Source of the DNA: Candidatus Curtissbacteria bacterium RIFCSPLOWO2_02_41_11
GTDB taxonomy: Bacteria > Patescibacteriota > Microgenomatia > Curtissbacterales > GWA2-41-24
Assembly: GCA_001775055.1 (NCBI GenBank)
Contig: MFBU01000014.1
Location: 120,535 to 184,534, forward strand
Direction of reading: 5' to 3'
Length of the DNA: 64,000 bases
Positions 1 through 64,000 of this stretch are shown here, one piece after another. The notes under the pieces were generated by a model. That model was not told the DNA's origin and searched no databases. It saw only the letters and a program-made list of their open reading frames with translations. Each line of letters opens with the position of its first letter. The first letter of the stretch is position 1. The position numbers and the translations under genes were made by a program.

Positions 1-71
1 CTCGTTTAGTCCATTTTCTTGACAACTTATCTTTCGCCGGAATTGGAGAAAACGAATATTTTCCTGGAGCA

Positions 72-1112
72 ATGTTCTTTTTCTTAATACCAGGTTTAGC
101 ACTTTTATTTGGTCCCAATAATGCCCAAACTTACCTTGCAGGACTAATCACCGTCAACATCCTCACCATAATTATTCTTCTTTATCTTTATCGCAGGCAT
201 AATCATTTTTCACCATTAATTTTTCTGGCAATTTTACTTTTTTCGGGCCCGATATTTTTTTTCCGTCATGATCTTTTTGTTTCTTTAGTCGTAATTCTAT
301 CTCTGCTTTTATGGAAATTACACAAAAGAAATTTCGCTGCTTTAATTCTTGGAATCAGTGTCAGCATCAAAATTTATCCTCTTTTAATCCTTCCATATTT
401 TTTAATTTTGTCCCTTAAAAATTATAATCTTCGTAAAAGTGTAGAAATTTTTGTCATATTTATATCGGGTGCTTTTTTAGTTTTTGGCCTTTATTCCCTT
501 TTAGGATCTTCCCCAAATGAAATTCTTGATACTATTCACCTAAACTCACTTAAACCAGTTCACATAGAGAGTTTATGGGGCAGCTTTTTGACAATTTTTT
601 CTAAAATGATTAACGGACAATGGGCGCTTGGTAAAGGAGAGCATGGAATTTTCGGAATCGACTCACGATACATTTTTCTACCCCTTACTTTTTACAATTA
701 TTTTTGGATAATTCCCTTAGGCATTTTTTATCTTTCTCTTTACAAGAAAGTTAGCAAAAATGGTGAACTGATGATCGAAGCTGTCTTTTTGATACTTTTA
801 TTATTTATCATTTTCTCAAAAATTCTTACTGGTCAATATATCTTCTGGATTCTTGCACTTTTCCCTTTATTCAAATATCATCAGAAACTCGAAACCTTAT
901 ACGTAATTTCATTTCTTATTATTTTGTTTATTGTCTTTCTCACACAATATATTTATCCACTTCACTATAATGAGCTTTTGGGAATTTTCTATACTTCAGG
1001 AGGTCAAGTAAAATATTTTTACATATTACTTCTTAGAAACTTGCTATTGTTAGTGCTTTTTGTATTGGTTGCTAAGTATGCTTTCGAAGATAAAATTTCA
1101 GGAAACACATGA
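72..1112 (+). CDS. polytopic integral membrane protein, GT-C-like (DUF2029/PMT-like) putative glycosyltransferase
   Basis: About 10 predicted hydrophobic TM helices. Resembles the GT-C/DUF2029 membrane glycosyltransferase layout (KIYPLLILPYF). Overlaps the next ORF by 4 nt (ATGA). Confidence 0.4.
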   Translation: MFFFLIPGLALLFGPNNAQTYLAGLITVNILTIIILLYLYRRHNHFSPLIFLAILLFSGPIFFFRHDLFVSLVVILSLLLWKLHKRNFAALILGISVSIKIYPLLILPYFLILSLKNYNLRKSVEIFVIFISGAFLVFGLYSLLGSSPNEILDTIHLNSLKPVHIESLWGSFLTIFSKMINGQWALGKGEHGIFGIDSRYIFLPLTFYNYFWIIPLGIFYLSLYKKVSKNGELMIEAVFLILLLFIIFSKILTGQYIFWILALFPLFKYHQKLETLYVISFLIILFIVFLTQYIYPLHYNELLGIFYTSGGQVKYFYILLLRNLLLLVLFVLVAKYAFEDKISGNT

Positions 1113-2752
1113 AGAATCTATTACAGATCGATAAATACTTTATTGCAATATTTGGCATTTTCGGTTTTTTATTTTGGCATTTCGCCAAAGATATGCTTCA
1201 GATAAGATCTGATGGCTGGTATGTCGGCCATGTTAATCTTTGGGGTGATCTTGCTTATCATTTAACTCTTATAAATAAGTTCTTAGAATCAGGTAACTTA
1301 TTGCCAGATAATCCAATTTTTGCAGGAGATAAAATTAATTACCCTATTTTTGCTGACTGGAGTACTGCCCAAATTGCCCGATTCACTGGGGTTGATTTTG
1401 CCTTGTTTATTACTACCTTTATAGTAGGATTGATATTGATTTATATCTCCAGATATTTCATTAAGATTTTTATAAAAAATGACAAAATTGTTTTTCTTGT
1501 TCTTCTTATTTTCTTTCTAAACGGAGGATTAGGTTTTTATTATTTCTTTCAGGACTATTTGTCATCTGGAAACTCAATCTTTAACTTTCTTATAAATCTA
1601 CCGAGAGAATACACTAATATTCAGCAAAATGGCTATTGGTGGATTAATGTTTATCTGGCATACTTTCTGCCACAAAGGGGGTTTTTATTTGCTTTCCCAA
1701 TCACTTTAACAGTTTTAATTCTTCTTTATTTAGGGTGGCAAAAAAGTAATAAAAAATTCTTTATACTCGCAGGATTCCTTGCAGGCATTTTACCTTTAGT
1801 TCAGGCACATAGCCTTTTCGTTATCTTTTTAATTTCTTTATTCTTCAGTATTGTAACAGTTCTTTTTGCCAAAGGGAAAAAAGGGGTCATTTTAAACTGG
1901 GCAATTTTTGCTTCCTTGACAATAGTTTTAGCTCTGCCGATTTTTAATGTAGTTTCATCTATAGGAAATCCCTTAAAGTATTTTCGTTTTGATCCCGGTT
2001 GGACGAGCCAGGAAAATATATTTTGGTTTTGGTTCAAAAATCTTGGGCTGTTTGCCCCAATGCTTCTGATTTCGCTGATATGGCTTTTTAAAAAAAATCG
2101 CCAATTTTTAATTCTTTATTCCCCCTTTTTGCTAATATTTCTGCTTTCAAACATTTTTATCTTTCAACCTTGGGATTTCGACAATGGCAAACTTTTAATT
2201 TATTGGTTTTTTGCTTCGAGTATAGTTGTAGCCTATTTTTTATACGATCAGTTTTTTGCTGAAGATTTTGTTAGAAAAACCCTTGGTCTAATTATTTTAT
2301 TCTTCATGATATTTGCTGGAGGCCTAGATATATTTAGAACATTTACGCCAATTACTAATTACCAACTTTTTTCCAGACAAGATTTAGAAGTTGCCGCTGC
2401 AGTAAAAAATTTAACCCCAAAAAATACACAGTTTGTGACAGCTAATAATCACAATCATCCGATCCCTGTTTTAACAGGACGATCTACGCTCTTGGGATTT
2501 CCTGGTTGGATTTGGAGTCATGGTATCGATTATTACCAAAGGGAAATTGATATCCAAGATATTTATACAGGTGGTAAAAAAGCTGAACGATTAATTTCGC
2601 AGTACAAGGTAAACTATATTACTGTTGGTCCTAATGAAAGAGCGAGTTTTAATATTAATGAAGGATATTTCACCAAGTACCCTAGTATTTTTTTAGGCAG
2701 TGGATGGGTAATCTATGATGTTAGTTATTTATGGACCGACGGCGACCGGTAA
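1109..2752 (+). CDS. large polytopic membrane protein with C-terminal soluble domain (putative GT-C / ArnT-PMT-like glycosyltransferase)
   Basis: Many TM segments followed by a roughly 150-aa hydrophilic C-terminus. Translationally coupled to the upstream membrane protein. Assignment is by architecture only. Confidence 0.35.
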   Translation: MKNLLQIDKYFIAIFGIFGFLFWHFAKDMLQIRSDGWYVGHVNLWGDLAYHLTLINKFLESGNLLPDNPIFAGDKINYPIFADWSTAQIARFTGVDFALFITTFIVGLILIYISRYFIKIFIKNDKIVFLVLLIFFLNGGLGFYYFFQDYLSSGNSIFNFLINLPREYTNIQQNGYWWINVYLAYFLPQRGFLFAFPITLTVLILLYLGWQKSNKKFFILAGFLAGILPLVQAHSLFVIFLISLFFSIVTVLFAKGKKGVILNWAIFASLTIVLALPIFNVVSSIGNPLKYFRFDPGWTSQENIFWFWFKNLGLFAPMLLISLIWLFKKNRQFLILYSPFLLIFLLSNIFIFQPWDFDNGKLLIYWFFASSIVVAYFLYDQFFAEDFVRKTLGLIILFFMIFAGGLDIFRTFTPITNYQLFSRQDLEVAAAVKNLTPKNTQFVTANNHNHPIPVLTGRSTLLGFPGWIWSHGIDYYQREIDIQDIYTGGKKAERLISQYKVNYITVGPNERASFNINEGYFTKYPSIFLGSGWVIYDVSYLWTDGDR

Positions 2753-3683
2753 AACTACATTAGCAATCGAGCTTGCCCAAAAATACAATGGAGAATTAAT
2801 TTCTGCTGATTCGAGACAAGTCTATCGTGGTCTTGATATCGGAACAGGGAAGGTAAGTTTCACCTCAAAAATCGGAAAACATCAAGGCTTTTGGATAGTA
2901 GATGATGTAAAAATCCACGGTTTTGACTTAGTCAATCCCGGCCAAAGATTTTCTGTAGCAGATTTTCTTACATTCGCTAATAGTTCAATAGTTCAAACTA
3001 TTAAACTAAATAAGTTGCCAATTATTGTTGGTGGAACGGGGTTTTATATTAAAGCCCTAATTAATGGGATTGGCTCAATTGGTATTCCTTTAAATCCAAA
3101 ACTTCGTCAACAACTTGAAAAATTATCAACTACCGATCTTTATCAAAAACTTCTCGAAATTAATCCAAAACGCGCTCAATCGATGAATGACTCGGACAGA
3201 AAAAATCCGAGGCGTTTGATCCGCGCCATCGAAATTGCTACATATAACAAGAAACTAAAAACTAGAAACTTGAAACGAAAGATTATTCACTACCAACTAC
3301 CCACTACCAACTACCAGCTCGTTGGCCTTACTGCTCCCAACTTCTATCTCTACAATCGTTCCGACAAATGGCTCGAAGAACGTCTTTCCCATGGAATGGT
3401 TGATGAAGTCAAAAATCTTCTTGATCAAAAAGTTAAACCCCAGTGGCTTGATGATCTTGGCCTTGAATACCGTTGGCTAACCCGATATTTACTTGGGCAA
3501 ATCACAAAGGAAGAAGCCATCAACCGTCTTAGAGGTGACATCCATTCTTTCATCCGTCGCCAAAAAACCTGGTTTCGGCAATTTCCAAATATTTATCTAT
3601 TTGATATCTCAAAACCAAGTTGGCGCCAAAAGTTAGAAAAAATAGTTAGCCTCTGCTATACTCAAACAAATGTCGCAAGATAA
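2715..3683 (+). CDS. miaA: tRNA dimethylallyltransferase (tRNA isopentenyltransferase)
   Basis: N-terminal P-loop LVIYGPTATGKTTLAIELA followed by ISADSRQVYRGLDIGTGK, the canonical MiaA signature. Length is about 320 aa. The true start is probably the second Met (about 2718-2721). Confidence 0.85.
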   Translation: MMLVIYGPTATGKTTLAIELAQKYNGELISADSRQVYRGLDIGTGKVSFTSKIGKHQGFWIVDDVKIHGFDLVNPGQRFSVADFLTFANSSIVQTIKLNKLPIIVGGTGFYIKALINGIGSIGIPLNPKLRQQLEKLSTTDLYQKLLEINPKRAQSMNDSDRKNPRRLIRAIEIATYNKKLKTRNLKRKIIHYQLPTTNYQLVGLTAPNFYLYNRSDKWLEERLSHGMVDEVKNLLDQKVKPQWLDDLGLEYRWLTRYLLGQITKEEAINRLRGDIHSFIRRQKTWFRQFPNIYLFDISKPSWRQKLEKIVSLCYTQTNVAR

Positions 3684-4701
3684 TTCACCAACCCGCATTG
3701 AAATTTCCTACAAGACGGTTATCTTTACTGTGGCTGTTTTGGTCGGGCTTTGGTTTATCATCCAAATTCGCCAAATTATTATCTTAGTCTTCTTATCAAT
3801 TATTTTACTTTCGGCGCTGCTTCGACCAGTCGAATGGCTAACAGCAAGACGTATCCCCAGAGTCTTAAGCGTTCTTTTAGTTTATATTATTCTTATCGCT
3901 CTTATTGCCTTTATCGTTGGTATTATTATTCCACCACTGGTTGCTCAAACTTCCGATTTTATCTCCAAACTACCGCAGATCGTTTCAACGATCAATAACT
4001 TTCTTGTTTTTAATAAAATACCAATAGAAAATCTTTCAAGTGTTATTGCCGGGCAAGTTCAACAAATTGCCCAAAATTTCCTAAGTATCTTCAAAGCCAT
4101 TTTCTCAAGTATTTTCTTATTAATTACAATCTTTGTCTTCACTTTTTATCTTCTTTTGGAATGGAAAAGTTTTGTGAAGTTAATTGGCTCACCCTTTTCT
4201 GGCAGACAAGAAAAAAAAGTAACTAGTATTATTGCTAAAGTTGAAACTGGTTTAGGAGGTTGGGTAAGAGGCCAAATCACTTTATCTTTAGTTGTAGGCA
4301 TCTTGACATTTATCGGTCTGACTATCTTACAAATCCCTTTTGCCCTGCCTTTGGCCTTAGTTGCTGGGATTCTTGAAATTGTGCCAATTATCGGACCGAT
4401 CATTTCAGCAATTCCTGCTATTCTTGTCGGCTTAACAATTTCCCCCATTGTGGCATTGGCAGTGGCTGCCCTGTTTTTTATAGTTCAACAGCTTGAGAAT
4501 CATTTAATTGTACCGATGGTTATGTCCAAAGTTGTCGGATTGCAGCCTCCGGTAGTCATCATTACTCTTTTAATTGGTGCCAAGCTTGCCGGCATCGGCG
4601 GGGCCTTTTTAGCTATCCCCACCGTTGTTGTTGCCAGAATTATTTTCAAAGAATTATTAACTGAAGATCAAAAACTCGAGGATGGGTTGAAAGAAGAATA
4701 G
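3670..4701 (+). CDS. AI-2E family transporter (UPF0118/PerM-like permease)
   Basis: Eight TM helices. C-terminal QQLENHLIVPMVMSKVVGLQPPVVIITLLIGAKLAGIGGAFLAIPTVVV is typical of the AI-2E/YhhT family. Confidence 0.7.
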   Translation: MSQDNSPTRIEISYKTVIFTVAVLVGLWFIIQIRQIIILVFLSIILLSALLRPVEWLTARRIPRVLSVLLVYIILIALIAFIVGIIIPPLVAQTSDFISKLPQIVSTINNFLVFNKIPIENLSSVIAGQVQQIAQNFLSIFKAIFSSIFLLITIFVFTFYLLLEWKSFVKLIGSPFSGRQEKKVTSIIAKVETGLGGWVRGQITLSLVVGILTFIGLTILQIPFALPLALVAGILEIVPIIGPIISAIPAILVGLTISPIVALAVAALFFIVQQLENHLIVPMVMSKVVGLQPPVVIITLLIGAKLAGIGGAFLAIPTVVVARIIFKELLTEDQKLEDGLKEE

Positions 4702-4728
4702 ATTTTTGGTAAAATTTAAGTTCGATTT

Positions 4729-5087
4729 CGGGAAGAAGAACGATCGCCCCGCCAAAAATTTAATATTTAGGCGGGGAGGAAAGTCCAGACAGCACCAAGC
4801 AGGGGACGGAGCGTAAGCTCCGACTAATGATAGCTGGTGTCTAAACTCTTTATCCGCGTGTGGAGTTTAGAACAAGTCTTGAATTAACAAGACTTGAGAG
4901 TCACAGAGACGAGCGGGAGTGAAACGTTGACAATCCTACCTGCTGCAACCCAGAATAGAACCGTTTGACCATGCTTCGGGGAGGTTCTAAGTAGGGGCAG
5001 CCGCCTAAAAGGCGAGCCGAAGTGATTAAAACGTCATTTCGAGATAGATGATCGTTAGAACAGAATCTGGCTTACTCTCTTCCCGAA
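4729..5087 (+). ncRNA. rnpB: RNase P RNA (bacterial type)
   Basis: Conserved GGCGGGGAGGAAAGTCCAGACAGCACC (the P4 5' strand and GGAAAGUCCGGGC motif). The 3' ACAGAATCTGGCTTA motif (ACAGAAcCCGGCUUA consensus) is present. The P1 helix pairs gggaagaagaa at 4729-4739 with tctcttccc at 5079-5087. Lies in a 450-nt non-coding gap. Confidence 0.8.
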
Positions 5088-5154
5088 ATTTTTTTTGCTT
5101 CAAATCCTCCAAAAATTTGACTGCTAGTGCAAAAAGATGCCATTATAATAATGT

Positions 5155-5355
5155 ATGGCCAAAAAACTAACCCTAAAAAGGTCCAAGAGTAATCCATTGT
5201 CGCAATTGTTGATCGCGGCAACAGCCCTAGTTATCTTGGTGGCAGCTTTTGAGTTTGTCACTCAAAATGACTTCACCTCAATCGCTCCCACCCAGCTCTT
5301 TTTAGTTGCCGGAGTCTTGGGCGTTTTAGGTCTTTACCTTAAAGACGAAAAGTAA
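5155..5355 (+). CDS. small two-TM membrane protein, unknown function
   Basis: 66-aa ORF with two hydrophobic helices. Upstream TTGACT ... TATAAT-like promoter with a very short leader. No homology recognised. Confidence 0.3.
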   Translation: MAKKLTLKRSKSNPLSQLLIAATALVILVAAFEFVTQNDFTSIAPTQLFLVAGVLGVLGLYLKDEK

Positions 5356-5420
5356 AGCTCTTTCTAAAAACCTCAATCCTTTGAACTAGGGTTTGACATA
5401 ACTTACCCAAACTTACTATA

Positions 5421-6035
5421 TTGAGCACAATTGTGAAGCGGATAGTCGTTTTAATCTCCAACAAAGGTACGGGTACAAACTTACAAGCAATCATTGATGG
5501 AGTAGAAAGTGGTCAAATCAATGCGCAGGTTGTTGCCGTCATCAGCGATACCGAAGAAGCGCTAGGATTACAACGGGCTAAAAAACACCACCTACCAATC
5601 GAAATTTGTCCCAAAAAAGAAGATTTGCTTTTTCTCCTAAAAAACCTTAATCCTGACTATATTTGTCTTGCCGGCTGGAAACAAATTATTTTAGATGAAG
5701 TGATTGATACATTCCCGAACCGTATTTTAAATACTCACCCCGGCCTTATTCCTGACACTATTGATGGGGTAGTCAATAATCCAGATGACACAGATGCCTT
5801 ATGGAACAGGGGCAAAATGACAGATAAGGCAATCCAGAATTTTTTTGATAATAAGGCTACATATGCCGGTTGTACTAATCACTTTTTATCTTATGAATTT
5901 GACTTTGGCCCGGTTCTTGGCAGATGCTTTGAAAAAATTCTGCCGAATGACACAGTAGATTCTCTCTATACTAGACTTAAGAAAAAAGAGAATGACCTAT
6001 ACGTAAAAGTTCTGCATAAACTTTGTAAAAGTTAG
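5421..6035 (+). CDS. purN: phosphoribosylglycinamide formyltransferase
   Basis: N-terminus IVVLISNKGTGTNLQAIIDG matches the PurN consensus (VLISGNGSNLQAII). Also LAGW..IL and NTHPGLIP (the NIHPSLLP motif). Carries about a 15-aa insertion after the HP motif. Confidence 0.7.
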   Translation: MSTIVKRIVVLISNKGTGTNLQAIIDGVESGQINAQVVAVISDTEEALGLQRAKKHHLPIEICPKKEDLLFLLKNLNPDYICLAGWKQIILDEVIDTFPNRILNTHPGLIPDTIDGVVNNPDDTDALWNRGKMTDKAIQNFFDNKATYAGCTNHFLSYEFDFGPVLGRCFEKILPNDTVDSLYTRLKKKENDLYVKVLHKLCKS

Positions 6036-6037
6036 CC

Positions 6038-7390
6038 ATGAAGAAAGCAACTATTTTGGTAATTGACGGTGGCGGCCGGGGAGCGGTTCTTGTCGATAAA
6101 TATTGCCAAAGTCGCCATGTCACACAAGTCTTGGCAGTCCCTGGCAATGACCTGATGAAAAAGCTCTCTCAAAAGCCTGTCAATATTTTCCCCAAAATTA
6201 AGACAACTGACATTTTATCAATAATCAAAATTTGCCAAAGCGAAAAAGTCGATCTAGTTGATGTTGTTCAGGACGATGCTGTTGCGAAAGGAGTAGTCGA
6301 TGCTTTGCAAAATGAGGGAATTCGCGTCTTTGGTCCCACTAAGGCAGCTTCCCAAATCGAATGGGATAAAGCCTGGGCCCGCAATTTTATGAAAAAATTT
6401 AAAATCCCAGCTCCGGAATTTAAAATCTGCAAATCATCTCAAGAAGGCATCGATTTCATCAAATCGCAAAAACGAGGCGAGTGGTTTATCAAAACCTCAG
6501 GACTGGCTGCTGGCAAAGGTGCTTTATATGCTAAAGATAACCATCAAGCAATTCAAAAAATCAATCAAATGAAAGATTTTGGCAAGGCAGGCCAAACTTA
6601 TCTTATCGAAAAGTGTCTTGTCGGTGAAGAATTTTCCTCCTTTGCCATCGTTGACGGATCAAACTTTGTTCTTCTTGGCCATGCCCAAGACCACAAGCCG
6701 GTTTTTGACGGAGATTTAGGACCAAATACCGGAGGCATGGGTTGCTCGTCACCGCCAATGGCCATCACCAAAAAAATCGAAAAACAAATCAAAAACATTT
6801 TTAAAAAAACAACTGAAGGCTTGGTTAAAATTGGTCGTTCTTACAGGGGTATCCTTTACCTTGGTGGAATGATCGATAAAAACGGTATGGTTTATGTTAT
6901 TGAGTTTAATGCCCGCTGGGGCGATCCCGAGGCACAGGTGATTATTCCTTCAATCAAAAATGATTTTTACGAACTGGCAAATCAAGTTCTTGACGGGGGG
7001 ATTAAAAAAATTAAAATAAAGAAAGATAATTCTTATCGAATTGCAGTTACCGCTGCTTCTCGCGGTTATCCGTCTGATTATTCAAAAGTGATCGGTAAAC
7101 AAATTTTCGGTCTGGATCATCTTCTTAATCAATTCACTTCCTCTCGTCATCCTGAGAGAAGCGAAGGATCTTATAAAATCTTTGGCGCTGGTGTAAAAAT
7201 CCATAATAGTAAATATCTGGTAAACGGCGGTAGATTATTTTATGTGACGACAGCTGGCAAAAATGTTGCACAAGCCAGAAAAATAGCCTATAATGCTCTT
7301 TCTTTAGTCAATGTCGAAAGCGACAATTTACATTACCGCACCGACATCGGCTGGCGAGATTTAGAAAGATTCTATGGAAAGACATTTTAA
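6038..7390 (+). CDS. purD: phosphoribosylamine--glycine ligase (GAR synthetase)
   Basis: MKKATILVIDGGGRGAVL...AVPGN is the PurD N-terminus. It has the ATP-grasp core and a PurD C-domain. Contains an in-frame GC-rich insertion encoding SRHPERSEGS (see findings). Confidence 0.9.
   Translation: MKKATILVIDGGGRGAVLVDKYCQSRHVTQVLAVPGNDLMKKLSQKPVNIFPKIKTTDILSIIKICQSEKVDLVDVVQDDAVAKGVVDALQNEGIRVFGPTKAASQIEWDKAWARNFMKKFKIPAPEFKICKSSQEGIDFIKSQKRGEWFIKTSGLAAGKGALYAKDNHQAIQKINQMKDFGKAGQTYLIEKCLVGEEFSSFAIVDGSNFVLLGHAQDHKPVFDGDLGPNTGGMGCSSPPMAITKKIEKQIKNIFKKTTEGLVKIGRSYRGILYLGGMIDKNGMVYVIEFNARWGDPEAQVIIPSIKNDFYELANQVLDGGIKKIKIKKDNSYRIAVTAASRGYPSDYSKVIGKQIFGLDHLLNQFTSSRHPERSEGSYKIFGAGVKIHNSKYLVNGGRLFYVTTAGKNVAQARKIAYNALSLVNVESDNLHYRTDIGWRDLERFYGKTF
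7148..7170. repeat. GC-rich short element with core CCTGAG-N5-CGAAGGA, in-frame in purD
   Basis: tcatCCTGAGagaagCGAAGGAtc. Encodes RHPERSEGS, absent from canonical PurD alignments. Confidence 0.6.
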
Positions 7391-8564
7391 ATCATTCCAA
7401 GAATCAAGAAAAAATACTGTAGTCATACCTACACTACCAGAGCTTCAAAGAAGCAATGTCGTAGGCTGCTTTGATATTGAGGGTCCATGGTATCTTGGCG
7501 ATTTTATTGATGAAGCCATGGCAAGAAGTCTTGTGCCCAAAAACGGCTACCTAGAGGCTTCACCATCTTACGGCCAAATCATTTATCACGAGACTTGGGA
7601 ATGGTTTTCCCAAGCAACTACTCCTAGGGAAACAATATCTCCAGCTCAGGAAGGTACTGATACTATTTTCCCAATGATTTTATTTTTGGCCCAAGGGGTT
7701 GGCTATCAACATCTTGAAGAGCTTACGCTTAAGTCCAAACAAACAACTGGTTCTCAAGAACTTGTGGCTAGGCTTCAAAAAGAAGGTATTAATGTTTTTG
7801 GTATAACAACTGCCCCTCAACAGCCTTACCAAGCACTAGTTCGTCAAACAGGAATACTTGATGAGCGGCATGTCATTGGTTCTCCATTCCCAATTGACGA
7901 GACAAGAGAACTGTTACAACGAACAGGTGTTTGGGAACAAGAAATCGCCATTGTTCAGGCGTACCTTCAGGATTGTTACCAGATTATTAATGAACATTCT
8001 AAGATTATTTCAGAAAATGACCAGACCTCTCGAACTCTTTCCGAAACAGGCAGTAAATTATTAAAAGCCCGCATTGCACATTTTCACACAAATGAGCTAG
8101 GAGTCTCCTATGATCATAATCGTCGTCAATTAAGAGAAACTCCAAAAACTCTTTTGGGACAAGTTGTAGAAGGAATCTACATGCTTGGTGATCGGGCTAA
8201 AGTCATGGTCGCTGTTAGTCTTCATTTAAGATATGGACGAATTGATAGTACTCTAGTTGCTGTCGGTGATGGCCTTAATGATACTTTAATGCTTCAGATG
8301 GCCCCAATTTCAATCGGTATTAATGGGCCCGATGCAGCAAAAGCAGCCAAAATTGCAGTAGTGACCGAGGATATGAGAAGTCTTTGGCCGATTTTTGAAC
8401 AAATCTTGGTAGGACAGAGAGATATGGGCACTATTATTCACAGAGTCCAACAACAAGTTGGGTCAAGTGCCATTGTATGCCGTGGGGGACCAGCTATACC
8501 CAAAGAAATTCTGGATCAACACCGGGCGACTAAGAAAAAATTAAGAGGCGATATTATTTATTAA
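7374..8564 (+). CDS. HAD-superfamily hydrolase-like protein (Cof/P-type-ATPase-like motif IV)
   Basis: C-terminal VAVGDGLNDTLMLQMAPISIGINGPDAAKAAK is the classic HAD motif IV (GDGxND). N-terminal motif I is atypical (FDIEG). Local GC is higher than the neighbours. Confidence 0.4.
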   Translation: MERHFKSFQESRKNTVVIPTLPELQRSNVVGCFDIEGPWYLGDFIDEAMARSLVPKNGYLEASPSYGQIIYHETWEWFSQATTPRETISPAQEGTDTIFPMILFLAQGVGYQHLEELTLKSKQTTGSQELVARLQKEGINVFGITTAPQQPYQALVRQTGILDERHVIGSPFPIDETRELLQRTGVWEQEIAIVQAYLQDCYQIINEHSKIISENDQTSRTLSETGSKLLKARIAHFHTNELGVSYDHNRRQLRETPKTLLGQVVEGIYMLGDRAKVMVAVSLHLRYGRIDSTLVAVGDGLNDTLMLQMAPISIGINGPDAAKAAKIAVVTEDMRSLWPIFEQILVGQRDMGTIIHRVQQQVGSSAIVCRGGPAIPKEILDQHRATKKKLRGDIIY

Positions 8565-8566
8565 AA

Positions 8567-9517
8567 TTGATGTTAGATATAATTGGTATCGGTTCTGCAT
8601 TTGTTGATTACTTTTTCCGAACTGATGAGGATTTTTTAAAAAAGTATAACCTTAAACCCGAAGATGATTTTTTATTTGGAGAAAAGAAAATAAACCCCAA
8701 TACTATCTTCAGTCAGCTCAGACCAATTACCAAAAGCCCCGGCGGTATTGCTCTAAATACCATTGCAACTCTTGCAAAACTCGGTGTCAATGTTGGCTAT
8801 TATGGGGTAATCGGAAAGGATGAAAATGGAGATTTTTGGCTTAAAAATATCGGCAGAGTTGACACATCAAAAGTTAATACAGCCGGCAAGATGTCGATTT
8901 GCACCTGTCTTTTAACTCATCGAGGCAAACGAAGAACTTTTGTTTCCCAAGTCAATCCAAATGATTTTAATTTCCTAAAAAATCTTGATTATAACTATTT
9001 AAATAACGTCAAATTTATCCATTTGGGCCCGCTTATTCTAAACTCTAGAAAAGGTATCAAGCGTTCCATAAAATTAATAGAAAAAATTATCAAACCCAAA
9101 CTTAGTTTTTCACCCAGTATTTTATACATTGCCGAAGGATGGGAAAATTTACTCCCAATATTTAAAAAGACCTACATACTTTTCGTAAATCAAAAAGAAA
9201 TGAAATATCTGACTCATCAAAATCCAAAGTCTGGATCAAAAAAGCTTCTTAAATATGGTCCAAAAATCGTCGTCTGCACTTTGGCCGAAAAGGGAGCGCT
9301 GGTAACGACCTCCAATGATCAATTCCATTCCCCGCGAGTTGATGTAGCCAAAATTATCGATACCACCGGCGCAGGAGATGCCTTTGCCGCCGGTTTTCTC
9401 TATGGACTCATAAAGAACAAATCTCTAAAGTGGTCTGCAAATTTTGCCAATCAAATTGCTGCCAAAAGTCTGACAGATTTTGGGTTGCAATGGTTAAAGC
9501 CTGCCCACTTCAGTTAA
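8567..9517 (+). CDS. PfkB-family carbohydrate/nucleoside kinase (ribokinase/adenosine kinase-like)
   Basis: DTTGAGDAFAAGFLYGL is the PfkB signature 2, with a ribokinase-like fold pattern. Embedded in the purine cluster, which suggests nucleoside salvage. Confidence 0.7.
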   Translation: MMLDIIGIGSAFVDYFFRTDEDFLKKYNLKPEDDFLFGEKKINPNTIFSQLRPITKSPGGIALNTIATLAKLGVNVGYYGVIGKDENGDFWLKNIGRVDTSKVNTAGKMSICTCLLTHRGKRRTFVSQVNPNDFNFLKNLDYNYLNNVKFIHLGPLILNSRKGIKRSIKLIEKIIKPKLSFSPSILYIAEGWENLLPIFKKTYILFVNQKEMKYLTHQNPKSGSKKLLKYGPKIVVCTLAEKGALVTTSNDQFHSPRVDVAKIIDTTGAGDAFAAGFLYGLIKNKSLKWSANFANQIAAKSLTDFGLQWLKPAHFS

Positions 9518-9528
9518 AATAACCACAA

Positions 9529-12369
9529 ATGATTTATGAAGTAAGAATTGCTTCCAAAGAAAAAACTGACCCCAAGGGACAGAATTTACTGGCCGAAATT
9601 GAAAGAACGCTTGGTGTAAAAACCATTAAAAACATCCGTACTGCCAAAATTTATCGACTTGAGGGAATAAGCAAGTCCGACGCCAAAATATTTACCCAAA
9701 AAGTTTTATTTGAGCCAATAGATCAAAAGATGACTTTTAATCAGCCGATTTTTAAAGGTACTGATCATTTAGTTGAAGTTGCTTATAAACCCGGTGTAAT
9801 GAATCCGGAGGCTGGGTCACTTTTAAAGTCAGCAAAGGATATTGGTATTGATCTTTTAGCTGCAGATTCTTCTTGGGAGTACGCATTTTTTGGCAAATTT
9901 GCAAAAGATCAACTTCAGGCAATCATCAAAAGGCTTTTAGTTAATGAAACAGTCGAGCATGTCGTCGAAAAATCTCCTAAGACTCTTTTGATTTCTGGCC
10001 ATGCCGGTAAGATCCAAACTATTCCAATTAGAGGGCTTGATGACCGCCAGCTAATGGAACTTTCTCAAGATAAGCTCTTTTTAAATCTTGAAGAGATGAA
10101 AGTTATCCAAAATTATTTTGCAAAAATCGACCGCGATCCAACTGATTGCGAAGTTGAGGTTCTTGCCCAAACATGGAGTGAGCATTGCGTCCACAAAACT
10201 TTTAAAGCTAAGTTGATAATCGATGGTAAGGCCAAAAAGCCCTTGATTGAGAGAATTAAAGAAACAGCTAAGTTTAGTCAAAAATTCATTGTCTCAGCCT
10301 TTGTAGATAATTCCGGAGTGATTGATTTTTATAATGGTTGGGCAGTAAGCGGCAAAGTCGAAACCCACAATTCGCCTTCGGCCATTGAACCCTATGGTGG
10401 TGCTATGACCGGATCTGGCGGAGTTTTTCGCGATATTTTAGGTACCGGTCAAGGAGCCAAACCGATTATCTCAACCGACATTTTTTGTTTTGCACCGCCG
10501 AGTCTTCCTGCAAAGGATCTTCCCCCAGGTTGTCTGCCACCAGACTATCTTCTTCGCAAAGTTGTAGCCGGCGTGCGCGATTACGGTAATCGTGTTGGTA
10601 TTCCCACCAACAATGGTTCTATCCATTTTCATAACGATTTTCGAGCTAAACCAACTGTAGCTGTTGGATCATATGGTCTAATTCCCAAAAAACAAGCTAA
10701 CAAACGACGGCCCAAAAAGGGCGATTTAATTTTAACTATCGGCGGGGCAACCGGCCGAGACGGTATTCACGGTGCTACTTTTTCATCCGGTGAAATGACC
10801 GATAGAACCATTGAAGTCTCCGGCTCGGCGGTTCAAATCGGCAATGCCATTGAGGAAAAAAGAATTATCGACTGTGTTTTAGCTCTTCGTCAACAAAATC
10901 TGTTTCGTACTTTAACCGATTGCGGTGCCGGTGGATATTCATCGGCTATTGGCGAAATGGGCCAAAAAATTGGCGCTCGTGTTTATCTTGAAAAAGTTCC
11001 TCTCAAATACAGCGGCCTTTCGCCTTGGGAAATTTTTCTCTCTGAATCTCAGGAACGCATGGTTTTGGCAATTGCCCCAAAAAATCTTAAAAAAGTTCTA
11101 AAAATCTGCAAACTTTACAATGTGCAAAGTGCGATTTTGGGCAAGTTTGACGGTTCAAAAAGAATAAAAGTTACTTATGATGATCAATTGGTTTGTGACC
11201 TTTCTATGCAATTTTTGCATCATGGTTTGCCCCAGAGGCGAATGGTTGGCAAGACAATTGTCAAAATGATTCCAGATAAGCCCCCGAAACAACCAAAGGA
11301 CTTATCAGCCGTTTGGCTTAAAGTCATGAGTCACGGCAATGTGTGTTCCAAAGAGCCGATTGTAAGACAGTATGATCATAATGTTCAAGGAACCAATGCT
11401 TTACATCCCTTAGGTGGAGTTAACTTTGATGCGCCAAATGACGGAGCAGTTGTCAGACCGATTCTTAACAAACCATACGGCTTAGTAGTCACCCATGGTC
11501 TTAACCCGATTCTTAATCGAATTGATCCATATTGGGGTAGCATTTGGGCAACCTGCGAGGCAGTCTCCAATTTTGTGGCCATAGGCGGCGACCTTAAAAA
11601 TGCAGCCTTAATTGATAACTTTATTTGGCCATTTCCGGACGAAGAATCCTTAGCCGATTTAGATAAATCTGTCGATGCCTGTTGTGATATGGCCAAACTT
11701 TTGGATATGCCTTTTATCTCTGGTAAAGACAGTTTGTCGAGTACGTACCGTTATCCCGATGGTCGAGTTTTAAAAATCCCGCCGGTTCTTTTAATTTCTG
11801 TCTTTGGCAAAATCCCAGATGTTAAAAAAACTACAAGTTCTGATTTTAAGAAAGTTGGTTCAACAATAGTTCTTATCGGCAAACCGGATCTTAAAAATCT
11901 CGGCGGCTCGGTCTATTTTGATGTTGCCGGCGGTCAATCCTCATCCGTTCCTAAGATTAATCTTAAATCGCAAAAGGCAGTTTTAACATCAATTACCGCC
12001 GGAATCAGAAGTGGTCAAATCCTTGCCTGTCATGATATTTCCGAAGGCGGCCTGGCAGCAGCGATGGCCGAAATGTGTTTTGGAAGCGACTGCGGTGCAG
12101 AAATTGACTTGTCCTCCATAGCTTTAGCGAAGGAGGATCATCCTGATTTTATTCTCTTTTCCGAAACCGCCGGCACATTTTTGATAGAAGTTGCAAATCC
12201 AATAGTTGCCAAAAAACTTTTCGCCAAAGTTCCCCACGTGATTATTGGACAGACTATCAAAGAAAGATCAATCCGCGTAAATCTAGGTCCCAAAAATCTG
12301 TGTAATCTGCGCCTAGATCAACTCAAACAAGCCTGGCAGAAGCCGATGAAGGAGATATTCCATGATTAA
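9529..12369 (+). CDS. purL: phosphoribosylformylglycinamidine synthase, PurS-like domain fused to PurL (FGAM synthetase II)
   Basis: N-terminal 80 aa (IYEVRIASKEKTDPKGQNLLAEIERTLGVKTIKNIRTAKIYRLEG) match PurS (YKV.V.VK.SVLDPQG...L...G...V.R.GK..L). WSEHCVHKTFK, ETHNSPSAIEPYGGAMTGSGGVFRDILG, GRDGIHGATFSS and DISEGGL are PurL (small type) motifs. Confidence 0.9.
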   Translation: MIYEVRIASKEKTDPKGQNLLAEIERTLGVKTIKNIRTAKIYRLEGISKSDAKIFTQKVLFEPIDQKMTFNQPIFKGTDHLVEVAYKPGVMNPEAGSLLKSAKDIGIDLLAADSSWEYAFFGKFAKDQLQAIIKRLLVNETVEHVVEKSPKTLLISGHAGKIQTIPIRGLDDRQLMELSQDKLFLNLEEMKVIQNYFAKIDRDPTDCEVEVLAQTWSEHCVHKTFKAKLIIDGKAKKPLIERIKETAKFSQKFIVSAFVDNSGVIDFYNGWAVSGKVETHNSPSAIEPYGGAMTGSGGVFRDILGTGQGAKPIISTDIFCFAPPSLPAKDLPPGCLPPDYLLRKVVAGVRDYGNRVGIPTNNGSIHFHNDFRAKPTVAVGSYGLIPKKQANKRRPKKGDLILTIGGATGRDGIHGATFSSGEMTDRTIEVSGSAVQIGNAIEEKRIIDCVLALRQQNLFRTLTDCGAGGYSSAIGEMGQKIGARVYLEKVPLKYSGLSPWEIFLSESQERMVLAIAPKNLKKVLKICKLYNVQSAILGKFDGSKRIKVTYDDQLVCDLSMQFLHHGLPQRRMVGKTIVKMIPDKPPKQPKDLSAVWLKVMSHGNVCSKEPIVRQYDHNVQGTNALHPLGGVNFDAPNDGAVVRPILNKPYGLVVTHGLNPILNRIDPYWGSIWATCEAVSNFVAIGGDLKNAALIDNFIWPFPDEESLADLDKSVDACCDMAKLLDMPFISGKDSLSSTYRYPDGRVLKIPPVLLISVFGKIPDVKKTTSSDFKKVGSTIVLIGKPDLKNLGGSVYFDVAGGQSSSVPKINLKSQKAVLTSITAGIRSGQILACHDISEGGLAAAMAEMCFGSDCGAEIDLSSIALAKEDHPDFILFSETAGTFLIEVANPIVAKKLFAKVPHVIIGQTIKERSIRVNLGPKNLCNLRLDQLKQAWQKPMKEIFHD

Positions 12370-13141
12370 ACCAAAAGTCTGCATTCTTCGTACCGATGGT
12401 ACCAACTGTGACGAGGAGCTATTTTATGCTTTCGAAAAATTTGGATCCAGTCCACAATACGTCCATATAAATGAACTAAGGGCGAAAAGCAAAAAGCTAA
12501 AGGCGTTTCAAATTCTCGCTCTTCCCGGCGGTTTTGCTTACGGTGATGACGTTGCCTCCGGAAAAATATTGGCAGTTGAACTTGTTAGTTTCCTTAAGGA
12601 TCAATTGCAGGAATATATAATTAAGAAAGGATTAATCTTTGGGGTCTGCAATGGTTTTCAGGTTTTAGTTAGGACTGGATTGTTACCTTTTGGCAAGTTA
12701 GGGAAAATGGATGTAACACTAGCCCAAAACGAAAGCGGCCATTTCGAATGTCGCTGGGTAAATTTAAAAATTGAAACTAGCCGTTGTGTCTTTCTTGATG
12801 ATCATAAAAGACAGGTTAGTCAGTTAGCCGTTAATCACGGTGAGGGAAAATTTTTCGCTGACACCAAAACCATCAAAAAAATCGAAGACGAAAACTTGGT
12901 AGTTTTTCGATATGTTGACGAAGATGGCAAACAAACTCAACTCTATCCGCAAAATCCCAATGGATCCACAAATGCCATCGCCGGCATCTGTGATCCAACC
13001 GGCAGAATTTTAGGCTTGATGCCACACCCCGAAAAATTTGTAGATATCACCCAACACCCCAACTGGCGAAGAAAAAAATTTGATCCACCTCACGGAGCAT
13101 TTATTTTCGAGGAAATGATAAGATATGCTCAAAATTCCTAA
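12362..13141 (+). CDS. purQ: phosphoribosylformylglycinamidine synthase I, glutaminase subunit
   Basis: LALPGGFAYGDD, GVCNGFQVL (catalytic Cys) and MPHPE are class-I glutamine amidotransferase / PurQ motifs. Overlaps the purL stop. Confidence 0.85.
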   Translation: MIKPKVCILRTDGTNCDEELFYAFEKFGSSPQYVHINELRAKSKKLKAFQILALPGGFAYGDDVASGKILAVELVSFLKDQLQEYIIKKGLIFGVCNGFQVLVRTGLLPFGKLGKMDVTLAQNESGHFECRWVNLKIETSRCVFLDDHKRQVSQLAVNHGEGKFFADTKTIKKIEDENLVVFRYVDEDGKQTQLYPQNPNGSTNAIAGICDPTGRILGLMPHPEKFVDITQHPNWRRKKFDPPHGAFIFEEMIRYAQNS

Positions 13142-14242
13142 ATGAAAAAGATTACTTACGCCAAAGTTGGTGATAACTATTACACCAAAGACCCAATCAA
13201 AAAGTTAGCCCAAGTGGCCGCCCAAAAAACTGCCCAAAATCTTGCAAAATCTGGATTTTCAGAAATCGGCGACAGTCGTGGCGAATCGGCATTCGTTTGG
13301 AGACAGGGTGATGTCTTAATGGCTGCCGTTGTCGAAGGTTTAGGGACCAAAAATCTAGTTGCTGACGAAATGCGCAAAGTCTCTCATCAAACTTTTTATG
13401 ACGTGATTGGTCATGATACGGTTGCTTGTATCATCAACGATCTAGTAACAGTCGGCACCAAACCATTAGTCATCCATGCTTACTGGGCCATTGAGGATAA
13501 CAGTTGGCTATCCGACAAAAAACGAATGACTGATTTTATTACCGGCTGGAAAAAAGCTTGTGATTTTTCCGATGCGACTTGGGGCGGGGGAGAAACACCA
13601 ACCCTCAAAGGAGTTATTTGCAAGAACACTGTTGATCTAGGTGGATCTGCAATTGGCATTATTAGTCCTTCAAATAGATTAATCACTGATAATAAATTGG
13701 TTGCAGGTGATAGGATTTTATTTCTCAAAAGCAACGGAATAAATTGTAATGGTATTTCTTTGGCTCGAGCCGTAGCCCAAAAACTTCCCAAAGGTTATAC
13801 AACCAAATTATCAAATGGCCAAATGTTTGGAGAGGCGATTCTGACTAAAACGAACATTTATGCAAAACTTATTCAAGATCTCTTAGATGCAAAAATTGAT
13901 ATACATTACATCTCCAACATCACCGGTCATGGTCTTAGAAAAATAATGAGAGCAAGGGGAAACTTTACTTATATTATTGAGAAAATTTTTGATCCTCAAG
14001 AAGTTTTTCTCTTTATCCAAAAGCATGCTGGTCTTTCCGATTACGAAATGTACGAAACTTTTAACATGGGACAAGATTACGCCATTTTTCTCCCATCAGG
14101 GGATATTGCAAAAGCCCAAAAAATTATTATCCAAAATAAATTCCAATCAATCGACGCCGGTTATATCAAATCCGGCCCCCGCCAAGTCATCATCAAACCC
14201 AAAAACATTACCTTTAAATCCGAAACCCTCGATCTTCGATGA
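13142..14242 (+). CDS. purM: phosphoribosylformylglycinamidine cyclo-ligase (AIR synthetase)-like
   Basis: GGGETPTLKG (GGETAEMPG motif), ISNITGHGL and YEMYETFNMGQDYAIFLP (HEMYRTFNCGVGMIIALP) match PurM. The N-terminus is divergent. Confidence 0.65.
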   Translation: MKKITYAKVGDNYYTKDPIKKLAQVAAQKTAQNLAKSGFSEIGDSRGESAFVWRQGDVLMAAVVEGLGTKNLVADEMRKVSHQTFYDVIGHDTVACIINDLVTVGTKPLVIHAYWAIEDNSWLSDKKRMTDFITGWKKACDFSDATWGGGETPTLKGVICKNTVDLGGSAIGIISPSNRLITDNKLVAGDRILFLKSNGINCNGISLARAVAQKLPKGYTTKLSNGQMFGEAILTKTNIYAKLIQDLLDAKIDIHYISNITGHGLRKIMRARGNFTYIIEKIFDPQEVFLFIQKHAGLSDYEMYETFNMGQDYAIFLPSGDIAKAQKIIIQNKFQSIDAGYIKSGPRQVIIKPKNITFKSETLDLR

Positions 14243-14315
14243 AAACTATAGCCCAAAGTCATAGGTCTGAACTGTGCTTTGATTAAGATAATTCAAACAT
14301 AGAATAATTAGATAA

Positions 14316-14909
14316 GTGAGAAATTATTATCCCATTATCTCTTTAATCTTTACAAACTTAATTCCCATCTTCGGGATCCTATTTTTACAATGGAATCTAT
14401 TTCAGTTACTCTTTGTCTACTCTTTAGAAACCGCAATTATCGGCTTATTTTTTAACCTCAGAATGATTTTTTCAAAAATAATAACCAACCAGAATCAAGT
14501 TTTATCTTTATATAAAAGGATAGAAGGAACAATATTTGGAGACTTCGGACTTGTGGTATTTATAGTTGGCCACGCCACTTTTATTTACATTCTTTCAATT
14601 ACTGCCGAACAAAGACTAAATTTTTCAGATTATCTCTTTTTTCTCCCCCTTTTATTTATAAGCCATAGCATTTCTTTTTTCTTCAACTTTATACGAAGAA
14701 GAGAGTATAAGATTCCTGTCTCAGTTGGATTATTACTTCTTCAGCCTTATAAAAGAGTACTCATTATGCACTTAACAATTGTTATTGGGGGCATAATTAC
14801 TGTCTCATTGAGTAGTTATCTAGGTTTAGTTATCCCTTTAATTATTTTAAAAACCTTGTTAGATCTAATATTTCATTTAAAAGAACATAATTCTTACAAA
14901 ACTAACTAA
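14316..14909 (+). CDS. polytopic membrane protein, unknown function
   Basis: 197-aa ORF with 5-6 hydrophobic helices. No recognisable motif. Confidence 0.35.
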   Translation: MRNYYPIISLIFTNLIPIFGILFLQWNLFQLLFVYSLETAIIGLFFNLRMIFSKIITNQNQVLSLYKRIEGTIFGDFGLVVFIVGHATFIYILSITAEQRLNFSDYLFFLPLLFISHSISFFFNFIRRREYKIPVSVGLLLLQPYKRVLIMHLTIVIGGIITVSLSSYLGLVIPLIILKTLLDLIFHLKEHNSYKTN

Positions 14910-15023
14910 TCTCCAATCTACCCCTTGTGTGTAATATCCGATGTATCATAGTTCTAGTCATTCCAACATTCTTAAGAATATTAGAATGATTTTGATAGAT
15001 AAAATTAGGTTCTTTACTAATAG

Positions 15024-15308
15024 TTGGACTATAATAATTTGTTAGTGAACGAAATTGAAAAGCTCAAAGAAGAAATCGAAAAGATTAAAGAACGCAATCG
15101 GCGGGTCGAAAAAGATAAGACTTGGGAAACTAGTCTTACTCGCCGTATCGCTATCGCCACCTCAACTTACATCTTAATAGCAATCTTCCTTATTATAATT
15201 GGCGTTGAAAAACCGTTTCTTGCCGCTATTATTCCAGCTGCTGCCTACCTTATCTCCACCGCATCATTGGAATTCTTAAGAAGATGGTGGCTTAAAAGCA
15301 AACAATGA
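15024..15308 (+). CDS. small membrane protein with N-terminal coiled-coil
   Basis: 94 aa with charged heptad-like N-terminus (EIEKLKEEIEKIKERNRR) followed by two TM helices. Overlaps the next gene (ATGA). Confidence 0.3.
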   Translation: MDYNNLLVNEIEKLKEEIEKIKERNRRVEKDKTWETSLTRRIAIATSTYILIAIFLIIIGVEKPFLAAIIPAAAYLISTASLEFLRRWWLKSKQ

Positions 15309-15907
15309 AATTATTTTTTGATCTGGAAACTATTCCGGCGCCGGAAGAATTGCGCCAAGTGGTCATCGAGGCAGAGCGCAAAAAGGCACGCAATCGAGAA
15401 ATCGCTAGTGACAACGAAGCTCTTTACCGCGCCAGCACCTTTTCTGGTGATTTTGGCCGAATTTTCTGCATCGGTTATGCACAAGATGATACACCCGCTC
15501 AAGTGATTAGCGGTCATGAGACCGAAATTCTTAAAAAATGGTGGCAGATTGCCCAAAGCGCCAATGTATTTATTGGTCACAACATTATTGATTTTGATAT
15601 TCCTTTTCTTTATAAACGCTCAATTGTTCACAAAATAAAACCATCGCAACTTCTGCCAATTAAAAAATTTCCAACCGAAAACATTTTTGATACGGCGCGC
15701 GAATGGAGCCGTTGGGATAATTATTCCCAAACAAGTCTTCACAATCTGGCGCTTGCTTTAGACTTGCCTTCTTCCAAAGACAAAATGGACGGCTCGCAAG
15801 TTTATGATTTTTATTTTAAAAGGCGTTTTGAGGACATATACACTTACTGCAAAAAAGATGTTGAACTCACCAGAAAAATCTACAAGCGAATGCTTTTTAT
15901 TGCTTAA
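15305..15907 (+). CDS. DnaQ-like / PolB-exonuclease-like 3'-5' exonuclease (RNase H-like fold)
   Basis: Exo I FFDLETIP (DxE). Exo II IGHNIIDFDIPFL. Exo III YCKKDVELTRKIY (YxxxD). This is the arrangement of the predicted 3'-5' exonuclease family related to PolB exo domains. Confidence 0.5.
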   Translation: MKLFFDLETIPAPEELRQVVIEAERKKARNREIASDNEALYRASTFSGDFGRIFCIGYAQDDTPAQVISGHETEILKKWWQIAQSANVFIGHNIIDFDIPFLYKRSIVHKIKPSQLLPIKKFPTENIFDTAREWSRWDNYSQTSLHNLALALDLPSSKDKMDGSQVYDFYFKRRFEDIYTYCKKDVELTRKIYKRMLFIA

Positions 15908-16085
15908 TGAATTTTAAGAAAAACTTTAAAAAACTTGGTTTTCGAACCCCTTCCACATTTCGCATCAATGCAATCTTATCAGCCAACAAAATCCTAGTAA
16001 GGCACTTTAAAGGAAAGAAGAAATAACATAATTTCTAGTTTTAAAATCAACTTTATTCAAAAAGATATAAAATTTCTTCTCAATT

Positions 16086-16114
16086 TTGCTTTTTTCACAA
16101 ATTGTGTGTAAAAT
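16086..16114 (+). promoter_or_regulatory. sigma70-like promoter: TTGCTT -35, 17-nt spacer, extended TGTG-TAAAAT -10, ATG 7 nt downstream (near-leaderless)
   Basis: TTGCTT at 16086-16091. Spacer ttttcacaaattgtgtg. TAAAAT at 16109-16114. purP ATG at 16121. Confidence 0.35.
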
Positions 16115-16120
16115 ACCTCA

Positions 16121-17134
16121 ATGGCGGCATCAAAAGGCTATAAAATCGCCACTTTAGGTTCTCACTCTGCTCTCCAAATCCTAAAAGGCGCAAAAGACGA
16201 AGGTTTTAAGACAATTTGTATCGTCACGCCTGATCGCCACCATCTCTACAGCCGATTTGCCTTCATCAATAAAATTATTAAGATTCCGACTTTTGCCGAT
16301 TTTCCCAAAATCGAAAAACAATTAATTGCCGATAACGCAATCGTTATTCCTCATGGTTCTTTTGTAGCTTATTTAGGTCTTAGCGAAAATAAAAATATGA
16401 AGGTTCCCTATTTTGGCAATAAGCAAGTTTTGGATTGGGAATCAGACAGAATGAAGCAAAGGGATTGGCTAATAGAAGCCAGCGTGCCGGTACCAAAAAG
16501 ATTTAAAAGGCAAGAGAAAATCGACAGACCAGTGATTATTAAATCGTATGGAGCCTCAGGCGGCCATGGTTATTTCTTCGCAAAAAACCAAAAGGAATTT
16601 GCATCCCGAATCAAAAATTTTAAAGCGAAAGATTTTATTATCCAGGAATATGTCATCGGAGTACCACTTTATATCCATTATTTTTATTCACCTCTTAACA
16701 AAAAATTAGAAATACTTTCGATCGATAAACGCTATGAAACTAATGTTGACTCCTTAGGGCGAATTCCTTCGCAGAATCAGCAAGGTCTTGGCATTGAACC
16801 CTCATTTGTGGTTGTTGGCAATATTCCCCTAACACTTCGCGAGTCACTTCTTTCCGAAGCATTTGAAATGGGCGAAAGAGTTGTTGCAACTTCAAAAAAA
16901 ATAATGGATGGGGGAATCTGGGGGCCGTTTTGTCTTGAAACGATTATTACACCAGAGCAGAAGTTTTCGATTATTGAAATTTCCTGTCGAATTGTTGCCG
17001 GAACCAATTTATTTATCGACAGTTCTCCATATGCCTCTCTATACTATGAAAAACCTGTTTCAACCGGCAGAAGAATCGCCATGGAGATCAAAGAGGCTAT
17101 TAAAAGAAACAAACTTGCCAGGATCTTAAACTAA
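16121..17134 (+). CDS. purP: 5-formaminoimidazole-4-carboxamide ribonucleotide synthetase (archaeal-type, formate-dependent)
   Basis: IATLGSHSALQILKGAKDEGFKTICI, IPHGSFVAY, FGN..L.WESDR, ATP-grasp core and IHYFYSPL. Matches PurP of methanogens along its whole length (about 340 aa). Confidence 0.85.
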   Translation: MAASKGYKIATLGSHSALQILKGAKDEGFKTICIVTPDRHHLYSRFAFINKIIKIPTFADFPKIEKQLIADNAIVIPHGSFVAYLGLSENKNMKVPYFGNKQVLDWESDRMKQRDWLIEASVPVPKRFKRQEKIDRPVIIKSYGASGGHGYFFAKNQKEFASRIKNFKAKDFIIQEYVIGVPLYIHYFYSPLNKKLEILSIDKRYETNVDSLGRIPSQNQQGLGIEPSFVVVGNIPLTLRESLLSEAFEMGERVVATSKKIMDGGIWGPFCLETIITPEQKFSIIEISCRIVAGTNLFIDSSPYASLYYEKPVSTGRRIAMEIKEAIKRNKLARILN

Positions 17135-18414
17135 TGAAAAATACCTCACTTAAAAGTTGGCAAGGCATTACCTGTGTGATTGGTCTTGACTGGGGTGATT
17201 CAGGTAAGGGGCGGTTGATTGATGATCTGTCCTCCCGCGCCGATATCGTTGCCCGCTATAGCGGTGGTTCAAATACCGGGCACACCGTCAAAAATAAATA
17301 CGGAAAATTTGCCATGCACATAATGCCCTCGGGTATTTTTAATCAAAAAGCTCAATGTTTAATCGGTCGGGGCGTTGCTTGCGATTTGGAATCTTTAATC
17401 GAAGATGAAATGGCCCAGCTCCAAAAAGCCGCTATCTCTTGGAAGAATTTAATTATTGATGAGCAGGCATCATTGACGATGCCTTGGCATAAACTTCGTG
17501 ATGGCTTACGCGAAGAATTCCGTTTAAAAAAAATTGGTACTACCAAGCGGGGTGTTGGCCCAACTTACGCCGACAGGATTGAAAGAGTCGGTTTAAGAAT
17601 TAAAGACCTCATGTCCTCTGATTTTAAAGACAAGCTTTTTGAAGAAGTCAAAATTCAGAATAAATTTTTTAATCTTAAACTTAACCCCACTCAAATCTAT
17701 AGAAGGTATCTAAAATTTTCCAAATTATTAAAACCTTACGTTGGCCAAACTATTCCGATTGTCAAAAATGCCCAAAATATGGGTAAAAATATTTTATTTG
17801 AAGGTACTCAAGGATCTCTTCTAGACGTCGATTTCGGAACTTACCCCTTTGTCACCTCCACTAATATTGGTGTTATCGGAATTTGGCGCAGTTTCAACCT
17901 TCATCCATCCGAGATTAACCACGTAATTGGGATATCCAAAGCCTACTCAACTAGAGTTGGCGCTGGTCCACAGCCGACAAAACTGGATGGAGAAAAAAGA
18001 CAAATCATTATCGAAAAAGGTCAGGAAATCGGTACAACTTCAGGCAGAACCCGCGACCCTGGATGGCTCGACTTAGTTATTATTAGAGCAGCAGCCGAGT
18101 TTAACAAACTCACTGCTTTGGCAATTACCAAACTTGATGTTTTGACTGGATTTAAAAAGATCAAAGTTTGTACTTCTTATAAAATCAATGACAAAACTGT
18201 TGAATATCTTTCCGGAGATGCCCAATTTTTGGCAAAGTGTCAACCAGTTTATAAAGAAGTTGATGGCTGGAGGGAAGATTTGTCAAAAATTCGCCAGTTT
18301 AAAAAGCTCCCTAAAAATGCCCAAAATTATATTAAGATAATTGAAAAATTGGTTGATGTTCCGGTAAAGTTTATATCAGTTGGGCCAAATAGGGGAGAAG
18401 TGATATACCTATGA
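17134..18414 (+). CDS. purA: adenylosuccinate synthetase
   Basis: GLDWGDSGKGRLID (GxQWGDEGKGK P-loop), GGSNTGHTV and GTTKRGVGPTYADR are PurA motifs. Confidence 0.9.
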   Translation: MKNTSLKSWQGITCVIGLDWGDSGKGRLIDDLSSRADIVARYSGGSNTGHTVKNKYGKFAMHIMPSGIFNQKAQCLIGRGVACDLESLIEDEMAQLQKAAISWKNLIIDEQASLTMPWHKLRDGLREEFRLKKIGTTKRGVGPTYADRIERVGLRIKDLMSSDFKDKLFEEVKIQNKFFNLKLNPTQIYRRYLKFSKLLKPYVGQTIPIVKNAQNMGKNILFEGTQGSLLDVDFGTYPFVTSTNIGVIGIWRSFNLHPSEINHVIGISKAYSTRVGAGPQPTKLDGEKRQIIIEKGQEIGTTSGRTRDPGWLDLVIIRAAAEFNKLTALAITKLDVLTGFKKIKVCTSYKINDKTVEYLSGDAQFLAKCQPVYKEVDGWREDLSKIRQFKKLPKNAQNYIKIIEKLVDVPVKFISVGPNRGEVIYL

Positions 18415-19589
18415 AAATCAAAAATCAACCCGTCCTTGACCGAGTCGAGACGAGGTCGGGAAAATCAAAAATCAAAAGTTATCAGGACCTTACAATCGCA
18501 ACAGTTGGGTCTCACTCTGCCCTTGATATTTGTCGCGGTGCCAAAGATGAAGGTTTTAAAACATTGGTTGTTGTTGAGAAAGGACGTGATCAAACCTATG
18601 TCAACTATTTTAAATCAGCCCGTCCTTCGACAAGCTCAGGACCTTCGGGTTGCGTCGATGAAGTTGTATATGTTGATAAATTTAAAGACATACTTTTGCC
18701 AAAAATCCAAAAAATCTTAAAAAATAAAAATTGTATTTTCATCCCTCACCGTTCATTTGAAGTCTATGTTAGCGATTATGATGCCATTGAAGATAAATTT
18801 GATGTCCCCATTTTTGGCAACCGCTATCTTTTGCGCTTTGAGGAAAGAAACGAAAAACCTAATCAGTACGATCTTTTAGAAAAGGCCGAAATAAGATATC
18901 CAAAAATATTTAAAGACCCTAAAGATATTAACACCATTGTTATAGTTAAAGTAAATGAAAAAGAAAGAAGGTTCGAAAGAGCTTTTTTCTTAGCAACTTC
19001 TCATGCGCGGTATAAATATGAGTCAGAAAGGCTAATCAAGGGTGGGGTTATTACTAAGATAGACCTTAATGCCGCTATTATCGAAGAATTTATTTTAGGT
19101 GTTCAAGTAAATTTTAACTTCTTCTATTCACCAATTAATCGTCGATTAGAGTTAGTTGGAACAGACACCAGAAGACAGACAGATTTAGAAGGAATTTTAA
19201 GGTTGCCTATTAACCAACAAGAGGAACTCTTTGAACTTAAAAGAATATATCCTCAATATGAAGAAGCAGGTCATATAGCAGTTACCACCTTGGAATCCAT
19301 GCTTGAGCCGGCTTTTGAAATTGGAGAAAAATTTGTAAAAGCCACAAAAGAAATGAAACCACCTGGTGTCATCGGTCCCTTTGGACTCCAATCGGTAATT
19401 ACCCCAGGCCCCCCAAAGAAAGAAATTGTCGTTTTTGACGTTTCACCCAGAATGCCCGGTTCGCCGGGGATTTCTAGCACCCCTTACAGCGGCTATCTTT
19501 ATGGGAAGAATATCAGCATGGGCAGGCGGGTTGCCATGGAAATTAAAAAAGCAGTCGCCATAAAGAGACTTTCAAAAATAGTCACATGA
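18411..19589 (+). CDS. purP: second PurP-family ATP-grasp paralog (FAICAR synthetase-like)
   Basis: IATVGSHSALDICRGAKDEGFKTLVVV, IPHRSFEVY, FGNRYLLRFEER, FYSPINRRLE, GPFGLQSV. Carries an extra GC-rich in-frame insert (SARPSTSSGPSGCVDEV) absent from paralog 1. Confidence 0.8.
   Translation: MKIKNQPVLDRVETRSGKSKIKSYQDLTIATVGSHSALDICRGAKDEGFKTLVVVEKGRDQTYVNYFKSARPSTSSGPSGCVDEVVYVDKFKDILLPKIQKILKNKNCIFIPHRSFEVYVSDYDAIEDKFDVPIFGNRYLLRFEERNEKPNQYDLLEKAEIRYPKIFKDPKDINTIVIVKVNEKERRFERAFFLATSHARYKYESERLIKGGVITKIDLNAAIIEEFILGVQVNFNFFYSPINRRLELVGTDTRRQTDLEGILRLPINQQEELFELKRIYPQYEEAGHIAVTTLESMLEPAFEIGEKFVKATKEMKPPGVIGPFGLQSVITPGPPKKEIVVFDVSPRMPGSPGISSTPYSGYLYGKNISMGRRVAMEIKKAVAIKRLSKIVT
18620..18660. 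repeat. same-family GC-rich element (reverse orientation: CGAAGG-t-CCTGAG-cttgt-CGAAGGA), in-frame in purP paralog 2
   Basis: Plus strand gTCCTTCGacaagCTCAGGaCCTTCGggttgcgtcg. Encodes SARPSTSSGPSGCVDEV, absent from paralog 1. Confidence 0.6.
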
Positions 19590-20986
19590 CGAATAACGAT
19601 ATACCTTTAAACCAGTTAACTGCGATTAGTCCCCTAGACGGGCGCTACCGTGACAAAACTAAGGAGCTTGCCGAATATGTTTCTGAGTACGCTTTAATTT
19701 CTACCAGATTTGAAATAGAGGCTAAATATTTGGTTGCTCTTTCAGATATTAAAGTTATCAGAAATTTAACCGCCAAAGAGAAAACAAAACTCAACTTGCT
19801 TGGTTCAAAGATTACCTTAGCTGATGCCGTGATGGTTAAGAAAATTGAGGAGGAAACCAGACACGATGTCAAAGCGCTGGAGCGGGCATTTCGCCAAATG
19901 GTTAAAGGCACAAGTCTAGCGGATATTACGGAAATGATTCACTTTGGGTTAACTTCCGAGGATGTTAACAATCTTGCTTATCGTCTGATGTTAAGAAGAG
20001 CAACTGATAATGTTTGTGTTCTGATTTTAGATGAATTGATCGATCAGCTCACAGAGCGGGCACAAAAATATCTCTCCATCCCAATGCTGGCACGGACTCA
20101 TGGGCAAGCGGCTGTACCAACAACCGTCGGTAAAGAACTGGCTGTTTTTGCCACAAGGTTAAATTGGCAAGTTTTAAAACTTAAAGAATATCAACTTACG
20201 GGAAAATTAACCGGTGCGGTTGGTAATTTTAACGCCCTACAACTTACTCACTCTACTGTTGATTGGCTGAAATTTTCACAAGAGTTCATCAAGCAGTTTA
20301 GTTTTAAGCCAAATTTGGTTACCACTCAAATAAACCCCTATGAGGATATAATTGAATTTTTTCAAATTTACACGCGAATTAATAGTATTATCATTGATTT
20401 TGCTCAAGATATCTGGCGCTATATTAGTGACGATTGGTTTGTCCAGGAGGTTAAAAAAGGAGAAATCGGTTCATCAACCATGCCTCAAAAAGTAAATCCG
20501 ATTGATTTTGAAAACGCTGAGGGTAATCTGACTTTAGCCAACGGAATTTTGGAAACTCTTTGTCGAAAGCTGGCTATTTCCCGTTTGCAGCGAGATCTAA
20601 CAGATAGCACTACTATTCGCAATATTGGTTCTGCCTTAGGTTACTCGCTTATCGGTTATAAAAGTATTTTAAGTGGCCTTGCCAGAATCCGCCCGAATGT
20701 CGAAAAACTTGAGAAAGATTTAAATCGCGATTGGTCAATTCTCGCAGAGGCTGTCCAAACTCTACTTCGAAAAGCCAAAGTATCTGATCCTTACTCACTT
20801 ATTTCCTCATTAACCCGCGGTGAACATATCAACGAAGAGAAGTGGCAAAAATGGATCAGGAGTTTGCCAATTAAAAACGACCTCAAAAGTACTCTTGCCA
20901 AACTAATGCCCTCGACTTATATTGGACTTGCCGAAGAAATTACCAAAAGAGCTGCCAAAGAAATTAAAGCATCAAGACATAAATGA
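19586..20986 (+). CDS. purB: adenylosuccinate lyase
   Basis: SPLDGRYRDKT N-terminal motif. Fumarate-lyase family signature region GSSTMPQKVNPIDFEN. Confidence 0.9.
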   Translation: MTNNDIPLNQLTAISPLDGRYRDKTKELAEYVSEYALISTRFEIEAKYLVALSDIKVIRNLTAKEKTKLNLLGSKITLADAVMVKKIEEETRHDVKALERAFRQMVKGTSLADITEMIHFGLTSEDVNNLAYRLMLRRATDNVCVLILDELIDQLTERAQKYLSIPMLARTHGQAAVPTTVGKELAVFATRLNWQVLKLKEYQLTGKLTGAVGNFNALQLTHSTVDWLKFSQEFIKQFSFKPNLVTTQINPYEDIIEFFQIYTRINSIIIDFAQDIWRYISDDWFVQEVKKGEIGSSTMPQKVNPIDFENAEGNLTLANGILETLCRKLAISRLQRDLTDSTTIRNIGSALGYSLIGYKSILSGLARIRPNVEKLEKDLNRDWSILAEAVQTLLRKAKVSDPYSLISSLTRGEHINEEKWQKWIRSLPIKNDLKSTLAKLMPSTYIGLAEEITKRAAKEIKASRHK

Positions 20987-21510
20987 CAAAACCGCAAGTT
21001 GGCATTATCATGGGCTCTGATTCGGATCTGCCAGTGATGACCGAGGCCACTAAAATCTTGGACGAGTTGGGGATAGAAAATGAAGTTTTGATTCTTTCCA
21101 CACACAGAGTGCCTGAGCAAACTGCCCGTTATGCCAGACAAGCTAAAGATCGCGGCCTCAAAGTTCTAATCGCCGGCGCCGGCGGAGCTGCAGCTTTACC
21201 TGGATCACTTGCCTCTCTTACCACGCTTCCCGTGATCGGTGTTCCAATCAAAACAAAATCAATGGAAGGGTTAGATTCGTTGCTTTCCATTGCCCAAATG
21301 CCACCCGGTGTTCCGGTTGCCACAGTTAGCGTCAATGGCGCCAAAAACGCTGGTATTTTGGCAGCTCAAATAATTGGAGTTTTCGATTCCGAAGTTGCTA
21401 AAAAAATTGCCGATTATAAAAAAAAACTAAAAAATGAAGTCTTGGCTAAAAATTTTCAATTACAAAAATTAGGTTGGCCTAAATATCTTAAACAGTTAAT
21501 GACTAAATGA
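20983..21510 (+). CDS. purE: N5-carboxyaminoimidazole ribonucleotide mutase / AIR carboxylase catalytic subunit
   Basis: VGIIMGSDSDLPVM ... IAGAGGAAALPG is the PurE signature. Confidence 0.9.
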   Translation: MTKPQVGIIMGSDSDLPVMTEATKILDELGIENEVLILSTHRVPEQTARYARQAKDRGLKVLIAGAGGAAALPGSLASLTTLPVIGVPIKTKSMEGLDSLLSIAQMPPGVPVATVSVNGAKNAGILAAQIIGVFDSEVAKKIADYKKKLKNEVLAKNFQLQKLGWPKYLKQLMTK

Positions 21511-22478
21511 TTGATCAAAAAACCATTACCAAAAATATTTCATCCGCTATCGATAAAATAAACTATTCCAAACTCGGTAAAAGGTATAGCGGAAAAGTGC
21601 GGGATTGGTACAAACAAGAGCATTTCAGAATTTTGATTGCCACAGATAGAATTTCCGCTTTTGATAGAGTTTTAGGACTTATTCCTTTCAGGGGTGCAGT
21701 CTTAAATAAACTTTCCCAATTTTGGTTTGAAAAAACGCGCGATATTGTTCCCAACCACATGATCGGGGTGATTGATCCAAATATCATGCTGGTGACCGAA
21801 TGCCAAGCCTTGCCCGTTGAGGTGGTAGTTCGTGGCTATATTACCGGTGTAACCAGCACCTCACTTTGGAGAAAGTACTCGGAAGGGGAACGCGTCATTT
21901 ACGGAATTAAATTCCCCGAAGGTTTAGTTAAAAATCAAAAGCTTAAGAATCCGCTAATTACGCCAACTACCCGTGGAACCGGTCCTAGCGGTCATGATGA
22001 GCCGATAACCGCTGCGGAAATTATTAAGAAAAAATTAGTGCCTTCCTCACTCTGGAAGCAGATCGAAAAAGTTGCCTACAAACTTTTTGAAAGAGGCAGT
22101 CAAATTTGTCAAAAAGCCGGTTTTATTTTAGCCGATACCAAGTACGAGTTCGGTTTAGATAAAAAAGGCCGCTTGACACTTATCGATGAAATTCACACTC
22201 CGGACTCAAGCCGGCTCTGGGTCAAAAAGACCTATCCTGCGCGTTTCAAAACAGGGGAAGAGGTTGAAAATTATGATAAGGAGTTTATGCGACTTTGGTT
22301 TGCCCAGCAGGGTTATATGGGAAGCGGTAAGCCACCCCAAATGCCTAGTGATTTAATTGTTAAAATAGCCCAGCGCTATATTGATGCATGCGAAAATATA
22401 ACAGGCGAAAAATTCGTCATTGATCTAACAATTCCTCCCAAACAAAGAATTTTAGAAAGTCTCTCAAAATTGATATAA
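21507..22478 (+). CDS. purC: phosphoribosylaminoimidazole-succinocarboxamide synthase (SAICAR synthetase, long form)
   Basis: YSGKVRDWY, ILIATDRISAFD, ADTKYEFG are PurC motifs. About 320 aa, the long (yeast-like) form. Confidence 0.9.
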   Translation: MIDQKTITKNISSAIDKINYSKLGKRYSGKVRDWYKQEHFRILIATDRISAFDRVLGLIPFRGAVLNKLSQFWFEKTRDIVPNHMIGVIDPNIMLVTECQALPVEVVVRGYITGVTSTSLWRKYSEGERVIYGIKFPEGLVKNQKLKNPLITPTTRGTGPSGHDEPITAAEIIKKKLVPSSLWKQIEKVAYKLFERGSQICQKAGFILADTKYEFGLDKKGRLTLIDEIHTPDSSRLWVKKTYPARFKTGEEVENYDKEFMRLWFAQQGYMGSGKPPQMPSDLIVKIAQRYIDACENITGEKFVIDLTIPPKQRILESLSKLI

Positions 22479-22484
22479 TGCCTC

Positions 22485-24026
22485 ATGGTTGCAGTCATTA
22501 ACTTCGGTGGGCAGTACGCTCATCTTATTGCCAGAAGAATTAGGGAACTTGGCGTAAAAAGTGAACTGATTAGTCCCGATAGTAATATTTCTACTGTAAA
22601 AAAATTAGCCCCTCAAGCTCTAATTTTATCTGGGAGTCCTTTCTCCTGCTATGAAAAAAATGCCCCAAAGGTAGATCTTAAAATCTATGAGCTTGGTCTG
22701 CCGATACTTGGTATTTGCTATGGTCAGCAATTGATGGCCGTACAACTTGGTGGTCAAGTTTCGTCCCATTCCTCAAAACAATTTGGCAGGGAACTTCTGA
22801 AAATTACAACGTCGGCCCTATTTGAGAATCTTAAAAGTTCGCAAACGGTTTGGTTCTCTCATGGCGATCAAGTCGACAGACTTCCCACAGGTTTTAAAAT
22901 AATTGCTTCAAGTAAAAATGCCAAGATTGCCGGCATGGAAGATTCACAAAGGCGATTTTATGGAATCCAATTTCATCCTGAGGTAACCCATACACCGAAT
23001 GGTGAGGTAATCCTATCGAACTTTCTTTTTAAAATTGCCAAGGCCAAAAAAGATTGGAATCTAAAATCTCTCAAGGAAGACATAGTTAATAACTTAATAA
23101 AGAAAATTAAAAATCAAAAAGTAGTGATGGCTCTGTCCGGCGGAGTTGATTCATTGGTTGCCGCTACCTTGTTGAAGGAAGCAATCGGCGATAATTTGTT
23201 TTTAGTTTTTATCGATACTGGGCTACTTCGCAAATATGATCTTGAAGATCTGGAAAATGTTGTTAAAAGTGTCAATTTCAAAAACCTGCCTGCCGGCAGG
23301 CAGGGATTCAGAATAGTTAACTCGCAAAGTCGTTTTCTTAAAATTCTCCAACGCGTCAATGATCCTGAAGAAAAACGAAAAGTTATTGCCAAACTTTATT
23401 TTGCGATCCTAGAGGAAGAGGCCAAAAAAATCGGCAATGTGACTTTTTTGGCCCAAGGCACAATTTATCCAGATCGAATCGAATCAGCAAAGCCTTCCAA
23501 ACATGCCGACAAAATCAAAAGCCATCACAATGTTACCTTGCCGAAAGGTCTTAAATTAAAAATAATTGAGCCTTTGGGGGAATTTTACAAAGACGAGGTC
23601 AGAAAATTGGGTAAAATCTTAAGAATTCCACAAGAATTCTTAAACCGCCATCCGTTTCCAGGACCTGGCCTAGCGATTAGGATTTTAGGAGAAGTGACTG
23701 AAGATCGACTCAAGATTCTAAGGGAGGCTGATGCTATCTTTATTGAGGAGTTAAAGAAAGCAGGTATATATAATAAGGTAGGACAAGCATTGGCTGCGCT
23801 TTTACCTGTTAAATCGGTTGGCGTAATGGGTGACGCACGTACTTATTCATATATCATCGCTTTAAGATCGGTAGATACTGTCGATTTTATGACCGCCGAC
23901 TGGTCAAAAATTCCAAGCGATGTCATGGAGAAAGTCTCATCACGAATTGTCAATGAAGTACGAGGAGTCAACCGTGTCGTCTACGATATCACTCAAAAAC
24001 CTCCGGCCACCATTGAATATGAGTAA
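22485..24026 (+). CDS. guaA: GMP synthase (glutamine-hydrolysing)
   Basis: GATase domain with ICYGQQ (catalytic Cys). PP-loop ALSGGVDS. C-terminal GMP synthase dimerisation domain. Contains a 27-nt GC-rich palindromic insert encoding NLPAGRQG. Confidence 0.9.
   Translation: MVAVINFGGQYAHLIARRIRELGVKSELISPDSNISTVKKLAPQALILSGSPFSCYEKNAPKVDLKIYELGLPILGICYGQQLMAVQLGGQVSSHSSKQFGRELLKITTSALFENLKSSQTVWFSHGDQVDRLPTGFKIIASSKNAKIAGMEDSQRRFYGIQFHPEVTHTPNGEVILSNFLFKIAKAKKDWNLKSLKEDIVNNLIKKIKNQKVVMALSGGVDSLVAATLLKEAIGDNLFLVFIDTGLLRKYDLEDLENVVKSVNFKNLPAGRQGFRIVNSQSRFLKILQRVNDPEEKRKVIAKLYFAILEEEAKKIGNVTFLAQGTIYPDRIESAKPSKHADKIKSHHNVTLPKGLKLKIIEPLGEFYKDEVRKLGKILRIPQEFLNRHPFPGPGLAIRILGEVTEDRLKILREADAIFIEELKKAGIYNKVGQALAALLPVKSVGVMGDARTYSYIIALRSVDTVDFMTADWSKIPSDVMEKVSSRIVNEVRGVNRVVYDITQKPPATIEYE
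23279..23305. repeat. 27-nt GC-rich element with perfect 20-bp palindrome CCTGCCTGCCGGCAGGCAGG, inserted in-frame in guaA (copy 1 of 2)
   Basis: caaaaacctgcctgccggcaggcaggg. An identical 27-mer is at 48863-48889. Confidence 0.9.
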
Positions 24027-24570
24027 GCTGAAGCTTTCAGATCTAGTTGTGGTCACTACCAATAAGGATAAGCTTGCCGAAATTAATGAAATCTTAGGAA
24101 CCAATCACAAAGTTTCCAAAAACGATATTACCGAGATTCAGTCATTGGATCTTGATGAGGTGATTGCCGATAAAGCCAAAAAAGCTTATCAGATTGTTAA
24201 AAAGCCGGTTTTGGTGGAAGATGTAAGTCTGGAAATTAAATCACTTAGCGGATTGCCCGGGCCATTGGTTAAGTTTTTTCTCAAGACTCTTGGTACCGAA
24301 GGAACCGTCAGACTAGTTAAAGGCAAAGATACGACTACTCGCGCGATCTGTGCCTTGGCTATTTATGATGGTAAAATCCTTAAAATTTTTAGAGGTTTCT
24401 CTTATGGAACATTATCAGAAGAAAACAGAGGAAGTTTTGGTTTTGGTTTTGACAAAGTCTTTATTCCCAAAGGTTACACTCAAACTTTTGCCCAAATGCC
24501 GCCATCTTTAAAAAATCAAATTTCCCACCGTGCCAAAGCCTTAATGCAAGTCAAAAAGTATCTTGGCTGA
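24019..24570 (+). CDS. rdgB: non-canonical purine NTP pyrophosphatase (Ham1/RdgB/ITPase family)
   Basis: The ORF begins at 23920 inside guaA in another frame. Start is placed at ATG 24019 (MSKLKLSDLVVVTTNKDKLAEINEIL, matching the LVLATGNKGKLRE Ham1 N-terminus). Length is about 183 aa. Confidence 0.75.
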   Translation: MSKLKLSDLVVVTTNKDKLAEINEILGTNHKVSKNDITEIQSLDLDEVIADKAKKAYQIVKKPVLVEDVSLEIKSLSGLPGPLVKFFLKTLGTEGTVRLVKGKDTTTRAICALAIYDGKILKIFRGFSYGTLSEENRGSFGFGFDKVFIPKGYTQTFAQMPPSLKNQISHRAKALMQVKKYLG

Positions 24571-24629
24571 TCGAATTTCTTTTAGACATTTGACAGCAGA
24601 TAACAAGTGTTTTATTCTTAAGCACAAAA

Positions 24630-25784
24630 GTGATCAAAAAACTTCTTTTTATTGCCATAGTTATTTTAGTGCCTCTTTTGATAGTTGGCTCGGTTTTTGC
24701 CAAGGAAGTCAAAGATCAAAATAAAAACATAGTTCTTCCAAAAGACGAAATTGTCAATAAAGATTATTTTGCAGCAGGCGAGACTGTCACCCTTGCCGGC
24801 ACGATCAATGGCGATGCCTATTTGGCCGGTGGTACCGTCAATATTGAAGGACGAGTAAACGGTGATCTGATTGCTGTTGGTGGCATAGTCAATGTTCGAG
24901 GCAAGGTAGAAAATGACGTCCGAATTGGTGCCGGCCAAATTATCATCTCCGGTGAAATCGGTGGCAATGCTACAACTGGTGCCGGATCGGTCAGTATTAC
25001 TGATTCAGCCAAAGTTAACGGAAGTTTAGTATCAGGTTCTGGCAATCTTTCTATATTTGCTCCAATTGGCAAAGGGCTGACCATTGGTGCCGGCAACTCT
25101 ACCATCGGCAGCGAAGTTACAGGTGATATTACAGCAGGTGTTGGTCAACTAACCTTCACTCCCAATGCTAAAGTTTCGGGAAATGTAACCTATTGGAGTG
25201 ATGTCGACGCACAGATTCAACCCGGGGCTCAAATCTTAGGTAAGATCGTGCATAACTTTCCCCCAAAACCAGACAAAGAAAAAGCTGCCAAAGCCATGGG
25301 TACTTTTGCCTTGGCAGTTAAGGTTATTAGCTTTATTTCTGCCTTAATTATCGGTTTTCTACTGATAAAGTTTTTGCCCATCTTTACCCAAAGAACGGCA
25401 AACACTATTTCCAAGAATGCCCTAAAAAGTCTTGGTATGGGAATTTTAGCTCTGATTTTGACCCCAATTATCGCCGTGATTTTACTAGTTACTATAGTTG
25501 GTATACCTCTCGCTTTTATACTATTAGTAGCTTTTGCAATCGAACTTTATCTTGCCAAAATTTTTGTCTCTCTGGTGATTGGCCAAAAAATCTTAAAATT
25601 CTTAGGCCAGAAAGCAGGTAATGGCTGGTCGCTTGTCTTAGGTTTGATAGTTTTCATGATTGTCACAATGGTTCCAATAATTGGATGGATAGTGGCACTA
25701 ATTGTCTTACTTCTTGGTTTAGGAGCAATAGTTCTCCAAAAGAGAGAAACCTTTCTTCAGATAAGTAACAAAAAGCTTATTTAA
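24630..25784 (+). CDS. membrane protein with bactofilin-like (polymer-forming, beta-helical G-x-V/I-x-I repeat) domain and C-terminal TM helices
   Basis: Signal/anchor N-terminus. Repeated GDxYLAGGTVNIEGRVNGDLIAVGGIVNVRGKVEND-type beta-helix repeats. Four C-terminal TM helices. Confidence 0.35.
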   Translation: MIKKLLFIAIVILVPLLIVGSVFAKEVKDQNKNIVLPKDEIVNKDYFAAGETVTLAGTINGDAYLAGGTVNIEGRVNGDLIAVGGIVNVRGKVENDVRIGAGQIIISGEIGGNATTGAGSVSITDSAKVNGSLVSGSGNLSIFAPIGKGLTIGAGNSTIGSEVTGDITAGVGQLTFTPNAKVSGNVTYWSDVDAQIQPGAQILGKIVHNFPPKPDKEKAAKAMGTFALAVKVISFISALIIGFLLIKFLPIFTQRTANTISKNALKSLGMGILALILTPIIAVILLVTIVGIPLAFILLVAFAIELYLAKIFVSLVIGQKILKFLGQKAGNGWSLVLGLIVFMIVTMVPIIGWIVALIVLLLGLGAIVLQKRETFLQISNKKLI

Positions 25785-26446
25785 TACTTCGATATTGACC
25801 GCAGATGTCTCAATGATAAATCAGTTAGTGAATCTAAGATTAAATCTGCTTTTGTCAGATCTTGCTTTGGGGTGTGGGAATTTTTAACAGCAATACAAAA
25901 ACAACCGGCAGCTTTTGCAGCAGCAATTCCATTGGTGGCATCCTCAAGAACCACGGCTTGAGACGGCCTAATACCTAATTTCTTTACTGCGATAAGATAA
26001 GTTTCAGGGTCCGGCTTTCCGCGTTTAACGTCATCACCAGAAACAATCACATCAAAATAGTCTGCAACTTTAAGTTTTTCCAAAACGATGTTTATGTATT
26101 TTTTCGTACCGGAGCTTGCCAATGCAATTTTAAATTTATTTTGCCTGAATAATTTTAGAGATTGAAAAAGTCCGGGCATTACTTGTAATTTTTTCCTTAC
26201 TAACTCAAGAAATATCGCTGAGCGCTTCTCCCTCAAATCTTCAAGATTAACGCCCAATTGGAAATAATCAATAAGATTCTTTAAAATGTCCGAAACTCTC
26301 ATCCCGATAAATTTTGCCCTAATATGCTCGGGCAATTTTTTTTGACTGACCCCATATTTTTGAAGAACTTTATCAGAGGCTTCCGTGTGTAGCGGATTGG
26401 AATTGACCATCAAATCATCTAAGTCATAAATAATTGCTTTAATCAT
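25781..26446 (-). CDS. HAD-IA family hydrolase (beta-phosphoglucomutase/phosphatase-like)
   Basis: Motif I IIYDLDDLMVNS (DxD). Motif III/IV K...VLEDATNGIAAAKAAG. Length is about 220 aa. Confidence 0.7.
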   Translation of the reverse strand: MIKAIIYDLDDLMVNSNPLHTEASDKVLQKYGVSQKKLPEHIRAKFIGMRVSDILKNLIDYFQLGVNLEDLREKRSAIFLELVRKKLQVMPGLFQSLKLFRQNKFKIALASSGTKKYINIVLEKLKVADYFDVIVSGDDVKRGKPDPETYLIAVKKLGIRPSQAVVLEDATNGIAAAKAAGCFCIAVKNSHTPKQDLTKADLILDSLTDLSLRHLRSISKY

Positions 26447-26502
26447 GCATATATTTTAGCAACTTATGGGTTAGAAAGGTTGATATAATCAAATAAGTTT
26501 AT

Positions 26503-27276
26503 GTGAAACGTTTATCTCTGATTTTTGCGGTATTAGCAGTTCTTTTAATTGGCGCCGGCTTAGGGTTTTTCATATCTCAAACCTCAAAGTCCAATCCAGA
26601 CCAGTCAGGACAAAATCAATCGGTGAGTCGGATTGAAGGCGAAAAGACAGGTCAACAATTACCGTCACCAACTATTTTAGCGGGACAAAGAATCAAAGTA
26701 ATAAGAATTATTGACGGTGATACTATTGAAATTGAAGGCGGCCAAAAAGTCCGCTACATTGGTATTGATGCTCCTGAAACTGTCCATCCCGATATGAAAG
26801 TACAATGTTTTGGAAAAGAGGCAGCAGTCAAAAATAAAGAATTGATCGAAGGCAAAATTATCGAGCTTGAAAAAGATGTCTCAGAAACTGATAAGTATGG
26901 AAGGCTATTGAGATATATCTATAGTGATAATATTTTTGTCAATGACTTTCTGGTAAGACAAGGTTTTGCTCATGCCTCAACTTATCCGCCGGATGTTAAA
27001 TACCAAGATCAGTTTCGTCAGGCCGAACAAGAAGCCCAAGAATTTAATCGCGGACTTTGGGGAGTTTGTCAGTCAACTTCCTCTCAACCCTCTTCATCCT
27101 CTCAACCATCTGATTGTTTAATCAAAGGCAACATTTCATCATCCGGCGAAAAAATTTACCACATGCCCGGCCAGAGGTATTATGACAAAACGGTCATTGA
27201 TGAGAATAAAGGCGAGCGCTGGTTTTGTTCTGAGGATGAAGCAGTCTTGGCCGGCTGGCGCAAATCAAAAATATAA
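26503..27276 (+). CDS. secreted thermonuclease (staphylococcal nuclease/SNase-like) with C-terminal small Cys-containing domain
   Basis: N-terminal TM/signal. VIRIIDGDTIEI ... VRYIGIDAPE is the SNase signature. C-terminal KGNISSSGEKIYHMPGQRYYDKT...WFCSEDEA domain. Confidence 0.7.
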   Translation: MKRLSLIFAVLAVLLIGAGLGFFISQTSKSNPDQSGQNQSVSRIEGEKTGQQLPSPTILAGQRIKVIRIIDGDTIEIEGGQKVRYIGIDAPETVHPDMKVQCFGKEAAVKNKELIEGKIIELEKDVSETDKYGRLLRYIYSDNIFVNDFLVRQGFAHASTYPPDVKYQDQFRQAEQEAQEFNRGLWGVCQSTSSQPSSSSQPSDCLIKGNISSSGEKIYHMPGQRYYDKTVIDENKGERWFCSEDEAVLAGWRKSKI

Positions 27277-27301
27277 AAGTTATAATAAGTAAGTACAAAA
27301 A

Positions 27302-28846
27302 ATGCTTGCCAAAGTCACTTCTGCCGCAGTTATCGGACTTGATGCAGTTCCCATTACTGTTGAGGTTGACATCGCAGCAATGGGTTTGCCCTCCTTTACT
27401 ATTGTTGGCCTTCCGGATAAAGCGGTTGAGGAATCAAAAGAAAGAGTCCGTGCTGCTCTTAAAAACTCCGGCGCCGATCTGCCGCCAAAGCGTATTACCG
27501 TCAATCTTGCTCCCGCAGATTTGCCCAAAGAAGGTCCAGCATATGACTTGCCGATCGCCTTGGGTATTTTAATGGCTTCAGAACAATTGACAGCTCGGGA
27601 TCTGTCCGATTCTATTTTCTTAGGAGAGCTTTCACTTGACGGATCAGTCCGCAGAATCTGGGGAGTTTTACCATGCGTACTTCTTGCCAGAGAGAAAAAA
27701 TTCATTAATTGTTTTATACCCAAAGAAAATATTGCTGAAGCGCAAGTTGTTGATAAAATTAATATTTTTCCGGTTGCAAACCTAAAACAACTCTTTAATC
27801 ATTATTCAACTTCTCACTTGCCGGAAATCAATCGAAAGCAAATCGTACCAGCAAAATTTCAAAAACAAAAATTTACAAATATACACGATAGCGAATATGA
27901 TTTTGAAAATATCCGGGGTCAGGAGTCTGCCAAAAGGGCCCTAGAGATTGCAGCTGCCGGCGGCCATAATGTTTTGATGAAAGGACCACCCGGTGCCGGT
28001 AAAACCTTAATGGCCAGATCCTTTGCCACCATTTTGCCAAAACTGACTTTCGAGGAAAGTCTGGAAGTAACCAAAATTTATTCGGTCGCAAACCTGCTGA
28101 ATCAGTCGAATCCAATAATATTATCAAGACCAATCCGTAGTCCCCATCATACGACCAGTAATATCGGTTTAATTGGTGGAGGAAATATTCCAAGGCCTGG
28201 CGAGATTTCCCTTGCCCATCGCGGGGTTCTTTTCTTGGATGAATTCCCAGAATTCCCCAGACACGTTCTTGAGGCTCTTCGCCAACCTATGGAAGATGGG
28301 CATGTAACTATTTCTCGAGCTGCGGGCTCTGTTAAATTTCCTTGTCGATTTACTTTAATTGCCGCTTCCAATCCTTGTCCCTGCGGATTTTTTGGCGATG
28401 AAACCAGAAATTGTACCTGTATGCCGCATATGATCACCCGCTATCAAAAAAGAATCTCCGGACCGATTTTAGACAGGATTGACATGCACATATCAGTCCC
28501 GGCTGTTAAAGTCGAAAAATTAACCGGCAAATTTCAGGCCGAGTCATCATCACAGATTCAAAAACGAGTTCAGAGAGCTCGCGACTTTCAGCTTAAAAGA
28601 TTCAAAGGTTTAAAAATTACCTCAAATTCCGAGATGAACAATAAACAATTAAAGCAATTCTGCAATCTCGATGATCAATCAATTCTCCTTTTAAAACAAG
28701 CAATCTCCAAACTCAATCTTTCTGCCAGAGCCTTTCACAGAGTAATTAAAATCGCCCGCACAATTGCAGACCTTGAAGGTTCCATCAAAATTCAATCCAA
28801 TCACGTCGCAGAGGCACTACAATACCGTCCTCAGGTCGATAGTTAG
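27302..28846 (+). CDS. comM: YifB/ComM-family Mg-chelatase-like AAA+ ATPase
   Basis: MLAKVTSAAVIGLDAVPITVEVDIA N-terminus. Walker A MKGPPGAGKT. Walker B LFLDEFPEF. C-terminal helix ARAFHRVIKIARTIADLEG. About 510 aa. Confidence 0.85.
   Translation: MLAKVTSAAVIGLDAVPITVEVDIAAMGLPSFTIVGLPDKAVEESKERVRAALKNSGADLPPKRITVNLAPADLPKEGPAYDLPIALGILMASEQLTARDLSDSIFLGELSLDGSVRRIWGVLPCVLLAREKKFINCFIPKENIAEAQVVDKINIFPVANLKQLFNHYSTSHLPEINRKQIVPAKFQKQKFTNIHDSEYDFENIRGQESAKRALEIAAAGGHNVLMKGPPGAGKTLMARSFATILPKLTFEESLEVTKIYSVANLLNQSNPIILSRPIRSPHHTTSNIGLIGGGNIPRPGEISLAHRGVLFLDEFPEFPRHVLEALRQPMEDGHVTISRAAGSVKFPCRFTLIAASNPCPCGFFGDETRNCTCMPHMITRYQKRISGPILDRIDMHISVPAVKVEKLTGKFQAESSSQIQKRVQRARDFQLKRFKGLKITSNSEMNNKQLKQFCNLDDQSILLLKQAISKLNLSARAFHRVIKIARTIADLEGSIKIQSNHVAEALQYRPQVDS
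28481..28846 (+). repeat. left copy of 366-bp direct repeat (comM 3' end). Core 28487-28771 is 100% identical to 32405-32689. The last 75 nt are diverged.
   Basis: Direct comparison of the two stretches in the sequence. Confidence 0.9.
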
Positions 28847-29063
28847 AAACATTAATTTGTAATATCGCACAACTTATTGCCTATTTTTAAGATAAATTTG
28901 ACCTTGATAGCACTCCTTGATATGCTTAGCTTCGTAATTAGCAGGCTAATTAATATGTCTGCTTAACTTTGAAAATATTTTTGATTATGTCAAATTTGAA
29001 TTTACTTCTTATTTAAGCAGGTTTATTTCTTCAGTATTACTGCATATTTACTAAAATTAGAAT

Positions 29064-31271
29064 ATGAAAATTGCATTTATCGCATCATTTGTACCACGCA
29101 AATGTGGTGTTGCCACATACACGAGAGATCTTTCTTTGGAAATACACAAAAAACGTATTCCTATCTCAATTTTTGCAATGGAAAATCCCATGATTCCTAC
29201 TGTATATGCTCCTCCGGTAATGGAAACTATTCAACAAGAAAAAATCGCTGATTACCAAAAAGTTGCAAAACTTCTAAATTCCAGCTCTGTTGATATTGTG
29301 CATTTGCAGCACGAGTTTGGTCTCTTTGGAGGAGCAGATGGTGAATATATCCTGGATCTTGCATCACTACTTAATAAACCACTCGTAGTTACATTCCATA
29401 CAGTACTACTAACACCAACGGAGCATCAGAAATACATTATTCAAGAACTTACACGGTTGTCAAGAAACGTGATTATTATGGATGAAGTGGCAAACAACCG
29501 ACTAGAACAGGTATACGGACTTAACCCCAGCGATAGCGTTTTTATACTGCATGGCGCTCCAATTACTACGATGAAGAAGGATGTTGCAAAAAAAATTATT
29601 AATTTTCCTTACACATTTATTTTACTTGCAAATAATCTGCTCAGTAGAAATAAAGGTATTGAATATGCAATCGAAGCAGTCGCACAAGCTGTTTTAAAAA
29701 TACCAAATTTAGTATTTCTTGTATTAGGAGAAACACATCCTCTTGTCAAAAAAACTGAAGGCGAATCATACAGAGAAGAGCTTATGGAGCAAGTTATTAA
29801 ATTAAAACTCGAAAAGCATATTATCTTTATAAACAAATATTTACCACTTGAGCAGTTGCAAATATATTTGGCTGCTGCTGATGTATATATTACTCCTTAC
29901 CTTGATCCTCAACAAATTACATCAGGTACGCTCTCATATGCAATTGGCGCTGGAAAAGCGTGCATCTCAACTGAGTTCATATATGCCAAAGATATTCTCG
30001 CAAAAGGCCAAGGTATACTGGTGCAGTTTCGTGATAGTAATGCAATTGCAAAGGCTCTTGTCCAATTGTATAAAGATCCAAAAAAGCTTCGAAAATTAGA
30101 AACGAATGCTACTAACCTACGAAAAGATATGCGTTGGTCGCGCGTTGCCCAAAAACATATCTTACTCTACGAAAAAATTCTGCAACTGAATGATTCACAA
30201 ACAATAGCTAAAAAAATTCTACGTGCTCCGCTTGATATTTCATACCTCTCTCATTTAACTGATGCTGTCGGTGTGATTCAGCATACACATCACATCATTC
30301 CAGATAGAAAATTTGGATATAGTACCGACGATAATGCACGGGCACTCATCGTAGTGTCGCAGTTATATAAACAACATAAAACAGACGACATTTTGAAACT
30401 TATCAAACTTTATGTGACTTTTTTAAAATTTGCTCAAAGTGCAAATGGCAAATTTCATACATTTCTCAATTTCAACCGAAGCTGGGACGACACAACCGAT
30501 GTTACCGATCCATATGGAAAAGCCATGTGGGCATTAGGCTTTAATTTATATCTTAACGACAATCCACCTTTTGCACAGTCTGTCCACTCTCTTTTTGTCA
30601 TGAATCTAGAACAGATGGATAATATCCGCGATCTAAGAACTGCAGCTTACACGATGCTTGGGCTGTACTATTATATTCTGACGTATGAATCAAAGACAGA
30701 TGCTGCAGTACAAGCAAGCGTTTATCTGAAAAAATTAGCTGATTTTCTCATTGGCGCATATGAAAAAAGCCACACAACCAGTTGGGATTGGTTTGAAGAT
30801 ACAGTTACATATGATAATTTCCGTCTTCCGCAGGCACTTTTTGCAGCTTACATGATTACCCGAAACGTTAAATATAAAAAGGTTGCAAACTTAACTCTGC
30901 AATTTATCACAAATTGCAATTATGATAAACAGAAGAGTTATTTTGACTTTATCGGACAAGATGGTTGGTATGTAAAAGGAGAAAAAAAGGCAGAGTATGA
31001 CCAGCAACCACTTGAAGCTGCGGCAGCAGTTGATGCATATGTATTTGCTGCTAAGGCATTACATAAAAAAAATTATCTAAGTCGTGCACTTCTTGCATTC
31101 GAGTGGTTTTTTGGCAATAACCGCAATCATAGATATATCTATGATGAAAATACTAAGGGTGTTTTTGACGGGCTTACCAAAAGAGGCGTCAATCAAAATG
31201 AAGGTGCAGAATCAACCGTTTGTTTTTTGATGTCTTGTTTTTCTTTACAACACTCCCTAAAAAAGATTTAG
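29064..31271 (+). CDS. bifunctional-looking glycosyltransferase: N-terminal GT4 (group 1) domain fused to about 350-aa C-terminal domain of unknown (possibly glycosidase-like) function
   Basis: MKIAFIASFVPRKCGVATYTRDL and the GT4 C-terminal EX7E-like region (GTLSYAIGAGKACISTEF). Size is 735 aa. Located inside the comM-flanked insertion. Confidence 0.55.
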   Translation: MKIAFIASFVPRKCGVATYTRDLSLEIHKKRIPISIFAMENPMIPTVYAPPVMETIQQEKIADYQKVAKLLNSSSVDIVHLQHEFGLFGGADGEYILDLASLLNKPLVVTFHTVLLTPTEHQKYIIQELTRLSRNVIIMDEVANNRLEQVYGLNPSDSVFILHGAPITTMKKDVAKKIINFPYTFILLANNLLSRNKGIEYAIEAVAQAVLKIPNLVFLVLGETHPLVKKTEGESYREELMEQVIKLKLEKHIIFINKYLPLEQLQIYLAAADVYITPYLDPQQITSGTLSYAIGAGKACISTEFIYAKDILAKGQGILVQFRDSNAIAKALVQLYKDPKKLRKLETNATNLRKDMRWSRVAQKHILLYEKILQLNDSQTIAKKILRAPLDISYLSHLTDAVGVIQHTHHIIPDRKFGYSTDDNARALIVVSQLYKQHKTDDILKLIKLYVTFLKFAQSANGKFHTFLNFNRSWDDTTDVTDPYGKAMWALGFNLYLNDNPPFAQSVHSLFVMNLEQMDNIRDLRTAAYTMLGLYYYILTYESKTDAAVQASVYLKKLADFLIGAYEKSHTTSWDWFEDTVTYDNFRLPQALFAAYMITRNVKYKKVANLTLQFITNCNYDKQKSYFDFIGQDGWYVKGEKKAEYDQQPLEAAAAVDAYVFAAKALHKKNYLSRALLAFEWFFGNNRNHRYIYDENTKGVFDGLTKRGVNQNEGAESTVCFLMSCFSLQHSLKKI

Positions 31272-32177
31272 CACTAATTTTTTTTCGACAGTAGCAACTC
31301 CTATCACACGATCAGCAGCACCATAGTAGACGTAATAGATACCACCCTTTTCGATTGCTCCGCAGGTAAATACGACATTGGGAACAAAACCAAATGTTTC
31401 ATAATCAGTTTCAGGTTCAAATATCGGTTCTGGTGAACGATATAAGATTTTTGTTGGGTCATTCCTATCAAGAAACATGATGCCCAATCTGTAGATATTT
31501 TCTTCATCAACACCATGATAAAAAAGAAGCCACCCTTTTTCGGTTTCTATAGGAGGCGAGCCGATACCAGTTCGCTTACTATCCCAAAACCCTGCTCGAT
31601 TATTAAAGACGGGATATACTTGCGGCCACAAGTTGAGTTGATCTGATTTTGCAAAATAGCTTATGCTGTTTTCTTTCCTATAAAGAAGCCAATACTCACC
31701 GTTTATTTTTTTGGGAAATAAACTCGCATTTTTTCCCACTATATAAGGCAGGATAATACCGTGTTCATGGAAAGATCTAAAGTCTTTTGTTGAAATCATA
31801 GCGATATGGGCTACCATGTTAATTAATTCTGGCCAATTGGGATTTATTTTTCCTTGTGGGTTTTCGGAGACTATTGTAAACGTTATAAAAAACATATCAT
31901 TTATTTTTACGATTCGAGGATCTTCGACACCAAGTTTTCTAAATTTTTCTTCTCTTGCGAAGTAGACAGGCTTTTCTCTTCGTTCGAAATGAATTCCATC
32001 ATGACTTGTGGATAGACCAAAGCGTGAAGTAGACTCGTTTTTTCCTCGCGCTCTGTAAAGAAGATATACAATATCCTTTGATACAACTGCACCAGGGTTG
32101 AAAACAAGCCTATTCTCCCATGATAAATTCGACGGCGTAAGAATGGGATTTTCTTTTGCGCGGGTAAGCTTGACCAT
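31257..32177 (-). CDS. GH130-family glycoside phosphorylase/hydrolase (beta-mannoside phosphorylase-like, DUF377)
   Basis: N-terminus ENPILTPSNLSWENRLVFNPGAVV and a 5-bladed propeller-like pattern typical of GH130. About 300 aa. Confidence 0.65.
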   Translation of the reverse strand: MVKLTRAKENPILTPSNLSWENRLVFNPGAVVSKDIVYLLYRARGKNESTSRFGLSTSHDGIHFERREKPVYFAREEKFRKLGVEDPRIVKINDMFFITFTIVSENPQGKINPNWPELINMVAHIAMISTKDFRSFHEHGIILPYIVGKNASLFPKKINGEYWLLYRKENSISYFAKSDQLNLWPQVYPVFNNRAGFWDSKRTGIGSPPIETEKGWLLFYHGVDEENIYRLGIMFLDRNDPTKILYRSPEPIFEPETDYETFGFVPNVVFTCGAIEKGGIYYVYYGAADRVIGVATVEKKLVLNLF

Positions 32178-32398
32178 AAAAATAGTTTATACCTAAAATA
32201 CTTCAACTTGCATCTATTAAAAAGAATTTTAGGTACATAATCGGTTAACGAGAGTTGCAAACTCGAGTTAAACGAGTTTATATCACTTGTTATAACGGCA
32301 CAATACTACCGGGGTGTGGGACTTGCCTAGGCAAAGTAGAAATTTTCTCACCGAAAAACTAATGCGAAAAGAGAAGAAAAGCTCGCGATAAAGGGGTC

Positions 32399-32764
32399 GA
32401 CATACACATATCAGTCCCGGCTGTTAAAGTCGAAAAATTAACCGGCAAATTTCAGGCCGAGTCATCATCACAGATTCAAAAACGAGTTCAGAGAGCTCGC
32501 GACTTTCAGCTTAAAAGATTCAAAGGTTTAAAAATTACCTCAAATTCCGAGATGAACAATAAACAATTAAAGCAATTCTGCAATCTCGATGATCAATCAA
32601 TTCTCCTTTTAAAACAAGCAATCTCCAAACTCAATCTTTCTGCCAGAGCCTTTCACAGAGTAATTAAAATCGCCCGCACAATTGCAGACTTAGAAGGATC
32701 AGAAAAGATTAAATCAAACCACGTCGCAGAAGCCCTGCAGTATAGACCACAAGTGGATAGTTAG
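32399..32764 (+). pseudogene. comM: duplicated 3' fragment of comM (right copy of direct repeat). Encodes only the last about 120 codons, with no start context.
   Basis: Identical to comM codons about 395-490, then a diverged tail (LEGSEKIKSNHVAEALQYRPQVDS versus LEGSIKIQSNHVAEALQYRPQVDS). The tracked ORF 32552..32764 lies within it. Confidence 0.7.
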
Positions 32765-32781
32765 TCTGTTAGAATAAACGA

Positions 32782-33402
32782 GTGAAGAGACTTGTTATCA
32801 TTTCAGTAATTTTTATCCTTGTTTTTATAATTGCTTCTATAATTACAGCGATTATTATTAGCTTTACGGTTGTAAAGCCGACCACAGAGGCAATCAATCA
32901 AAAACTTGCCGAGCATTTTGCAAAGATTGTGCGTATTCCTAAAGGTATTCTGCCTCCAAATATCGGGTTTGACTTAACAAGTTATTCATGGGAAATGGAA
33001 ACTATCGAGAAAGAAGTAACCGGAATTAAGTTCAGTTATAATCCTGCTTTTGTCAGAAACCAAAGCGTTATATTAGCTACTTTAGAAATGCCCGAAGGAG
33101 GGGACGTCAGCATTTTTAATAAGGTCTTGGGTGCGGTTGTTTCCGATAAACAATCGCTAAATTCTGCGCTTGATATTGAGAAAGCAAATTTATCGGCAAA
33201 TCAGGATGCCGGATATAGTAAAATTAACCTTTCAATTAAGCCGGAAACCAAACAAACAATCAAAATAACTTGGGAATACGATAAAAGTAAGCTGGGCAAT
33301 GATCTAAGTCAAGACTATGCTAAACTTGCTAAATACCCCCCGTCGCTGTTAGGGATATTTTACGGTTTGCCCCACTTAATCATAGGACTGCTTGGAGGCT
33401 AA
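32782..33402 (+). CDS. membrane-anchored hypothetical protein
   Basis: N-terminal TM helix followed by about 170 aa of soluble sequence. No motif recognised. Confidence 0.35.
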   Translation: MKRLVIISVIFILVFIIASIITAIIISFTVVKPTTEAINQKLAEHFAKIVRIPKGILPPNIGFDLTSYSWEMETIEKEVTGIKFSYNPAFVRNQSVILATLEMPEGGDVSIFNKVLGAVVSDKQSLNSALDIEKANLSANQDAGYSKINLSIKPETKQTIKITWEYDKSKLGNDLSQDYAKLAKYPPSLLGIFYGLPHLIIGLLGG

Positions 33403-33480
33403 TTGTCTCTAGAAAAAACCCCACTAGATCACTTTCGTAATTTGTCTTGGGGCTTTTTCTATATCTATGCTTGAAGATTA

Positions 33481-33621
33481 CTAACCACCAATTTTAAACA
33501 TGGTCGTGCCGCAAACTGGACATTTCCCTTTCATTGCTGGTTTGCCGTTTTTCATGGTTACTTTTTGAGCATTGGGGTCGTCCCTCTTTTCGCGGCACTT
33601 AACGCAGTACATCTGAGTCAT
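33481..33621 (-). CDS. 46-aa zinc-ribbon protein (CxxC...CxxC), not in the supplied ORF track
   Basis: Minus-strand ORF MTQMYCVKCREKRDDPNAQKVTMKNGKPAMKGKCPVCGTTMFKIGG. AGGAGGTG Shine-Dalgarno sits 7 nt upstream (plus-strand cctcct at 33633-33638). Four Cys in two CxxC pairs. Confidence 0.5.
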   Translation of the reverse strand: MTQMYCVKCREKRDDPNAQKVTMKNGKPAMKGKCPVCGTTMFKIGG

Positions 33622-33726
33622 TCTTTTAATCACCTCCTTAGGCAGTCAAGTCTTGAAGTTCTAGGTTCATTCTGAGGCTACCTAGCTTCGATTAGCTTCA
33701 ACCATAGCACAGGCTTGAAGCTAAAG

Positions 33727-34014
33727 TCAAGGGAGCGCAATATTGGGCAAAAATTGACGAAGTAGTACGAGGGCAACCTGAACAGTAATAATTACGGCAG
33801 TCAGGACCATAATTTTTAAAAGATCGCCCCTAACGTAGCTATAGTCACCCTCAATTTTTTTGGTTAAATTGTGAGTTTGGTTTGACAACGGGGAAGCCTT
33901 TAATGTTGTCTTTTCAGTTACTTCTTGAGCCGAGTTGGTACTGGTTTTAGTTTCGATAAAAGTAAAACGACGAGCAGCGGCAGCAATTTTCTCTCTCTTA
34001 GTCCTAAACGGCAT
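33727..34014 (-). CDS. small tail-anchored hypothetical protein
   Basis: 95 aa, hydrophilic N-terminus and a C-terminal TM helix. Divergent from the next gene. Confidence 0.25.
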   Translation of the reverse strand: MPFRTKREKIAAAARRFTFIETKTSTNSAQEVTEKTTLKASPLSNQTHNLTKKIEGDYSYVRGDLLKIMVLTAVIITVQVALVLLRQFLPNIALP

Positions 34015-34170
34015 CTTATTTTGGATATCTTAACACATTATAATCAGTCCGAAAAAAATATTTGTAACTTGGCACTATGACGATTTGAGTTTCTTAAAAC
34101 CCTGACTGCGGGATTGACAATTTTAATACCTGCATGGTAAAAGAAGGGGTACTAAATTTATCCAAAGTTT

Positions 34171-34641
34171 ATGTGGCAACAGGTAGGAGCCACTGAGTAT
34201 TTAATAGCGGGACTGGCAATTTGGCTTGCGATTTTAAGTATCTTTCTATTTAAAACAATCAGTCATTACCGAAAACTTACAAAAGGGGTAAAAGGACAAA
34301 CACTGGATAAAGTTTTAGAAGAGATTATCGACAAACTTAATTTACATGATCAACAGAAACAACAGCTCATCAAACATATTCAAAAACTCGAAGATTGGCA
34401 AAAGATTTGTTTTTCCAAGCATGCACTCATCCGTTTCAACCCTTTTGAAGACACTGGTGGTGATCAAAGTTTTGTTTTAAGCCTGCTTGATGGGACTAAC
34501 AATGGAGTGGTCATCTCATCTTTGCATTCAAGAGGCGGAACCAGAGTTTATGCCAAAGGGGTTTTCGGTGCCAAACCGACAACCCACCCGTTTTCCAAGG
34601 AGGAAAAAGAGGTAGTTGAAAAAGCTGCCCGCCAAGTCTGA
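34171..34641 (+). CDS. membrane-anchored protein, DUF4446-like
   Basis: N-terminal TM, coiled region, then RFNPFEDTGGDQSFVLSLLD...GVVISSLHSRGGTRVYAKG, which resembles the DUF4446 conserved block (by memory). Confidence 0.4.
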   Translation: MWQQVGATEYLIAGLAIWLAILSIFLFKTISHYRKLTKGVKGQTLDKVLEEIIDKLNLHDQQKQQLIKHIQKLEDWQKICFSKHALIRFNPFEDTGGDQSFVLSLLDGTNNGVVISSLHSRGGTRVYAKGVFGAKPTTHPFSKEEKEVVEKAARQV

Positions 34642-34659
34642 CTTGGCAACAAAATAACT

Positions 34660-35787
34660 TTGAATAAGAAAAAACTGCTACTTATTATTGCCGGAGCGTT
34701 GGTTTTATATTTAGCCTCGGCCGGACTATCTTATATGGTTTTTAATACGGTTTTAAAAGGACCGGTCAATATCGTTACACCTTTTGGCAGTCTAACTGAT
34801 GTTACTTCCCAACAAGAAGAAGGTTCTAAGGATAAGCCCTGCCCATTAAACGGCGCTCTTTACACCAAAAGTAGGCAAGAGAAATGGCAGGAAAGAAGGC
34901 CGCTTGGCGTGATGGTTGAAAACCATCTGGATTCAAGACCATCGCTCGGTTTGTCCCGTGCCGATGTAATCTATGAAGCTGTTGCCGAAGGCGGCATTAC
35001 CAGATTTTTGGCACTTTATCTTTGCCAAGACGCTGGCGATATCGCACCTGTCAGATCCGCCAGAACTTACTTTTTGGATTGGGTGTTGGAATATAATGCA
35101 CTCTATGCTCATGTCGGCGGCGCCAATACGCCCGGACCGGCAGACGCTCTTGGTCAAATTAGACAATATGGAATTTTAGATATGGATCAGTTTGGTTTAG
35201 GCTTTCCGACTTACTGGCGAGGGACGGATAAACTTGCTCCTCACAATGTTCATTCAACCACCAAAAAACTTTGGGAAGCAGCAGAAGAAAGAGGTTTTGG
35301 TCCAAAAGATGAAAAAGGCAATCGTTGGGACAAGAATTTTATAGAGTGGAAATTTAAAGACGATGCTTCACTTAATGACCGTGGCGATCAAAAACCAGTG
35401 GCCGTACCTTTTTGGACGCAAGCTCCTGATTACACGGTAACTTGGCAATATGATAAAAATGCCAATTTATATCGCCGATTTCACGACCAAGCAGCTCAAA
35501 ATGATCCAATAACCAATGAGCAGCTTTCTGCCAAAAACGTAATCGTCCAGTTTCAGACTGAAAGAACCGCCAACGACGGATATCCTGATGGCCATCTGCT
35601 TTACGGCACGACCGGGTCCGGCAATGCACTTATTTTTATGGATGGTAAAGTAGTCAAGGGAAAATGGATCAAGAAAGACAGAACGTCAAGAACTCAATAT
35701 GTCGACGAGCGCGGCAAAGAAGTTCAATTTAATAGAGGACTTATTTGGATCGAAACTGTACCTGTTGGCAATGTTGTCGAGTATTAA
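34660..35787 (+). CDS. DUF3048-domain secreted protein (YerB-like)
   Basis: Signal anchor. RPLGVMVENHLDSRPSLGLSRADVIYEAVAEGGITRFLALY matches the DUF3048 N-terminal block. Confidence 0.6.
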   Translation: MNKKKLLLIIAGALVLYLASAGLSYMVFNTVLKGPVNIVTPFGSLTDVTSQQEEGSKDKPCPLNGALYTKSRQEKWQERRPLGVMVENHLDSRPSLGLSRADVIYEAVAEGGITRFLALYLCQDAGDIAPVRSARTYFLDWVLEYNALYAHVGGANTPGPADALGQIRQYGILDMDQFGLGFPTYWRGTDKLAPHNVHSTTKKLWEAAEERGFGPKDEKGNRWDKNFIEWKFKDDASLNDRGDQKPVAVPFWTQAPDYTVTWQYDKNANLYRRFHDQAAQNDPITNEQLSAKNVIVQFQTERTANDGYPDGHLLYGTTGSGNALIFMDGKVVKGKWIKKDRTSRTQYVDERGKEVQFNRGLIWIETVPVGNVVEY

Positions 35788-36032
35788 ACAAACATTTTCG
35801 GTCTGCTGGAGGTCCTACCTTTAAAGAACTGCCATATTAATCTGCTCAGTAATTTCTAATTTTAAATTTGAAATTTTTAATCAATATTTAATTTTAAAAT
35901 TACAAACATTTAAGTTTCAATATCAGCAATGCTAAAGCATTCGGATATATCAGGAAAGCCTCGCTTCATACCGAAAGCTTGAAGTAAATGGCTGATATAA
36001 AAATTGAAAATTATAAATCGAAAATTTAAACA

Positions 36033-36611
36033 ATGTTAGTTGATATTTTAATTTCAAAAGTCAGGGTTAAGGTCTTAGAGCTTTTTTTAGGAAATCCCGG
36101 TCAAATCTATCATGTCAGGGACATAGTCAGAAGAGTCGATGAAGAGATTAATGCCGTCAGGCGCGAATTGGCAAGGCTTGAAAAAACCGGACTTCTAACA
36201 AGTGAATGGCGTGCCAATCGCCGGTTCTATGCAATCCGCCGCGAGTTTATTTTCTTTAACGAACTTTTATCGATTATCAATAAAAGTGTTGGACTCGGCG
36301 GGGCAATTATCGCCAATAAACAAAAACTTGGCAAAATAAAATATGCAATGCTTTCAAGCTCGTTTGTCAAAGGCAAGCCTTACACTCAAAATGATGTCGA
36401 TTTATTTGTAGTCGGCACCATCGTTTTACCGGAATTAGGTGCAATTATCCGCGAGGAAGAGGCCAGACGCGCAAGAGAAATAAATTTTACACCGATGGCC
36501 GAAGAGGAATTTAATTTCCGCAAGAATCGTCGTGATCCTTTTGTGATGGGAATTTTGGCAAAACCGCGTGTGATGTTAATCGGCGATGAAGAAGAAATGG
36601 TTAAACTTTAA
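36033..36611 (+). CDS. winged-helix transcriptional regulator with C-terminal nucleotidyltransferase-like domain
   Basis: HTH-like VRDIVRRVDEEINAVRRELARLEKTGLL. Downstream DVDLFVVG (minimal NTase-like motif). Confidence 0.45.
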   Translation: MLVDILISKVRVKVLELFLGNPGQIYHVRDIVRRVDEEINAVRRELARLEKTGLLTSEWRANRRFYAIRREFIFFNELLSIINKSVGLGGAIIANKQKLGKIKYAMLSSSFVKGKPYTQNDVDLFVVGTIVLPELGAIIREEEARRAREINFTPMAEEEFNFRKNRRDPFVMGILAKPRVMLIGDEEEMVKL

Positions 36612-36653
36612 CTTTAAGATACGCTTTCCCCAATTTTAGTATAATTCTGATTA

Positions 36654-37964
36654 ATGCTGAAAAATCCCAGAAGGATTCTTTTATTAATTGTTCTTTTAAC
36701 AATCGCTGCTGTTTTCCTCGATCTCCCCAAATTTAAAATCAGGAATATAGAAATTTCCCACCCCAAGATAAATACAAAGCTTGTAAAGCGCGATTTGGAA
36801 CCAAAACTTGGACTTGATCTTGCAGGCGGAGTTCAACTAACAATGTCTGCCGACATGCAAAATATTGACCCACAAGATCGTGATGCCGCTCTTGCATCCG
36901 CCAAAGATATAGTCGAAAATAGAATTGATTCCTTAGGCGTTGCCGAACCGGTAATTCAAACCGCCAAAACGCAAGCTCAATACAGACTTATCATTGAAAT
37001 TCCCGGGATTTCCGATATCGATCAAGCAGTTGCCACAGTCAAAAAAACAGCTCATCTTGAATTTAAAATTCTCAAAAAAGACTCATCCGCGGAAGCAACC
37101 TATGCCGCAAAACCAGAAGATTTTGAAGCCTCCGGTCTTACCGGTAAAGACTTAAAAAGAGCAGCCGCTGCGCCAAGTCAGGATCCTGGGACTCCCGGCT
37201 ATGTCGTCAATCTGACATTTAATCAAGATGGCGCCAAAAAATTGGAAGTGATTACCGCCGACAACCTTGAAAAGCCAATGGCTATGTATCTTGATGACCA
37301 ACCGATTTCTTGGCCGCCACCGGTAATTAAGGCGGTAATCACAGACGGCAATGCCCAAATCACCGGCAACTTTACATCAGATGAGGCCAAACAACTATCC
37401 ATTCAACTTAATGCCGGTGCTCTGCCGGTGCCCTTAAAGATTGAAAGTCAAACTCGCGTCGGGCCGACCATCGGCGCAGGTTCAATTCAAAAAAGTATTT
37501 TTGCGACGGTAGTTGGTCTTTTGTCCGTTGCACTCTTTATGGTCATTTATTATCGCATTCTTGGTATTTTTGCAGTTCTGGCACTTTTTATTTATACCCT
37601 TATTGTATTTGCAATTTTCAAAATAATTCCGGTTACTTTGACCTTGGCAGGCATTGCCGGTTTTGTTCTTTCTATTGGCATGGCCGTTGATGCCAACATT
37701 TTAATTTTTGAAAGAATCAAGGAAGAAGTTCGCTGGGGCAAACCAAAACATGAGGCTCTCTTTGCTGGTTTTAACAGGGCTTGGTCTTCAATTCGCGATT
37801 CCAATGTCTCATCACTAATTACCACTGTTATTCTTTTTAATTTCGGCACTGGCTCAATTCGCGGTTTTGCCTTAACTTTGGCAATTGGCATTTTAGTCTC
37901 AATGTTTTCGGCAATTACCGTGACTAGAACTTTTATTAGAGTATTTTGGGTACGCCAGTCATGA
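36654..37964 (+). CDS. secD: protein translocase subunit SecD
   Basis: LGLDLAGGVQLTM (SecD first periplasmic motif). Six C-terminal TM helices. Overlaps secF. Confidence 0.85.
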   Translation: MLKNPRRILLLIVLLTIAAVFLDLPKFKIRNIEISHPKINTKLVKRDLEPKLGLDLAGGVQLTMSADMQNIDPQDRDAALASAKDIVENRIDSLGVAEPVIQTAKTQAQYRLIIEIPGISDIDQAVATVKKTAHLEFKILKKDSSAEATYAAKPEDFEASGLTGKDLKRAAAAPSQDPGTPGYVVNLTFNQDGAKKLEVITADNLEKPMAMYLDDQPISWPPPVIKAVITDGNAQITGNFTSDEAKQLSIQLNAGALPVPLKIESQTRVGPTIGAGSIQKSIFATVVGLLSVALFMVIYYRILGIFAVLALFIYTLIVFAIFKIIPVTLTLAGIAGFVLSIGMAVDANILIFERIKEEVRWGKPKHEALFAGFNRAWSSIRDSNVSSLITTVILFNFGTGSIRGFALTLAIGILVSMFSAITVTRTFIRVFWVRQS

Positions 37965-38857
37965 ACATTATTAAATATCGCAACTGGTTTTTTGTTCTGT
38001 CTCTTCTGATTATAATTCCAGGCATTATTGCGCTTTCGGTTTGGGGCCTTCGACTGGGTATTGATTTTGCCGGCGGAACGCTTTGGGAAATGAAATTCGA
38101 AAAGGGAAATATCGAAACCTCACAACTTCATCAAGTTTTAAATTTAGAAAAAACCGAAGTTTCTTCTATCGCCGCAACTTCCCAAAATTCATTTTTGGTC
38201 AGATTGAAGATTACTGATGAGGCAAAAATTAATGATCTTAAAGATAAACTTACAAAAGATTTTGGTAGAGTCGAAGATGTCCGTCTGGAAACTGTCGGGC
38301 CGATAATTTCTAAGGAACTGACCAGAAAAGCTGCAACTGCCGTTTTAATTTCAATTTTGGCAATTGTTGCCTATGTCACTTGGGCTTTTAGACAAGTTCC
38401 CAAGCCGGCGACATCAATTGCTTTTGGTATCACCACAATTATTGCCCTTATTCATGATGTTATTGTGGTGGTAGGAATTTTTGCCATTCTTGGCCATTTT
38501 TTTGAAATCGAAGTTGATTCGTTATTTATCACAGCCCTTTTGACCGTAATCGGTTTTTCGGTTCACGATACGATTGTTGTCTTTGACCGTATCCGCGAAA
38601 ATCTCAAAAAGCATGGTGATTTTGCTTTTGAAGAAGTTGTTAACCATTCGGTTGTCCAGACTTTTGCCAGATCCCTAAATACCTCACTGACCGTTGTATT
38701 CGTGCTTCTGGCTCTTCTTCTATTTGGCGGCGCCTCTATTAGAAATTTTGTACTGGCCCTTTTAATTGGAATAGTTTCCGGCACCTACTCCTCAATCTTC
38801 AATGCCGCCCCACTTTTGGTCGTCTGGCAAAAGTTAAAGGTGAAAAATAAAGAATGA
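37946..38857 (+). CDS. secF: protein translocase subunit SecF
   Basis: GIDFAGGT motif. Six TM helices. C-terminal SGTYSSIF. Confidence 0.85.
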   Translation: MGTPVMNIIKYRNWFFVLSLLIIIPGIIALSVWGLRLGIDFAGGTLWEMKFEKGNIETSQLHQVLNLEKTEVSSIAATSQNSFLVRLKITDEAKINDLKDKLTKDFGRVEDVRLETVGPIISKELTRKAATAVLISILAIVAYVTWAFRQVPKPATSIAFGITTIIALIHDVIVVVGIFAILGHFFEIEVDSLFITALLTVIGFSVHDTIVVFDRIRENLKKHGDFAFEEVVNHSVVQTFARSLNTSLTVVFVLLALLLFGGASIRNFVLALLIGIVSGTYSSIFNAAPLLVVWQKLKVKNKE

Positions 38858-39408
38858 AAGTTATACTCCTTCCGGGAAATGGGTATCATGACGACATCAA
38901 TAAATATTACTGGTTCCCGTATTTAATTGAAAAACTGACACTTTTAGGCTTAAGGATTATTGCCAAAAACATGCCAGATTGGTATCTTGCACGGCGGAAA
39001 TATTGGGAACCTTTTATCATTGATACATTAAAGGCAGATAATAACTCAATTCTTATTGGTCATTCATCCGGAGCAGCCGCGACTATGCGTGTACTTGAAA
39101 AAATAAAAGTTTTAGGAGCGATTTTAGTTGCTGCACATTATACAGACCTTGGTTATAAGGAAGATAAATTAAGCGGTTACTTTGATGATTTTTGGAAATG
39201 GCCAACTATTAAAATGAACGCCAAGTGGATTGTCCAATTTGCCTCCAAAGATGATCCATTTATTCCAATTGAACATTCGCGATTCATTCATAAAAAATTA
39301 AACACTGAATATTTTGAATTTGAGAATGAAGACCATTTCGGTTTTTCGAAACCTAAAACAGAATTTCCGGAAATTGTGGAGTTGATTAAAAAAAAGATTA
39401 AAAAATAA
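38854..39408 (+). CDS. alpha/beta-fold serine hydrolase (RBBP9/YdeN-like esterase)
   Basis: LIGHSSGAAAT nucleophile elbow (GHSxG). About 180 aa, the size and layout of the YdeN/RBBP9 family. Confidence 0.5.
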   Translation: MKVILLPGNGYHDDINKYYWFPYLIEKLTLLGLRIIAKNMPDWYLARRKYWEPFIIDTLKADNNSILIGHSSGAAATMRVLEKIKVLGAILVAAHYTDLGYKEDKLSGYFDDFWKWPTIKMNAKWIVQFASKDDPFIPIEHSRFIHKKLNTEYFEFENEDHFGFSKPKTEFPEIVELIKKKIKK

Positions 39409-39412
39409 TTCT

Positions 39413-40840
39413 TCAGTTTTTTAATTCTTTTAATCTTTTTAGTAAATATTCCCGATTATTCTTTTTTTCATCATCAACCACTTCCTCAAAAAGTTTATTT
39501 AAAACTTCTCCGACTTTTGGCCCCGGTCCAATATCAAGAATTTTCATCACATCGTTCCCGTCAATTTTAAGATCGGAAACCGTGAAAGGTTTTTTCATTA
39601 CCTCTTTTAATCTTTGTCTGAAAAGCTTAAGTCTCCAAGACTCCGGCTGCTGCAAGCCTCCGCCAAGCCTATCGCCGATTCTCAAATCCATTATGTCCTC
39701 AATATTTTCTACCCCAATATTTTTAATAAAGCGCCGCAAAGCCTTATCAGTCTGATTTTCATTAACCGTAAACTGGTGCCAGCGGACTAATTTAAAAAGT
39801 TTCTCTCTCTGGATGTGTGATAGATTCCATCTTTTGGCAATTACCAGAGCTTGTCTTGAGCCAATAACCTCATGATTATGGAAAGTCCTTATCCCGTCTT
39901 CGGTTACTTCAGCCACCTTAGCTTTGCCAATATCATGAAGAAGCGTCGCAAGTTTGGTGATTGAATCTTTCGATGGACAATGTTTTAAGCTCATCACACA
40001 ATGTGTTCCTACGTCGTAAATGTGATGGCGCTTTGGGCTTTTCTGTTCAACCTCAAAAGATTCGTCAAGCTCCGGTAAAAAAACTTTCAACAGCCCTGTT
40101 TCCCTTGCTAAGAAAATTCCTTGAGCCGCATTATCATTCTCTAAAATTTTAAAAAGCTCATCACGGATTCGTTCGCCGGAAATCAAAGAGAGCAACTTCG
40201 CATTTTTGGCAATTGCCGACAGGGTTTTTTCTTCAATTTTAAATCCTAAAATCGTGGCAAAGCGGACTGCCCGCAGTAAGCGTAAAGCATCCTCACCAAA
40301 ACGTTTATTAGGATCACCAACCGTTCGGACAATTTTATTTTTTAAATCTTTCTGCCCGCCATATGGATCAACCAAAGTCAGGGTATAGGAACTAGAGGTT
40401 AAGGGATAGGTCTTTTGTCTTTGACTAGACGCTAGACTCTGATCGCTAGGGTCTACTTTTAATGCCATGGCATTGATCGTAAAATCCCGTCTGGCCAAAT
40501 CCTCATCAAGCGTCTTTCCCCAGACAATGACATCCGGATGCCGTCTATCCGTATATTTCTCTTCTTTTCGGTAAGTGGTGATTTGAACTATCTGACCCTT
40601 GACCCTTGACCCTTGACCCTTAACCCTAAGCGGCACACCGACTGTCCCGAATCGATTGTTATAAAAGGCATTTTTAAAAAGTTTCAGAATTTCCTCGGGT
40701 CTGGTATTGGTCGCTAGATCCCAGTCACTCACCGACTTTTTAGAAAGAACGTCCCTAACCGCACCTCCGACAATTGCCACCTCAAAACCAGCTTTGGTGA
40801 TCTTATCTAAAATATTTAGAACTTCTTTATCAATTGACAT
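39413..40840 (-). CDS. cca: CCA tRNA nucleotidyltransferase / poly(A) polymerase family protein with HD domain
   Basis: Head-domain motif AIVGGAVRD. RRDFTINAMA. HD-domain HDIGK. Contains a heptamer tandem repeat encoding KGQGSRVKGQ. Confidence 0.8.
   Translation of the reverse strand: MSIDKEVLNILDKITKAGFEVAIVGGAVRDVLSKKSVSDWDLATNTRPEEILKLFKNAFYNNRFGTVGVPLRVKGQGSRVKGQIVQITTYRKEEKYTDRRHPDVIVWGKTLDEDLARRDFTINAMALKVDPSDQSLASSQRQKTYPLTSSSYTLTLVDPYGGQKDLKNKIVRTVGDPNKRFGEDALRLLRAVRFATILGFKIEEKTLSAIAKNAKLLSLISGERIRDELFKILENDNAAQGIFLARETGLLKVFLPELDESFEVEQKSPKRHHIYDVGTHCVMSLKHCPSKDSITKLATLLHDIGKAKVAEVTEDGIRTFHNHEVIGSRQALVIAKRWNLSHIQREKLFKLVRWHQFTVNENQTDKALRRFIKNIGVENIEDIMDLRIGDRLGGGLQQPESWRLKLFRQRLKEVMKKPFTVSDLKIDGNDVMKILDIGPGPKVGEVLNKLFEEVVDDEKKNNREYLLKRLKELKN
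40593..40627. repeat. tandem heptanucleotide repeat (TGACCCT)x4 plus one degenerate copy, in-frame inside cca
   Basis: tgaccct tgaccct tgaccct tgaccct taaccct, read directly from the sequence. The minus-strand translation is VKGQGSRVKGQ. Confidence 0.9.
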
Positions 40841-40921
40841 AAGATTTTTAACTTAAATAAATTATAGCAGCTTAAAAGCCCTAATCAGCATACAGGGAGT
40901 GATTCTTGCTACAATATTTTT

Positions 40922-42553
40922 GTGAGAGCAAATGTCTGGAAAGTCGCGGCAAAGCCGCCATATCCTAAAAACAAAAATTGGCTGCTAAAGCTACTAGCCC
41001 AAAATAGAGGATTGACTACAAAAAAGAAATTGAACCAGTTTTTGAACCCCAGGCTTGAGGACGTCTTAAAAATTAACCCTTCGGATACTAAAAGAGCTCT
41101 AGAACGTATTATCAAAGCCATCAAAAATAAAGAGAAAATAATTGTCTATTCCGATTATGATGCTGACGGAATTTGTGCAACTGCCATCATGTGGGAAACT
41201 CTTTACGATTTAGGTGCTCAAGTTCTTCCCTACGTCCCACATAGAATAAAGGAAGGATATGGGCTTTCAAAGGGGGCAATAGATAAGCTTGCCAAAAAGG
41301 GAGTAAAGCTAATTATTACCGTTGATCATGGAGTCACCGCCAATGACCAAGTAGCCCATGCTAAATCCCTTGGTCTTGATGTTATTATCACCGATCACCA
41401 TGTCTTGCCCAAAAAACTTCCTCAAGCTTCTGCAATCGTTCATACAACCGACCTCTGTGGAGCAGGGGTTGCCTGGCGTTTCTGCTTCAATATTGTCAAA
41501 CGACTAAAATCTAGCTATCAAGAAACTTTGATTGAAAAATTAGAACTGGCAGCCTTAGCAACAATTGCCGATTTAGTGCCTTTACTTTCTGCAAATCGGG
41601 CAATTGTTAAAATTGGCCTAGAAAAACTCCGAGAAACAAAGCGGCCCGGAATTAAAGCGTTAATAAAAGCGTCAAATCTTACTACTCAACTTGGCACTTA
41701 TGAAATTGGCCATATTTTAGCTCCCCGTATCAATGCCATGGGCAGAATTGAACATGGTATTGATTCTTTAAGGCTTCTTTGCGCCAAGAACCAAAGCCAA
41801 GCCGACGATTTAGCCCAGCTCCTTTCAAAAACCAACAGCAAAAGGCAGGATTTAACAACAAAAGCAATTGCCCATGCTATTGATATGGTTGACGGTGAAA
41901 GTCCGATTGGTATTATCTCTCACCATCTTTGGCATGAGGGCATAATCGGTTTGGTAGCTGCCCGTCTTGTTGAAACCCATCACAAACCGATGGTTGTTAT
42001 TTCCCAGGGTGAAGTTTATTCAAAAGGGTCGGCCAGGTCCGTGCCGGGTTTTAATATGGTTGAGGCAATCCGTTCCGCAAGCGAATTATTGGTTGACGCT
42101 GGTGGCCATCCGATGGCTGCCGGATTCACCATCGAAACAAAACATATTGAGGAATTCACTAAAAGATTAACTTCCTATGCGCAAAGTCAAATTAGCGGTG
42201 AGCTTTTAAAACCGATTATAAATATTGAGTGTGAGCTAGATAAAAATAGTATAAATGACAAGACACTGGCAACCATCAAACTTTTTGAACCTTATGGAGT
42301 TTCCAATCCCCAGCCGATTTTTTTAACGAGAAAAATGTTAGTTGAGGATGTCAGATCTGTTGGTGCAACAGGTCAACATTTAAAACTGCAACTGGATGGT
42401 TTTGGCGCAATTGGTTTTAACATGGGAGGGTTAAAAGCAGCAATGAGGCCTGGTTATTTAGTTGACCTAGTTTACACTTTGGCAGAAGACAGTTATAACG
42501 GCCATGGAAAACTCCAGTTAAAGATCAAAGATTTGGCCATTGTCCCAAATTAG
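40922..42553 (+). CDS. recJ: single-stranded-DNA-specific exonuclease RecJ
   Basis: DHH motifs: YSDYDADGICATAIM, VDHGV, ITDHH. DHHA1 region GGHPMAAG. Confidence 0.85.
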   Translation: MRANVWKVAAKPPYPKNKNWLLKLLAQNRGLTTKKKLNQFLNPRLEDVLKINPSDTKRALERIIKAIKNKEKIIVYSDYDADGICATAIMWETLYDLGAQVLPYVPHRIKEGYGLSKGAIDKLAKKGVKLIITVDHGVTANDQVAHAKSLGLDVIITDHHVLPKKLPQASAIVHTTDLCGAGVAWRFCFNIVKRLKSSYQETLIEKLELAALATIADLVPLLSANRAIVKIGLEKLRETKRPGIKALIKASNLTTQLGTYEIGHILAPRINAMGRIEHGIDSLRLLCAKNQSQADDLAQLLSKTNSKRQDLTTKAIAHAIDMVDGESPIGIISHHLWHEGIIGLVAARLVETHHKPMVVISQGEVYSKGSARSVPGFNMVEAIRSASELLVDAGGHPMAAGFTIETKHIEEFTKRLTSYAQSQISGELLKPIINIECELDKNSINDKTLATIKLFEPYGVSNPQPIFLTRKMLVEDVRSVGATGQHLKLQLDGFGAIGFNMGGLKAAMRPGYLVDLVYTLAEDSYNGHGKLQLKIKDLAIVPN

Positions 42554-42559
42554 TTTAAA

Positions 42560-43924
42560 ATGTTGATCATGGAGCGAACCTTAGCCCTTGACTGCAAAGG
42601 TAAAGTTGGCCAGAAGGTTATTCTTTTTGGTTGGATTAACACGGTTAGGGACCATGGCAAAATTACCTTTTATGACCTAAGAGATGCATCCGGTATTATC
42701 CAGACAGTTACCAAAAAGAGATTCGATGTCTCTGCAGAAGACGTAGTCAAAATAGAAGGAGTCGTCACTAAACGCCCCCAAAAGCTTATTAATCCTCAGA
42801 TTGCAACCGGAGAGATCGAAGTAAAAGTAGATTCCCTGACAATAATTGGCAAATCAGAAACTTTGCCTTTTCCCATTGACGATTTGGGCCTTGATATCGA
42901 GGAAACACTCAGACTCAAATACAGGTATTTGGATTTGCGCCGAGAGCGCTTAGTTACCAATCTTAAACTTCGCCATCAGATGATTAATTTCATGCGCCAG
43001 TTTTTAACAAAGCGTGGTTTTGTTGAGATCGAAACGCCGATTTTAACCAAAGCCACGCCCGAAGGCGCACGCGATTTTATCGTGCCGTCGCGTTTGCAGC
43101 CGGGTAATTTTTATGCCCTGCCGCAATCACCGCAGCAATATAAACAGCTTTTGATGGTAGCCGGTTTTGAAAAATATTTCCAGATTGCCCGCTGTTTTCG
43201 GGATGAAGATCCCAGAACCGACCGCTCTTACGGCGAATTTTCCCAACTTGATCTTGAAATGTCATTTGTAAATCAAGAGGATATTCTTCAATTAATTGAA
43301 GAACTCTTTGCCGAGATTACTGAAAAAGTCTTCAAAAAGAAAGTTTACAAATTTCCCTTCCCAAGAATTAGTCATCAAGAAGCAATTGCCAAATATCAAT
43401 CAGATAAATTTGATTTGAGAGAAAAAAAAGACCCAAATGTCTTGGCCTTTGCCTTTATTGTTAACTTCCCGCTTTTTGAGAGGACCCAAAATCAGCCGAT
43501 TTCACCAAGTCATCATCCTTTTACCGCTCCCAAAGACGAAGATATTCCGCAACTTTTTAAAGATCCGATGAAGGTTAGATCATGGCAACATGATTTGGTC
43601 GCCAACGGTCTTGAAATAGGCGGCGGCAGCATCCGAATTACCGATCCTAATGTCCAGCGAAAAATTTTTAAGATTTTAGGCTACAGGGAATCTGAAATTG
43701 AGGAAAAGTTTGGCCATTTACTTAATGCTTTTATATACGGAGTACCTCCTCATGGCGGCATTGCTTTGGGTTTGGAAAGGATATTAATGGTGGCAACCGG
43801 CGAGGAGAATACCCGGGAAGTTACCGCTTTTCCGATGAGTTCATCAGGGCAGACCGCGGTTATGGATGCTCCCTCAAAAGTCGATGAGCAAACGCTCAAA
43901 GAATTAAAGCTGAAAAAGTTGTGA
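42560..43924 (+). CDS. aspS: aspartyl-tRNA synthetase (compact form lacking the bacterial insertion domain)
   Basis: OB-fold N-terminus. Class II motifs LRYRYLDLRR, FQIARCFRDEDPRTDR (motif 2), GGGSIRI and GLERI (motif 3). 454 aa. Confidence 0.85.
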   Translation: MLIMERTLALDCKGKVGQKVILFGWINTVRDHGKITFYDLRDASGIIQTVTKKRFDVSAEDVVKIEGVVTKRPQKLINPQIATGEIEVKVDSLTIIGKSETLPFPIDDLGLDIEETLRLKYRYLDLRRERLVTNLKLRHQMINFMRQFLTKRGFVEIETPILTKATPEGARDFIVPSRLQPGNFYALPQSPQQYKQLLMVAGFEKYFQIARCFRDEDPRTDRSYGEFSQLDLEMSFVNQEDILQLIEELFAEITEKVFKKKVYKFPFPRISHQEAIAKYQSDKFDLREKKDPNVLAFAFIVNFPLFERTQNQPISPSHHPFTAPKDEDIPQLFKDPMKVRSWQHDLVANGLEIGGGSIRITDPNVQRKIFKILGYRESEIEEKFGHLLNAFIYGVPPHGGIALGLERILMVATGEENTREVTAFPMSSSGQTAVMDAPSKVDEQTLKELKLKKL

Positions 43925-44814
43925 ATCTTTCGCGTTTCCTCTTAATATTTTTAATTTTAATCTCACTTCTTGTATACTTTTTTTTAACCCGAGTCCCCTC
44001 AAATAAAGTGACAACAACAGGCGAGTTACCCAAGCTTTATCCTTATCCCGTAACTATTGAAAATCCCCAAAAACCTGCGGAAATTTCCGCAAAGTCAGCC
44101 ATAATTATTGATGCTAAAACCGGCGTTGCACTTTTTGAAAAAGATCCGGATACCCGCCATTTGCCCGCTTCAACCACTAAATTATTAACAGCCATAGTTG
44201 CGCAAGAGCGATGCGACCCCCAAAAAGTTGTTAAAGTCGAAAGAGTAGTTGAGGAGGGAACACAAATGGGGCTTTCTGAAGGCGATTTAGTAAGCGTTGG
44301 AAATTTGCTTTACGGTCTTTTGGTGGCATCGGGAAATGACGCCGCCTTTGTTTTGGCCGATTCTTGCTCGGATTCTTACATTCATTTTGTCGCCTCTATG
44401 AACCAGAAAGCCAAGGAGCTGGGAATGAAAAATAGCCATTTTATCAATCCGGCCGGTTTTGATGATCCGCTGCAATACTCAACAGCCAGGGATTTGGCTA
44501 AACTTGCTAAAGTTGCTGTTGCCAATTTGCAAATAGCCAAAATCGTTGCAACGAGAAGTATTGTTGTAACCGACCAGTTAACAACTAAAACTTACTACCT
44601 TGAAAATATCAATAAATTGTTGGGAGAGGTCGAAGGACTGGAAGGAGTTAAAACCGGCCAAACTGAAGGCTCCCTGGAAATTCTACTAACTAAAACTACA
44701 AGAAATAGCCATACTATTATCACGGCTGTACTTGGATCTGATGATCGCTTCAGCGAATCAAAACAACTGATAGAATGGGTCTTTGCCAATCACCGGTGGG
44801 TTAATCCTGAGTAG
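43921..44814 (+). CDS. serine-type D-Ala-D-Ala carboxypeptidase (PBP5/6-like, class A low-MW PBP)
   Basis: SxxK ASTTK. SxN VASGND. KTG VKTGQT. N-terminal signal anchor. Confidence 0.8.
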   Translation: MNLSRFLLIFLILISLLVYFFLTRVPSNKVTTTGELPKLYPYPVTIENPQKPAEISAKSAIIIDAKTGVALFEKDPDTRHLPASTTKLLTAIVAQERCDPQKVVKVERVVEEGTQMGLSEGDLVSVGNLLYGLLVASGNDAAFVLADSCSDSYIHFVASMNQKAKELGMKNSHFINPAGFDDPLQYSTARDLAKLAKVAVANLQIAKIVATRSIVVTDQLTTKTYYLENINKLLGEVEGLEGVKTGQTEGSLEILLTKTTRNSHTIITAVLGSDDRFSESKQLIEWVFANHRWVNPE

Positions 44815-45835
44815 TCCAAGAATCATCAACCGCGCTAACATAAGCTATTTGTCCGTTGTCGCTTTTGAAAACATAAACAGGCTGCAAATAATTTTGGAAT
44901 TTTCTTGTTTCAAGATAGGATAGAACTACATCCCTGATTGGAATTGTCGAAGTAGTTGGAACTTTGTTAAAAGCACCAAAACCTGTTTTTAACTGTTCAA
45001 ACGCCTTGTTTGTCCCTTTTAAAGGATATGTTGCAAACTTGTGTGGCCTTATTGAAAGTCTTGAAAGCTCTGCTTCTACAATTCTTCTTTCGGAAACTTG
45101 TGCCTTTACCGGTGGATTATTTTCTTGTGGGCTAATTACTCCAAGGTCATCTAAACTATTTCTTTGAAAACTCACTTCTACTAAGTTGGCAGATGAAAGA
45201 GCTGGAGTTTTTGTCAAGTTACCCCCATCCAAACGAAAATAGGCGGTTTGGATTTTATCCTGGGGAAAATCATCTTGTGTGATATCAAAGTTGTTAAAGA
45301 AGTTTCGGGCTAAATCAATTGCCGCCTCAAGAGATCTTGGCCGAGTTGAAATAACCTGCGGGTCGTTTTGATAATTACTCGCCAGTACGAAATTACCACT
45401 GGCGATATTAACTGTAATACTACGGTCTTCTTTAGGATCTTGAAATTTAAAGGTATTACCTGCAACTTCTTGTGGTTCGCCCGTAAAACCGATTTTGGAG
45501 ACTCTGATTTTAGTTCGCTCGAGTGCCCCAAAAGAAGACTCATCAGTATCTATCGCAAAAACTTTGGCCTTATCTACCAAATTTGGTAATTGGCCGCTGA
45601 TTGTTTCAATTTTAAAACTTGTATTGCTTTTTATCTGATAGCCCTCAGAAAGATCAAGCTTCGGCAATTTGCCGAATGCAACCGTTGCCGGTGGCGGTTT
45701 AGGAGGAAAGACCGTACTTGCGATAGTTTTACCAAGAACAATTAGAAGTACCAAAACTAAAAGCGCCCCAAGCCCCCAAATTAGCCACTTAAATGCTTTC
45801 CTGGAAAAAAATGCGGTTTCAGTTAAAGATGTCAT
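44801..45835 (-). CDS. membrane-anchored secreted hypothetical protein
   Basis: The ORF extends to 45955, but the probable start is Met at 45835 (MTSLTE...), just before a TM helix. This avoids the 95-nt overlap with gltX. Confidence 0.35.
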   Translation of the reverse strand: MTSLTETAFFSRKAFKWLIWGLGALLVLVLLIVLGKTIASTVFPPKPPPATVAFGKLPKLDLSEGYQIKSNTSFKIETISGQLPNLVDKAKVFAIDTDESSFGALERTKIRVSKIGFTGEPQEVAGNTFKFQDPKEDRSITVNIASGNFVLASNYQNDPQVISTRPRSLEAAIDLARNFFNNFDITQDDFPQDKIQTAYFRLDGGNLTKTPALSSANLVEVSFQRNSLDDLGVISPQENNPPVKAQVSERRIVEAELSRLSIRPHKFATYPLKGTNKAFEQLKTGFGAFNKVPTTSTIPIRDVVLSYLETRKFQNYLQPVYVFKSDNGQIAYVSAVDDSWTTQD

Positions 45836-45860
45836 TGTTTGCCTATGATACAATTTTACC

Positions 45861-47111
45861 ATGTCACGCGTGGTAGTCAGATATGCTCCGTCTCCAACGG
45901 GCATCCCCCATATCGGTAATATCAGAACCGCCCTTTTTAACTTCTTATTGGCCAAAAATCAAAATGGGCAATTTATCCTGCGGATTGAAGACACCGACCG
46001 CAAAAGATTTATTCCCAAGTCTATTCCCAAAATCAAAGAAAGCCTTCTAGTTTTGGGTTTGAAATGGGATGGAGAGGAAATTTATCAATCAAAAAGGCTT
46101 AATTTATACCAAGAACATCTCGAAATCCTCAAGAAAAAACAACTCACTTATAATAAAGAAGGTGCTTGGTACTTTAAAGTTGAAAAGAGCAAGAAGATCA
46201 GTTGGCAAGATTTACTTCACGGACCAATCAACTTTTCTTCGGATGTAATTGAGGATTTTGTAATTGTTAAATCCGATGGCTTTCCGACTTATCATTTTGC
46301 ATCGGTAGTTGATGATCATGAAATGCAAGTATCCCATGTGATGCGTGGTGACGAATGGATTTCTTCAACCCCCAAGCATTTACTCCTCTATCAAGCCTTT
46401 TCTTGGAATCCGCCTAAATTTATCCACTTGCCGCCGATTTTAGGCCCTGACAAGAAAAAGCTTTCCAAAAGGCAAGGCGCCCGATCAGTCCTCGAATACA
46501 TCGAAGATGGATATCTGCCGGAAGCTCTTGTTAATTTTCTGGCTCTTTTAGGTTGGTCACCCAAAGGAGACAGAGAGCTTTTTATACTTGATGAGCTCAT
46601 CCGCGAATTTTCCCTCGACCGGCTCAACAAAAACAGTCCGATTTTTAATATTGAGAAACTCAACTGGTTTAACAAAAAATACTTGCAAAAATACACGAGT
46701 GATGAACTTATTAAAAAAATCAGAAATTTTTCAAAATTGGCCAAAACTGTTAATGATCAACATTTGGTCAAAATCAGCCGTTTGGTCTGTGATCGCTTAA
46801 CGACTTTGGCTGATTTTGATTCGATTGCTTCAATTTTTTTCGAAAAAGGCAAAGAAAAACCACCACAGAAATCAAAAATCGAAAATGCCAGAAAAGCCAT
46901 AGAGTCAATCATTACCTGGGACGAGTATTCAATCGGTCAGGTACTGGACGAATGGATCGCAAGTAATCATTTTGAAAGCTCGGATTTTAAAAATACTCTC
47001 CGTCTTTCTGTCTTTGCTGATAATACTCCGCCAATCTACCAAAGCCTAGCAGTTTTATCCAAAGAAGAAGTGATAAATCGAATCGATGATGCCATCAAAA
47101 AAGCAAAATAG
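45861..47111 (+). CDS. gltX: glutamyl-tRNA synthetase (short form, 416 aa)
   Basis: VRYAPSPTGIPHIGNIRTA (HIGH region). RIEDTDRKR. KLSKRQG (KMSKS-type). Confidence 0.85.
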   Translation: MSRVVVRYAPSPTGIPHIGNIRTALFNFLLAKNQNGQFILRIEDTDRKRFIPKSIPKIKESLLVLGLKWDGEEIYQSKRLNLYQEHLEILKKKQLTYNKEGAWYFKVEKSKKISWQDLLHGPINFSSDVIEDFVIVKSDGFPTYHFASVVDDHEMQVSHVMRGDEWISSTPKHLLLYQAFSWNPPKFIHLPPILGPDKKKLSKRQGARSVLEYIEDGYLPEALVNFLALLGWSPKGDRELFILDELIREFSLDRLNKNSPIFNIEKLNWFNKKYLQKYTSDELIKKIRNFSKLAKTVNDQHLVKISRLVCDRLTTLADFDSIASIFFEKGKEKPPQKSKIENARKAIESIITWDEYSIGQVLDEWIASNHFESSDFKNTLRLSVFADNTPPIYQSLAVLSKEEVINRIDDAIKKAK

Positions 47112-47778
47112 GGTAGTCGTTGCTATCTTTGCTCACCCGGATGATGAGGCCTTTGGTCCATCGGGTACCATTGCCAAACTTGCAAAAAACCACAATGTTT
47201 ATGTTCTTTGTGCAACGCGCGGCGAAGCGGGTTTACCAGCCGAAGCTCAAGCGAAGGCGGACGGCAATCTTAAAAATATCGGCAAGGTGCGAGAAAAAGA
47301 ACTGCGTTGTTCTGCCCAAATTTTAGGAGTTAAAAAAGTTTATTTTTTGGGTTTTGTTGACGGTACTCTTTCCAATGCCTTGTATCATCTCCTGGCTGCA
47401 AGAATCAAGCAAAAGCTCAAGCTTTTAAAACCCCAAACCATCATAACTTTTGAACCCCGGGGAATTTCCGGCCACATTGATCATATCACCGTATCTCTAG
47501 CAACCACCTATGTTTTTTACCACCTTCCCTTTGTCAAAAAATTACTCTACTTCTGCATATCGGAGGAAGAAAGAAAATCGGTTAAAGACTACTTTATCTA
47601 CTTTCCCCCGGGTTACCCAAAAAGCCAAATTGACCAAGTAGTCGATGTTGCCGATGTTTGGGAGACAAAAATTCAAGCAATGATGTGCCACAAATCGCAA
47701 ATTACCGATGCCAGAAGAGTTCTTAAAATACGCCAAAAATTCCCCAAAGTTGAACATTTTTTAGAACTTGCCAAGTGA
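47086..47778 (+). CDS. PIG-L/LmbE-family N-acetylglucosaminyl deacetylase
   Basis: VVAIFAHPDDEAFGPSGTIAKL is the LmbE family signature (AHPDDE). ITFEPRGISGHIDH (His-rich metal site). Confidence 0.7.
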   Translation: MMPSKKQNRVVVAIFAHPDDEAFGPSGTIAKLAKNHNVYVLCATRGEAGLPAEAQAKADGNLKNIGKVREKELRCSAQILGVKKVYFLGFVDGTLSNALYHLLAARIKQKLKLLKPQTIITFEPRGISGHIDHITVSLATTYVFYHLPFVKKLLYFCISEEERKSVKDYFIYFPPGYPKSQIDQVVDVADVWETKIQAMMCHKSQITDARRVLKIRQKFPKVEHFLELAK

Positions 47779-48944
47779 AACTTTACAATTCCTACTCTGA
47801 AAAAAAAGAAACTCTTGACCTTTCACATCCAATCGGCCTTTATGTTTGTGGAATTACTCCTTATGACACAACACACTTAGGTCACGCTTTCACTTTTTTG
47901 GTCTATGATGTCTTGGTCAGATATTTAAGATTTTTGGGAAACAAAGTCACCTATGTCCAAAATGTTACAGACATTGATGATGACATTTTAATTAAGGCCA
48001 AATCCCTTGGTACAACTTGGCAAGCATTAATCCAAGCCGAGACGAAAAAACATTTCAAAAACATGGCTGGTCTTAACGCTCTAGCCCCGGACATTATCCC
48101 TTACGCCACAGGTCATATTAAAGAAATGATTAGTATTATCAAGGTTTTAATCGCCAGAGGTTTAGCCTATGAAAAAAATGGCTCTGTATATTTTAAAATT
48201 AGAAGCGACAAGAATTTTGGCAAACTTTCCAAACTCGGCTATCGGGCAATGCTTCAAATTGCCAATGACCGCGGCAATTTTCCACTTGATCCCAACAAGC
48301 GCGACCCTTTGGATTTTGTCCTTTGGCAAAAACACAAAGACGGTGAGCCCTCTTGGGATTCACCATGGGGCAGGGGCCGACCCGGTTGGCATGTTGAATG
48401 CTCGGCAATGGCTATGAAATATTTAGGTCCAACAATCACTATTCATGGTGGGGGAGAGGATTTAATTTTTCCTCATCATGAGGCCGAAATTGCTCAAAGT
48501 GAAAACTACACAAAGCAGAAATTCGTCAAAATTTGGATGCACACCGGCATGGTTTATTGTGACCAAAAGAAAATGAGCAAAAGCCTCGGCAACATGGTCT
48601 TTGTCTGCGATCTTTTAAAAATTTACTCTGCCAACACCTTAAGACTCTATCTTCTTTCTCACCACTGGCGCCAATCTTGGAATTATAATGAAAAAAAGCT
48701 AGAAGAATCGCAGAAGACAGCCAAAATTTTAGAAAAATCAGCCACCAAATCAAGTATGGATGATCGAGAAGTTCAAAAAAATCTACCGGTCTTTTTTACA
48801 GCTCTTGATGATGATTTAAATATTCCCCAAGCTATCGAGGTTTTGGTCAGTTTTGCCAAAAGCAAAAACCTGCCTGCCGGCAGGCAGGGGCAGGCAGGGG
48901 AGTTAATTACCAAATGCGGCCAAATTCTCGGGTTAAAATTTTAG
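47775..48944 (+). CDS. cysS: cysteinyl-tRNA synthetase (short form, 389 aa)
   Basis: YVCGITPYDTTHLGHAFT (HIGH). KMSKSLGN (KMSKS). Contains the same 27-nt GC-rich palindrome as guaA near the 3' end. Confidence 0.85.
   Translation: MKLYNSYSEKKETLDLSHPIGLYVCGITPYDTTHLGHAFTFLVYDVLVRYLRFLGNKVTYVQNVTDIDDDILIKAKSLGTTWQALIQAETKKHFKNMAGLNALAPDIIPYATGHIKEMISIIKVLIARGLAYEKNGSVYFKIRSDKNFGKLSKLGYRAMLQIANDRGNFPLDPNKRDPLDFVLWQKHKDGEPSWDSPWGRGRPGWHVECSAMAMKYLGPTITIHGGGEDLIFPHHEAEIAQSENYTKQKFVKIWMHTGMVYCDQKKMSKSLGNMVFVCDLLKIYSANTLRLYLLSHHWRQSWNYNEKKLEESQKTAKILEKSATKSSMDDREVQKNLPVFFTALDDDLNIPQAIEVLVSFAKSKNLPAGRQGQAGELITKCGQILGLKF
48863..48900. repeat. same 27-nt palindromic element plus an extra CAGGCAGGGG unit, inserted in-frame in cysS (copy 2 of 2)
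   Basis: caaaaacctgcctgccggcaggcaggggcaggcagggg. Encodes KNLPAGRQGQAGE. Confidence 0.9.
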
Positions 48945-48963
48945 AGATTGATACCCAAATTTA

Positions 48964-49941
48964 ATGGCAAAAATATTAAGCCTAAAAACAAAAACAAACT
49001 TGGCAGTTACGCCGTTTCCGCCGTTTAATTTTGATACTACTGTTTTTAAACCTTCTCACTATCCAGATTCACTCAAGATATATCAAACAGGAAAGTACTG
49101 GTTCGCTATGAGATATAACAACAGGGTCTATGGAATCAAGATGAAAAACGAGGGGACTGTGGATAATCCAAAAATTATGATTACTATTTTTTCTGAATCT
49201 AAACTCGCAAAAACAGAAGTTGAAAGAGTAATTGACGAACTTAAATTTAGATTTGAATTTAGCCGCAATATTTCAGAGTTTTATAAAAAGTTCAAAAATG
49301 ACAAAATTCTCGTGCCATTTATTAAAAGATGTTATGGAATGCATGGGAGTTGTGCCCAAAGTTTATACGGACTTTTGATGATAGGGATTCTTCTACAAAA
49401 TACAGTAATTAGAAGAAGTGTTCAAATGACAAAAGACATGCTTTTAAAGTATGGAGTCAAAGTTAAGTTTGATAGTAAAGAAGTTTATGAATTTTGGGAA
49501 CCCAGAGACTTAAAAAATGTGCGGGAAGAAGATTTAAGAAAACTAAAAGTCGGGTATAGAGCAAAATTATTTATCAAACTTTCTAAAACGTTTGTTGAAG
49601 AAAAGATTGACGAATTTGAACTTAGACAATTATCTGTTGGGGATGCAAAGGAAAGACTCTTGAGACTGTATGGTGTTGGTCCGGAGACTGTTCGTATTTT
49701 ACTAGTAGAAGCTTTGCATCATTATGAAATTTTTGATCATGTTGCGCCTTGGCAACAAAAAATTCTATCAAGATTACTTTTTAATAAACAATTGGTTCCA
49801 ACCGAAAAAATAATCAAGTACGTTAAAACTCGTTGGGGAAAATGGTCAGCCCTTGCGATACTTTACATTTGGGAAGATATTTTCTGGCAAAGAAAAGAAG
49901 GGAAAAGGATCAATTGGCTCGAGAAAGAAATTAGATTATGA
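48964..49941 (+). CDS. HhH-GPD-superfamily DNA glycosylase-like protein (AlkA/Ogg-like)
   Basis: LRLYGVGPETVRILLVEALHHYEIFDHVAPW resembles the helix-hairpin-helix GVGxKTA motif with a downstream Asp, as in Ogg/AlkA. Confidence 0.4.
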   Translation: MAKILSLKTKTNLAVTPFPPFNFDTTVFKPSHYPDSLKIYQTGKYWFAMRYNNRVYGIKMKNEGTVDNPKIMITIFSESKLAKTEVERVIDELKFRFEFSRNISEFYKKFKNDKILVPFIKRCYGMHGSCAQSLYGLLMIGILLQNTVIRRSVQMTKDMLLKYGVKVKFDSKEVYEFWEPRDLKNVREEDLRKLKVGYRAKLFIKLSKTFVEEKIDEFELRQLSVGDAKERLLRLYGVGPETVRILLVEALHHYEIFDHVAPWQQKILSRLLFNKQLVPTEKIIKYVKTRWGKWSALAILYIWEDIFWQRKEGKRINWLEKEIRL

Positions 49942-49952
49942 ATCTTGTTGGA

Positions 49953-50093
49953 CTATTTTTCCCTGAGGTGTTTGAAAAACTCTACCTGCTTTAATCTCTT
50001 TTTGGCCTCTTCTTTGGTATGATATGGCCCGCCAAGATTGCGGCCCGTCTTTTCCGAAAGCACGAAGTAACCTTCTTTACGTTTGACTATCAT
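49953..50093 (-). CDS. 46-aa basic hypothetical protein (not in ORF track)
   Basis: Minus-strand MIVKRKEGYFVLSEKTGRNLGGPYHTKEEAKKRLKQVEFFKHLREK. Short and unsupported beyond the intact frame. Confidence 0.25.
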   Translation of the reverse strand: MIVKRKEGYFVLSEKTGRNLGGPYHTKEEAKKRLKQVEFFKHLREK

Positions 50094-50146
50094 TGGCGAA
50101 ATTATACTACAGTAGATTAGTGAATTTGGTAAAATATGTAATGTTT

Positions 50147-50217
50147 TGCCGGATCGTCTAATGGTAGGACCGCAGACTCTGGATCTGCGTATCTAGGTTC
50201 GAATCCTAGCCTGGCAG
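50147..50217 (+). tRNA. tRNA-Gln (anticodon CUG)
   Basis: Hand-folded. U1 (bacterial tRNA-Gln hallmark), acceptor tgccgga. D-arm gtct/aatggta/ggac. Anticodon arm gcaga-ctCTGga-tctgc (U33, CTG at 34-36). T-arm ctagg-ttcgaat-cctag. 3' acceptor cctggca plus discriminator g. One A7:C66 mismatch. No encoded CCA. Confidence 0.65.
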
Positions 50218-50362
50218 CTGTGGCGATAAGAAAATTTGGCGGGCTTGACTCGCCATAGGCGGGTTGAATGGGACGACGGATTTCCCGCCAATGGCGGGAT
50301 AAACTGGCTTGCCACGTAATTGCGTGGATCCGTTTATCTAGCTTGTCCCGCTCTAAAGCGGG

Positions 50363-50386
50363 GGTTCGAGTCCTAGTCCGGCAGCT
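50363..50386 (+). repeat. duplicated 3' fragment of tRNA-Gln (T-loop plus 3' acceptor strand), candidate att-site remnant
   Basis: ggttcgagtcctagtccggcagct versus ggttcgaatcctagcctggcagct at 50196-50219. The 3' strand tccggca of this copy pairs perfectly with the tRNA 5' acceptor tgccgga. Confidence 0.55.
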
Positions 50387-50464
50387 AAATTTTGGCCACT
50401 TTGTTAGCCTCAAAAATTATCAAAAATAGACAATTTTTGGGATAACCTGGCTTGGATTCGAACT

Positions 50465-51076
50465 TTGGAATTGTATAATTTAATTATGAGTAGTCCGTTT
50501 CCAAACACGCTTTTCCATGCAATTTCTCAATCAAGATTACGAGAGGCGGTAACTAAGCCTACATTGCCTGGTCATTCAAAATTCCACTATGACCCAGAAG
50601 GCAAGATCCCCGGGATTTGGCTAGCAGATGAACTTAAATTTGTAGCATCAGATAATCCTTATGGGAAGGAAGAAACAGGTGAGATACTGGACATCTGGGA
50701 CAAAGATTTTATGCGGGAGGTTACGGGTCGAGATGATGCTGAGGCTTTAGTAATCAAACGCCAAAGGCCCGCAATTGTTCTTCAAGTCGAGGGGTTAGAT
50801 GAGGGCGACTTACTGCAACACCCTTTGTTGCACAATCATTTTTTTTACACAGGAGATATCCCGTGGGAAAAAGTTAAAAAATTTTTAGTTCCCATAAAAG
50901 ATAAGGAAGCTGAAGATACCGCTAGAGAGCTTGCAGAAACCCTCAATAGAAATGCAAGGCGTACTGTCGATGTTGAGACTTATGACCAAATGGCTTTTGA
51001 ACCAACATTCGAGATGAAGAAGGAATTACGAAATGAACTTAATCTTGGAGAAACCGGTAAAGGTAAATTAACATAA
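50465..51076 (+). CDS. hypothetical protein (first gene of right-hand higher-GC region)
   Basis: 203-aa ORF, no motif recognised. Confidence 0.35.
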   Translation: MELYNLIMSSPFPNTLFHAISQSRLREAVTKPTLPGHSKFHYDPEGKIPGIWLADELKFVASDNPYGKEETGEILDIWDKDFMREVTGRDDAEALVIKRQRPAIVLQVEGLDEGDLLQHPLLHNHFFYTGDIPWEKVKKFLVPIKDKEAEDTARELAETLNRNARRTVDVETYDQMAFEPTFEMKKELRNELNLGETGKGKLT

Positions 51077-51187
51077 GTATTGAATCTGAATGTCTATTTT
51101 AGTTTTGCAGAAACTGCACTGACTTCTGATAAACTAATTCGGGGTATTTGATCATTTCTACCCAATTTGCTGTTCGGAAATCATCAA

Positions 51188-51385
51188 CTACCCCAGCTCG
51201 TTTGTTTCTTTCGCCGTTAGAGAAGAATCAATCTTTCTCTTTATTCCTTTAGACTGTTTACCAATAAAATTTACAGGGCCATAAAAATGGACTTCAGTTT
51301 TGTTAAATGAATTAGTAGCTTCGGGGTGAAGTAAATCAGTTATTTTTGTCTTAAAGCTTGCTAAACCTTCAAGGATTTGTTTCAT
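51188..51385 (-). CDS. hypothetical small protein
   Basis: 65 aa, translationally coupled to the upstream ORF. Confidence 0.3.
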   Translation of the reverse strand: MKQILEGLASFKTKITDLLHPEATNSFNKTEVHFYGPVNFIGKQSKGIKRKIDSSLTAKETNELG

Positions 51386-51750
51386 TTTTTACCTAGTTCA
51401 ATAATAAAAACCTCTCCGATATCGGGTATGGTTTGTTTTTCCCAGTCATATCTTCCGGAATAAGTTTTCAAGTCTAGCCTGTTCGCTTTAAAGAAGGATT
51501 TGCCTGAAACAGTCGCCCCTGTTGTATCTCGGGTTATTTTAAGAATTCCGTTTTCTCGAACATTAATGAATTTAAATGCAATTGCTTCATTGCCGCTATC
51601 GTAAAATAACACGCAATATTTAAAGTTTGTAACGTTTGTTGATCTACAAAATCCAGAAGAAAGTCTTATGAGTCCGGATTTATTTATCCCAATTTTTGTA
51701 TCTCCTCTGGAATATACACCGTCGAACTTCTTGAATGAATAAGTTTTCAT
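51382..51750 (-). CDS. hypothetical protein
   Basis: 122 aa. Overlaps the next small ORF by ATGA, which suggests a two-gene operon. Confidence 0.35.
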   Translation of the reverse strand: MKTYSFKKFDGVYSRGDTKIGINKSGLIRLSSGFCRSTNVTNFKYCVLFYDSGNEAIAFKFINVRENGILKITRDTTGATVSGKSFFKANRLDLKTYSGRYDWEKQTIPDIGEVFIIELGKK

Positions 51751-52037
51751 ACTCGTATTGTAATACTAATTGTAATTCAAATCAAGTATCATGTATGACG
51801 TGTACAATGATCTAGAATACCTTGTCGGACCAGTTACCTTTGGGGTGATACAGTATGGAAATTAAGTTATAATGGCCGTAAGGGGTTCTGACCGTAGTAC
51901 TCAATTTTTCAGGACTATAACCCTAGGCACCGCGTCCGGGACTATATGATCGAAGGGGTCTACACCTGTACGCTCAGTTCTGACGAGCACCCCTAGGAGA
52001 CCGTCATCGCTAGAATAGCCTAATGGGACTTGCTAAA

Positions 52038-52058
52038 AGCCTCGTTAGGCTTTCTTTT
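52038..52058 (+). terminator. hairpin AGCCT-cgtt-AGGCT followed by TTTCTTTT (terminator-like), possibly the 3' end of an ncRNA or an attenuator ahead of 52133
   Basis: 5-bp GC-containing stem (extendable to 7 bp with 52007-52013 / 52045-52051) plus a T-run. Confidence 0.3.
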
Positions 52059-52132
52059 AATTCGAACCGACTATATAAAGCTAAGGGTAACCATAGAGAT
52101 CGGGGAACTCTGTTGTAAGTTATAATTCTTCC

Positions 52133-53005
52133 ATGAATGATTTGTTAACAGAACTAGGTCAGTTAATTAATAAAAAAAACTTGTCTCGTGGAGCAAAGAA
52201 AAGACTAAGAGTAGATTTAAATGCGATAAGTTTGCGTCTGGTTAAATTTGAATACGAAACTAGTGGAATAGTTGAGAATACTTTTGACGTCCCGGAAACA
52301 TTTAGACGAATGTACAAGCATCTCGATACTTATTCGAAGATTGCTAAAACATGGAGTTCTATATTATCTAATCTTCCTATAGATAAACAGACAAACATTT
52401 TAGATCTTTGTCCCGGCTACGCACCAAAAATTGAGTTAGCTTTATTTTATCTCGGATATAGAGGAACCGTTACCATAATTGATGAGGATAATACTTCAAT
52501 GAAGCAACTTGTCAAATTTATGGCACTATTTAACCCCCAATTCAAAATTGTAACCATGAAACGAGATTTATTTTCTCCTCTCAAAGAAAAATTTCATCTT
52601 GCCGTTGGCAACCATATAATTGATGATCTCATATTACATTACTTTGCTAAGAAGGCTGGAATTAATACTAATGAGTTCTATGAAAACGAGCAGGCTCTTG
52701 TCGACTTTTGGAAAAGGGTTCTTTTAAATAAAAACGAAAACCAAAAAGAAATTACTCAAAAAATATCCGACATATTTAAAACAATTATTGCAAACGGAGG
52801 TTATTTATGCTTGTCGCAATACAAGAGTTATATGGATAAAATGCTAGACTTAGAGAAGGAATTTTTATTCTCGAGAGCAGTTTTTACAAAAATAATCAAA
52901 AATTTAATGAGAAGCGAATTTATCAATTTAAACGTTAAAAATTACGAAGCGAAAAATCAATATTTTTCTGCTCATGATGTTGTAATTTTAAAAAAAACAA
53001 AATGA
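52133..53005 (+). CDS. hypothetical protein (weak Rossmann/SAM-methyltransferase-like pattern)
   Basis: ILDLCPGYAPK ... TIIDED ... LAVGNHIIDDL loosely resemble MTase motifs I, II and IV. Overlaps the next gene (ATGA). Confidence 0.3.
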   Translation: MNDLLTELGQLINKKNLSRGAKKRLRVDLNAISLRLVKFEYETSGIVENTFDVPETFRRMYKHLDTYSKIAKTWSSILSNLPIDKQTNILDLCPGYAPKIELALFYLGYRGTVTIIDEDNTSMKQLVKFMALFNPQFKIVTMKRDLFSPLKEKFHLAVGNHIIDDLILHYFAKKAGINTNEFYENEQALVDFWKRVLLNKNENQKEITQKISDIFKTIIANGGYLCLSQYKSYMDKMLDLEKEFLFSRAVFTKIIKNLMRSEFINLNVKNYEAKNQYFSAHDVVILKKTK

Positions 53006-54150
53006 TGGAAACACGAAGTATTCAGTCTCGAGATCTAGTCGATTTACGTGTAAAGCTTACCAACCTTGCTCGGAATATTAGAAGAACAACAATACCGGAT
53101 GACGTCGAGCTAATTTACCCACAATCATCAAGAGATGATACAGTTTTTTTTAAAGGATCAGTATTAAAGAGAAAAAGAATCGTTCTACTTGCCCCTGCAT
53201 GTGTTACTGCAACATGCACTATGTGCCCTTTACCAAACGAGGCTCTTGATCGAAAAACCAGGCCCATTTCGCCCGAGCAAATCATTCAACAGTTCGAATC
53301 ATCTTTTGAGGGAGAAAGGTCTCTCGATGACTACGAGCTAATAACTGTTTACAATAATGGAAATTTCTTTGCCGATTTAGAACTAGACCGGGCAGTTCGA
53401 AAGCACATTTACAAAAGAGTGGGCGAGAGCAAAGCATCAATACTTGTTGTGGAGTCACTGCCGCAATTCATTACGCCAGAAAAGGTTGAAGAAGCAAAAG
53501 AGCTTCTAGGGCAAAAAGAACTTGCGGTGGCTATCGGTTTACAGTCATCCAACGATTTAGTTCGAGAACTTGCTGTAAACTCAACATGCACAAAAGCTGC
53601 TTTCGAAAGAGCTGTGCGGTTGTTGGGGGAGAATGGATATAAACCGCTCACATTTCTTATGATCAAACCCCCATTTTTGACTGAAAAGGAGGGAATCGAG
53701 GATGCTGTAGGCTCCATAAAATATCTAGCAAGTTTGGGTATTGATGACCCTATATTATGCGCAACTCGAGTGGCACCGAACACTGTAGCAATGCTCCTTC
53801 GTGAGAAAGGGCTTTTTAATCCGCCATGGATTTGGTCAGTTGTTGAGGTTCTAAAAAAGAGTTCAACTGTTAGTCCTAGCAGTAGACCTCGAGTAGTGTT
53901 ATCAGAATTGAAGCCAGAAATTAACTTAGATTCCGCATGTCCTCAAAATTGCGATTTATGCAGTACTCGAATTATAGATTTGATAGATTCCTACAATAAA
54001 ACCGGTGACGTAAAAGTTTTTAGAGATGCAGATTGTGATTGTAGGGAAACTTATAAAGCGTATGTTGATTCTGTAGAAAAAGACATGGGGCGAGTTTCCC
54101 TTTTGGAGAGAGTCAGAGATTTTTTGGATGGTATATTAATAGAAAGTTGA
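53002..54150 (+). CDS. radical-SAM-like TIM-barrel enzyme with atypical CX4CX2C cluster motif
   Basis: LLAPACVTATCTMCPL (Cys-x4-Cys-x2-Cys). AIGLQSSNDLVRELAVNST...LTFLMIKPPFLTEKEGIEDAVGSIKYLASLGIDDP resembles the GxQS.ND...NR / downstream pattern of HemN/ELP3/TIGR01212-type radical SAM proteins. Additional Cys cluster CPQNCDLC...DCDC. Confidence 0.4.
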   Translation: MMETRSIQSRDLVDLRVKLTNLARNIRRTTIPDDVELIYPQSSRDDTVFFKGSVLKRKRIVLLAPACVTATCTMCPLPNEALDRKTRPISPEQIIQQFESSFEGERSLDDYELITVYNNGNFFADLELDRAVRKHIYKRVGESKASILVVESLPQFITPEKVEEAKELLGQKELAVAIGLQSSNDLVRELAVNSTCTKAAFERAVRLLGENGYKPLTFLMIKPPFLTEKEGIEDAVGSIKYLASLGIDDPILCATRVAPNTVAMLLREKGLFNPPWIWSVVEVLKKSSTVSPSSRPRVVLSELKPEINLDSACPQNCDLCSTRIIDLIDSYNKTGDVKVFRDADCDCRETYKAYVDSVEKDMGRVSLLERVRDFLDGILIES

Positions 54151-55922
54151 TTGAGATGCCAAAGACATATATCAACCATTGAAGACTTTTCACTGAAACC
54201 TATATATTTCATAAAATTTTTGAAGTAAGGATAAGTTTGCGATAATAATACGGGCTTTTCTAAGCTCTTATAAAATCCCACATTGAGTCTCCATAATTTG
54301 ATTGAAAATTCCAACTCTTCCGTAGGAGGTATCATTGCTCTACTGCGAAGTGAAACATAAGGCAGTAGATAAGGAACTCGGCAAATTTCACCGTCTGGTA
54401 AAGTTACCACTAGCCCAGAATCTTTTGAACCAATAATAAAGTCTCTTAAATCTACTACATCGATCAAATTGAAACTTTTTCCTGGTACGTACTTGCCCGT
54501 CTTTAAATCTTCGTGTAATAGCTTCAAGGTACTTTCTATCTTTATTCTCCGGGGTAATAGCGATAAAACCTTTCCTCCTGTATACCCGGTCGCAACATCA
54601 TCATCCACCAAAACATATGTTCCACTTGGGATATCTGAAATTTGCTTATCAACTAAGGGGTATCCAAGTCTACCAATTACAGCTCTTGGTTCTAGCTGTC
54701 CGTCACAGATATCAAAAAGCCTGGATACATATAATCTGTACCCACCATTTGTACAAACATCCATGTTTATTACTTTTTTAGATTTGTTGAGTACGTTGAT
54801 AAAATTTTGTTGTGATTTTAGATTTACGACAACTATTGAGTCTTTCGAAAAAATGGCTTGCAAATAGTAGACGAAATCATTCAAAAAACCTCTTTTTGCT
54901 TCTAGAACTTTTTGTTCACCATGGGATTTTGATAGTTTTTCAAGGGCCCAAAGGCCATCATTTCTTACAGCGTAAATTTTTTTTAAGGAGTCGTCACTTT
55001 TATAGAAGTTTTGGAAACTTATTTTTTTTCTCAATTCGCTTGAGGAAATACTTGGCTTCGTCCTAGATTGAGATGTAAAAATAATGTTTTTGGGTTTTGC
55101 TATTGGAACTTCGCGTGCAACATCCTCAAGTTTACTTTCGTAGCCCTCTCTTTTTACACAAACGCAACTGCCTTTATCTATAAATGCTCTCGAAAAAACA
55201 GCATTATCACTACCGAAAACATAAACAACTTCAATTTTTAGTCCCAAATGAAATTGAAGATAACCCTCTAGTCTTAATATTGCATCGGTATAAGTTATCG
55301 GCACCTTGTTATATCGCGCTTCCCATGTGTCAATCATCAACCAATCGCTGTCACGGATTGCTTTCTCGCAAAGATCTATTCGCGAAGACGAATCAAGGTT
55401 TAATGAATCTGTGTATTTATTCCATACATATTCATCATGTGATGGTGATATATAACCGCCAACAACGGTTTTATTTAATTTCTCAACCTCTAATTTTGCG
55501 AGTTTCATCATTTCGATATGCCCCGTGTGAACGGGCGAGAATCCACCGGTAGAAAACAAGACAACTGGGTGAAAACGCTTGTCTTTTTTATGCCGCTGCA
55601 AATTATCCGAAATTTTCTGAAAAGGGGTGCATAACCAATTATGGAAATCTAATTTAGTAAGCGATCCTGGTTCAAGTCCATCATCAAAAAATCCCGCTTC
55701 AATTACCGATTTTATGCTTTTATAAGCAAAATAAGTTTTTGAAAGAAATGGGTCTCGTAATATTTTCCACGCAAGCCTGAGATCGTTTATTTCGTACTTA
55801 TTTTCTTTTTTTAACCTTAGATAAGCAAGATCCAATTTAGAAGCAACATCAGTTCTTTTTACCCCAAACAACTTCCAGAGGTCTTCATTATTTTTTATTT
55901 TTAAATACATTAGTTCTCCCAA
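54051..55922 (-). CDS. fusion protein: NMN/NaMN adenylyltransferase-like nucleotidyltransferase domain plus C-terminal type-I phosphoribosyltransferase (PRPP-binding) domain
   Basis: VVLFSTGGFSPVHTGHIEMM (the (H/T)xGH nucleotidyltransferase motif). ISPSHDEYV and WLMIDTWEA parallel eukaryotic/archaeal NMNAT blocks (ISPVGDAYKK, WVEVDTWES). C-terminal YVLVDDDVATGYTGGKV is the PRPP-binding motif of type I PRTases/PRPP synthetase. Confidence 0.5.
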   Translation of the reverse strand: MGELMYLKIKNNEDLWKLFGVKRTDVASKLDLAYLRLKKENKYEINDLRLAWKILRDPFLSKTYFAYKSIKSVIEAGFFDDGLEPGSLTKLDFHNWLCTPFQKISDNLQRHKKDKRFHPVVLFSTGGFSPVHTGHIEMMKLAKLEVEKLNKTVVGGYISPSHDEYVWNKYTDSLNLDSSSRIDLCEKAIRDSDWLMIDTWEARYNKVPITYTDAILRLEGYLQFHLGLKIEVVYVFGSDNAVFSRAFIDKGSCVCVKREGYESKLEDVAREVPIAKPKNIIFTSQSRTKPSISSSELRKKISFQNFYKSDDSLKKIYAVRNDGLWALEKLSKSHGEQKVLEAKRGFLNDFVYYLQAIFSKDSIVVVNLKSQQNFINVLNKSKKVINMDVCTNGGYRLYVSRLFDICDGQLEPRAVIGRLGYPLVDKQISDIPSGTYVLVDDDVATGYTGGKVLSLLPRRIKIESTLKLLHEDLKTGKYVPGKSFNLIDVVDLRDFIIGSKDSGLVVTLPDGEICRVPYLLPYVSLRSRAMIPPTEELEFSIKLWRLNVGFYKSLEKPVLLSQTYPYFKNFMKYIGFSEKSSMVDICLWHLNQLSINIPSKKSLTLSKRETRPMSFSTESTYAL

Positions 55923-56872
55923 CCCCCTGGAACAAACCTCTTGTAGATATCGAAATGGACAGAAGGCGATTTGCCCAAATATTTATGCCTGTTGTATTGA
56001 TGTATTTTTTCTAAACGCTTAGATAACTTTTCAAATTGTTTCTTCGACTTTGCGTTTAGTTTTTTAGAAAATTCTATCTTTTCTTTTCGAGTAAATGTTA
56101 GGTACGTGATATATAATTCCACAAACTCATATGTTGTTCCAAATACTTCTTCATCTGTTCTTCCATCAAACATATCACCACTTGGTTTTATATTGATAAT
56201 TTCCTCAGGAATATTTAAGATTTTTGCAACTCGACACACCTCACTTTTATGAATATCTGAAATAATTTGTAAGTCTACCATCCCATCTGAGGCTTTGCCA
56301 AAATACCCTAGATAAGCTCCTTCATCACGATTTGTAGTTCCACAGACTACTGCAGGAGAATTTGCCTGATTTAAAAGGCTAGTAATATAATAGAGAGTCG
56401 GCGTTTTTATATAAGCCGCTAACTGCCCGGCTGCCCAGTTTTTGCCTTTGAGATTAATTGACTTATCTATTGTGTTTTTAAGAACTGTGTGGCTCTTTGT
56501 TAAATCAACAACAATCTTTTTTGAATTGAAATACTTCGCAATCTCCTCTCCTCTTTTTGAAGCACCTTTTTGATTGGTTGCCGCTAATGGAGAAAAAACA
56601 GGCATCAAGATTGCATAAATATTTTTAATAGGTGAATTTTTGTGACGCGAGGCATTATGAACTATTCCCAAAACTACGGCAGAGTCAACGCCTCCGCTTA
56701 CAGCAACAACACAAGACTTTAGTTTAAAATCACTCATGTATCGATTCAGCAACATCGATTTATTTTTAATATAAAGCTGTGGATTAAAATCTCTTTTTGC
56801 ACGAATAATAGTAAGGACATCAAGTAATCCTTGCTCCAAAGTTTTTCCTGTTTGGGGATTATTAATTCTCAT
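55910..56872 (-). CDS. nadE: NH3-dependent NAD+ synthetase-like PP-loop amidotransferase
   Basis: SCVVAVSGGVDSAVV (SGGxDS PP-loop). GTTNRDEGAYLGYFGKASDGMVDLQIISD parallels NadE GTDHAAE.ITGFFTKYGDGGTDINPL. C-terminal TTYEFVELY parallels VTYDNIDDY. Confidence 0.65.
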   Translation of the reverse strand: MRINNPQTGKTLEQGLLDVLTIIRAKRDFNPQLYIKNKSMLLNRYMSDFKLKSCVVAVSGGVDSAVVLGIVHNASRHKNSPIKNIYAILMPVFSPLAATNQKGASKRGEEIAKYFNSKKIVVDLTKSHTVLKNTIDKSINLKGKNWAAGQLAAYIKTPTLYYITSLLNQANSPAVVCGTTNRDEGAYLGYFGKASDGMVDLQIISDIHKSEVCRVAKILNIPEEIINIKPSGDMFDGRTDEEVFGTTYEFVELYITYLTFTRKEKIEFSKKLNAKSKKQFEKLSKRLEKIHQYNRHKYLGKSPSVHFDIYKRFVPGGWEN

Positions 56873-56916
56873 TTTTGTAAATTGTAGAATGAATCTAAAA
56901 ATTTACCAAGAGAGTA

Positions 56917-57855
56917 TTATCCTGAGGTTCTGACATATCCATACCCTCCACCCTCTGAAGACCTACGAGGCGGACGAGGGGTAGGCGGATTATAAGCAGG
57001 AGATGAGGATGCAGAACTTGACGATCTTCTACTTCGACTAGGGCTGGTCACCTCTTCCTCCTCTGCTACTTCTTCTTTTTGCAGTGCCGCGATCAGGTCT
57101 ATAGCACCCTTATGAACTTCAACAATTGATACCAAAGACTCTGTACCGTCCCTGGCACTTTTCAGTGGAATTGTGATCGAGTTATTAACTGGGTCTTTAT
57201 CGATATTTGCAAAATCTGGTTGAAATTTGCTATCTTCCAGTTGTTTGGGCACATTAATTTTATCTATCCCTTTTTTAGACCCAACTACTATTTTATACTG
57301 ATTCTTTTTGCCACGTGTGAACACAAACACAATGTCTTCTTCCGGATCAAGTTCCTTTCCATTTTTATCTTCAAAAGAAAACGGTATTCTGGCAATTTGC
57401 GGTTTTAAACCCTCTCGTATCAAATTTCTTTCTGCAATTCCATTTGTAAGTAAATCAACGTTAATCGAATGAAGTTCGAAAGGGTTTTGGGATTTACTTT
57501 CGAAAGCTTGTCGGAGTTTTTCGCGAAGTTCTATAAGTTCTTCATCGTTGGTTAATTCTAGCGCAGATGTAATTCTAAAAAAAAATGCTTCATCTCCATT
57601 CTCAATAGAGTCGGCAAGTGCCTTTTTTACTTTTTCTCTTTCTTCTCCCAAGCGTCTCTCGTTAATCCGAATCTGGCCATCAACAATCATAATTGGTGTG
57701 TCGGATTCTAGCTCTACTATTTCTGTATAAATTAAACCAGTTAAGAATCTTGGCCCCATCGAAGCCAACGGAATTCCCTCAGTAGGTTGGTCAGTTCCAA
57801 GGGGACTATCTGTTACTTGATCTGGGTGTTCTGATTGTTCAGATGGTCTTGGCAC
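56917..57855 (-). CDS. hypothetical protein with Ser/Arg/Pro-rich low-complexity C-terminus
   Basis: 312 aa. C-terminal SPSRSRRSSSSASSSPAYNPPTPRPPRRSSEGGGYGY. No motif recognised. Confidence 0.35.
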   Translation of the reverse strand: MPRPSEQSEHPDQVTDSPLGTDQPTEGIPLASMGPRFLTGLIYTEIVELESDTPIMIVDGQIRINERRLGEEREKVKKALADSIENGDEAFFFRITSALELTNDEELIELREKLRQAFESKSQNPFELHSINVDLLTNGIAERNLIREGLKPQIARIPFSFEDKNGKELDPEEDIVFVFTRGKKNQYKIVVGSKKGIDKINVPKQLEDSKFQPDFANIDKDPVNNSITIPLKSARDGTESLVSIVEVHKGAIDLIAALQKEEVAEEEEVTSPSRSRRSSSSASSSPAYNPPTPRPPRRSSEGGGYGYVRTSG

Positions 57856-57895
57856 AGTTAGTATTTTATCATGAGATTATTATATGCTCTAAAGC

Positions 57896-59362
57896 TTAAC
57901 TTATCTGCCAGTCGTGTTGCCATTGTTCAACTTGGACGCCCTTCTTTGCAGCTCTTCCAACCCACTCTGGAGGTCTTGGATTGTTTTTTGACTCGCCTAG
58001 TACATCTTCTACTCCGGACGCTTTGATTAAATCCAAAACTATTTCTTGATCTTCTCTATACATTCCTGCCAAATATTCTTGATAAACTGCCTCCATGAAT
58101 AAATCGTGCCAGTTATCGTTGGTTTTAACCTGCCCACTTCTGAATAACTCGTCAACATCTATAAGGGTCGTTTGGGCAGCTTTTATGCTATCAAGAATCC
58201 TTAATAAATTACGTCGAGTGTAAACGTAAGAACCTCCTTTGATGTCCTTTTCTGATCCAATTTTGCCAAGAGACGCTAAGTTTGAAAGATCACCTTGAAA
58301 AGCGGCTAACCATTTAATAACGGCATCCACGTTTGGTATGTTTTCAAGATCTCTGTACTCTGTTCTTACGTCTTTTTCTCCCTTATAACGCCTGTTCTGC
58401 CAAACTATATCGGGTTGTTCACCTTTGATTAAAAATCTCAAAAACTCTTCATATTCCTTAGTGGTTAATCCTTCAACTATTCTATCTTGCAGTCTGTTTC
58501 TCCTTGCCTCGGATTCTTCAAACCTGCCTCCACCGATGCCAAAAGGATTTTGAGCTGCTACATACCAATACCTGCTATCAAGACCAATAACCCCAGGTAC
58601 AATTCCACCATTGTCAATTATTGATTGCTCCTCAGGCGTTAAAGGTCTTATAATTTCTCCTTCATGTTCGACAATTCTTAATTGAGCCATTCTTTCAATT
58701 GCTGAGTTTTCCCGCTCAATAACATTACCCGGTGCTAAATTTGGTTCGTCAGCTCCATAAACGCTGCCATACATCATAGATCCTGCGAGTGTTCCATTTT
58801 GCCAGCGCCATTGGATAGTATCATCGAGACCATCAATCCCAAGAGCAGCGGCAATTTTTTTACTTTCAAGGAGCGTCAGAGGTCTTGATTGTTTCTCTGC
58901 AGACTCGACAATTTCTTTGAGGCTCTCAGGTAAGTCTGGATCAGCTAGGAGTTCTTTAAAACGAACTGCAAGTTTGGCATCAGCGGGTACAAATCTTCCA
59001 ATTGTGTCACCAGGATCGGAATCCTTAGAATAATTATGTCTCAGATAACTCCTGTTAGTAAGCGCACAAATCACCTCAGCTGCATATGATTTCGAAACAC
59101 CTGTAGGGCCTTCGTTTCTAGATGCAATCCCTCCTTTGAGCCGAACTGCCATATCTCTTATCAAAAGAACAGTTGGTGTATCCCAACAGGTAGAGGCTTT
59201 TAATAGCTCGATTTTCGGGATGAAACGTCTAGCATTAACATCTTCAGGCAATGGTAACCTGTCTAAAACAACATCCAGAACCCTTACTTGGTTTTCTTTA
59301 GGATATTCCTGAATGACTGGGACTTCCCCTAATTTTCGTTCAATGTCTCCCTTTTCTGTCAT
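57896..59362 (-). CDS. AAA+ ATPase, MoxR/dynein-related (AAA_5-like) clade
   Basis: Walker A GPTGVSKS. Walker B-like VYGADEPNLAP. Start is placed at Met 59362 (MTEKGD...), 1 nt after the upstream stop. The tracked ORF extends further in a non-coding frame. Confidence 0.55.
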   Translation of the reverse strand: MTEKGDIERKLGEVPVIQEYPKENQVRVLDVVLDRLPLPEDVNARRFIPKIELLKASTCWDTPTVLLIRDMAVRLKGGIASRNEGPTGVSKSYAAEVICALTNRSYLRHNYSKDSDPGDTIGRFVPADAKLAVRFKELLADPDLPESLKEIVESAEKQSRPLTLLESKKIAAALGIDGLDDTIQWRWQNGTLAGSMMYGSVYGADEPNLAPGNVIERENSAIERMAQLRIVEHEGEIIRPLTPEEQSIIDNGGIVPGVIGLDSRYWYVAAQNPFGIGGGRFEESEARRNRLQDRIVEGLTTKEYEEFLRFLIKGEQPDIVWQNRRYKGEKDVRTEYRDLENIPNVDAVIKWLAAFQGDLSNLASLGKIGSEKDIKGGSYVYTRRNLLRILDSIKAAQTTLIDVDELFRSGQVKTNDNWHDLFMEAVYQEYLAGMYREDQEIVLDLIKASGVEDVLGESKNNPRPPEWVGRAAKKGVQVEQWQHDWQIS

Positions 59363-59363
59363 T

Positions 59364-59822
59364 TCAACTAACCTTTCGTAAGTCCAACAGGTGGTCTGTG
59401 ATCTCCCGCATTTTATCTTCTGTATTTTGCTCTGACTCGTTTGTGACGAGGAAGATTTTTGCTTGACTCGGGATTGTAGTGTTTCGCAGGTCAAATGACC
59501 CCTGATGAATATCAAACTTGTTTGATTCCCGCAGTTTTATCAGTTGATCGTAAATAACTGGATCAAAATTTACAGAATTTGCGAAAACAACTATTACTTT
59601 TCCTTTTGAAAGATCCTCGGCAAGGCTTTGGAGAAATCCGAATACATCATTTTTTTCTTCATGAGTAACTTCCGCATAATCTACGTTCAAAAGACTAAAA
59701 AGGTCCCTGATCTGGTTTCTAACATTTGTAGGCGAAATAATTCCCTCTATTGTGTTATACGAGGAGCTGTGAGGGTGTAAATGGAAACTTAGAAATCTAG
59801 CAAGCTGTTTTTGTGCGTTCAT
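59364..59822 (-). CDS. hypothetical protein (possible N-terminal partner of the AAA+ ATPase)
   Basis: 152 aa. Stop TGA then A then ATG of the AAA+ gene (TGAaATG), i.e. two separate adjacent genes rather than a frameshift. Confidence 0.35.
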   Translation of the reverse strand: MNAQKQLARFLSFHLHPHSSSYNTIEGIISPTNVRNQIRDLFSLLNVDYAEVTHEEKNDVFGFLQSLAEDLSKGKVIVVFANSVNFDPVIYDQLIKLRESNKFDIHQGSFDLRNTTIPSQAKIFLVTNESEQNTEDKMREITDHLLDLRKVS

Positions 59823-59823
59823 A

Positions 59824-62148
59824 TTAACGATAGAAAAACTCTGGATGCTTTACCATATACTCCATGATTATAGCAAAAGCCCTGCCGAATTCTTCGGCGT
59901 CTGTGTATGAGTTTCCAACCTCATCAAAATTAGCACCAAGAGCTCTCGCAATATCTCTTTTTACTCTTTCATGGAGTTCAGGATAAGAATCATTAACGAA
60001 ATCGGTTCCTGGACCGATACCAAAGCCTGCTGTTACTACGCTTCTGTCAGACCTTACTTCACGAAGCAAATCGAGTACTTCTTCCTGCGATGTGCTGGTT
60101 GGCTCACCATCTGTTAAGGTAATAAAATAATTGTTGTCCAGTGGTAGACTGGACATTCTTCTTTTTAAATATCTGTAACTTGCTTGTGTAGCCTCATATG
60201 TAGGTGTACCACTTCCTCCACAATCGGATAGCATTTTTCCAAGTACATCTCTATCTTGATTTGTTAGTTTCTTTTTTCCAAAATCCTTATACAATCTGAC
60301 TTTTCCTTTGAAACTGTCTCTAAAACCTATAATTGCAAATTCAAGACCGAATCTATTCATTACTTCAGAAAAGGCTGCGACCATCTTAAACGTTTCAAAA
60401 ATTTTACCTTCCATTGATGGACTAAGATCAACTAAAAGTAGAAATCTATAGCTTTTTTCGGTGGGTCTACCTTTCGCTTCAAAAGCATTATATTTTCTGG
60501 GATCTGCCTCCATTTGCATTGCTTTTCTCATTGATGGCCTCAAACCGGTTGAGGAATAGCGAATACTCGGTTCTTCCGTCGGTTCAAAAAGTGTTTTAAA
60601 TTCTTTTTCTAGTCTTCTTCTGACAGCATCTACATCAGGCATAGATAGGACAGATTGGTAGGGATCCTCTTGAATTGTTTCGAGTGCTTCTTTTCGCCTT
60701 TTTTCCATATCTCTTGCAACTCTTTCTGCCTCCTTTTGTTGCTCCTCTTTTGCTTGACTAGTTTTTTCTCCTACTCGCCTTTCTTTGTGAGATTCTTGGT
60801 GTCGAGGATCATTTATATGCCCTTTTAGCTTTTCGTTTGCTTCGTCTTCTACATCCTCCAGATCTTCTCTTGCTCTCTGCTCGAGACTGTCTTTCGACTC
60901 ACTCGAAAGATTATCGTAAGCATCTTCTATAGCTTTCTTTGTTTTGTCAGAAAAGTCGTCCCAAGGAATTCTCATGTCAGATCCATTCTCACTTCGACCA
61001 TCCTCTTCTCTGCCTTGAGCACTCGATCCTTGTGTTCCCTCAGCAGGTTCAGCACTTTCTTCTTGCACATTCATACCTTGTTCACTACCAGAAGAATCTC
61101 CTGACTGTTCTCCTTGCGTTTGTTGCGTTTGACCATTAGCCCCAGATTGACCGTCTTCTCCTGTCTGTTTTTCTTGATCTTTCTCTGCTCTTTCTTGCCC
61201 TTGAGGTTCACCAGACTGCTTGGGACCTTTTTGGCCTTGTTGTCGATTAGCCTCTTTTACTTTTTCTCTAATTTCGTCTTGTACATCTTTAGGTAGCGCA
61301 TCAAACGGTATAACCATAATTTGTCCTCCTCCATGCTGGCCCTGGCCACCACCTTGCTGATCTTGAGAGAGCATGTCTTTTATCATATTGACCATATTCT
61401 GGTCTTTTAAGGATTCCTCTACTAATTGTTTATATTTGGGCCAGATCTTTTCTATGAAGACTTCAGTGCTTGCGATAGCTTCTCTCTGAACATCAAATTC
61501 ATCCTTAGTTGTGGGGGTTATTCGGTAAAACTCATCAAATGCGTCGATCGTTTCCCTAATTGTTCTTCTGACATCCTCATCTGGGATTTCTTCCAAAAAA
61601 TGTTCTTTGTCTTCTTCAGTCTTGAGCCCATCTGTAAACTCTCTTTTGTACCAATGATGTATTATTTCTCCTCCCCATTGCATGAATTTAGGTACGTACC
61701 CTAATGAATTCCGGGCGTCTGCTAGCATGCCTTTGTAGTCTAAGCCTCCTCCAGGACTCAGGTCGCGTTCTATATACGCTCTGATCCAGTCTCTGGAGCC
61801 AGGCCTCATACTCATACCGGCTTGGTTTGCTCTGGGATCCTCACAAGCGTTGAAACCAAAGGAAAAACCTGGTTCTTGCCATAAATCAGTAACGTGTTCC
61901 GCTCTTGATACGAGTCTATGATTACCTTCATGAGCAGCAATACCTTTGACAACATCCTCGGGTTCTGTCGCCAAGTCCTTAGCATCCATATTTACGTGAT
62001 TCTTAACAAAATCCCAATGCCAACCACTTCCCCATGGACCAACACCAACTGTCATGCCATAATCTCCACCCATAAAAAGTGCAATTACATCTGCCTTTCT
62101 TCTTATAGTTTCGTCTATCTGGGGTTGTCTTTCGGTTTGATCATTCAT
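59824..62148 (-). CDS. large VWA-domain protein with N-terminal HExxH (putative zincin-like) region and acidic/Gln-Gly-rich linker (CbbO/NorD/DUF2201-like MoxR partner)
   Basis: C-terminal MIDAS LLLVDLSPSMEG ... T ... D (von Willebrand A). N-terminal AAHEGNHRL (HExxH). Central (Q/G/E)-rich low-complexity segment. 774 aa. Confidence 0.6.
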   Translation of the reverse strand: MNDQTERQPQIDETIRRKADVIALFMGGDYGMTVGVGPWGSGWHWDFVKNHVNMDAKDLATEPEDVVKGIAAHEGNHRLVSRAEHVTDLWQEPGFSFGFNACEDPRANQAGMSMRPGSRDWIRAYIERDLSPGGGLDYKGMLADARNSLGYVPKFMQWGGEIIHHWYKREFTDGLKTEEDKEHFLEEIPDEDVRRTIRETIDAFDEFYRITPTTKDEFDVQREAIASTEVFIEKIWPKYKQLVEESLKDQNMVNMIKDMLSQDQQGGGQGQHGGGQIMVIPFDALPKDVQDEIREKVKEANRQQGQKGPKQSGEPQGQERAEKDQEKQTGEDGQSGANGQTQQTQGEQSGDSSGSEQGMNVQEESAEPAEGTQGSSAQGREEDGRSENGSDMRIPWDDFSDKTKKAIEDAYDNLSSESKDSLEQRAREDLEDVEDEANEKLKGHINDPRHQESHKERRVGEKTSQAKEEQQKEAERVARDMEKRRKEALETIQEDPYQSVLSMPDVDAVRRRLEKEFKTLFEPTEEPSIRYSSTGLRPSMRKAMQMEADPRKYNAFEAKGRPTEKSYRFLLLVDLSPSMEGKIFETFKMVAAFSEVMNRFGLEFAIIGFRDSFKGKVRLYKDFGKKKLTNQDRDVLGKMLSDCGGSGTPTYEATQASYRYLKRRMSSLPLDNNYFITLTDGEPTSTSQEEVLDLLREVRSDRSVVTAGFGIGPGTDFVNDSYPELHERVKRDIARALGANFDEVGNSYTDAEEFGRAFAIIMEYMVKHPEFFYR

Positions 62149-62936
62149 TGGTATTTATTACATATATTAAATGGCTTGTTGTAAGAGAGCATATTTTCGA
62201 TGATAATATCGCTGGCTTCTCTTAGATTTTTATTTTTAATTAACCCTGAAAAAATATTGATCCCTGGTGAAATAAAGAGATTACTAACTGCGTAGGTTGG
62301 TCTATGTTTTCGAACATCTTCAGTGACTAATTCTAAGCAAATATATCCGAGCCTGGGAAAGCTGTTCATCACTTTTTTAGCAGTTTCAATAATTTGCGGG
62401 CTTATGCTGTCAGTTATATTTTCATAATCGTAATTACCTTCGATCAAAACCATCTTTCCATTTTTTACTATTCTCTTAAGGTCGACTCTTTTTGAATAAA
62501 TTTTTAGAGGTATTTGCAATGGATCATTCGAATTTATTCTTTTAATGTTCTCTTGTTTTATTAGATCGTTTAATTTTGTAACACCATCTACCTTTAAATA
62601 AACTTTCTTCTCTAAAAGAGCGTTGTAAAAATGGTTATTTGTGATAAAAACTCGTATTTTATCGTGATTACTGTAACTGTTTACCACCACCTTTATTTTA
62701 GAACCTTTTAATATTTCAGTCCAAAAGTGTCTACGTGATAGTACGATTCCCCACATATAAGGTATTGAAGGTGTGAAATCTCCGTAAAATTCATAGCTGT
62801 TGCCCTTAAAGTTTATTGAATATATTGCTGTTCCTTTAAGTCTTGTGAATGTGGCGCCCTTATTTAATAACTCTTTTGCGATCTTTTTCGACGCAGTAGG
62901 AAGGTCAAAATCAACAATTCCTTGTTTTGTTTTCAT
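62145..62936 (-). CDS. hypothetical protein, possibly degenerate ATP-grasp-like
   Basis: 263 aa, translationally coupled (ATGA) on both sides. Weak VYLKVDG / GYICLEL / LFISPG resemblance to ATP-grasp elements. Confidence 0.3.
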   Translation of the reverse strand: MKTKQGIVDFDLPTASKKIAKELLNKGATFTRLKGTAIYSINFKGNSYEFYGDFTPSIPYMWGIVLSRRHFWTEILKGSKIKVVVNSYSNHDKIRVFITNNHFYNALLEKKVYLKVDGVTKLNDLIKQENIKRINSNDPLQIPLKIYSKRVDLKRIVKNGKMVLIEGNYDYENITDSISPQIIETAKKVMNSFPRLGYICLELVTEDVRKHRPTYAVSNLFISPGINIFSGLIKNKNLREASDIIIENMLSYNKPFNICNKYQ

Positions 62937-63925
62937 ATTACGGGAGGAAAAATAACATCTACTATTGCGTTTGCAACATCTCTTGACTTTCCTTTCTCGG
63001 GCATCATATGCAAAGACAATCCAGGAGCGCTATTTAATTCACAGACCTTGTAGTCATCCATATTTTTGGAAATATCACTGCATAGGAGATCAATACCCAC
63101 AAAGGGCACATTTAGAGCATTTAATATTGCTTTTGCAAGTTTTTTGTAAGAAAGATGCATACTATCTGTAACATCGTAACAGTTTCCTCCAGTTGAAACA
63201 TTTGAATTCTTTCGCAGAAATACTTTTTGTCCTTTTGTAGGAGTCGCAGAAAAGCTTAAACCCTGTTTCTTAAGATGATTTTTAGAAATATCGTCTATTG
63301 CAATTTTGCATAAACAAGTATTTCTAGGATTCATCCGTCTATAATTTTCTACTTTAATTAGTTTCCTAATTGTGCTTTTTCCGTCACCCGTTATATTCGC
63401 TGGGGTCCTTTCTACTGCGGCGATGAAACCGCTTTGAGTAACAAAAATACGATATTCCTTTGCTTCAAACTGTTTTTCGATGAGGAAATAAGCCGACTGG
63501 TTGTATTTCGATAGGAAAGTAACAATTGCAATTTTGAGATCCCTAACACTGTTAATATCCATAATCACGTTTTCACCATGAGAACTAATAGTTGGTTTCA
63601 CTACAACAGGAAAGCCAATTTCTCTTGCGTAGGTAAGTGCTGTTTTTTTGTAGTCTCCGTCAAAAATCTCGCCAGTATTAACCTTGAACCCTTTACTGCT
63701 TAGAAACTTTTTTGCATAGTATTTATCATCAATAATGATTCCTTTAGTAAAGGGAACCAAATTAGTGTAGATGTCATACAATACTTCCTTGTGTCCCTTG
63801 TAGCTTGCTTGGACGAAGTTTGTTTTTCTAATTGGTTGCAATGCCACGCCTCTTTTTCTCATTGCTTCCAGCAAGAGCCTCGAATTAAATGAATGTTTTT
63901 TAAATAAAACATCAATACTATCCAT
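62933..63925 (-). CDS. ATP-grasp ligase (cyanophycin-synthetase-N-terminal / RimK-like)
   Basis: FPVVVKPTISSHGENVIM (central ATP-binding). RKNSNVSTGGNCYDVTDSMH parallels the CphA NLSTGG.A.DVTD.VH motif. VCELNSAPGL (E-x-N...PG catalytic loop). Confidence 0.6.
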   Translation of the reverse strand: MDSIDVLFKKHSFNSRLLLEAMRKRGVALQPIRKTNFVQASYKGHKEVLYDIYTNLVPFTKGIIIDDKYYAKKFLSSKGFKVNTGEIFDGDYKKTALTYAREIGFPVVVKPTISSHGENVIMDINSVRDLKIAIVTFLSKYNQSAYFLIEKQFEAKEYRIFVTQSGFIAAVERTPANITGDGKSTIRKLIKVENYRRMNPRNTCLCKIAIDDISKNHLKKQGLSFSATPTKGQKVFLRKNSNVSTGGNCYDVTDSMHLSYKKLAKAILNALNVPFVGIDLLCSDISKNMDDYKVCELNSAPGLSLHMMPEKGKSRDVANAIVDVIFPPVI

Positions 63926-64000
63926 AATTTTCCTAAAACGTACGCTTGATTATAGTATAGTCAGGGTTCAATTCAAGAATACATAAAAAATACCCGAAGA

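Follow-up and report, generated by a model that had tools for sequence, protein, structure and literature searches.

The window (the whole stretch of DNA analysed here, 64 kb) carries two genes for purine enzymes, purD and the second of two purP paralogues (purP2), each of which is interrupted by a short hairpin-forming insert. A preliminary description had reported that the two inserts share a 17-nt gapped motif, CCTGAG-N5-CGAAGG (CCTGAGNNNNNCGAAGG), in opposite orientations, and our search indeed recovered this motif exactly twice, at 7151-7167 on the plus strand and at 18624-18640 on the minus strand. None was expected, and not one of 100 dinucleotide-preserving shuffles gave any match. A relaxed version of the motif added further matches in the window at chance level only, and half-site searches across the window revealed no further convincing copies of the unit. 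The string tcatCCTGAGagaagCGAAGGAtc (7147-7170) encodes RHPERSEGS in purD, and CGAAGGtCCTGAGcttgtCGAAGGAc, on the minus strand within purP2, corresponds to the peptide SARPSTSSGPSG, which is missing from purP paralogue 1 (16121-17134); both strings and both peptides had been quoted correctly, as had the absence from paralogue 1, with only the start of the purD string one nucleotide off (7147, not 7148). The peptides expected across the inserts are SSRHPERSEGSYK on the purD side and, in purP2, ARPSTSSGPSG, which is the plus-strand translation of the type B unit. The purP2 product is 100% identical to the Candidatus Curtissbacteria protein UT12_C0002G0041.

Both copies fold as hairpins, with stems ATCCT/AGGAT and GTCCT/AGGAC and an 11-nt GAG-N5-CGA loop. 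The local rise in G+C content noticed earlier is real, if modest: 0.50 in the purD insert against 0.40 in the gene, and 0.64 against 0.38 in purP2. The type B copy in the window has no recognisable tag, and elsewhere CCTCG or CGTTCG precedes the stem in many copies of this type. Coordinates of the units and their hosts are collected in Table 1.

Table 1. Hairpin units and their host genes in the window
Feature	Position	Strand	Description and basis
purD (phosphoribosylamine-glycine ligase), type A host	6038..7390	+	ORF; PDB homologues at E 1e-80; Pfam GARS_N/A/C on orthologues
Probable decayed 21-nt copy of the unit 5' half with pyrimidine-rich spacer	7124..7144	+	CTTAATCAATTCACTTCCTCT, peptide LNQFTSS; inferred from alignment of the orthologous site
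Type A unit	7145..7172	+	CGTC-ATCCT-GAGAGAAGCGA-AGGAT-CTT; in-frame RHPERSEGS; fits the family consensus
Type A unit, tag	7145..7148		
Type A unit, 5' arm	7149..7153		
Type A unit, loop	7154..7164		
Type A unit, 3' arm	7165..7169		
Type A unit, tail	7170..7172		
purP2 (FAICAR synthetase paralogue 2), type B host	18411..19589	+	ORF; PDB 2r7k at E 1e-69
Type B unit	18617..18649	-	CCCGAAG-GTCCT-GAGCTTGTCGA-AGGAC-GGGCT (minus-strand reading)
Type B unit, core hairpin	18622..18642		

Alignment to solved homologues placed the PurD insert opposite a gap of 11-12 residues in three PurD structures and the PurP2 insert opposite a gap of 12 residues in the PurP structure 2r7k, each window copy being an in-frame insertion of 9-12 residues. 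Among 120 orthologues each of PurD and PurP2, the codon position is empty in most, which upholds the earlier proposal that the inserts are lineage-specific. The proposal that they are in frame also holds beyond the window: 12 of 12 sequenced PurD inserts and every PurP2 insert examined, up to 141 nt in length, are stop-free multiples of 3 nt, in a sample consisting of intact predicted proteins only, where out-of-frame cases would be missed. In the AlphaFold model of PurD, residues 367-375 have pLDDT values below 50 and lie between a helix (359-367) and a strand (379-383).

Yeast mitochondrial GC clusters and byps are likewise short, relatively GC-rich mobile hairpins in AT-rich genomes, coding regions included, and the byps were reportedly described by Lang and colleagues in 2014 as translational-bypass elements. 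The likeness of the present units to them (short hairpins with G+C above that of AT-rich hosts), and the TCT codons on either side of the purD unit, invite the reading that the inserts are never translated, either because the ribosome skips them, as in byps and T4 gene 60, or because they are cut out of the RNA. Byps, however, have matched take-off and landing codons and do not require a preserved frame, whereas every bacterial insert examined here keeps the frame and is stop-free; half-repeat expansions proceed in 21-nt steps and the purD unit contains a synonymous change (see below), and we regard bypass or removal as extremely unlikely. The opposite suggestion, that the inserted peptides are functional additions such as an interaction or regulatory loop under protein-level selection, could appeal to the persistence of inserts in many lineages and to the recurrence of the RHPE..GS residues. 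These residues are accounted for by the DNA consensus, however, and the model shows the segment as a loop of low confidence. At the PurD site the insert ranges from 0 to ~37 extra residues of unrelated sequence, and different reading frames of this DNA unit give VILSGAKNL in purL and VILSKAKNL at the N-terminus of a PurP2, which leaves a functional peptide highly unlikely. The purD and purP2 inserts are presumably translated, as their reading frames suggest, and they probably play no role in enzyme function.

Scans of public sequences, both beyond the window and in isolates, yielded many more units. The unit is a hairpin of ~21-28 nt made up of a (T/C)GTC tag, a covarying stem of 4-5 bp, GA, an apical hairpin, GA, the complementary stem arm and CTC, and the type A consensus reads T/C-GTC-A-N4-GAGCGNAGCGA-N4'-T-CTC. 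At least 165 units were present in the first 120 genome stretches, a count that, like the others from public scans, is a lower bound and not drawn from a random sample; 140 of the 165 matches listed have Watson-Crick pairs at all four unconstrained positions. The same 165 listed units use no fewer than 10 distinct stem sequences; TGTC serves as the tag in 130 of them and CGTC in 24, and the tail is CTC in 68, CTG in 26, CTT (as in the window purD copy) in 20, CTA in 16 and CCA in 7. Stem covariation across the type A family, with 97.6% of cells paired and 82 compensatory cells, was equalled in none of 500 shuffles, which supports the hairpin potential that the preliminary description had put up for testing. 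The first free pair of the type B stem also covaries (C-G 107, G-C 28, A-T 11). In the tagged family, the second stem pair is U-A for 90 and C-G for 8 out of 100 units, the first pair being fixed by the search pattern and hence uninformative.

The canonical type A apex is exactly GCGNAGC, a string demanded by the scan pattern with N left free, and among the 165 units listed N is A in 63, C in 56, T in 24 and G in 22. Independently of that pattern, GNA-type N5 sequences (CGAAG, CGCAG, CGGAG, CGTAG) are enriched in a scan of viral contigs for TCCTGAG-N5-CGAAGGA, which gave at least 128 matches with N5 far from random (CCTGT 26, CTTGT 16, CGAAG 11, CGCAG 8, CGGAG 5). The viral contigs also contain hybrids in which type A flanks enclose type B loops, and tandem arrays of the 5' half are general in the family. 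In geometry the unit comprises five Watson-Crick pairs followed by GA/GA and by a GNA loop of 3 nt that is closed by G-C and C-G, giving nine stacked positions if G.A pairs are counted. The two conserved GA dinucleotides bracketing the apex would form tandem G.A pairs, the strands relevant to such a structure with its mini-hairpin being d(ATCCTGAGCGNAGCGAAGGAT) and the window variant GAGAGAAGCGA. Judged from their sequences, the purD and purP2 copies belong to one hairpin-repeat superfamily.

That the two are merely variable loops with a chance resemblance, or an assembly artefact, might be argued from there being just two copies in the window, but this has practically no probability left, having already been refuted by the shuffles, the non-random N5 and the stem covariation; hundreds of covarying copies exist elsewhere, including finished isolate genomes and plasmids, and the same protein occurs in independent assemblies. 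Translation of the consensus units gives CHPERSEGS in frame 0 of type A and SFDKLRT, VLRQAQD and RPSTSSG in the reverse frames of type B, so that the peptides named in the preliminary description as by-products of a widespread short repeat (HPERSEGS, FDKLRT, LRQAQD) are exact translations of it. Odd, low-complexity-looking segments in metagenome proteins and spurious ORFs (HPERSEGS, VILSEAKNL, PSTSSG, FDKLRT, LRQAQD and the like) are thereby explained, and as translations of one hairpin repeat they should not be taken as protein motifs.

The repeat is also as widespread as had been supposed, with units in many distant bacterial groups that include cultured isolates (Hymenobacter, Mucilaginibacter, Planktothrix, Gloeothece PCC 7822, Granulicella and Novosphingobium). 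Alphaproteobacterial copies, CGTCATTGCGAGCG(A/C)AGCGAAGCAATCCA, share the type A core, with CGTC as tag and CCA as tail, and the loop of the Novosphingobium copies, which a looser pattern matched, is longer by one A. By gene calls that are crude ORF heuristics, units lie inside long ORFs in 29% of cases against 82% of random positions, and solo intergenic units are spread over the four orientations of their flanking genes without bias (22, 17, 18 and 16). A reading of the units as terminators or sense RNAs is unsupported, there being no such orientation bias. Pairs less than 150 nt apart are mostly convergent (66, against 16, 12 and 8 for the other orientations), and in inverted pairs, which open with TGTCA and close with TGACA, both arms carry the same variant. 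When all ORFs within 2.5 kb of the 165 units were clustered, no recurrent neighbouring gene family was seen, the largest cluster being found at 6 of 120 loci, and the survey therefore offers no candidate transposase. With Rfam 15 at the gathering threshold, tRNAs were the sole matches in the window and in 17 unit-rich loci, and a permissive search returned merely generic long-hairpin (miRNA precursor) matches. Resemblances to hammerheads, K-turns, box C/D, attC and Tn7 ends, noted by eye, were dropped since the defining nucleotides or bulge are missing.

Full-text literature searches with the unit peptides and DNA or RNA strings returned only primers and unrelated matches, and a concept search for repeats of the candidate phyla radiation returned nothing relevant. 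The closest described kind is the CGTC-tagged REPs, which include dRS3 of Neisseria and RPE-4 and RPE-6 of Rickettsia (Di Nocera, De Gregorio, Rocco 2013, BMC Genomics 14:522, PMC3733652). As described there, these repeats, reported from five phyla, have a CGTC tag (variants TGTC and CCTC), a stem of 8-9 bp opening with A-T and T-A, a loop of 4-5 nt and a short unpaired tail, mostly CCA; they are mainly intergenic, with inverted dimers predominating and some intragenic copies, and no dedicated transposase is known for them (PMC3733652). As far as this description goes, the likeness is close: our units have a (T/C)GTC tag, CGTC in the purD unit itself, and a stem that starts with AT; they are mostly intergenic with inverted dimers predominant, occur inside some genes and span several phyla, and the alphaproteobacterial copies with CGTC tag and CCA tail carry the type A GAGCG(N)AGCGA core. 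In contrast, our units mainly have a TGTC tag and a CTC or CTN tail, with CCA in just the 7 of 165 listed, and their five pairs, GA/GA bracket and GCGNAGC tip may differ from the stem and loop given in that text description, depending on the drawing convention. Their host range, which includes the candidate phyla radiation, is wider than the five phyla of the text, and nested apical insertions and 5'-half arrays are absent from the text of PMC3733652, the supplementary files of which hold no unit strings. We conclude that the units probably belong to, or stand immediately next to, the CGTC/TGTC-tagged REP superfamily, and they may correspond to one of its four families (CGTC-1 to CGTC-4). This published relative goes beyond the preliminary description, as do the mainly intergenic nature of the family and the decay already under way in the purD hairpin.

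Rickettsia palindromic elements, reportedly presented by Ogata and colleagues in 2000 as 'selfish DNA in protein-coding genes', offer a parallel in the habit of insertion: there too palindromic repeats have entered conserved protein genes of a reduced genome without breaking the frame and are translated as additional surface segments (as the present ones presumably are), with function kept. RPE-1 is ~100-150 bp long and genus-specific, whereas the present units measure 21-28 nt and cross phyla. The GTAG REPs and REPINs, which are mobilized by RAYT tyrosine (HUH) transposases and form lineage-specific REPIN families, are similarly hairpins of 20-40 nt, single or in inverted pairs with a variable spacer, with intergenic preference and no target duplication. 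They differ from our units in their tag (GTAG, not (T/C)GTC), in that neither a RAYT-like nor any other recurrent gene adjoins our units, and in that the core described here is common to many phyla. A MITE moved by a DDE transposase would have terminal inverted repeats and be flanked by a target-site duplication of fixed length, and in the flanks of 13 type A pairs with TGTCA/TGACA ends, inspected by eye, none was seen. The canonical apex coincides with mini-hairpin DNA, d(GCGNAGC), in which any GNA loop closed by GC/CG is extraordinarily stable (Hirao and colleagues; review PMC13037366). That motif is, however, a physicochemical one of phage and plasmid origins and not a described dispersed repeat, and neither the type B apices (GCYTGTC) nor the window purD apex fits it. 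Rickettsia palindromic elements are mentioned in PMC3733652 as well.

The state of the sites in orthologues shows how far the inserts have been altered. In the purD loop the window copy has AGA where canonical copies and the orthologues L005 and L395 have CGC, a synonymous (Arg) change that breaks GCGNAGC and leaves GAGAAGC; since the mini-hairpin core was lost in this way, the purD copy is now evolving as coding sequence. The counterpart of the segment just upstream (7124-7144) is intact in L393 (CGTCATCCTGATCCCTTCACT) and reads CGTAATCCTGTTTCTTCTCTC in L001 and GACTATTCTGCTCCTTCTCTT in L389, and L005 and L395, which lack it, are 18 nt shorter. Other purD inserts contain nested units, 21-nt half repeats and compensatory HP..GS (ATCC/GGAT) or HS..ES (ATTC/GAAT) states, so that one and the same codon position is nested, half-duplicated, compensated or empty among orthologues, indicating that a colonized site has been reworked repeatedly. 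At the purP2 site an orthologous copy is present in L002 (41 of 46 nt identical), and L397 is empty.

The retention of the outer stem at third-codon positions, with changes between HP..GS and HS..ES that alter residues and keep the pairing, might indicate that the hairpins are selected RNA structures of pur mRNAs (for stability, pausing, or RNase or protein sites) that are incidentally translated, and REPs in general have been proposed as RNA elements (PMC3733652). Against this, the two window copies are oppositely oriented to their genes, the G.A/GNA core is formed by one strand only, the family has no orientation bias, the window copies have unremarkable folding z-scores (-0.9 to -1.75), the purD core is lost and Rfam gives no match; we hold this explanation to be very unlikely. 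Continuing selection on the hairpin for some function could be what the kept third-codon positions and compensatory changes in purD inserts reflect.

A more substantial rival is recurrent position-specific homing, by which the same codon of purD, purP2 and purL would have been invaded independently and repeatedly, lineage by lineage, rather than once long ago with later reworking or loss. On a neighbour-joining (NJ) tree, PurD orthologues with and without the insert are intermixed, sister pairs differ (P0012/P0013, P0009/P0022 and P0010/P0029), and the empty site of P0007 looks ancestral and not deletion-derived. In addition, two divergent lineages (L006 and L025) have identical intact units, alike over a 26-nt stretch, at one shared purL position between unrelated flanks, and the ATCC/GGAT and ATTC/GAAT variants both occur at the purD site. 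However, the tree is weak and poorly resolved at 60-75% identity, no common target sequence is visible at the purD, purP2 and purL sites, all PurD inserts agree in outer frame and codon phase, which common descent predicts, and self-targeting of resident copies covers the same data without gene-specific homing. Homing is thus possible, but we doubt it.

We consider it likely that a REP-like hairpin repeat is the source of both motifs, that its copies landed in surface loops where the two purine enzymes tolerate them, and that they are now simply translated. From their distribution only, we infer that types A and B are mobile. The spreading form would be DNA, and most plausibly a single-stranded hairpin on which some enzyme acts in trans; RAYT and its GTAG REPs may serve as a model, as may dRS3 and Piv/IS110-type enzymes. 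Resident copies might attract new copies at the apex or be overwritten by them, which would explain the nested, half-duplicated, intact and empty states at the purD, purP2 and purL positions. A bolder version, speculative and on balance unlikely, is that the GA-bracketed apex of a self-targeting single-stranded hairpin is the preferred landing site, producing 'Russian-doll' nesting, 5'-half arrays and overwriting; the element would then be active across many phyla via an enzyme and would, in candidate-phyla-radiation genomes, generate in-frame loop expansions of essential enzymes again and again (purD, purP, purL).

Under the preferred reading of translated REP-like copies, REP-type elements, catalogued mainly in Proteobacteria so far, extend to candidate-phyla-radiation bacteria with their reduced genomes, where essential biosynthetic genes harbour copies just as Rickettsia genes harbour RPEs. 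The very wide spread of an identical 11-nt core, the freely covarying stems and the reworked codon positions raise the question of which enzyme, if any, handles CGTC/TGTC-tagged REPs. Element X was absent from viral contigs. The suggestion that several in-frame hairpin families coexist here agrees with the presence of further ones in the window, and the LPAGRQG palindrome was the sole addition from a window scan for strong, short inverted repeats.

A preliminary description had placed a GC-rich insertion with a CCTGAG-N5-CGAAGGA core, in opposite orientations, inside purD and the second purP paralogue (purP2). A motif search of both strands gave exactly two matches to CCTGAG-N5-CGAAGG in the 64-kb window, one per strand and one in each of these genes, and none of 100 dinucleotide-preserving shuffles of the window contained any match; a relaxed pattern gave extra matches across the window at chance level only. 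Chance resemblance is an alternative that these counts speak against. The reported local GC rise was borne out but is modest, with unit G+C above that of the host gene (0.50 vs 0.40 in purD and 0.64 vs 0.38 in purP2; window 38.8%). Both units fold as hairpins with 5-bp stems, ATCCT/AGGAT in purD (type A) and GTCCT/AGGAC in purP2 (type B), and an 11-nt loop, GAG-N5-CGA. The window PurP2 is 100% identical to the Candidatus Curtissbacteria protein UT12_C0002G0041, which assigns the window to a genome of this group. A shadow ORF of 94-102 residues in another frame of purP2, present in the window and in L002 (20320-20628, +), translates the type B unit as VLRQAQDL; through spurious ORFs of this sort such peptides enter protein databases.

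Repeat-related features of the window
Feature	Position	Strand	Context
Motif copy 1 (type A)	7151-7167	+	inside purD (6038-7390); peptide RHPERSEGS
Probable decayed 21-nt 5'-half copy	7124-7144		upstream at the purD site
AGCGAAGGA-GGATCATCCTGA	12126-12146		purL (9529-12369); peptide LAKEDHPD
Direct repeat GAAAATCAAAAATCAA, 16 nt	18413-18428 and 18460-18475		flanks CCCGTCCTTGACCGAGTCGAGACGAGGTCGG
Hairpin insert CCCGTCCTTGACCGAGTCGAGACGAGGTCGG	18429-18459		shortly past purP2 start codon; peptide QPVLDRVETRSG
Shadow ORF	18436-18720	+	other frame of purP2
Motif copy 2 (type B)	18624-18640	-	inside purP2 (18411-19589); coding-strand peptide ARPSTSSGPSG
Palindrome CCTGCCTGCCGGCAGGCAGG, copy 1	23285-23304		in frame in long ORF 22479-24023; AAAA precedes; read KNLPAGRQG
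Palindrome CCTGCCTGCCGGCAGGCAGG, copy 2	48869-48888		in frame in long ORF 47754-48941; AAAA precedes; read KNLPAGRQG

Both segments set the proteins apart from most of their orthologues. In alignments, the PurD segment lies opposite a gap of 11-12 residues in solved PurD structures and the PurP2 segment opposite a 12-residue gap in the PurP structure 2r7k. The majority of 120 PurD orthologues have a short empty loop (e.g. GLEKILRL-KKVKVFGAG), and approx. 25 carry an insert of varying length at exactly the position of the window's insert; the anchor-to-anchor DNA distance is 18-36 nt in 38 related loci (mostly 24-30), against 45, 63 and 111 nt in the filled sites of L005, the window and L001 respectively. 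For PurP2, YFKS-x-G-xLGCVDEV is the usual empty state, and many orthologues are filled, either with a variant such as PSTSSG, PSINSG or PSTHSVRSG or with a long nested form. In the AlphaFold model of the window PurD (mean pLDDT 88.8), residues 367-375 lie in a loop that links helix 359-367 to strand 379-383, and their pLDDT is below 50. Judged by these sequence comparisons, the window copies are insertions: hairpin repeats have settled in loops that tolerate them, where they are probably carried as translated passengers; translational bypass of the inserts is a very unlikely alternative to such translation.

A strict search for the 5-bp-stem/11-nt-loop architecture in 564 kb, comprising the window and related candidate-phyla-radiation loci, returned 13 copies compared with approx. 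0.7 in shuffles. In viral contigs, TCCTGAG-N5-CGAAGGA had at least 128 matches, and among those listed N5 was strongly non-random (CCTGT 26, CTTGT 16, CGAAG 11, CGCAG 8, CGGAG 5 and CAAAG 4). Two architectures emerged, type A being tGTCA-stem-GAGCGNAGCGA-stem'-TCTC and type B stem-GAGCYTGTCGA-stem', frequently within a longer stem; as the viral matches include hybrids in which A flanks enclose a B loop, the two belong to one superfamily. A scan for GTCA-N4-GAGCGNAGCGA-N4-TC across GTDB species, each represented by one genome, gave at least 165 type A copies in at least 120 stretches. The two N4 segments, which the pattern leaves unconstrained, were fully complementary in 140 of the 165 copies listed, with at least ten different stems. 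Across 100 distinct units, 97.6% of stem cells were paired, compensatory changes occurred at all four free stem pairs (82 cells), and neither shuffling nor sliding the register came near the observed pairing; type B stems likewise covary. The 5' limit of conservation is T-GTCA and the 3' limit TC-TC, which gives a unit of approx. 28 nt. At the type A apex stands GCGNAGC, in which N is free, a 'mini-hairpin DNA' motif that is stable with any GNA loop (PMC13037366), and the flanking GA...GA could form tandem sheared G.A pairs. A looser scaffold search showed TGTCA-N4-GA...GA-N4'-TCTC to be the family's constant part and the apex to vary in length and sequence; the apex often itself has the form stem-GA-...-GA-stem and is then nested. 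That the hairpins are a selected RNA structure is an unlikely alternative; Rfam searches of the window and 17 unit-rich loci found no family matching the units.

The type A copies listed come from Chloroflexota, Acidobacteriota, Bacteroidota, Planctomycetota, Nitrospirota, Bacillota, Pseudomonadota, Verrucomicrobiota, Gemmatimonadota, Omnitrophota, Caldisericota, candidate-phyla-radiation lineages and others, including cultured Hymenobacter and Mucilaginibacter, and isolate plasmids carry copies, some within annotated genes (e.g. MmeI and PglX in Planktothrix). Among the copies listed, 29% of units lie in long ORFs compared with 82% of random positions, with no preferred orientation relative to flanking genes and no recurrent gene family within 2.5 kb. 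Units less than 150 nt apart were strongly enriched as convergent inverted pairs, with 66 cases compared with 16, 12 and 8 in the other arrangements; the spacer varies, both arms carry the same variant and the pairs inspected showed no target duplication. Many genomes have tandem 5'-half arrays ahead of one complete unit. Arrays of the 5' half only occur in L176 (minus strand, approx. 4000-4240), L253 (269-470), L149, L288 and L205, where TGTCATYCTGARC and a C-rich spacer of 4-8 nt are repeated up to seven times (period 19-24 nt) and a single complete unit terminates the array; with no matching 3'-half array, simple nesting is not an explanation. In L186, a Bacteroidaceae MAG locus, seven type A units are repeated with a period of exactly 105 nt (3563-4217). 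They lie in a tandem repeat contained in a long opposite-strand ORF, which may encode a repeat protein that has the unit as its core. In L389, from another Curtissbacteria genome, a 225-residue HAD-hydrolase gene separates purQ and purM, which adjoin or overlap in four related genomes, and a convergent type A pair (15074-15131 and 15815-15880) occupies the intergenic DNA on each side; the arrangement is either cassette-like or simply colonized new intergenic DNA.

Colonized sites have been reworked. At the DNA level, twelve PurD orthologues share an outer frame, CGTCATCCTGA...GGATCT, in constant codon phase. As to the interior, L005 and L395 have the canonical apex, whereas in L389 and L393 a type B hairpin sits inside the apex; L390 and L394 contain other hairpins, and L001, L391 and L396 show up to three nested levels, among them an inverted type A core; the L392 insert is 141 nt long. 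One to three upstream 21-nt 5'-half copies accompany these sites; the copy is clear in L393, decayed in L001 and L389 and probably also decayed in the window. The stem variants ATCC/GGAT (HP..GS) and ATTC/GAAT (HS..ES) are compensatory in DNA and differ in two residues. That the inserts are a functional peptide is a very unlikely alternative. The window purD copy has AGA for the canonical CGN, a synonymous arginine change. The GCGNAGC core is thereby lost, and the evolution of this copy is now that of coding sequence. Filled and empty states interleave in a PurD neighbour-joining tree, and the PurP2 site is likewise reworked (nested and tandem in L398). In purL, a 26-nt stretch of an intact type A unit is identical in sequence and position in the divergent lineages L006 and L025, where it is read in another frame as VILSGAKNL. 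The window shows only AGCGAAGGA-GGATCATCCTGA there, resembling a type A 3' half followed by a 5' half, and L389 has a different palindromic insert (DTPGV...EDTPGV); the window segment may be a decayed remnant, which would make purL a third hot spot. We infer that the repeats spread as DNA, probably as a single-stranded hairpin handled in trans, and that new copies prefer resident copies as targets or overwrite them, which would account for hot spots without gene-specific targeting; position-specific homing is a less likely alternative. At the purA stop/purP2 start junction, repeat-derived N-terminal extensions differ by lineage (orthologues P0130, P0194, P0136, P0147 and P0151), e.g. P0130 has VILSKAKNL (type A, frame 1) and P0194 has VIPAPSRGGSAFGPKAGIH.

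The closest described kind is the CGTC-tagged REP superfamily (Di Nocera et al. 2013; PMC3733652). These elements have an unpaired CGTC tag, frequently TGTC or CCTC, a stem opened by AT and a short tail that is CCA in most cases. They form inverted dimers and lie chiefly between genes; intragenic copies have been described as well, Rickettsia RPE-4/-6 among them. Neisseria dRS3 is another member, and the elements are presented there as having no dedicated transposase. Our units differ in their predominant CTC tail and TGTC tag and in a wider host range. CGTCATTGCGAGCGAAGCGAAGCAATCCA, of CGTC-REP type and with the same core as type A, has at least 40 copies on a Novosphingobium megaplasmid and is also found in other Alphaproteobacteria, again with a convergent pair. 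The purD/purP2 feature is an additional member, arguably a variant, of an already known repeat kind. The preliminary observation and its interpretation are supported, and the peptides named there proved to be exact translations of consensus units.

The window also holds further hairpin elements. CCCGTCCTTGACCGAGTCGAGACGAGGTCGG, unrelated to the two units, is missing from the L002 orthologue, and a second copy, 34/35 nt identical and in the same frame, lies in purL of L389 (13090-13124), also flanked by an A-rich duplication, where the window purL shows a 17-residue gap; the element was not found in viral contigs. This insert appears to have moved recently, with duplication of approx. 16 nt of target. 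The perfect 20-nt palindrome CCTGCCTGCCGGCAGGCAGG, presumably the 'palindromic element' mentioned previously, occurs twice with none expected, and its second copy has an additional half-repeat, GGCAGGCAGGGG.

Follow-up and report, generated by a model that had tools for sequence, protein, structure and literature searches.

Two genes of the PurP family lie on either side of purA in the 64,000-nucleotide stretch of DNA analysed here (the window), and their products, PurP_A and PurP_B, are assigned by their sequence signatures to two archaeal groups, PurP II and PurP III, respectively. Both open reading frames are confirmed as full-length PurP-family ATP-grasp proteins. The explanation that we regard as probable, taken as a whole, is that they are orthologues of the archaeal proteins, that the two genes would have reached bacteria as a transferred cassette and that their products would act jointly in the formylation of AICAR. 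The host is bacterial, a member of Candidatus Curtissbacteria (Candidate Phyla Radiation (CPR), groundwater): among the products of the window are SecD/SecF, RecJ, a class II CCA enzyme and a D-Ala-D-Ala carboxypeptidase, and the 392-residue PurP_B is 100% identical to a protein from Candidatus Curtissbacteria bacterium GW2011_GWC2_38.

PurP_A, purA and PurP_B are translationally coupled through overlapping stop and start codons and belong to a single coupled operon with the order PurP_A-purA-PurP_B-purB-purE-purC-guaA (Table 1). The purA gene is canonical (NF002223, 469.8 bits; cut-off 402). The purB gene differs in type from that at the same position in most relatives (26–30% identity). The purN product scores 123.8 bits to TIGR00639, under the cut-off of 150, and keeps the catalytic N-x-H and D residues (Asn/His/Asp); a 5-formyl-THF cyclo-ligase gene lies close by, just beyond the window edge, and the operons of relatives also carry FolD and full-length purH. 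In view of these folate enzymes, the idea that the lineage had acquired folate-independent late purine steps was overstated.

Table 1. Purine genes of the window, with positions counted from its first nucleotide
Feature	Coordinates	Strand	Length, evidence and remarks
purN-like folate-dependent GAR formyltransferase, internal insertion	5421-6035	+	Formyl_trans_N E 5e-32
purD	6038-7390	+	GARS_N, GARS_A, GARS_C
purS-purL fusion	9529-12369	+	Pfam + NCBIfam
purQ	12362-13141	+	Pfam + NCBIfam
purM	13142-14242	+	Pfam + NCBIfam
PurP_A (PurP II / cluster Ib, ATP-grasp, DUF1246+DUF1297)	16121-17134	+	337 aa; Pfam
purA, adenylosuccinate synthetase	17134-18414	+	426 aa; between both PurP genes; PF00709 E 9e-148
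PurP_B (PurP III / cluster II type PurP)	18411-19589	+	392 aa; Pfam
purB, adenylosuccinate lyase, E. coli type with ASL_C	19586-20986	+	Pfam Lyase_1 + ASL_C
purE, class-I-like	20983-21510	+	TIGR01162 203.8 bits; motifs STHRVP, AGAGGAAALPG
purC, SAICAR synthetase	21507-22478	+	PF01259 E 2e-63
guaA, GMP synthase	22485-24026	+	Pfam GATase + GMP_synt_C
Ham1/RdgB-type non-canonical purine NTP pyrophosphatase	24019-24570	+	PF01725 E 4e-43; start chosen after the gene call in related locus L001

None of purH, purO, purJ, purT, purK, purF and guaB has a match in the 64 kb (Pfam, all large ORFs). The window encodes no protein with an MGS-like/AICARFT_IMPCHas or IMP_cyclohyd domain (Pfam; tblastn with CPR PurH), and tblastn with the PurH, PurF, PurK, Prs and FolD of relatives gives no match in it. 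The same genes, guaB apart, are also missing from about 10 kb beyond either window end; their absence thus covers about 83 kb in total, not the whole genome. It agrees with the original prediction, which had noted no purH, purT or purK among the contiguous pur genes.

Each protein carries both Pfam domains of the family above their gathering scores, DUF1246 (E 3e-42, 143.8 bits) and DUF1297 (E 8e-70, 234.7 bits) in PurP_A, and DUF1246 (E 4e-43, 146.6 bits) and DUF1297 (E 6e-63, 212.2 bits) in PurP_B. Both align over their full length with solved PurP structures: the best solved relative of PurP_A is 2r84 (E 1e-107, 363 bits), and PurP_B matches 2r7k (E 1e-69, 238 bits) and 2r84 (163 bits). These matches and the canonical purA between the genes bear out the reading of the locus as two PurP genes flanking purA. 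Identity between the two proteins, put at about 35% by eye, is 33% when computed over 366 aligned positions (E 6e-62). In the residue numbering of MJ0136, the formyl contacts His27 and Arg314 and the 5′-phosphate contacts Ser94 and Ser266 are all present in both PurP_A and PurP_B. They are kept in at least 94% of 152 relatives, with the exception of Ser94, which is replaced by Tyr in 13 of the 28 archaeal PurP III proteins. Neither protein reaches any cut-off of the NCBIfam equivalog ‘formate--phosphoribosylaminoimidazolecarboxamide ligase' (PRK13278 sub-models), the best scores being 403.6 bits for PurP_A (cut-off 580) and 290.8 bits for PurP_B (cut-off 556). NCBI labels the relatives of PurP_B only as ‘DUF1297 domain-containing protein'.

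The published subgroup diagnostics, residue 258 (Asn or His) and the 161–165 loop (PMC3261824), were applied to 152 sequences. PurP_A possesses Asn258 (GNIP) and a Gly-rich loop, GASGGHG, and all PurP_A-like proteins (51 bacterial, 19 archaeal) combine Asn258 with a GAxGGxG loop. Compared with the (K/R)GG(K/R)G consensus, the SGGHG of PurP_A keeps the length and the glycines with both basic residues replaced; its bacterial relatives mostly display AGGKG. PurP_B possesses His258 (AGHIA), and its loop, NEKERRFERA, aligns to PGARGG--RG of MJ0136 and is two residues longer, Gly-poor and basic. His258 recurs in 81/81 PurP_B-like sequences (53 bacterial, 28 archaeal), all of which have a loop of the form ExxRx(F/Y)ER, two residues longer. 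In PurP_B, residue 310 remains acidic, and Lys156 of the ATP-grasp and the EE hinge are likewise retained. Between the groups, 37 fixed alignment columns are identical and 21 are different, which indicates strong constraint on both and argues that neither is a decaying copy. By its signatures, PurP_A is an orthologue of PurP II (cluster Ib, PF1517-like). PurP_B is identified as an orthologue of PurP III (cluster II, PF0421-like) from the published signatures, a tree position off groups I and II and archaeal relatives that are 52–57% identical; it has one cluster Ib partner, PurP_A, encoded 1.3 kb upstream within this operon.

The two genes are linked in 51 of the 52 bacterial loci recovered, which come mainly from Microgenomates, plus Anaerolineae and Dependentiae, and the order is always PurP_A (II) then PurP_B (III). 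This linkage is consistent with the strict co-occurrence of PurP II and PurP III published for 61 archaeal taxa (PMC6486802). The genes are directly adjacent in 40/52 bacterial and 16/28 archaeal loci, and purA separates them in 10 of the bacterial ones (8 with purA alone, 2 with purH-purA). The flanking of purA therefore holds for the window, not for the pair in general, and is a derived local layout. Loci of Roizman-, Gottesman- and Woesebacteria type read purF-purN-purD-purSL-purQ-PurP_A-PurP_B-purB-(purK)-purE-purC-purM, and the pair occupies the position expected for purH; in L020 and L025, purK stands between purB and purE, and altogether purK accompanies both PurP genes in 13/52 bacterial operons. 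In 17/52 bacterial loci a full-length purH adjoins the PurP genes or separates them, and the pair is thus not simply a purH replacement. Complete purF-to-purM operons with the pair alone in the purH slot are present at L031 (on a 1.22-Mb contig) and, in like form, at L035, L037-L039, L042-L048 and L050, with no purH, purO or purJ within ±10 kb. The order is PurP_A-purH-purA-PurP_B in L022 and L054, PurP_A-purH-PurP_B in L034, and PurP_A-purA-PurP_B in the Curtissbacteria loci and the window. The window and 8 related loci lack purH between PurP_A and purA, where the sister locus L022 retains it. The layout of the window looks like PurP_A-purH-purA-PurP_B minus purH, and the arrangements in relatives suggest that purH dropped out of this operon.

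Phylogenetic trees group PurP_A with PF1517 and split A from B with 100% bootstrap, archaea lying on both sides. The bacterial PurP_A clade (87% bootstrap) is nested in archaeal PurP II (97%), and the nearest non-bacterial relatives of PurP_B belong to DPANN and other archaea, at 52–57% identity. Deep in the PurP III tree, nodes have bootstrap values under 20, which makes it uncertain who the donor was and how many transfers took place. The original prediction is supported in treating the family as otherwise typical of archaea, and the trees fit an archaeal origin by horizontal transfer, one of its two proposals. The genes, which it called paralogs, did not arise as such in this lineage; residue 258 and loop length mark them as orthologues of the ancient groups II and III, linked at 51/52 loci. 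Two homologous proteins, 33% identical and encoded near each other in one operon, might have arisen when a single transferred purP was duplicated within this lineage, one copy drifting or becoming locally neofunctionalised. However, each copy is closer to its own archaeal group (PurP_A scores 363 bits to PF1517; PurP_B is 52–57% identical to archaeal relatives, against 33% between the copies), and the group-specific signatures common to archaea, together with the 100% A/B split, refute local duplication, to which we give practically no credence. The transfer is old and spread over Microgenomates, Anaerolineae and Dependentiae; the window contains no GC anomaly. As for its direction, we infer that an ancient duplication in archaea would have given rise to the PurP II/III pair and that the linked two-gene cassette would have entered bacteria at least once, into an ancestor of Microgenomates, probably with separate transfers into Anaerolineae, Dependentiae and Gracilibacteria.

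The most likely function of the pair, judging from conserved residues and gene context, would be joint formate- and ATP-dependent formylation of AICAR. Either as a hetero-oligomer or as separate but closely coupled enzymes, PurP_A and PurP_B would together formylate AICAR at the expense of formate and ATP, with formyl phosphate as the intermediate, and the pair would stand in for the transformylase half of PurH, lost from this operon. Both the substrate and the need for the two proteins are what we infer. [quoted passage not shown] The loss of both basic loop residues in PurP_A, the lack of a Gly-rich loop in PurP_B and scores far under the equivalog cut-offs for both count against this explanation. 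An extension of joint formylation, rather than an opponent of it, is that the pair performs both last steps, PurP_A making FAICAR and PurP_B or the II/III complex closing the ring to IMP, which is possible if on balance unlikely. Ring closure of this kind would explain how Curtissbacteria could delete purH, and the complete operons with the pair alone in the purH slot, as well as the missing purH of the window and its 8 companions, speak for it. PurP III swaps Asn258, the contact to the AICAR carboxamide, for an invariant His and keeps the formyl contacts while the Gly loop that covers ATP is replaced, changes of the kind that would be expected for FAICAR binding and for catalysis in which the carboxamide attacks the formyl group. 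Archaea with PurP II and PurP III are often without a known cyclohydrolase, and the suggestion in the original prediction that one copy covers the IMP-cyclohydrolase step repeats a published speculation on archaea (PMC3261824); FAICAR does not self-cyclise at 60 °C (PMC6797443). However, the pair coexists with purH, purJ or purO in the 17 bacterial operons and in Archaeoglobus, Methanosarcinales and T. kodakarensis, and AF1811 and TK0430 are proven cyclohydrolases, so that the phyletic pattern is imperfect. In addition, Lys156, the EE hinge and acidic residue 310 of PurP_B make a loss of ATP use not evident, and a gene missing from a 20-kb locus may lie elsewhere in the genome. There is a minor but appreciable chance that the pair supplies the IMP cyclohydrolase ‘missing' in Crenarchaeota, Thaumarchaeota and Pyrococcus. 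We would only tentatively entertain that PurP II and PurP III form a self-sufficient replacement of the whole of PurH, with PurP III (His258, no ATP loop) as the cyclohydrolase, and it is a similarly speculative prospect that CPR operons with repeated purH loss and a retained pair reveal such a replacement.

More doubtful is a redundant pair, in which a canonical purH elsewhere carries out steps 9 and 10 and the PurP proteins provide an accessory formate-salvaging bypass. Related operons with purH beside the pair, the folate enzymes in and just outside the window and the inspection of about 83 kb of the genome are in keeping with redundancy, whereas strong purifying constraint on both genes and their being kept together universally across Microgenomates argue against it. 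The purH of relatives, moreover, sits inside the operon, not elsewhere, and is precisely deleted in the window, where tblastn detects no trace of it. It is very improbable that one copy catalyses another ATP-grasp step, as a PurK-like N5-CAIR synthetase or a PurT-like formate-dependent GAR formylase, even though the window has neither purK nor purT, its purE is class-I-like, and AIR and AICAR differ only by the carboxamide contacted by residue 258, altered in PurP III. PurP_A scores just 22 bits to TIGR01161 (cut-off 318), purK occurs with both PurP genes in the 13 operons mentioned above, a functional purK stands beside PurP II and PurP III in most Crenarchaeota (PMC3261824), and class I PurE often does without PurK at high CO2. 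The GAR-level formylation raised in the original prediction is unsupported and, given the intact catalytic residues of PurN, unnecessary.

Published surveys have called purP archaea-only, and that of 2019 recorded none in 1,266 bacterial genomes (PMC6486802). A linked II/III pair, previously described from archaea alone, is common in Microgenomates and occurs also in Anaerolineae and Dependentiae; the status of purP as an archaeal signature therefore fails, as that of purO did earlier. What PurP II and PurP III do, and which protein is the crenarchaeal IMP cyclohydrolase, are questions dating from 2008–2011, on which the bacterial operons offer independent comparative evidence: the pair occupies the purH position in operons that are otherwise complete, and purH has been gained or lost immediately next to it. 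With purH lost from the operon, these bacteria lend themselves to testing the archaeal purine synthesis step in question, and mesophilic proteins with a bacterial codon and expression background should be much easier to use in E. coli complementation than their counterparts from hyperthermophiles, which failed in vitro. The pair is a further case of nucleotide-metabolism genes common to CPR bacteria and archaea, particularly DPANN.

Comparison with bacterial PurH reveals the same pathway position, the PurH gene of relatives adjoining or separating the PurP genes; the PurP fold is, however, unrelated, and PurH, absent from the window, is folate-dependent. Both window proteins resemble M. jannaschii MJ0136 (PurP I; 2r7k) in fold, domain pair and formyl and phosphate contacts, but MJ0136 is a single gene product working with PurO, whereas the window has a pair from the other two groups and no PurO. 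PurP_A shares Asn258, the Gly-rich loop and His27/Ser94/Ser266/Arg314 with P. furiosus PF1517 (PurP II; PDB 2r84-2r87), which is always accompanied by a PurP III partner (PMC6486802). It differs in its loop (SGGHG instead of KGGKG) and in its host, a mesophilic CPR bacterium. Like archaeal PurP III (P. furiosus PF0421, A. fulgidus AF0256), PurP_B has His258 and a longer, Gly-poor loop, and its gene lies among pur genes with a cluster Ib gene in linkage, but its host is bacterial. The purP(Ib)-purP(II)-purB clusters of Sulfolobales and Pyrobaculum, whose genomes hold no known purH, purO or purJ (PMC3261824), likewise have II and III side by side in linkage with purB. The purB gene of Sulfolobales is transcribed divergently, whereas in the window all genes are co-directional and purA is inserted between the PurP genes.

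The purine cluster of the window spans about 19 kb with all genes co-directional (see table), and the two PurP genes originally predicted around purA are real: PurP_A and PurP_B each contain both PurP Pfam domains (Pfam scan, E 1e-42 to 1e-70), and solved PurP structures align end to end with each of them. Stop and start codons overlap from PurP_A to purC, and this half of the cluster is thus one translationally coupled operon. By its remaining gene content, including SecD/SecF, RecJ, a PBP5-type D-Ala-D-Ala carboxypeptidase and a class II CCA-adding enzyme, the host is plainly bacterial. The GC content over the PurP genes (0.38–0.39) matches that of neighbouring DNA; they are no recent insertion. 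A protein of Candidatus Curtissbacteria bacterium GW2011_GWC2_38 (locus tag UT12_C0002G0041), which lies on aquifer-metagenome contigs as long as 430 kb, matches PurP_B at 100% identity. A promoter and terminator scan of the window gave chance-level results only, and Rfam matched one tRNA and nothing else.

Features of the purine cluster and of the right end of the window
Feature	Position	Strand	Remark
purN (PurN-like formyltransferase)	5421-6035	+
purD	6038 (start)	+
HAD-like ORF, 396 aa	7374-8564	+	between purD and purS-purL
PfkB kinase	8567-9517	+	between purD and purS-purL
purS-purL fusion	9529 (start)	+
purQ	12362 (start)	+
purM	13142 (start)	+
Three unrelated small ORFs (next three rows)	14316-15907	+	interrupt the cluster from purM to PurP_A
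DUF6498 membrane-like protein	14316-14909	+	between purM and PurP_A
87-94 aa ORF	15024-15308	+	conserved in related loci L012, L014, L025
PolB-exonuclease/RNase H-like protein, 200 aa	15305-15907	+	between purM and PurP_A
PurP_A, 337 aa	16121-17134	+	both PurP Pfam domains
purA	17134-18414	+	between PurP_A and PurP_B
PurP_B, 392 aa	18411-19589	+	both PurP Pfam domains
purB	19586-20986	+	3' of PurP_B
purE	20983-21510	+	3' of purB
purC, guaA, Ham1		+	downstream of purE, in this order
VWA-domain protein, 774 aa	59824-62148	-	adjoins RimK-like protein
RimK-like ATP-grasp protein	62933-63925	-	adjoins VWA-domain protein

The predicted absence of purH, purT and purK from the cluster extends to the whole 64 kb and about 10 kb beyond each end. 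Among all sizeable ORFs of the 64 kb, a Pfam search detected none of purH, purO, purJ, purT, purK, purF, prs and guaB, the flanking stretches likewise lack them, and PurH, PurF, PurK, Prs and FolD queries from related CPR loci gave no tblastn match in the window. The window purE, without a purK in the window, is class-I-like (STHRVP, AGAGGAAALPG, with Ala replacing the E. coli loop His); purK lies between purB and purE in the related Curtissbacteria loci L020 and L025 (L numbers denote loci retrieved with PurP III-like genes from species-representative genomes).

Several other genes of the window are unusual. The HAD-like ORF (weak HAD/SerB-like C-terminal half, about 200 N-terminal residues matching nothing) and the PfkB kinase (nearest structures adenosine-kinase-like and AIR-riboside-kinase) are translationally coupled to purD and purSL on either side, and in other Curtissbacteria loci purD directly precedes purSL without these two genes. 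Together they may form a module for nucleoside salvage or phosphatase activity, which deserves attention because the cluster has no purF. The window purB, with its ASL_C domain, is of the E. coli type, which only L010 and L033 have as well, and most relatives have another purB type (26–30% identical) at the same operon position; purB looks to have been swapped in place for a non-orthologous homologue. The PurN-like formyltransferase has an insertion of about 40 residues between its N-x-H motif and the catalytic Asp, and its TIGR00639 score (123.8) lies below the cut-off (150.1). Beside the RimK-like and VWA genes at the window's right end lie several ORFs without a family match.

Four PurP groups are distinguished in the literature (PMC6486802; PMC3261824). 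Group I, exemplified by MJ0136, holds the sole PurP with proven FAICAR synthetase activity; group II (cluster Ib, PF1517) and group III (cluster II, PF0421) showed no detectable activity alone in vitro, and group IV (TK0431) is uncharacterised (PMC6486802; PMC3261824). According to Brown et al. (PMC3261824), two features separate the clusters (MJ0136 numbering throughout): residue 258, the contact to the AICAR carboxamide, which cluster I proteins have as Asn and cluster II proteins always as His, and the 161–165 P-loop, which reads (K/R)GG(K/R)G in cluster I and in cluster II is poor in glycine, with two extra residues. With ligand contacts taken from the same study, 152 sequences were aligned (the window pair, MJ0136, PF1517 and every PurP gene in 80 loci of species-representative genomes). 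Asn258 and a GAxGGxG loop occur in each of the 70 PurP_A-like proteins, and His258 and an ExxRx(F/Y)ER loop longer by two residues in each of the 81 PurP_B-like proteins, with zero exceptions to either diagnostic among the 152 sequences; PurP_A is therefore assigned to PurP II and PurP_B to PurP III. The formyl contacts His27 and Arg314, as well as Ser266, are kept in both groups. Column by column, 37 positions are fixed and identical across the groups and 21 are fixed differently (including G93R, three loop glycines, H210N, Y229R, E230Q, N258H, E310D and GGTN to GSPG), which indicates strong and distinct constraint on both proteins; PurP III is a specialised protein and no decaying copy. The window PurP_B additionally has an N-terminal extension of about 25 residues and a low-complexity insertion at residues ~68–80 (SARPSTSSGPSGC), both absent from most homologues (360–375 aa).

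The archaeal affinity predicted for both proteins holds, and archaeal sequences share their diagnostics. The bacterial PurP_A clade (87% bootstrap) falls inside archaeal PurP II (97%), as sister of a group holding PF1517 and DPANN sequences. In midpoint-rooted NJ trees of representatives of 50%-identity clusters the deep PurP III nodes are without resolution, and for this reason no donor lineage is named. The two genes had been called paralogs, and they are indeed homologous (33% identical), but a local duplication is ruled out by the group diagnostics and, in agreement, by the A/B split, which has 100% bootstrap support with archaea on either side. In archaeal A-B loci, mainly DPANN, purB and guaA are neighbours as they are in bacteria, a pattern that transfer of an operon fragment would fit.

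The PurP family is small: clustered at 50% identity, 1.84 billion proteins contain 615 representatives of it. A profile built from a 10-sequence alignment, a 23-sequence one being too diverse, detected at least 599 PurP III-like genes when a single genome of each species was scanned, and the best 80 matches comprise 52 bacterial and 28 archaeal loci. These include Microgenomates (named Curtiss-, Davies-, Gottesman-, Roizman-, Woese- and Levybacteria), three Anaerolineae loci (one on a 674-kb contig of Candidatus Epilinea brevis), one locus each from Dependentiae and Gracilibacteria and, at 52–57% identity, archaea (Woese-, Micr-, Nano- and Nanohaloarchaeota, Altiarchaeales, Methanosarcinales, Thermoplasmatota and Nitrososphaeria). 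Many bins titled 'uncultured Gammaproteobacteria' (GTDB records CAY*/CAZ*) resemble Microgenomates in gene content and sequence identity. Such bins (L015, L017, L019, L021, L022, L025, L026, L029, L030 and others), and L056 and L066, titled 'uncultured Methanosarcinales', have pur operons like those of Microgenomates or Woesearchaeota. Since these bins cluster with Microgenomates or Woesearchaeota in both PurP trees, the record titles look like placeholder taxonomy. L034, titled Methylomirabilota, groups with Levybacteria and may be mis-binned. A 2019 survey of 1,266 complete bacterial genomes reported purP in none (PMC6486802), and our literature search found no description of a bacterial PurP; in NCBI annotation, bacterial PurP proteins already carry the name.

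Synteny was assessed from our own ORF calls by blastp against the window proteins. Both PurP genes are present in 51 of the 52 bacterial loci among the best 80, every time in the order A then B, the remaining locus (L021) being cut by a contig edge. The genes are directly adjacent in 40 loci, and are separated by purA in eight (the Curtissbacteria type, as in the window), by purH-purA in two (L022, L054) and by purH in one (L034); adjacent genes in the 28 archaeal loci are ordered B-A in 12 and A-B in 4. Full-length PurH (MGS-like and AICARFT_IMPCHas domains) is encoded in 17 of the 52 bacterial loci, and in Daviesbacteria purH directly follows PurP_B (PurP_A-PurP_B-purH-purB-purE-purC-prs). 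Examples of the differing operon types are the Daviesbacteria contig JAQUSJ010000001.1, with purH in the operon, and the 1.22-Mb contig CAWBPL010000002.1, whose operon lacks it. As L022 is sister of the Curtissbacteria clade in both gene trees, the window layout is best read as PurP_A-purH-purA-PurP_B from which purH was lost. Roizman-, Gottesman- and Woesebacteria have the operon purF-purN-purD-purSL-purQ-PurP_A-PurP_B-purB-(purK)-purE-purC-purM (L031, on a 1.22-Mb contig, is of this type), in which steps 1–8 are all encoded, leaving the pair as sole candidate for steps 9 and 10 (AICAR to FAICAR and FAICAR to IMP). PurP_B and PurB look fused in L041 only because of a masked run of N, and the long 'fusions' seen in L061, L071 and L084 come from simple ORF calling that extended the ORFs too far. 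FolD lies directly 3' of PurP_B in some Microgenomates pur operons, and in L019 the stretch from purC to purM also holds a PEP carboxylase of archaeal type (PF14010); the features concerned are in L019 (4026-4871 and 6387-7904), L027 and L041.

The strict linkage of the two genes, their conserved AICAR and formyl contacts, their place between purQ/purM and purB, which is the purH slot, and the inactivity of the single P. furiosus proteins together suggest that PurP_A and PurP_B act jointly on AICAR. They would formylate it with formate and ATP, working either as a II/III hetero-oligomer, for which Cruz et al. (PMC6486802) proposed a heterohexamer of one PurP II and one PurP III trimer, or as two coupled enzymes; PurP II/III identity together with this role is probable. 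As one option, the original prediction considered folate-independent late purine steps acquired from archaea. Folate independence is a poor rationale: PurN and a 5-formyl-THF cyclo-ligase close by, together with the FolD and purH of relatives, show that these organisms use folates.

It is possible, though doubtful, that the pair also closes the ring to IMP, with PurP III as the predicted cyclohydrolase. Complete operons without purH occur, Curtissbacteria appear to have lost purH from theirs, and PurP III has His for Asn258 beside the carboxamide and a replaced ATP loop; however, 17 bacterial operons and several archaeal lineages hold a proven or canonical cyclohydrolase besides the pair, and other ATP-grasp residues are still present in PurP_B. 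Neither a PurK-like nor a PurT-like role for a PurP copy is likely: 13 operons have purK alongside the pair, as do Crenarchaeota, and PurP III as a PurK analogue was rejected on this co-occurrence, and the GAR-level formylation once envisaged for one copy is at odds with a PurN whose catalytic residues are intact.

In archaea, PurP II and III invariably co-occur (61 taxa; PMC6486802). The bacterial operons offer fresh comparative evidence, and practical material as well, with which the roles of PurP II and III may be settled, and the window pair is a bacterial case of this PurP II/III pair known from archaea, which Microgenomates acquired long ago and in which it is widespread.

Follow-up and report, generated by a model that had tools for sequence, protein, structure and literature searches.

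A GT4/GH130 gene module and a duplicated comM 3' end in a variable slot of Curtissbacteria genomes

The analysed sequence, hereafter the window, is a stretch of 64,000 nt from Candidatus Curtissbacteria bacterium RIFCSPLOWO2_02_41_11 (GCA_001775055.1, contig MFBU01000014.1, positions 120,535-184,534 of the forward strand), the host being an uncultured member of Curtissbacteria (CPR). The region of interest contains comM, a GT4 fusion gene, a GH130 gene, a second, partial copy of the comM end (copy B) and orf206, in this order, with the following features.

27302-28846, plus strand: comM/yifB, intact, 514 aa; anchors the variable slot on the left
28481-28846, plus strand: repeat copy A, comM codons 393-514 and the stop; 344/366 identical to copy B
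28487-28771, plus strand: 285-nt block identical to 32405-32689, presumably a recent gene-conversion/recombination tract
28772-28846, plus strand: tail A, a mosaic; the first ~53 nt native-looking, the last 41 nt cassette-linked
28847-28893, plus strand: 47-nt spacer; alignments show it co-inherited with the cassette and tail A in L015/L110
28894-29063, plus strand: conserved leader/promoter stretch ahead of the GT4 fusion gene, forming the left boundary of the mobile two-gene module
29064-31271, plus strand: 735-aa protein, retaining GT4 (~1-375) and predicted all-alpha toroid domain (~390-735)
31257-32177, minus strand: 306-aa GH130 enzyme, beta-1,2-mannobiose/beta-1,2-oligomannan phosphorylase-like (Pfam GH130, 7.5e-61)
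32178-32335, no strand assigned: upstream region of GH130; the right part of the mobile module
32353-32398, plus strand: flank Y, conserved, always 5' of copy B regardless of the cargo
32399-32764, plus strand: repeat copy B, comM codons 393-514 without the 5' part of the gene, M394 replaced by I
32782-33402, plus strand: orf206, lineage-specific, predicted to be a membrane protein; anchors the slot on the right

The comM product comprises the Pfam domains ChlI (PF13541), Mg_chelatase (PF01078) and Mg_chelatase_C (PF13335), and its full-length match to TIGR00368 (632 bits at the curated cutoff of 362) places it in the comM/YifB family; its orthologues are 75-93% identical across approximately 40 Curtissbacteria loci. 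An earlier note on this DNA had described comM as intact and the cargo as a GT4 and a GH130 gene transcribed convergently. Both descriptions hold, given the domains and the above-cutoff score of comM, the agreement of the Pfam calls for the cargo, and the convergent orientation of the two cargo genes, which overlap by 15 nt.

The N-terminal half of the GT4 fusion protein matches Pfam Glyco_transf_4 and Glycos_transf_1, and its AlphaFold model (pLDDT 90.5) yields Foldseek matches to MshA, PimA and BshA in the same half and to 7tem (YPO2471) in the C-terminal half. The 735-aa architecture is conserved at full length in many phyla, PF06662, PF07470 or PF07944 being present in some of the homologues. 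Thus, the 350-aa domain that the earlier note called unknown is no new fusion, the C-terminal half being a predicted all-alpha toroid. The convergent gene encodes a protein with full-length PDB matches to beta-1,2-mannoside phosphorylases of known structure (9fj8, 3e-64; 7fip, 1e-63), its score against NF052550 (beta-1,2-mannobiose phosphorylase), 290 bits, being under the equivalog cutoff of 450. By sequence, it is a clear GH130 member, closest to these structurally known phosphorylases, with a putative substrate. No defence-system match was found by PADLOC for the GT4 fusion, GH130, orf206 or orf95. Judging by homology, the two cargo enzymes probably serve to make and recycle a glycoside of the beta-1,2-mannoside type, the GT4 with its accessory domain acting as the synthase, and GH130 as the phosphorylase.

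Alignment of the two copies, whose starts are 3918 nt apart, places the repeated final 366 bp of comM exactly where the earlier note had it, at 28481-28846 and 32399-32764. The note had also given 285 identical bp followed by 75 bp of about 75% identity encoding nearly the same peptide; we measured 100% over 285 nt, possibly a slight overstatement, as short-read assemblers could mask one or two SNPs between the copies, and 72% (54/75) between tail A, 28772-28846, and tail B, with only two amino acids changed (I494E and Q497K). A single mismatch precedes the identical block, at 28486 (ATG to ATA, M394I). The edges of the repeat are sharp, as identity just beyond both ends drops at once to approximately 30%, and the breakpoint between the perfect block and the 72% tail is sharp as well. 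Copy B retains a 70-aa ORF at 32552-32764, and its tail encodes the perfect consensus comM C-terminus. The differences between the copies are clustered in the tail, mostly synonymous and of all base types, hence not those of a TR/VR pair of a DGR, and none of the neighbouring genes encodes a reverse transcriptase.

Since the 285-nt exact repeat is longer than short reads, an alternative solution of the assembly graph exists: the true chromosome could have a single comM followed by orf206, the cassette residing on another molecule or in another strain. One older MAG (GCA_000996905.1, L178) lacks 99 nt of copy A and 120 nt of copy B, both in frame; these gaps might be taken in favour of this, and are probably a mis-assembly inside the repeat. 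However, contigs with an identical comM from at least 10 independent assemblies of varied origin (several samples; ENA re-assemblies, JGI, two NCBI MAGs) all have the same integrated arrangement and gene order, being 99.0-100% identical over 7.5 kb, and some of them are more than 70-170 kb long. No assembler has chosen the alternative, an empty chromosome plus a free circle of 3.9 kb, and each of the unique junctions is present (comM into tail A; Y into copy B and then tail B). Moreover, L011, L111 and L096 have homologous arrangements, which are unambiguous, as their repeats are diverged. We therefore consider the repeat genuine, and the assembly artefact, which the earlier note had envisaged, hardly credible.

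Comparison of approximately 40 Curtissbacteria loci showed the interval between comM and orf206 to be hypervariable, with at least eight alternative contents, mostly glycan genes, in addition to empty sites.

Window and L092: GT4-toroid/GH130
L011: GT20/GT4
L096 (the sister lineage): ROK kinase/GT4/GH63, then DUF3352
L111: ROK/GT2/GT4/GT4
L017: P-type ATPase
L013: Crp/HSP20/PCMT/baeRF/SDR/cupin
L015/L110: GT4-toroid with BrnTA and Fic
L061: GNAT, two-component system, ABC transporter
L107, L116, L119, and also L019, L099, L113, L120: empty

The loci L013 and L091 come from the same MAG. The empty comM sites that the earlier note had advised looking for in relatives are found, e.g. in L107/L142, L116 and L119, where only 19-32 nt separate the comM stop from the orf206 start; orf206 lies directly or almost directly 3' of comM in L019, L099, L107, L113, L116 and L119. 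The same slot between conserved core genes thus differs in content among relatives, which is the position of a replacement flexible island.

Copy B, preceded by flank Y at an unchanged left junction, is observed beside other cargo in L096, L111 and L011, the comM of L096 being 93% identical to that of the window at the protein level. In these three loci copy B has internal deletions or frameshifts, or matches the comM of its own locus at only 64-73%, and in L011 and L111 the segment matching the 285-nt block is just 64-73% identical between A and B. Flank Y, ~84% identical in L096 and 87.5% in L092, is recognisable by its last 22 nt in L111 and its last 13 nt in L011, so that the conserved length ranges over 13-46 nt; its similarity to the GT4 C-terminus, of which it could have been a relic, was not significant. 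In the NJ tree of comM, built without support values, the carriers of copy B are interspersed with non-carriers. As Y and the truncated comM, decayed or diverged, adjoin other cargo in L096, L011 and L111, the arrival of the cassette would not have made the duplication, and we infer that the latter either predates the GT4/GH130 cargo or at least arose independently of it. Hence the single recent 3.5-kb insertion, to which both repeats had been attributed, does not agree with the distribution of the Y|B junction.

A second, short copy of the comM end (its final ~70 nt) is located just past the stop in L014, L015, L017, L019, L061, L096, L099, L101, L108, L113, L120 and L125, with three tandem comM tails in L061. 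The left edge of these short copies falls within ~10 nt of the identity break of the window at 28771/28772. The relic junctions vary by locus (codon 393, ~481, ~497, ~505), and the cassette end ...AAGGGG[A/T]C is common to the window and L092, but is joined to different comM positions. The hairpin near the short relics is a dispersed motif, found within coding sequences too, and hence is not site-specific.

Tail A is a mosaic. Positions 28772-28824 are 83% identical to the comM tail of the sister L096, compared with 69% for the equivalent part of tail B, the stretch being short and the comparison weak. The 41 nt at 28806-28846 are 95% identical to a detached second comM tail in L015/L110, situated directly upstream of the same GT4 gene. 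The 47-nt spacer that follows is partly kept in L105 and missing in L092, L091 and L095. The suggestion that one tail is native and the other imported was thus borne out in part: a portion of the comM tail, the last 41 nt of A, does travel with the cargo, but copy B is not likely to be the displaced native tail, as tail A is closer to L096 over its first 53 nt.

The window and L092 share 91% identity in the GT4/GH130 module, versus ~74% in comM and ~71% in orf206 on the flanks; the module also occurs at non-comM sites in L091 and L095, and is independently mobile. Homology with L091, L095 and L092 starts in each at ~28894, and on the right extends to 32335 with L091 and to ~32308 with L095. 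The leader of the GT4 gene, with a promoter-like site TTGACC-17-TATGCT at 28898-28926, is 92-100% identical in L105, L110 and L092. When the window is compared with L092, L105 and L110, identity rises from ~70% to >90% just after the comM stop, not clearly inside comM. The right edge of cargo similarity is the Y|B junction, where traces of breakpoints may have been lost through conversion (window) and deletion (L092).

Pfam screening of 25 longer cargo ORFs, taken from L011, L013, L015, L017, L061, L096 and L111, yielded no integrase or transposase domain. Neither was there an integrase or transposase in the precomputed gene tables covering 10 kb on either side of the window, or in those for L091, L092 and L095, in line with the earlier note, which had seen no integrase. 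The cassette has no terminal inverted repeats above the chance level. An integrase-mediated island is not supported by the gene content, there being no recombinase domain in the genes within 10 kb on either side of the window or in the screened cargo ORFs of L011, L013, L015, L017, L061, L091, L092, L095, L096 and L111.

Our preferred explanation, with a probability of roughly 0.55, is that the comM-orf206 junction is a replacement-type flexible island comprising an old insertion-duplication scar, with recombination-driven swaps of cargo and a recent conversion of 285 nt; we infer these recombination mechanisms, the gene conversion and the order of events from the arrangements described above. 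An old Campbell-type insertion-duplication would have put foreign DNA 3' of comM, leaving comM whole and adding a second copy that lacks its 5' part (copy B: codons 393-514, with flank Y). The cargo between the two would then have changed repeatedly through homologous or illegitimate recombination, probably following natural transformation, copy B decaying in most lineages. In the lineage of the window, GT4-toroid/GH130 would have been brought in along with the final ~40 nt of a comM gene and the 47-nt spacer. Since the duplication predates the cargo or is independent of it, the perfect block needs a separate recent homogenisation, presumably intragenomic gene conversion between copies A and B. 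The varying content of the slot, the Y|B junction shared by different cargos, the sharp break between the perfect block and its diverged tail, the mosaic tail A, the cargo identity of 91% versus 71-74% in the flanks and the lack of recombinase genes in the screened cargo argue for this explanation. On the other hand, the breakpoints that homologous exchange usually leaves within the flanking genes are not clearly visible, and the consensus C-terminus of tail B is odd for an old pseudogene, so that an extra event is required, e.g. recombination of copy B with incoming comM DNA. The scattered copy-B lineages would be explained equally well by repeated gains of a Y+B arm and by a single old event with later losses. 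On the evidence of the related genomes, genes have been swapped at the comM slot repeatedly, with no integrase in the screened cargo, which makes the slot a local instance of a familiar form of genome plasticity.

Alternatively, the insertion-duplication could be recent. In Campbell-type insertion-duplication, used in pneumococcal mutagenesis, circular DNA enters via one homologous segment. If a circle with Y, the comM 3' arm and GT4/GH130 had entered comM by a single RecA crossover, it would have yielded both A and B, Y+B being a portable integrase-free module. An intact gene, the insert, and then a 5'-truncated copy is exactly the expected topology; the Y|B junction is unchanged across differing cargos, the copy-B lineages are scattered in the comM tree, copy B of L011 and L111 is diverged from the resident comM like a foreign gene, and a donor from the same population would naturally give the 285-nt identity. 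Yet an arm with >99% identity over 285 nt and 72% in the adjacent 75 nt is unexpected from one donor, and tail B should then be native, whereas tail A is nearer to L096 over its first 53 nt (83% vs 69%, a short and weak comparison). Also, no circular form or plasmid backbone is seen, all contigs with identical comM/orf206 being integrated, and natural transformation brings linear single-stranded DNA, not circles. Insertion-duplication is a laboratory or plasmid phenomenon, its natural recurrent version with a portable arm being a hypothesis at comM, and we regard a recent event of this type as a minor possibility.

The elements e14 and phage 21 in icd integrate at the 3' end of the gene and supply a replacement end, and CIMEs are integrase-less derivatives. 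The slot could similarly hold a decayed site-specific element whose tyrosine or serine recombinase, now lost or encoded elsewhere, would target an att core within the final ~75 nt of comM; the element would bring a replacement end, and repeated integrations and deletions would leave nested relics. As in the icd islands and CIMEs, there are direct repeats of the target 3' end, the gene is intact as with 3'-end integrators, one tail is element-borne (tail A travels with the cassette) and synonymously diverged, and tandem relics accumulate, as in the relatives with second tails after the stop, among them L061 with three. The recurrent boundary near 28771/28772 is suggestive only. However, unlike in those elements, no integrase or other recombinase gene is present in any screened cargo ORF, the junctions differ by locus, the shared cassette end meets different comM positions in the window and L092, and the hairpin beside the relics is dispersed. 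Moreover, the comM repeat is a long perfect block with a diverged tail rather than a short identical core, and 285 nt of identity far exceeds typical att cores. We thus find a decayed element improbable.

AbaR-type/Tn7-like islands interrupt comM in Acinetobacter baumannii (PMC11441513, PMC11014353, PMC7508600). They share with our slot the target family comM/yifB, whence the "hotspot" label in the earlier note, but are transposons with their own transposition genes and inactivate comM at a defined internal site, whereas in the window comM is intact, the variable DNA lies 3' of its stop and there are no transposition genes. Such an identity was rejected, with comM intact, no transposase or terminal inverted repeats, and a duplication of 366 nt.

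Replacement flexible islands have been described in which glycan genes are exchanged through homologous recombination (PMC4033161, PMC4898812), and many genomic islands as well as competence genes have been reported in Patescibacteria (PMC12455944). Similarly to the glycotype islands of Alteromonas, Pelagibacterales and others (PMC4033161, PMC4898812, PMC11898729), the comM slot has a fixed position between core genes and contains functionally related glycan gene sets that differ by lineage, without an integrase, the cargo being far more similar, or far more different, than the flanks. Unlike in glycotype islands, no clear breakpoints were visible within the flanks of the slot, and the lineages compared here are species-level lineages of uncultured CPR bacteria, not strains. 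The comM cargos are also small (1-6 genes) and apparently serve cytoplasmic glycoside synthesis or degradation rather than O-antigen or capsule, and the slot is marked by the partial duplication of a flanking gene.

The last 366 nt of comM, described in the earlier note as occurring twice, are present in two direct copies at the following positions of the window, together with the cargo genes and the conserved flank Y.

Features of the comM locus in the window
28481-28846, plus strand: copy A, the last 122 codons of the intact comM (27302-28846)
29064-31271, plus strand: gene of the GT4 fusion protein (735 aa)
31257-32177, minus strand: gene of the GH130 enzyme (306 aa)
32353-32398: flank Y, preceding copy B, '...GAAAAACTAATGCG..AAGAGAAGAAAAGCTCGCGATAAAGGGGTC'
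32399-32764, plus strand: copy B, a 5'-truncated comM fragment, 3918 nt downstream of copy A

By exact count, the copies are identical at 344 of 366 positions. A single mismatch at 28486, where copy B has ATA for the codon of Met394, is followed by a perfect block of 285 nt (28487-28771), and then by the final 75 nt (tails A and B), where the identity is 72% (54/75) with only two residue changes, I494E and Q497K; immediately outside either repeat end, it is ~30%. The window comM is complete (TIGR00368, 632 bits vs. the cutoff of 362), and the ORF surviving in copy B is 70 aa long (32552-32764).

An assembly artefact as the source of the repeat does not fit the contigs compared, which come from several samples in ENA, JGI and NCBI and are up to 174 kb long: every contig with an identical comM or an identical orf206 (encoding a predicted membrane protein, the right anchor of the locus) has the same gene order, at 99.0-100% identity over 7.5 kb. 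The island is present on all of them, so that no excision polymorphism was seen. The window is closest to MAGs of Candidatus Curtissbacteria (Patescibacteria/CPR). One older MAG of the same strain (L178; GCA_000996905.1, LCBC01000024.1) matches the window at 100% except for two in-frame gaps, 99 nt in copy A (window 28574-28672) and 120 nt in copy B (32469-32588), with junctions at 3013/3014 and 6808/6809 and the annotated comM shortened to 481 aa; these gaps are probably a mis-assembly inside the 285-nt repeat. In a second strain (L009; ERZ27254792 k141_99343), compared over 26695-32483, comM is identical, the GT4 and GH130 genes are ~1% diverged with clustered SNPs, and the SNase gene has an 18-nt deletion relative to the window. 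The SNP clusters hint at recent population-level recombination within the cargo.

The comM fragment starting from codon 393 recurs beside other cargos in related loci, each time behind the same flank. In the sister lineage L096, whose comM protein is 93% identical, Y is ~84% identical and copy B is internally deleted; in L092, with the GT4/GH130 cargo of the window, Y is still present (87.5%) but copy B has shrunk to ~30 nt; L011 has a frameshifted copy B, and a GT4 stop codon there overlaps the junction. In L111 (14483-14848), and also in L112, copy B is an intact ORF of 121 aa from Met394 with a Shine-Dalgarno-like GAGGGG 5 nt upstream, and some lineages may express the Mg_chelatase_C lid domain as a protein of its own. 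A dN/dS test of purifying selection on the B copies gave saturated dS. In the segment corresponding to the perfect block of the window, copy B is only 73% identical to the resident comM in L011 and 64% in L111. As copy B accompanies other cargos at such levels of identity, the duplication either predates the window cargo or travels independently of it, and, given these diverged copies, the perfect 285-nt block in the window must be a recent homogenisation. At 28771/28772, where the identity steps from 100% to 72%, a tract of gene conversion or recombination probably ends. Direct repeats at the flanks do not by themselves prove a recent insertion; here the repeat would be a relic that gene conversion has refreshed in part. 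A rough NJ tree built on comM residues 1-392 scatters the lineages with copy B among those without it, which fits either one old event with many losses or repeated import of Y with copy B. The flank Y was also considered as a C-terminal relic of a former GT4 gene and rejected, the blastx E-values (0.9-6) being not significant.

The tails have different affinities. The distal 41 nt of tail A (28806-28846) have a 95% identical counterpart in L015/L110, a second comM tail detached from the gene and situated there after one or two hairpin units and ahead of a GT4 cassette, and the 47 nt following tail A are also common to the window and L015/L110. The proximal 53 nt (28772-28824) are 83% identical to the comM tail of the sister L096, vs. 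69% for tail B. Given these proximal and distal affinities, tail A is a mosaic, in which the native part extends up to about 28805-28822 and the rest is linked to the cassette. Tail B is closest to comM tails from other lineages (L104, L019, L017 and L102, at about 85%), with no lineage above about 86% as a donor; the C-terminus that it encodes fits the consensus perfectly, so that it recently still belonged to a functional comM. While the observation made in the earlier note stood, its interpretation held only in part: copy B is unfit as the displaced native tail, the proximal part of tail A being nearer to the sister lineage. Copy B appears to have a recombination history of its own.

The neighbourhood of the locus is made up of genes for purine biosynthesis, a HAD hydrolase and an SNase-like nuclease, comM with the two cargo genes and orf206, and DUF4446, DUF3048 and secDF. 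When the window proteins and DNA were mapped onto about 40 Curtissbacteria loci from genome and metagenome collections, the interval between comM and orf206 (the slot) turned out to be hypervariable. The empty sites expected of an insertion do occur in relatives: in L107/L142, L116 and L119 the comM stop is followed by orf206 within 19-32 nt, without any relic, and in L019, L099/L100, L113 and L120 the stop is followed by a short relic, a degenerate second comM end of about 70 nt. The same relic also lies ahead of cargo in L014, L015, L017, L061, L096, L101, L108 and L125. The cargos are diverse.

Cargo of the comM-orf206 slot in relatives
L017: P-type ATPase
L013: Crp, HSP20, PCMT, baeRF, SDR, cupin
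L061: GNAT, two-component system, ABC transporter
L011: GT20, GT4
L096: ROK, GT4, GH63/MGH1-like hydrolase, then DUF3352
L111: ROK, GT2, two GT4 genes, then DUF3352
L015/L110: GT4-toroid gene, BrnT/BrnA, Fic

The DUF3352 protein (863-928 aa) is encoded between copy B and orf206, on the minus strand, in L096 (13546-16332) and L111 (14896-17487); because this gene is inserted downstream of copy B, the slot has at least two insertion points, before and after copy B. On the other side of comM, many relatives (L015/L109/L110, L099, L123, L118, L108, L105, L100 and, in Levyibacteria, L021) have a tandem of three GH130 paralogues, with 33-38% identity to the window GH130, in place of the SNase gene. 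In L015/L110, codons 1-37 of comM are also present there as a duplicated fragment, along with Fic genes. Glycan genes are hence present on both sides of comM, and its 5' side is plastic, too.

In many relatives, a conserved hairpin separates the comM stop from a second copy of the final ~40 nt of comM, which reads AEALQYRPxxx*.

Hairpin with second comM tail
L019: 5304-5388
L099: 9546-9630
L113: 9522-9606
L014: 3966-4050
L017: 1482-1566
L096: 9543-9627
also in L108, L120, L125, L101 and L061

The hairpin has a 6-bp stem and a loop of about 12 nt, with covariation at one pair of the stem, which is CG in 6 sequences, AU in 5 and broken in none. The short relics are more alike between lineages than expected of neutral intergenic DNA, and L061 has three comM tails in tandem. 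A site-specific core in the 3' end of comM would suit the left edges of the short relics, which fall within about 10 nt of 28772; however, the junction positions vary between loci, and the hairpin adjoining the relics belongs to a dispersed motif, found in many other loci and twice in coding sequences of the window. This motif, CCTGAG-N(3-8)-YGAAGG with a 5-6-bp stem, is present in the window, L107, L020, L038, L061, L096, L091 and others; in the window, two copies were found vs. 0.07 expected.

Palindromic motif in the window
7151-7167, plus strand: in-frame in a 450-aa ORF (6038-7390)
18624-18640, minus strand: in-frame in the DUF1246/DUF1297 purine gene (18411-19589), ...ARPSTSSGPSG...

The in-frame copies are reminiscent of Rickettsia palindromic elements, which insert into genes. 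Since the motif CCTGAG-N-CGAAGG is dispersed and also occurs in-frame in coding sequences, the hairpin was rejected as a dedicated att site despite the stem covariation. An attachment site in a tRNA, tmRNA or other known RNA was rejected as well, none of these lying close to the locus: the only tRNA is at 50147, 17 kb off, and Rfam yielded no match in 28700-32900 even at E<=1.

The earlier note was right that no integrase is present, as the annotation within +/-10 kb of the locus has no gene for an integrase or a transposase and no phage gene. Among relatives, none of the 25 cargo ORFs screened with Pfam, which are the longer ones, and none of the pre-annotated genes of other loci is a recombinase; the screen covers enzymes encoded at the loci themselves. 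A DGR template/variable repeat pair was rejected, as the differences are not adenine-specific and reverse transcriptase is absent; so was a transposon with terminal inverted repeats, as inverted repeats are at chance level only. The topology, a full gene, an insert and a 5'-truncated copy, matches a single-crossover Campbell-type insertion-duplication at comM, which we take as the probable founding event. Later turnover of cargo, with recombinase genes absent from the screened ORFs, would proceed by homologous and illegitimate recombination, probably after natural transformation, the genes for which are carried by these bacteria (PMC12455944). Small microhomology deletions can be seen (L105 differs from L110 by loss of the stretch between two 'CGC' triplets); within the flanks, breakpoints are not clearly visible. 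An unlikely alternative is that Y with comM codons 393-514 is a portable homology arm, by which small cargo modules of Curtissbacteria, as integrase-free circles or fragments, would enter the 3' end of comM through RecA-dependent insertion-duplication and exit by recombination between copies A and B. If true, ultra-small CPR bacteria would have a minimal cassette system mobile by recombination only, its integrase-free mobility tied to the natural-transformation machinery and its target being the gene of ComM itself, the helicase for branch migration in this process (PMC6158740).

The GT4/GH130 module is itself mobile. At the same site in L092, window 29009-32395 is 91% identical, vs. about 74% for comM and about 71% for orf206. 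In L091 the module (84% identical) is at a non-comM site beside BrnT/CopG genes, and the comM slot of the same MAG (L013) has a quite different cargo; in L095 it is 76% identical and lies beside a PIN-domain gene, and L015/L110 have the GT4 gene without the rest of the module. The homology of the window with L091, L095 and L092 begins at the same base, about 28894, the start of the conserved GT4 leader. The GC content of the cargo is 0.35-0.38 vs. about 0.40-0.44 for comM, a weak indication of possible foreign origin.

The comM-orf206 slot belongs to a known kind of genome plasticity. The closest match is the replacement flexible genomic islands with glycan genes (PMC4033161, PMC4898812), to which the window locus adds the duplication of a flanking gene. 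Islands integrating at gene 3' ends and their integrase-less remnants have a similar repeat structure, but the window locus lacks the recombinase that defines them. It is unlike the AbaR/Tn7-like comM islands, because those disrupt comM and carry transposition genes (PMC11441513, PMC11014353). One slot behind comM swaps glycoside-metabolism modules between species-level lineages, a well-sampled example of gene-content turnover in ultra-small, integrase-poor CPR genomes.

The two window cargo genes are convergent and overlap by 15 nt. The nearest solved structures to the GH130 enzyme, over the full length, are beta-1,2-oligomannan and beta-1,2-mannobiose phosphorylases (9fj8, 3e-64; 7fip, 1e-63); on the NCBIfam beta-1,2-mannobiose phosphorylase model it scores 290 bits, under the equivalog cutoff of 450. 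The GT4 fusion is not a one-off, as full-length homologues (735-780 aa) are found in Microgenomates, Omnitrophica, Caldiserica and other groups. In its AlphaFold model (pLDDT 90.5, 41 sequences in the input), the N-terminal half superposes on the retaining GT-B enzymes MshA, PimA, BshA and sucrose-phosphate synthase, and the helical C-terminal half matches 7tem (YPO2471); the C-termini of some homologues match PF06662, PF07470 or PF07944. It is a reasonable inference that the cargo is a synthase and phosphorylase pair for a mannoside-type glycoside. Cargos tend to combine a synthase with a degrading enzyme (GT4-toroid with GH130 phosphorylase; GT4 with GH63 hydrolase and ROK kinase; GT20 with GT4), and this pairing suggests that they are interchangeable pathways for storage or compatible-solute glycosides. 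A defence-island reading was rejected, as neither the GT4 fusion nor the GH130 enzyme matched PADLOC defence models.

The GT4 leader (28894-29063, 170 nt) has 92-100% identity to its counterparts in L105, L110 and L092, and no context of the module lacks it. It contains the perfect palindromes AATTAGC..GCTAATT and TCAAATTTGA and a promoter-like TTGACC-17-TATGCT, has no Rfam match, and may be an operator or another regulatory element.
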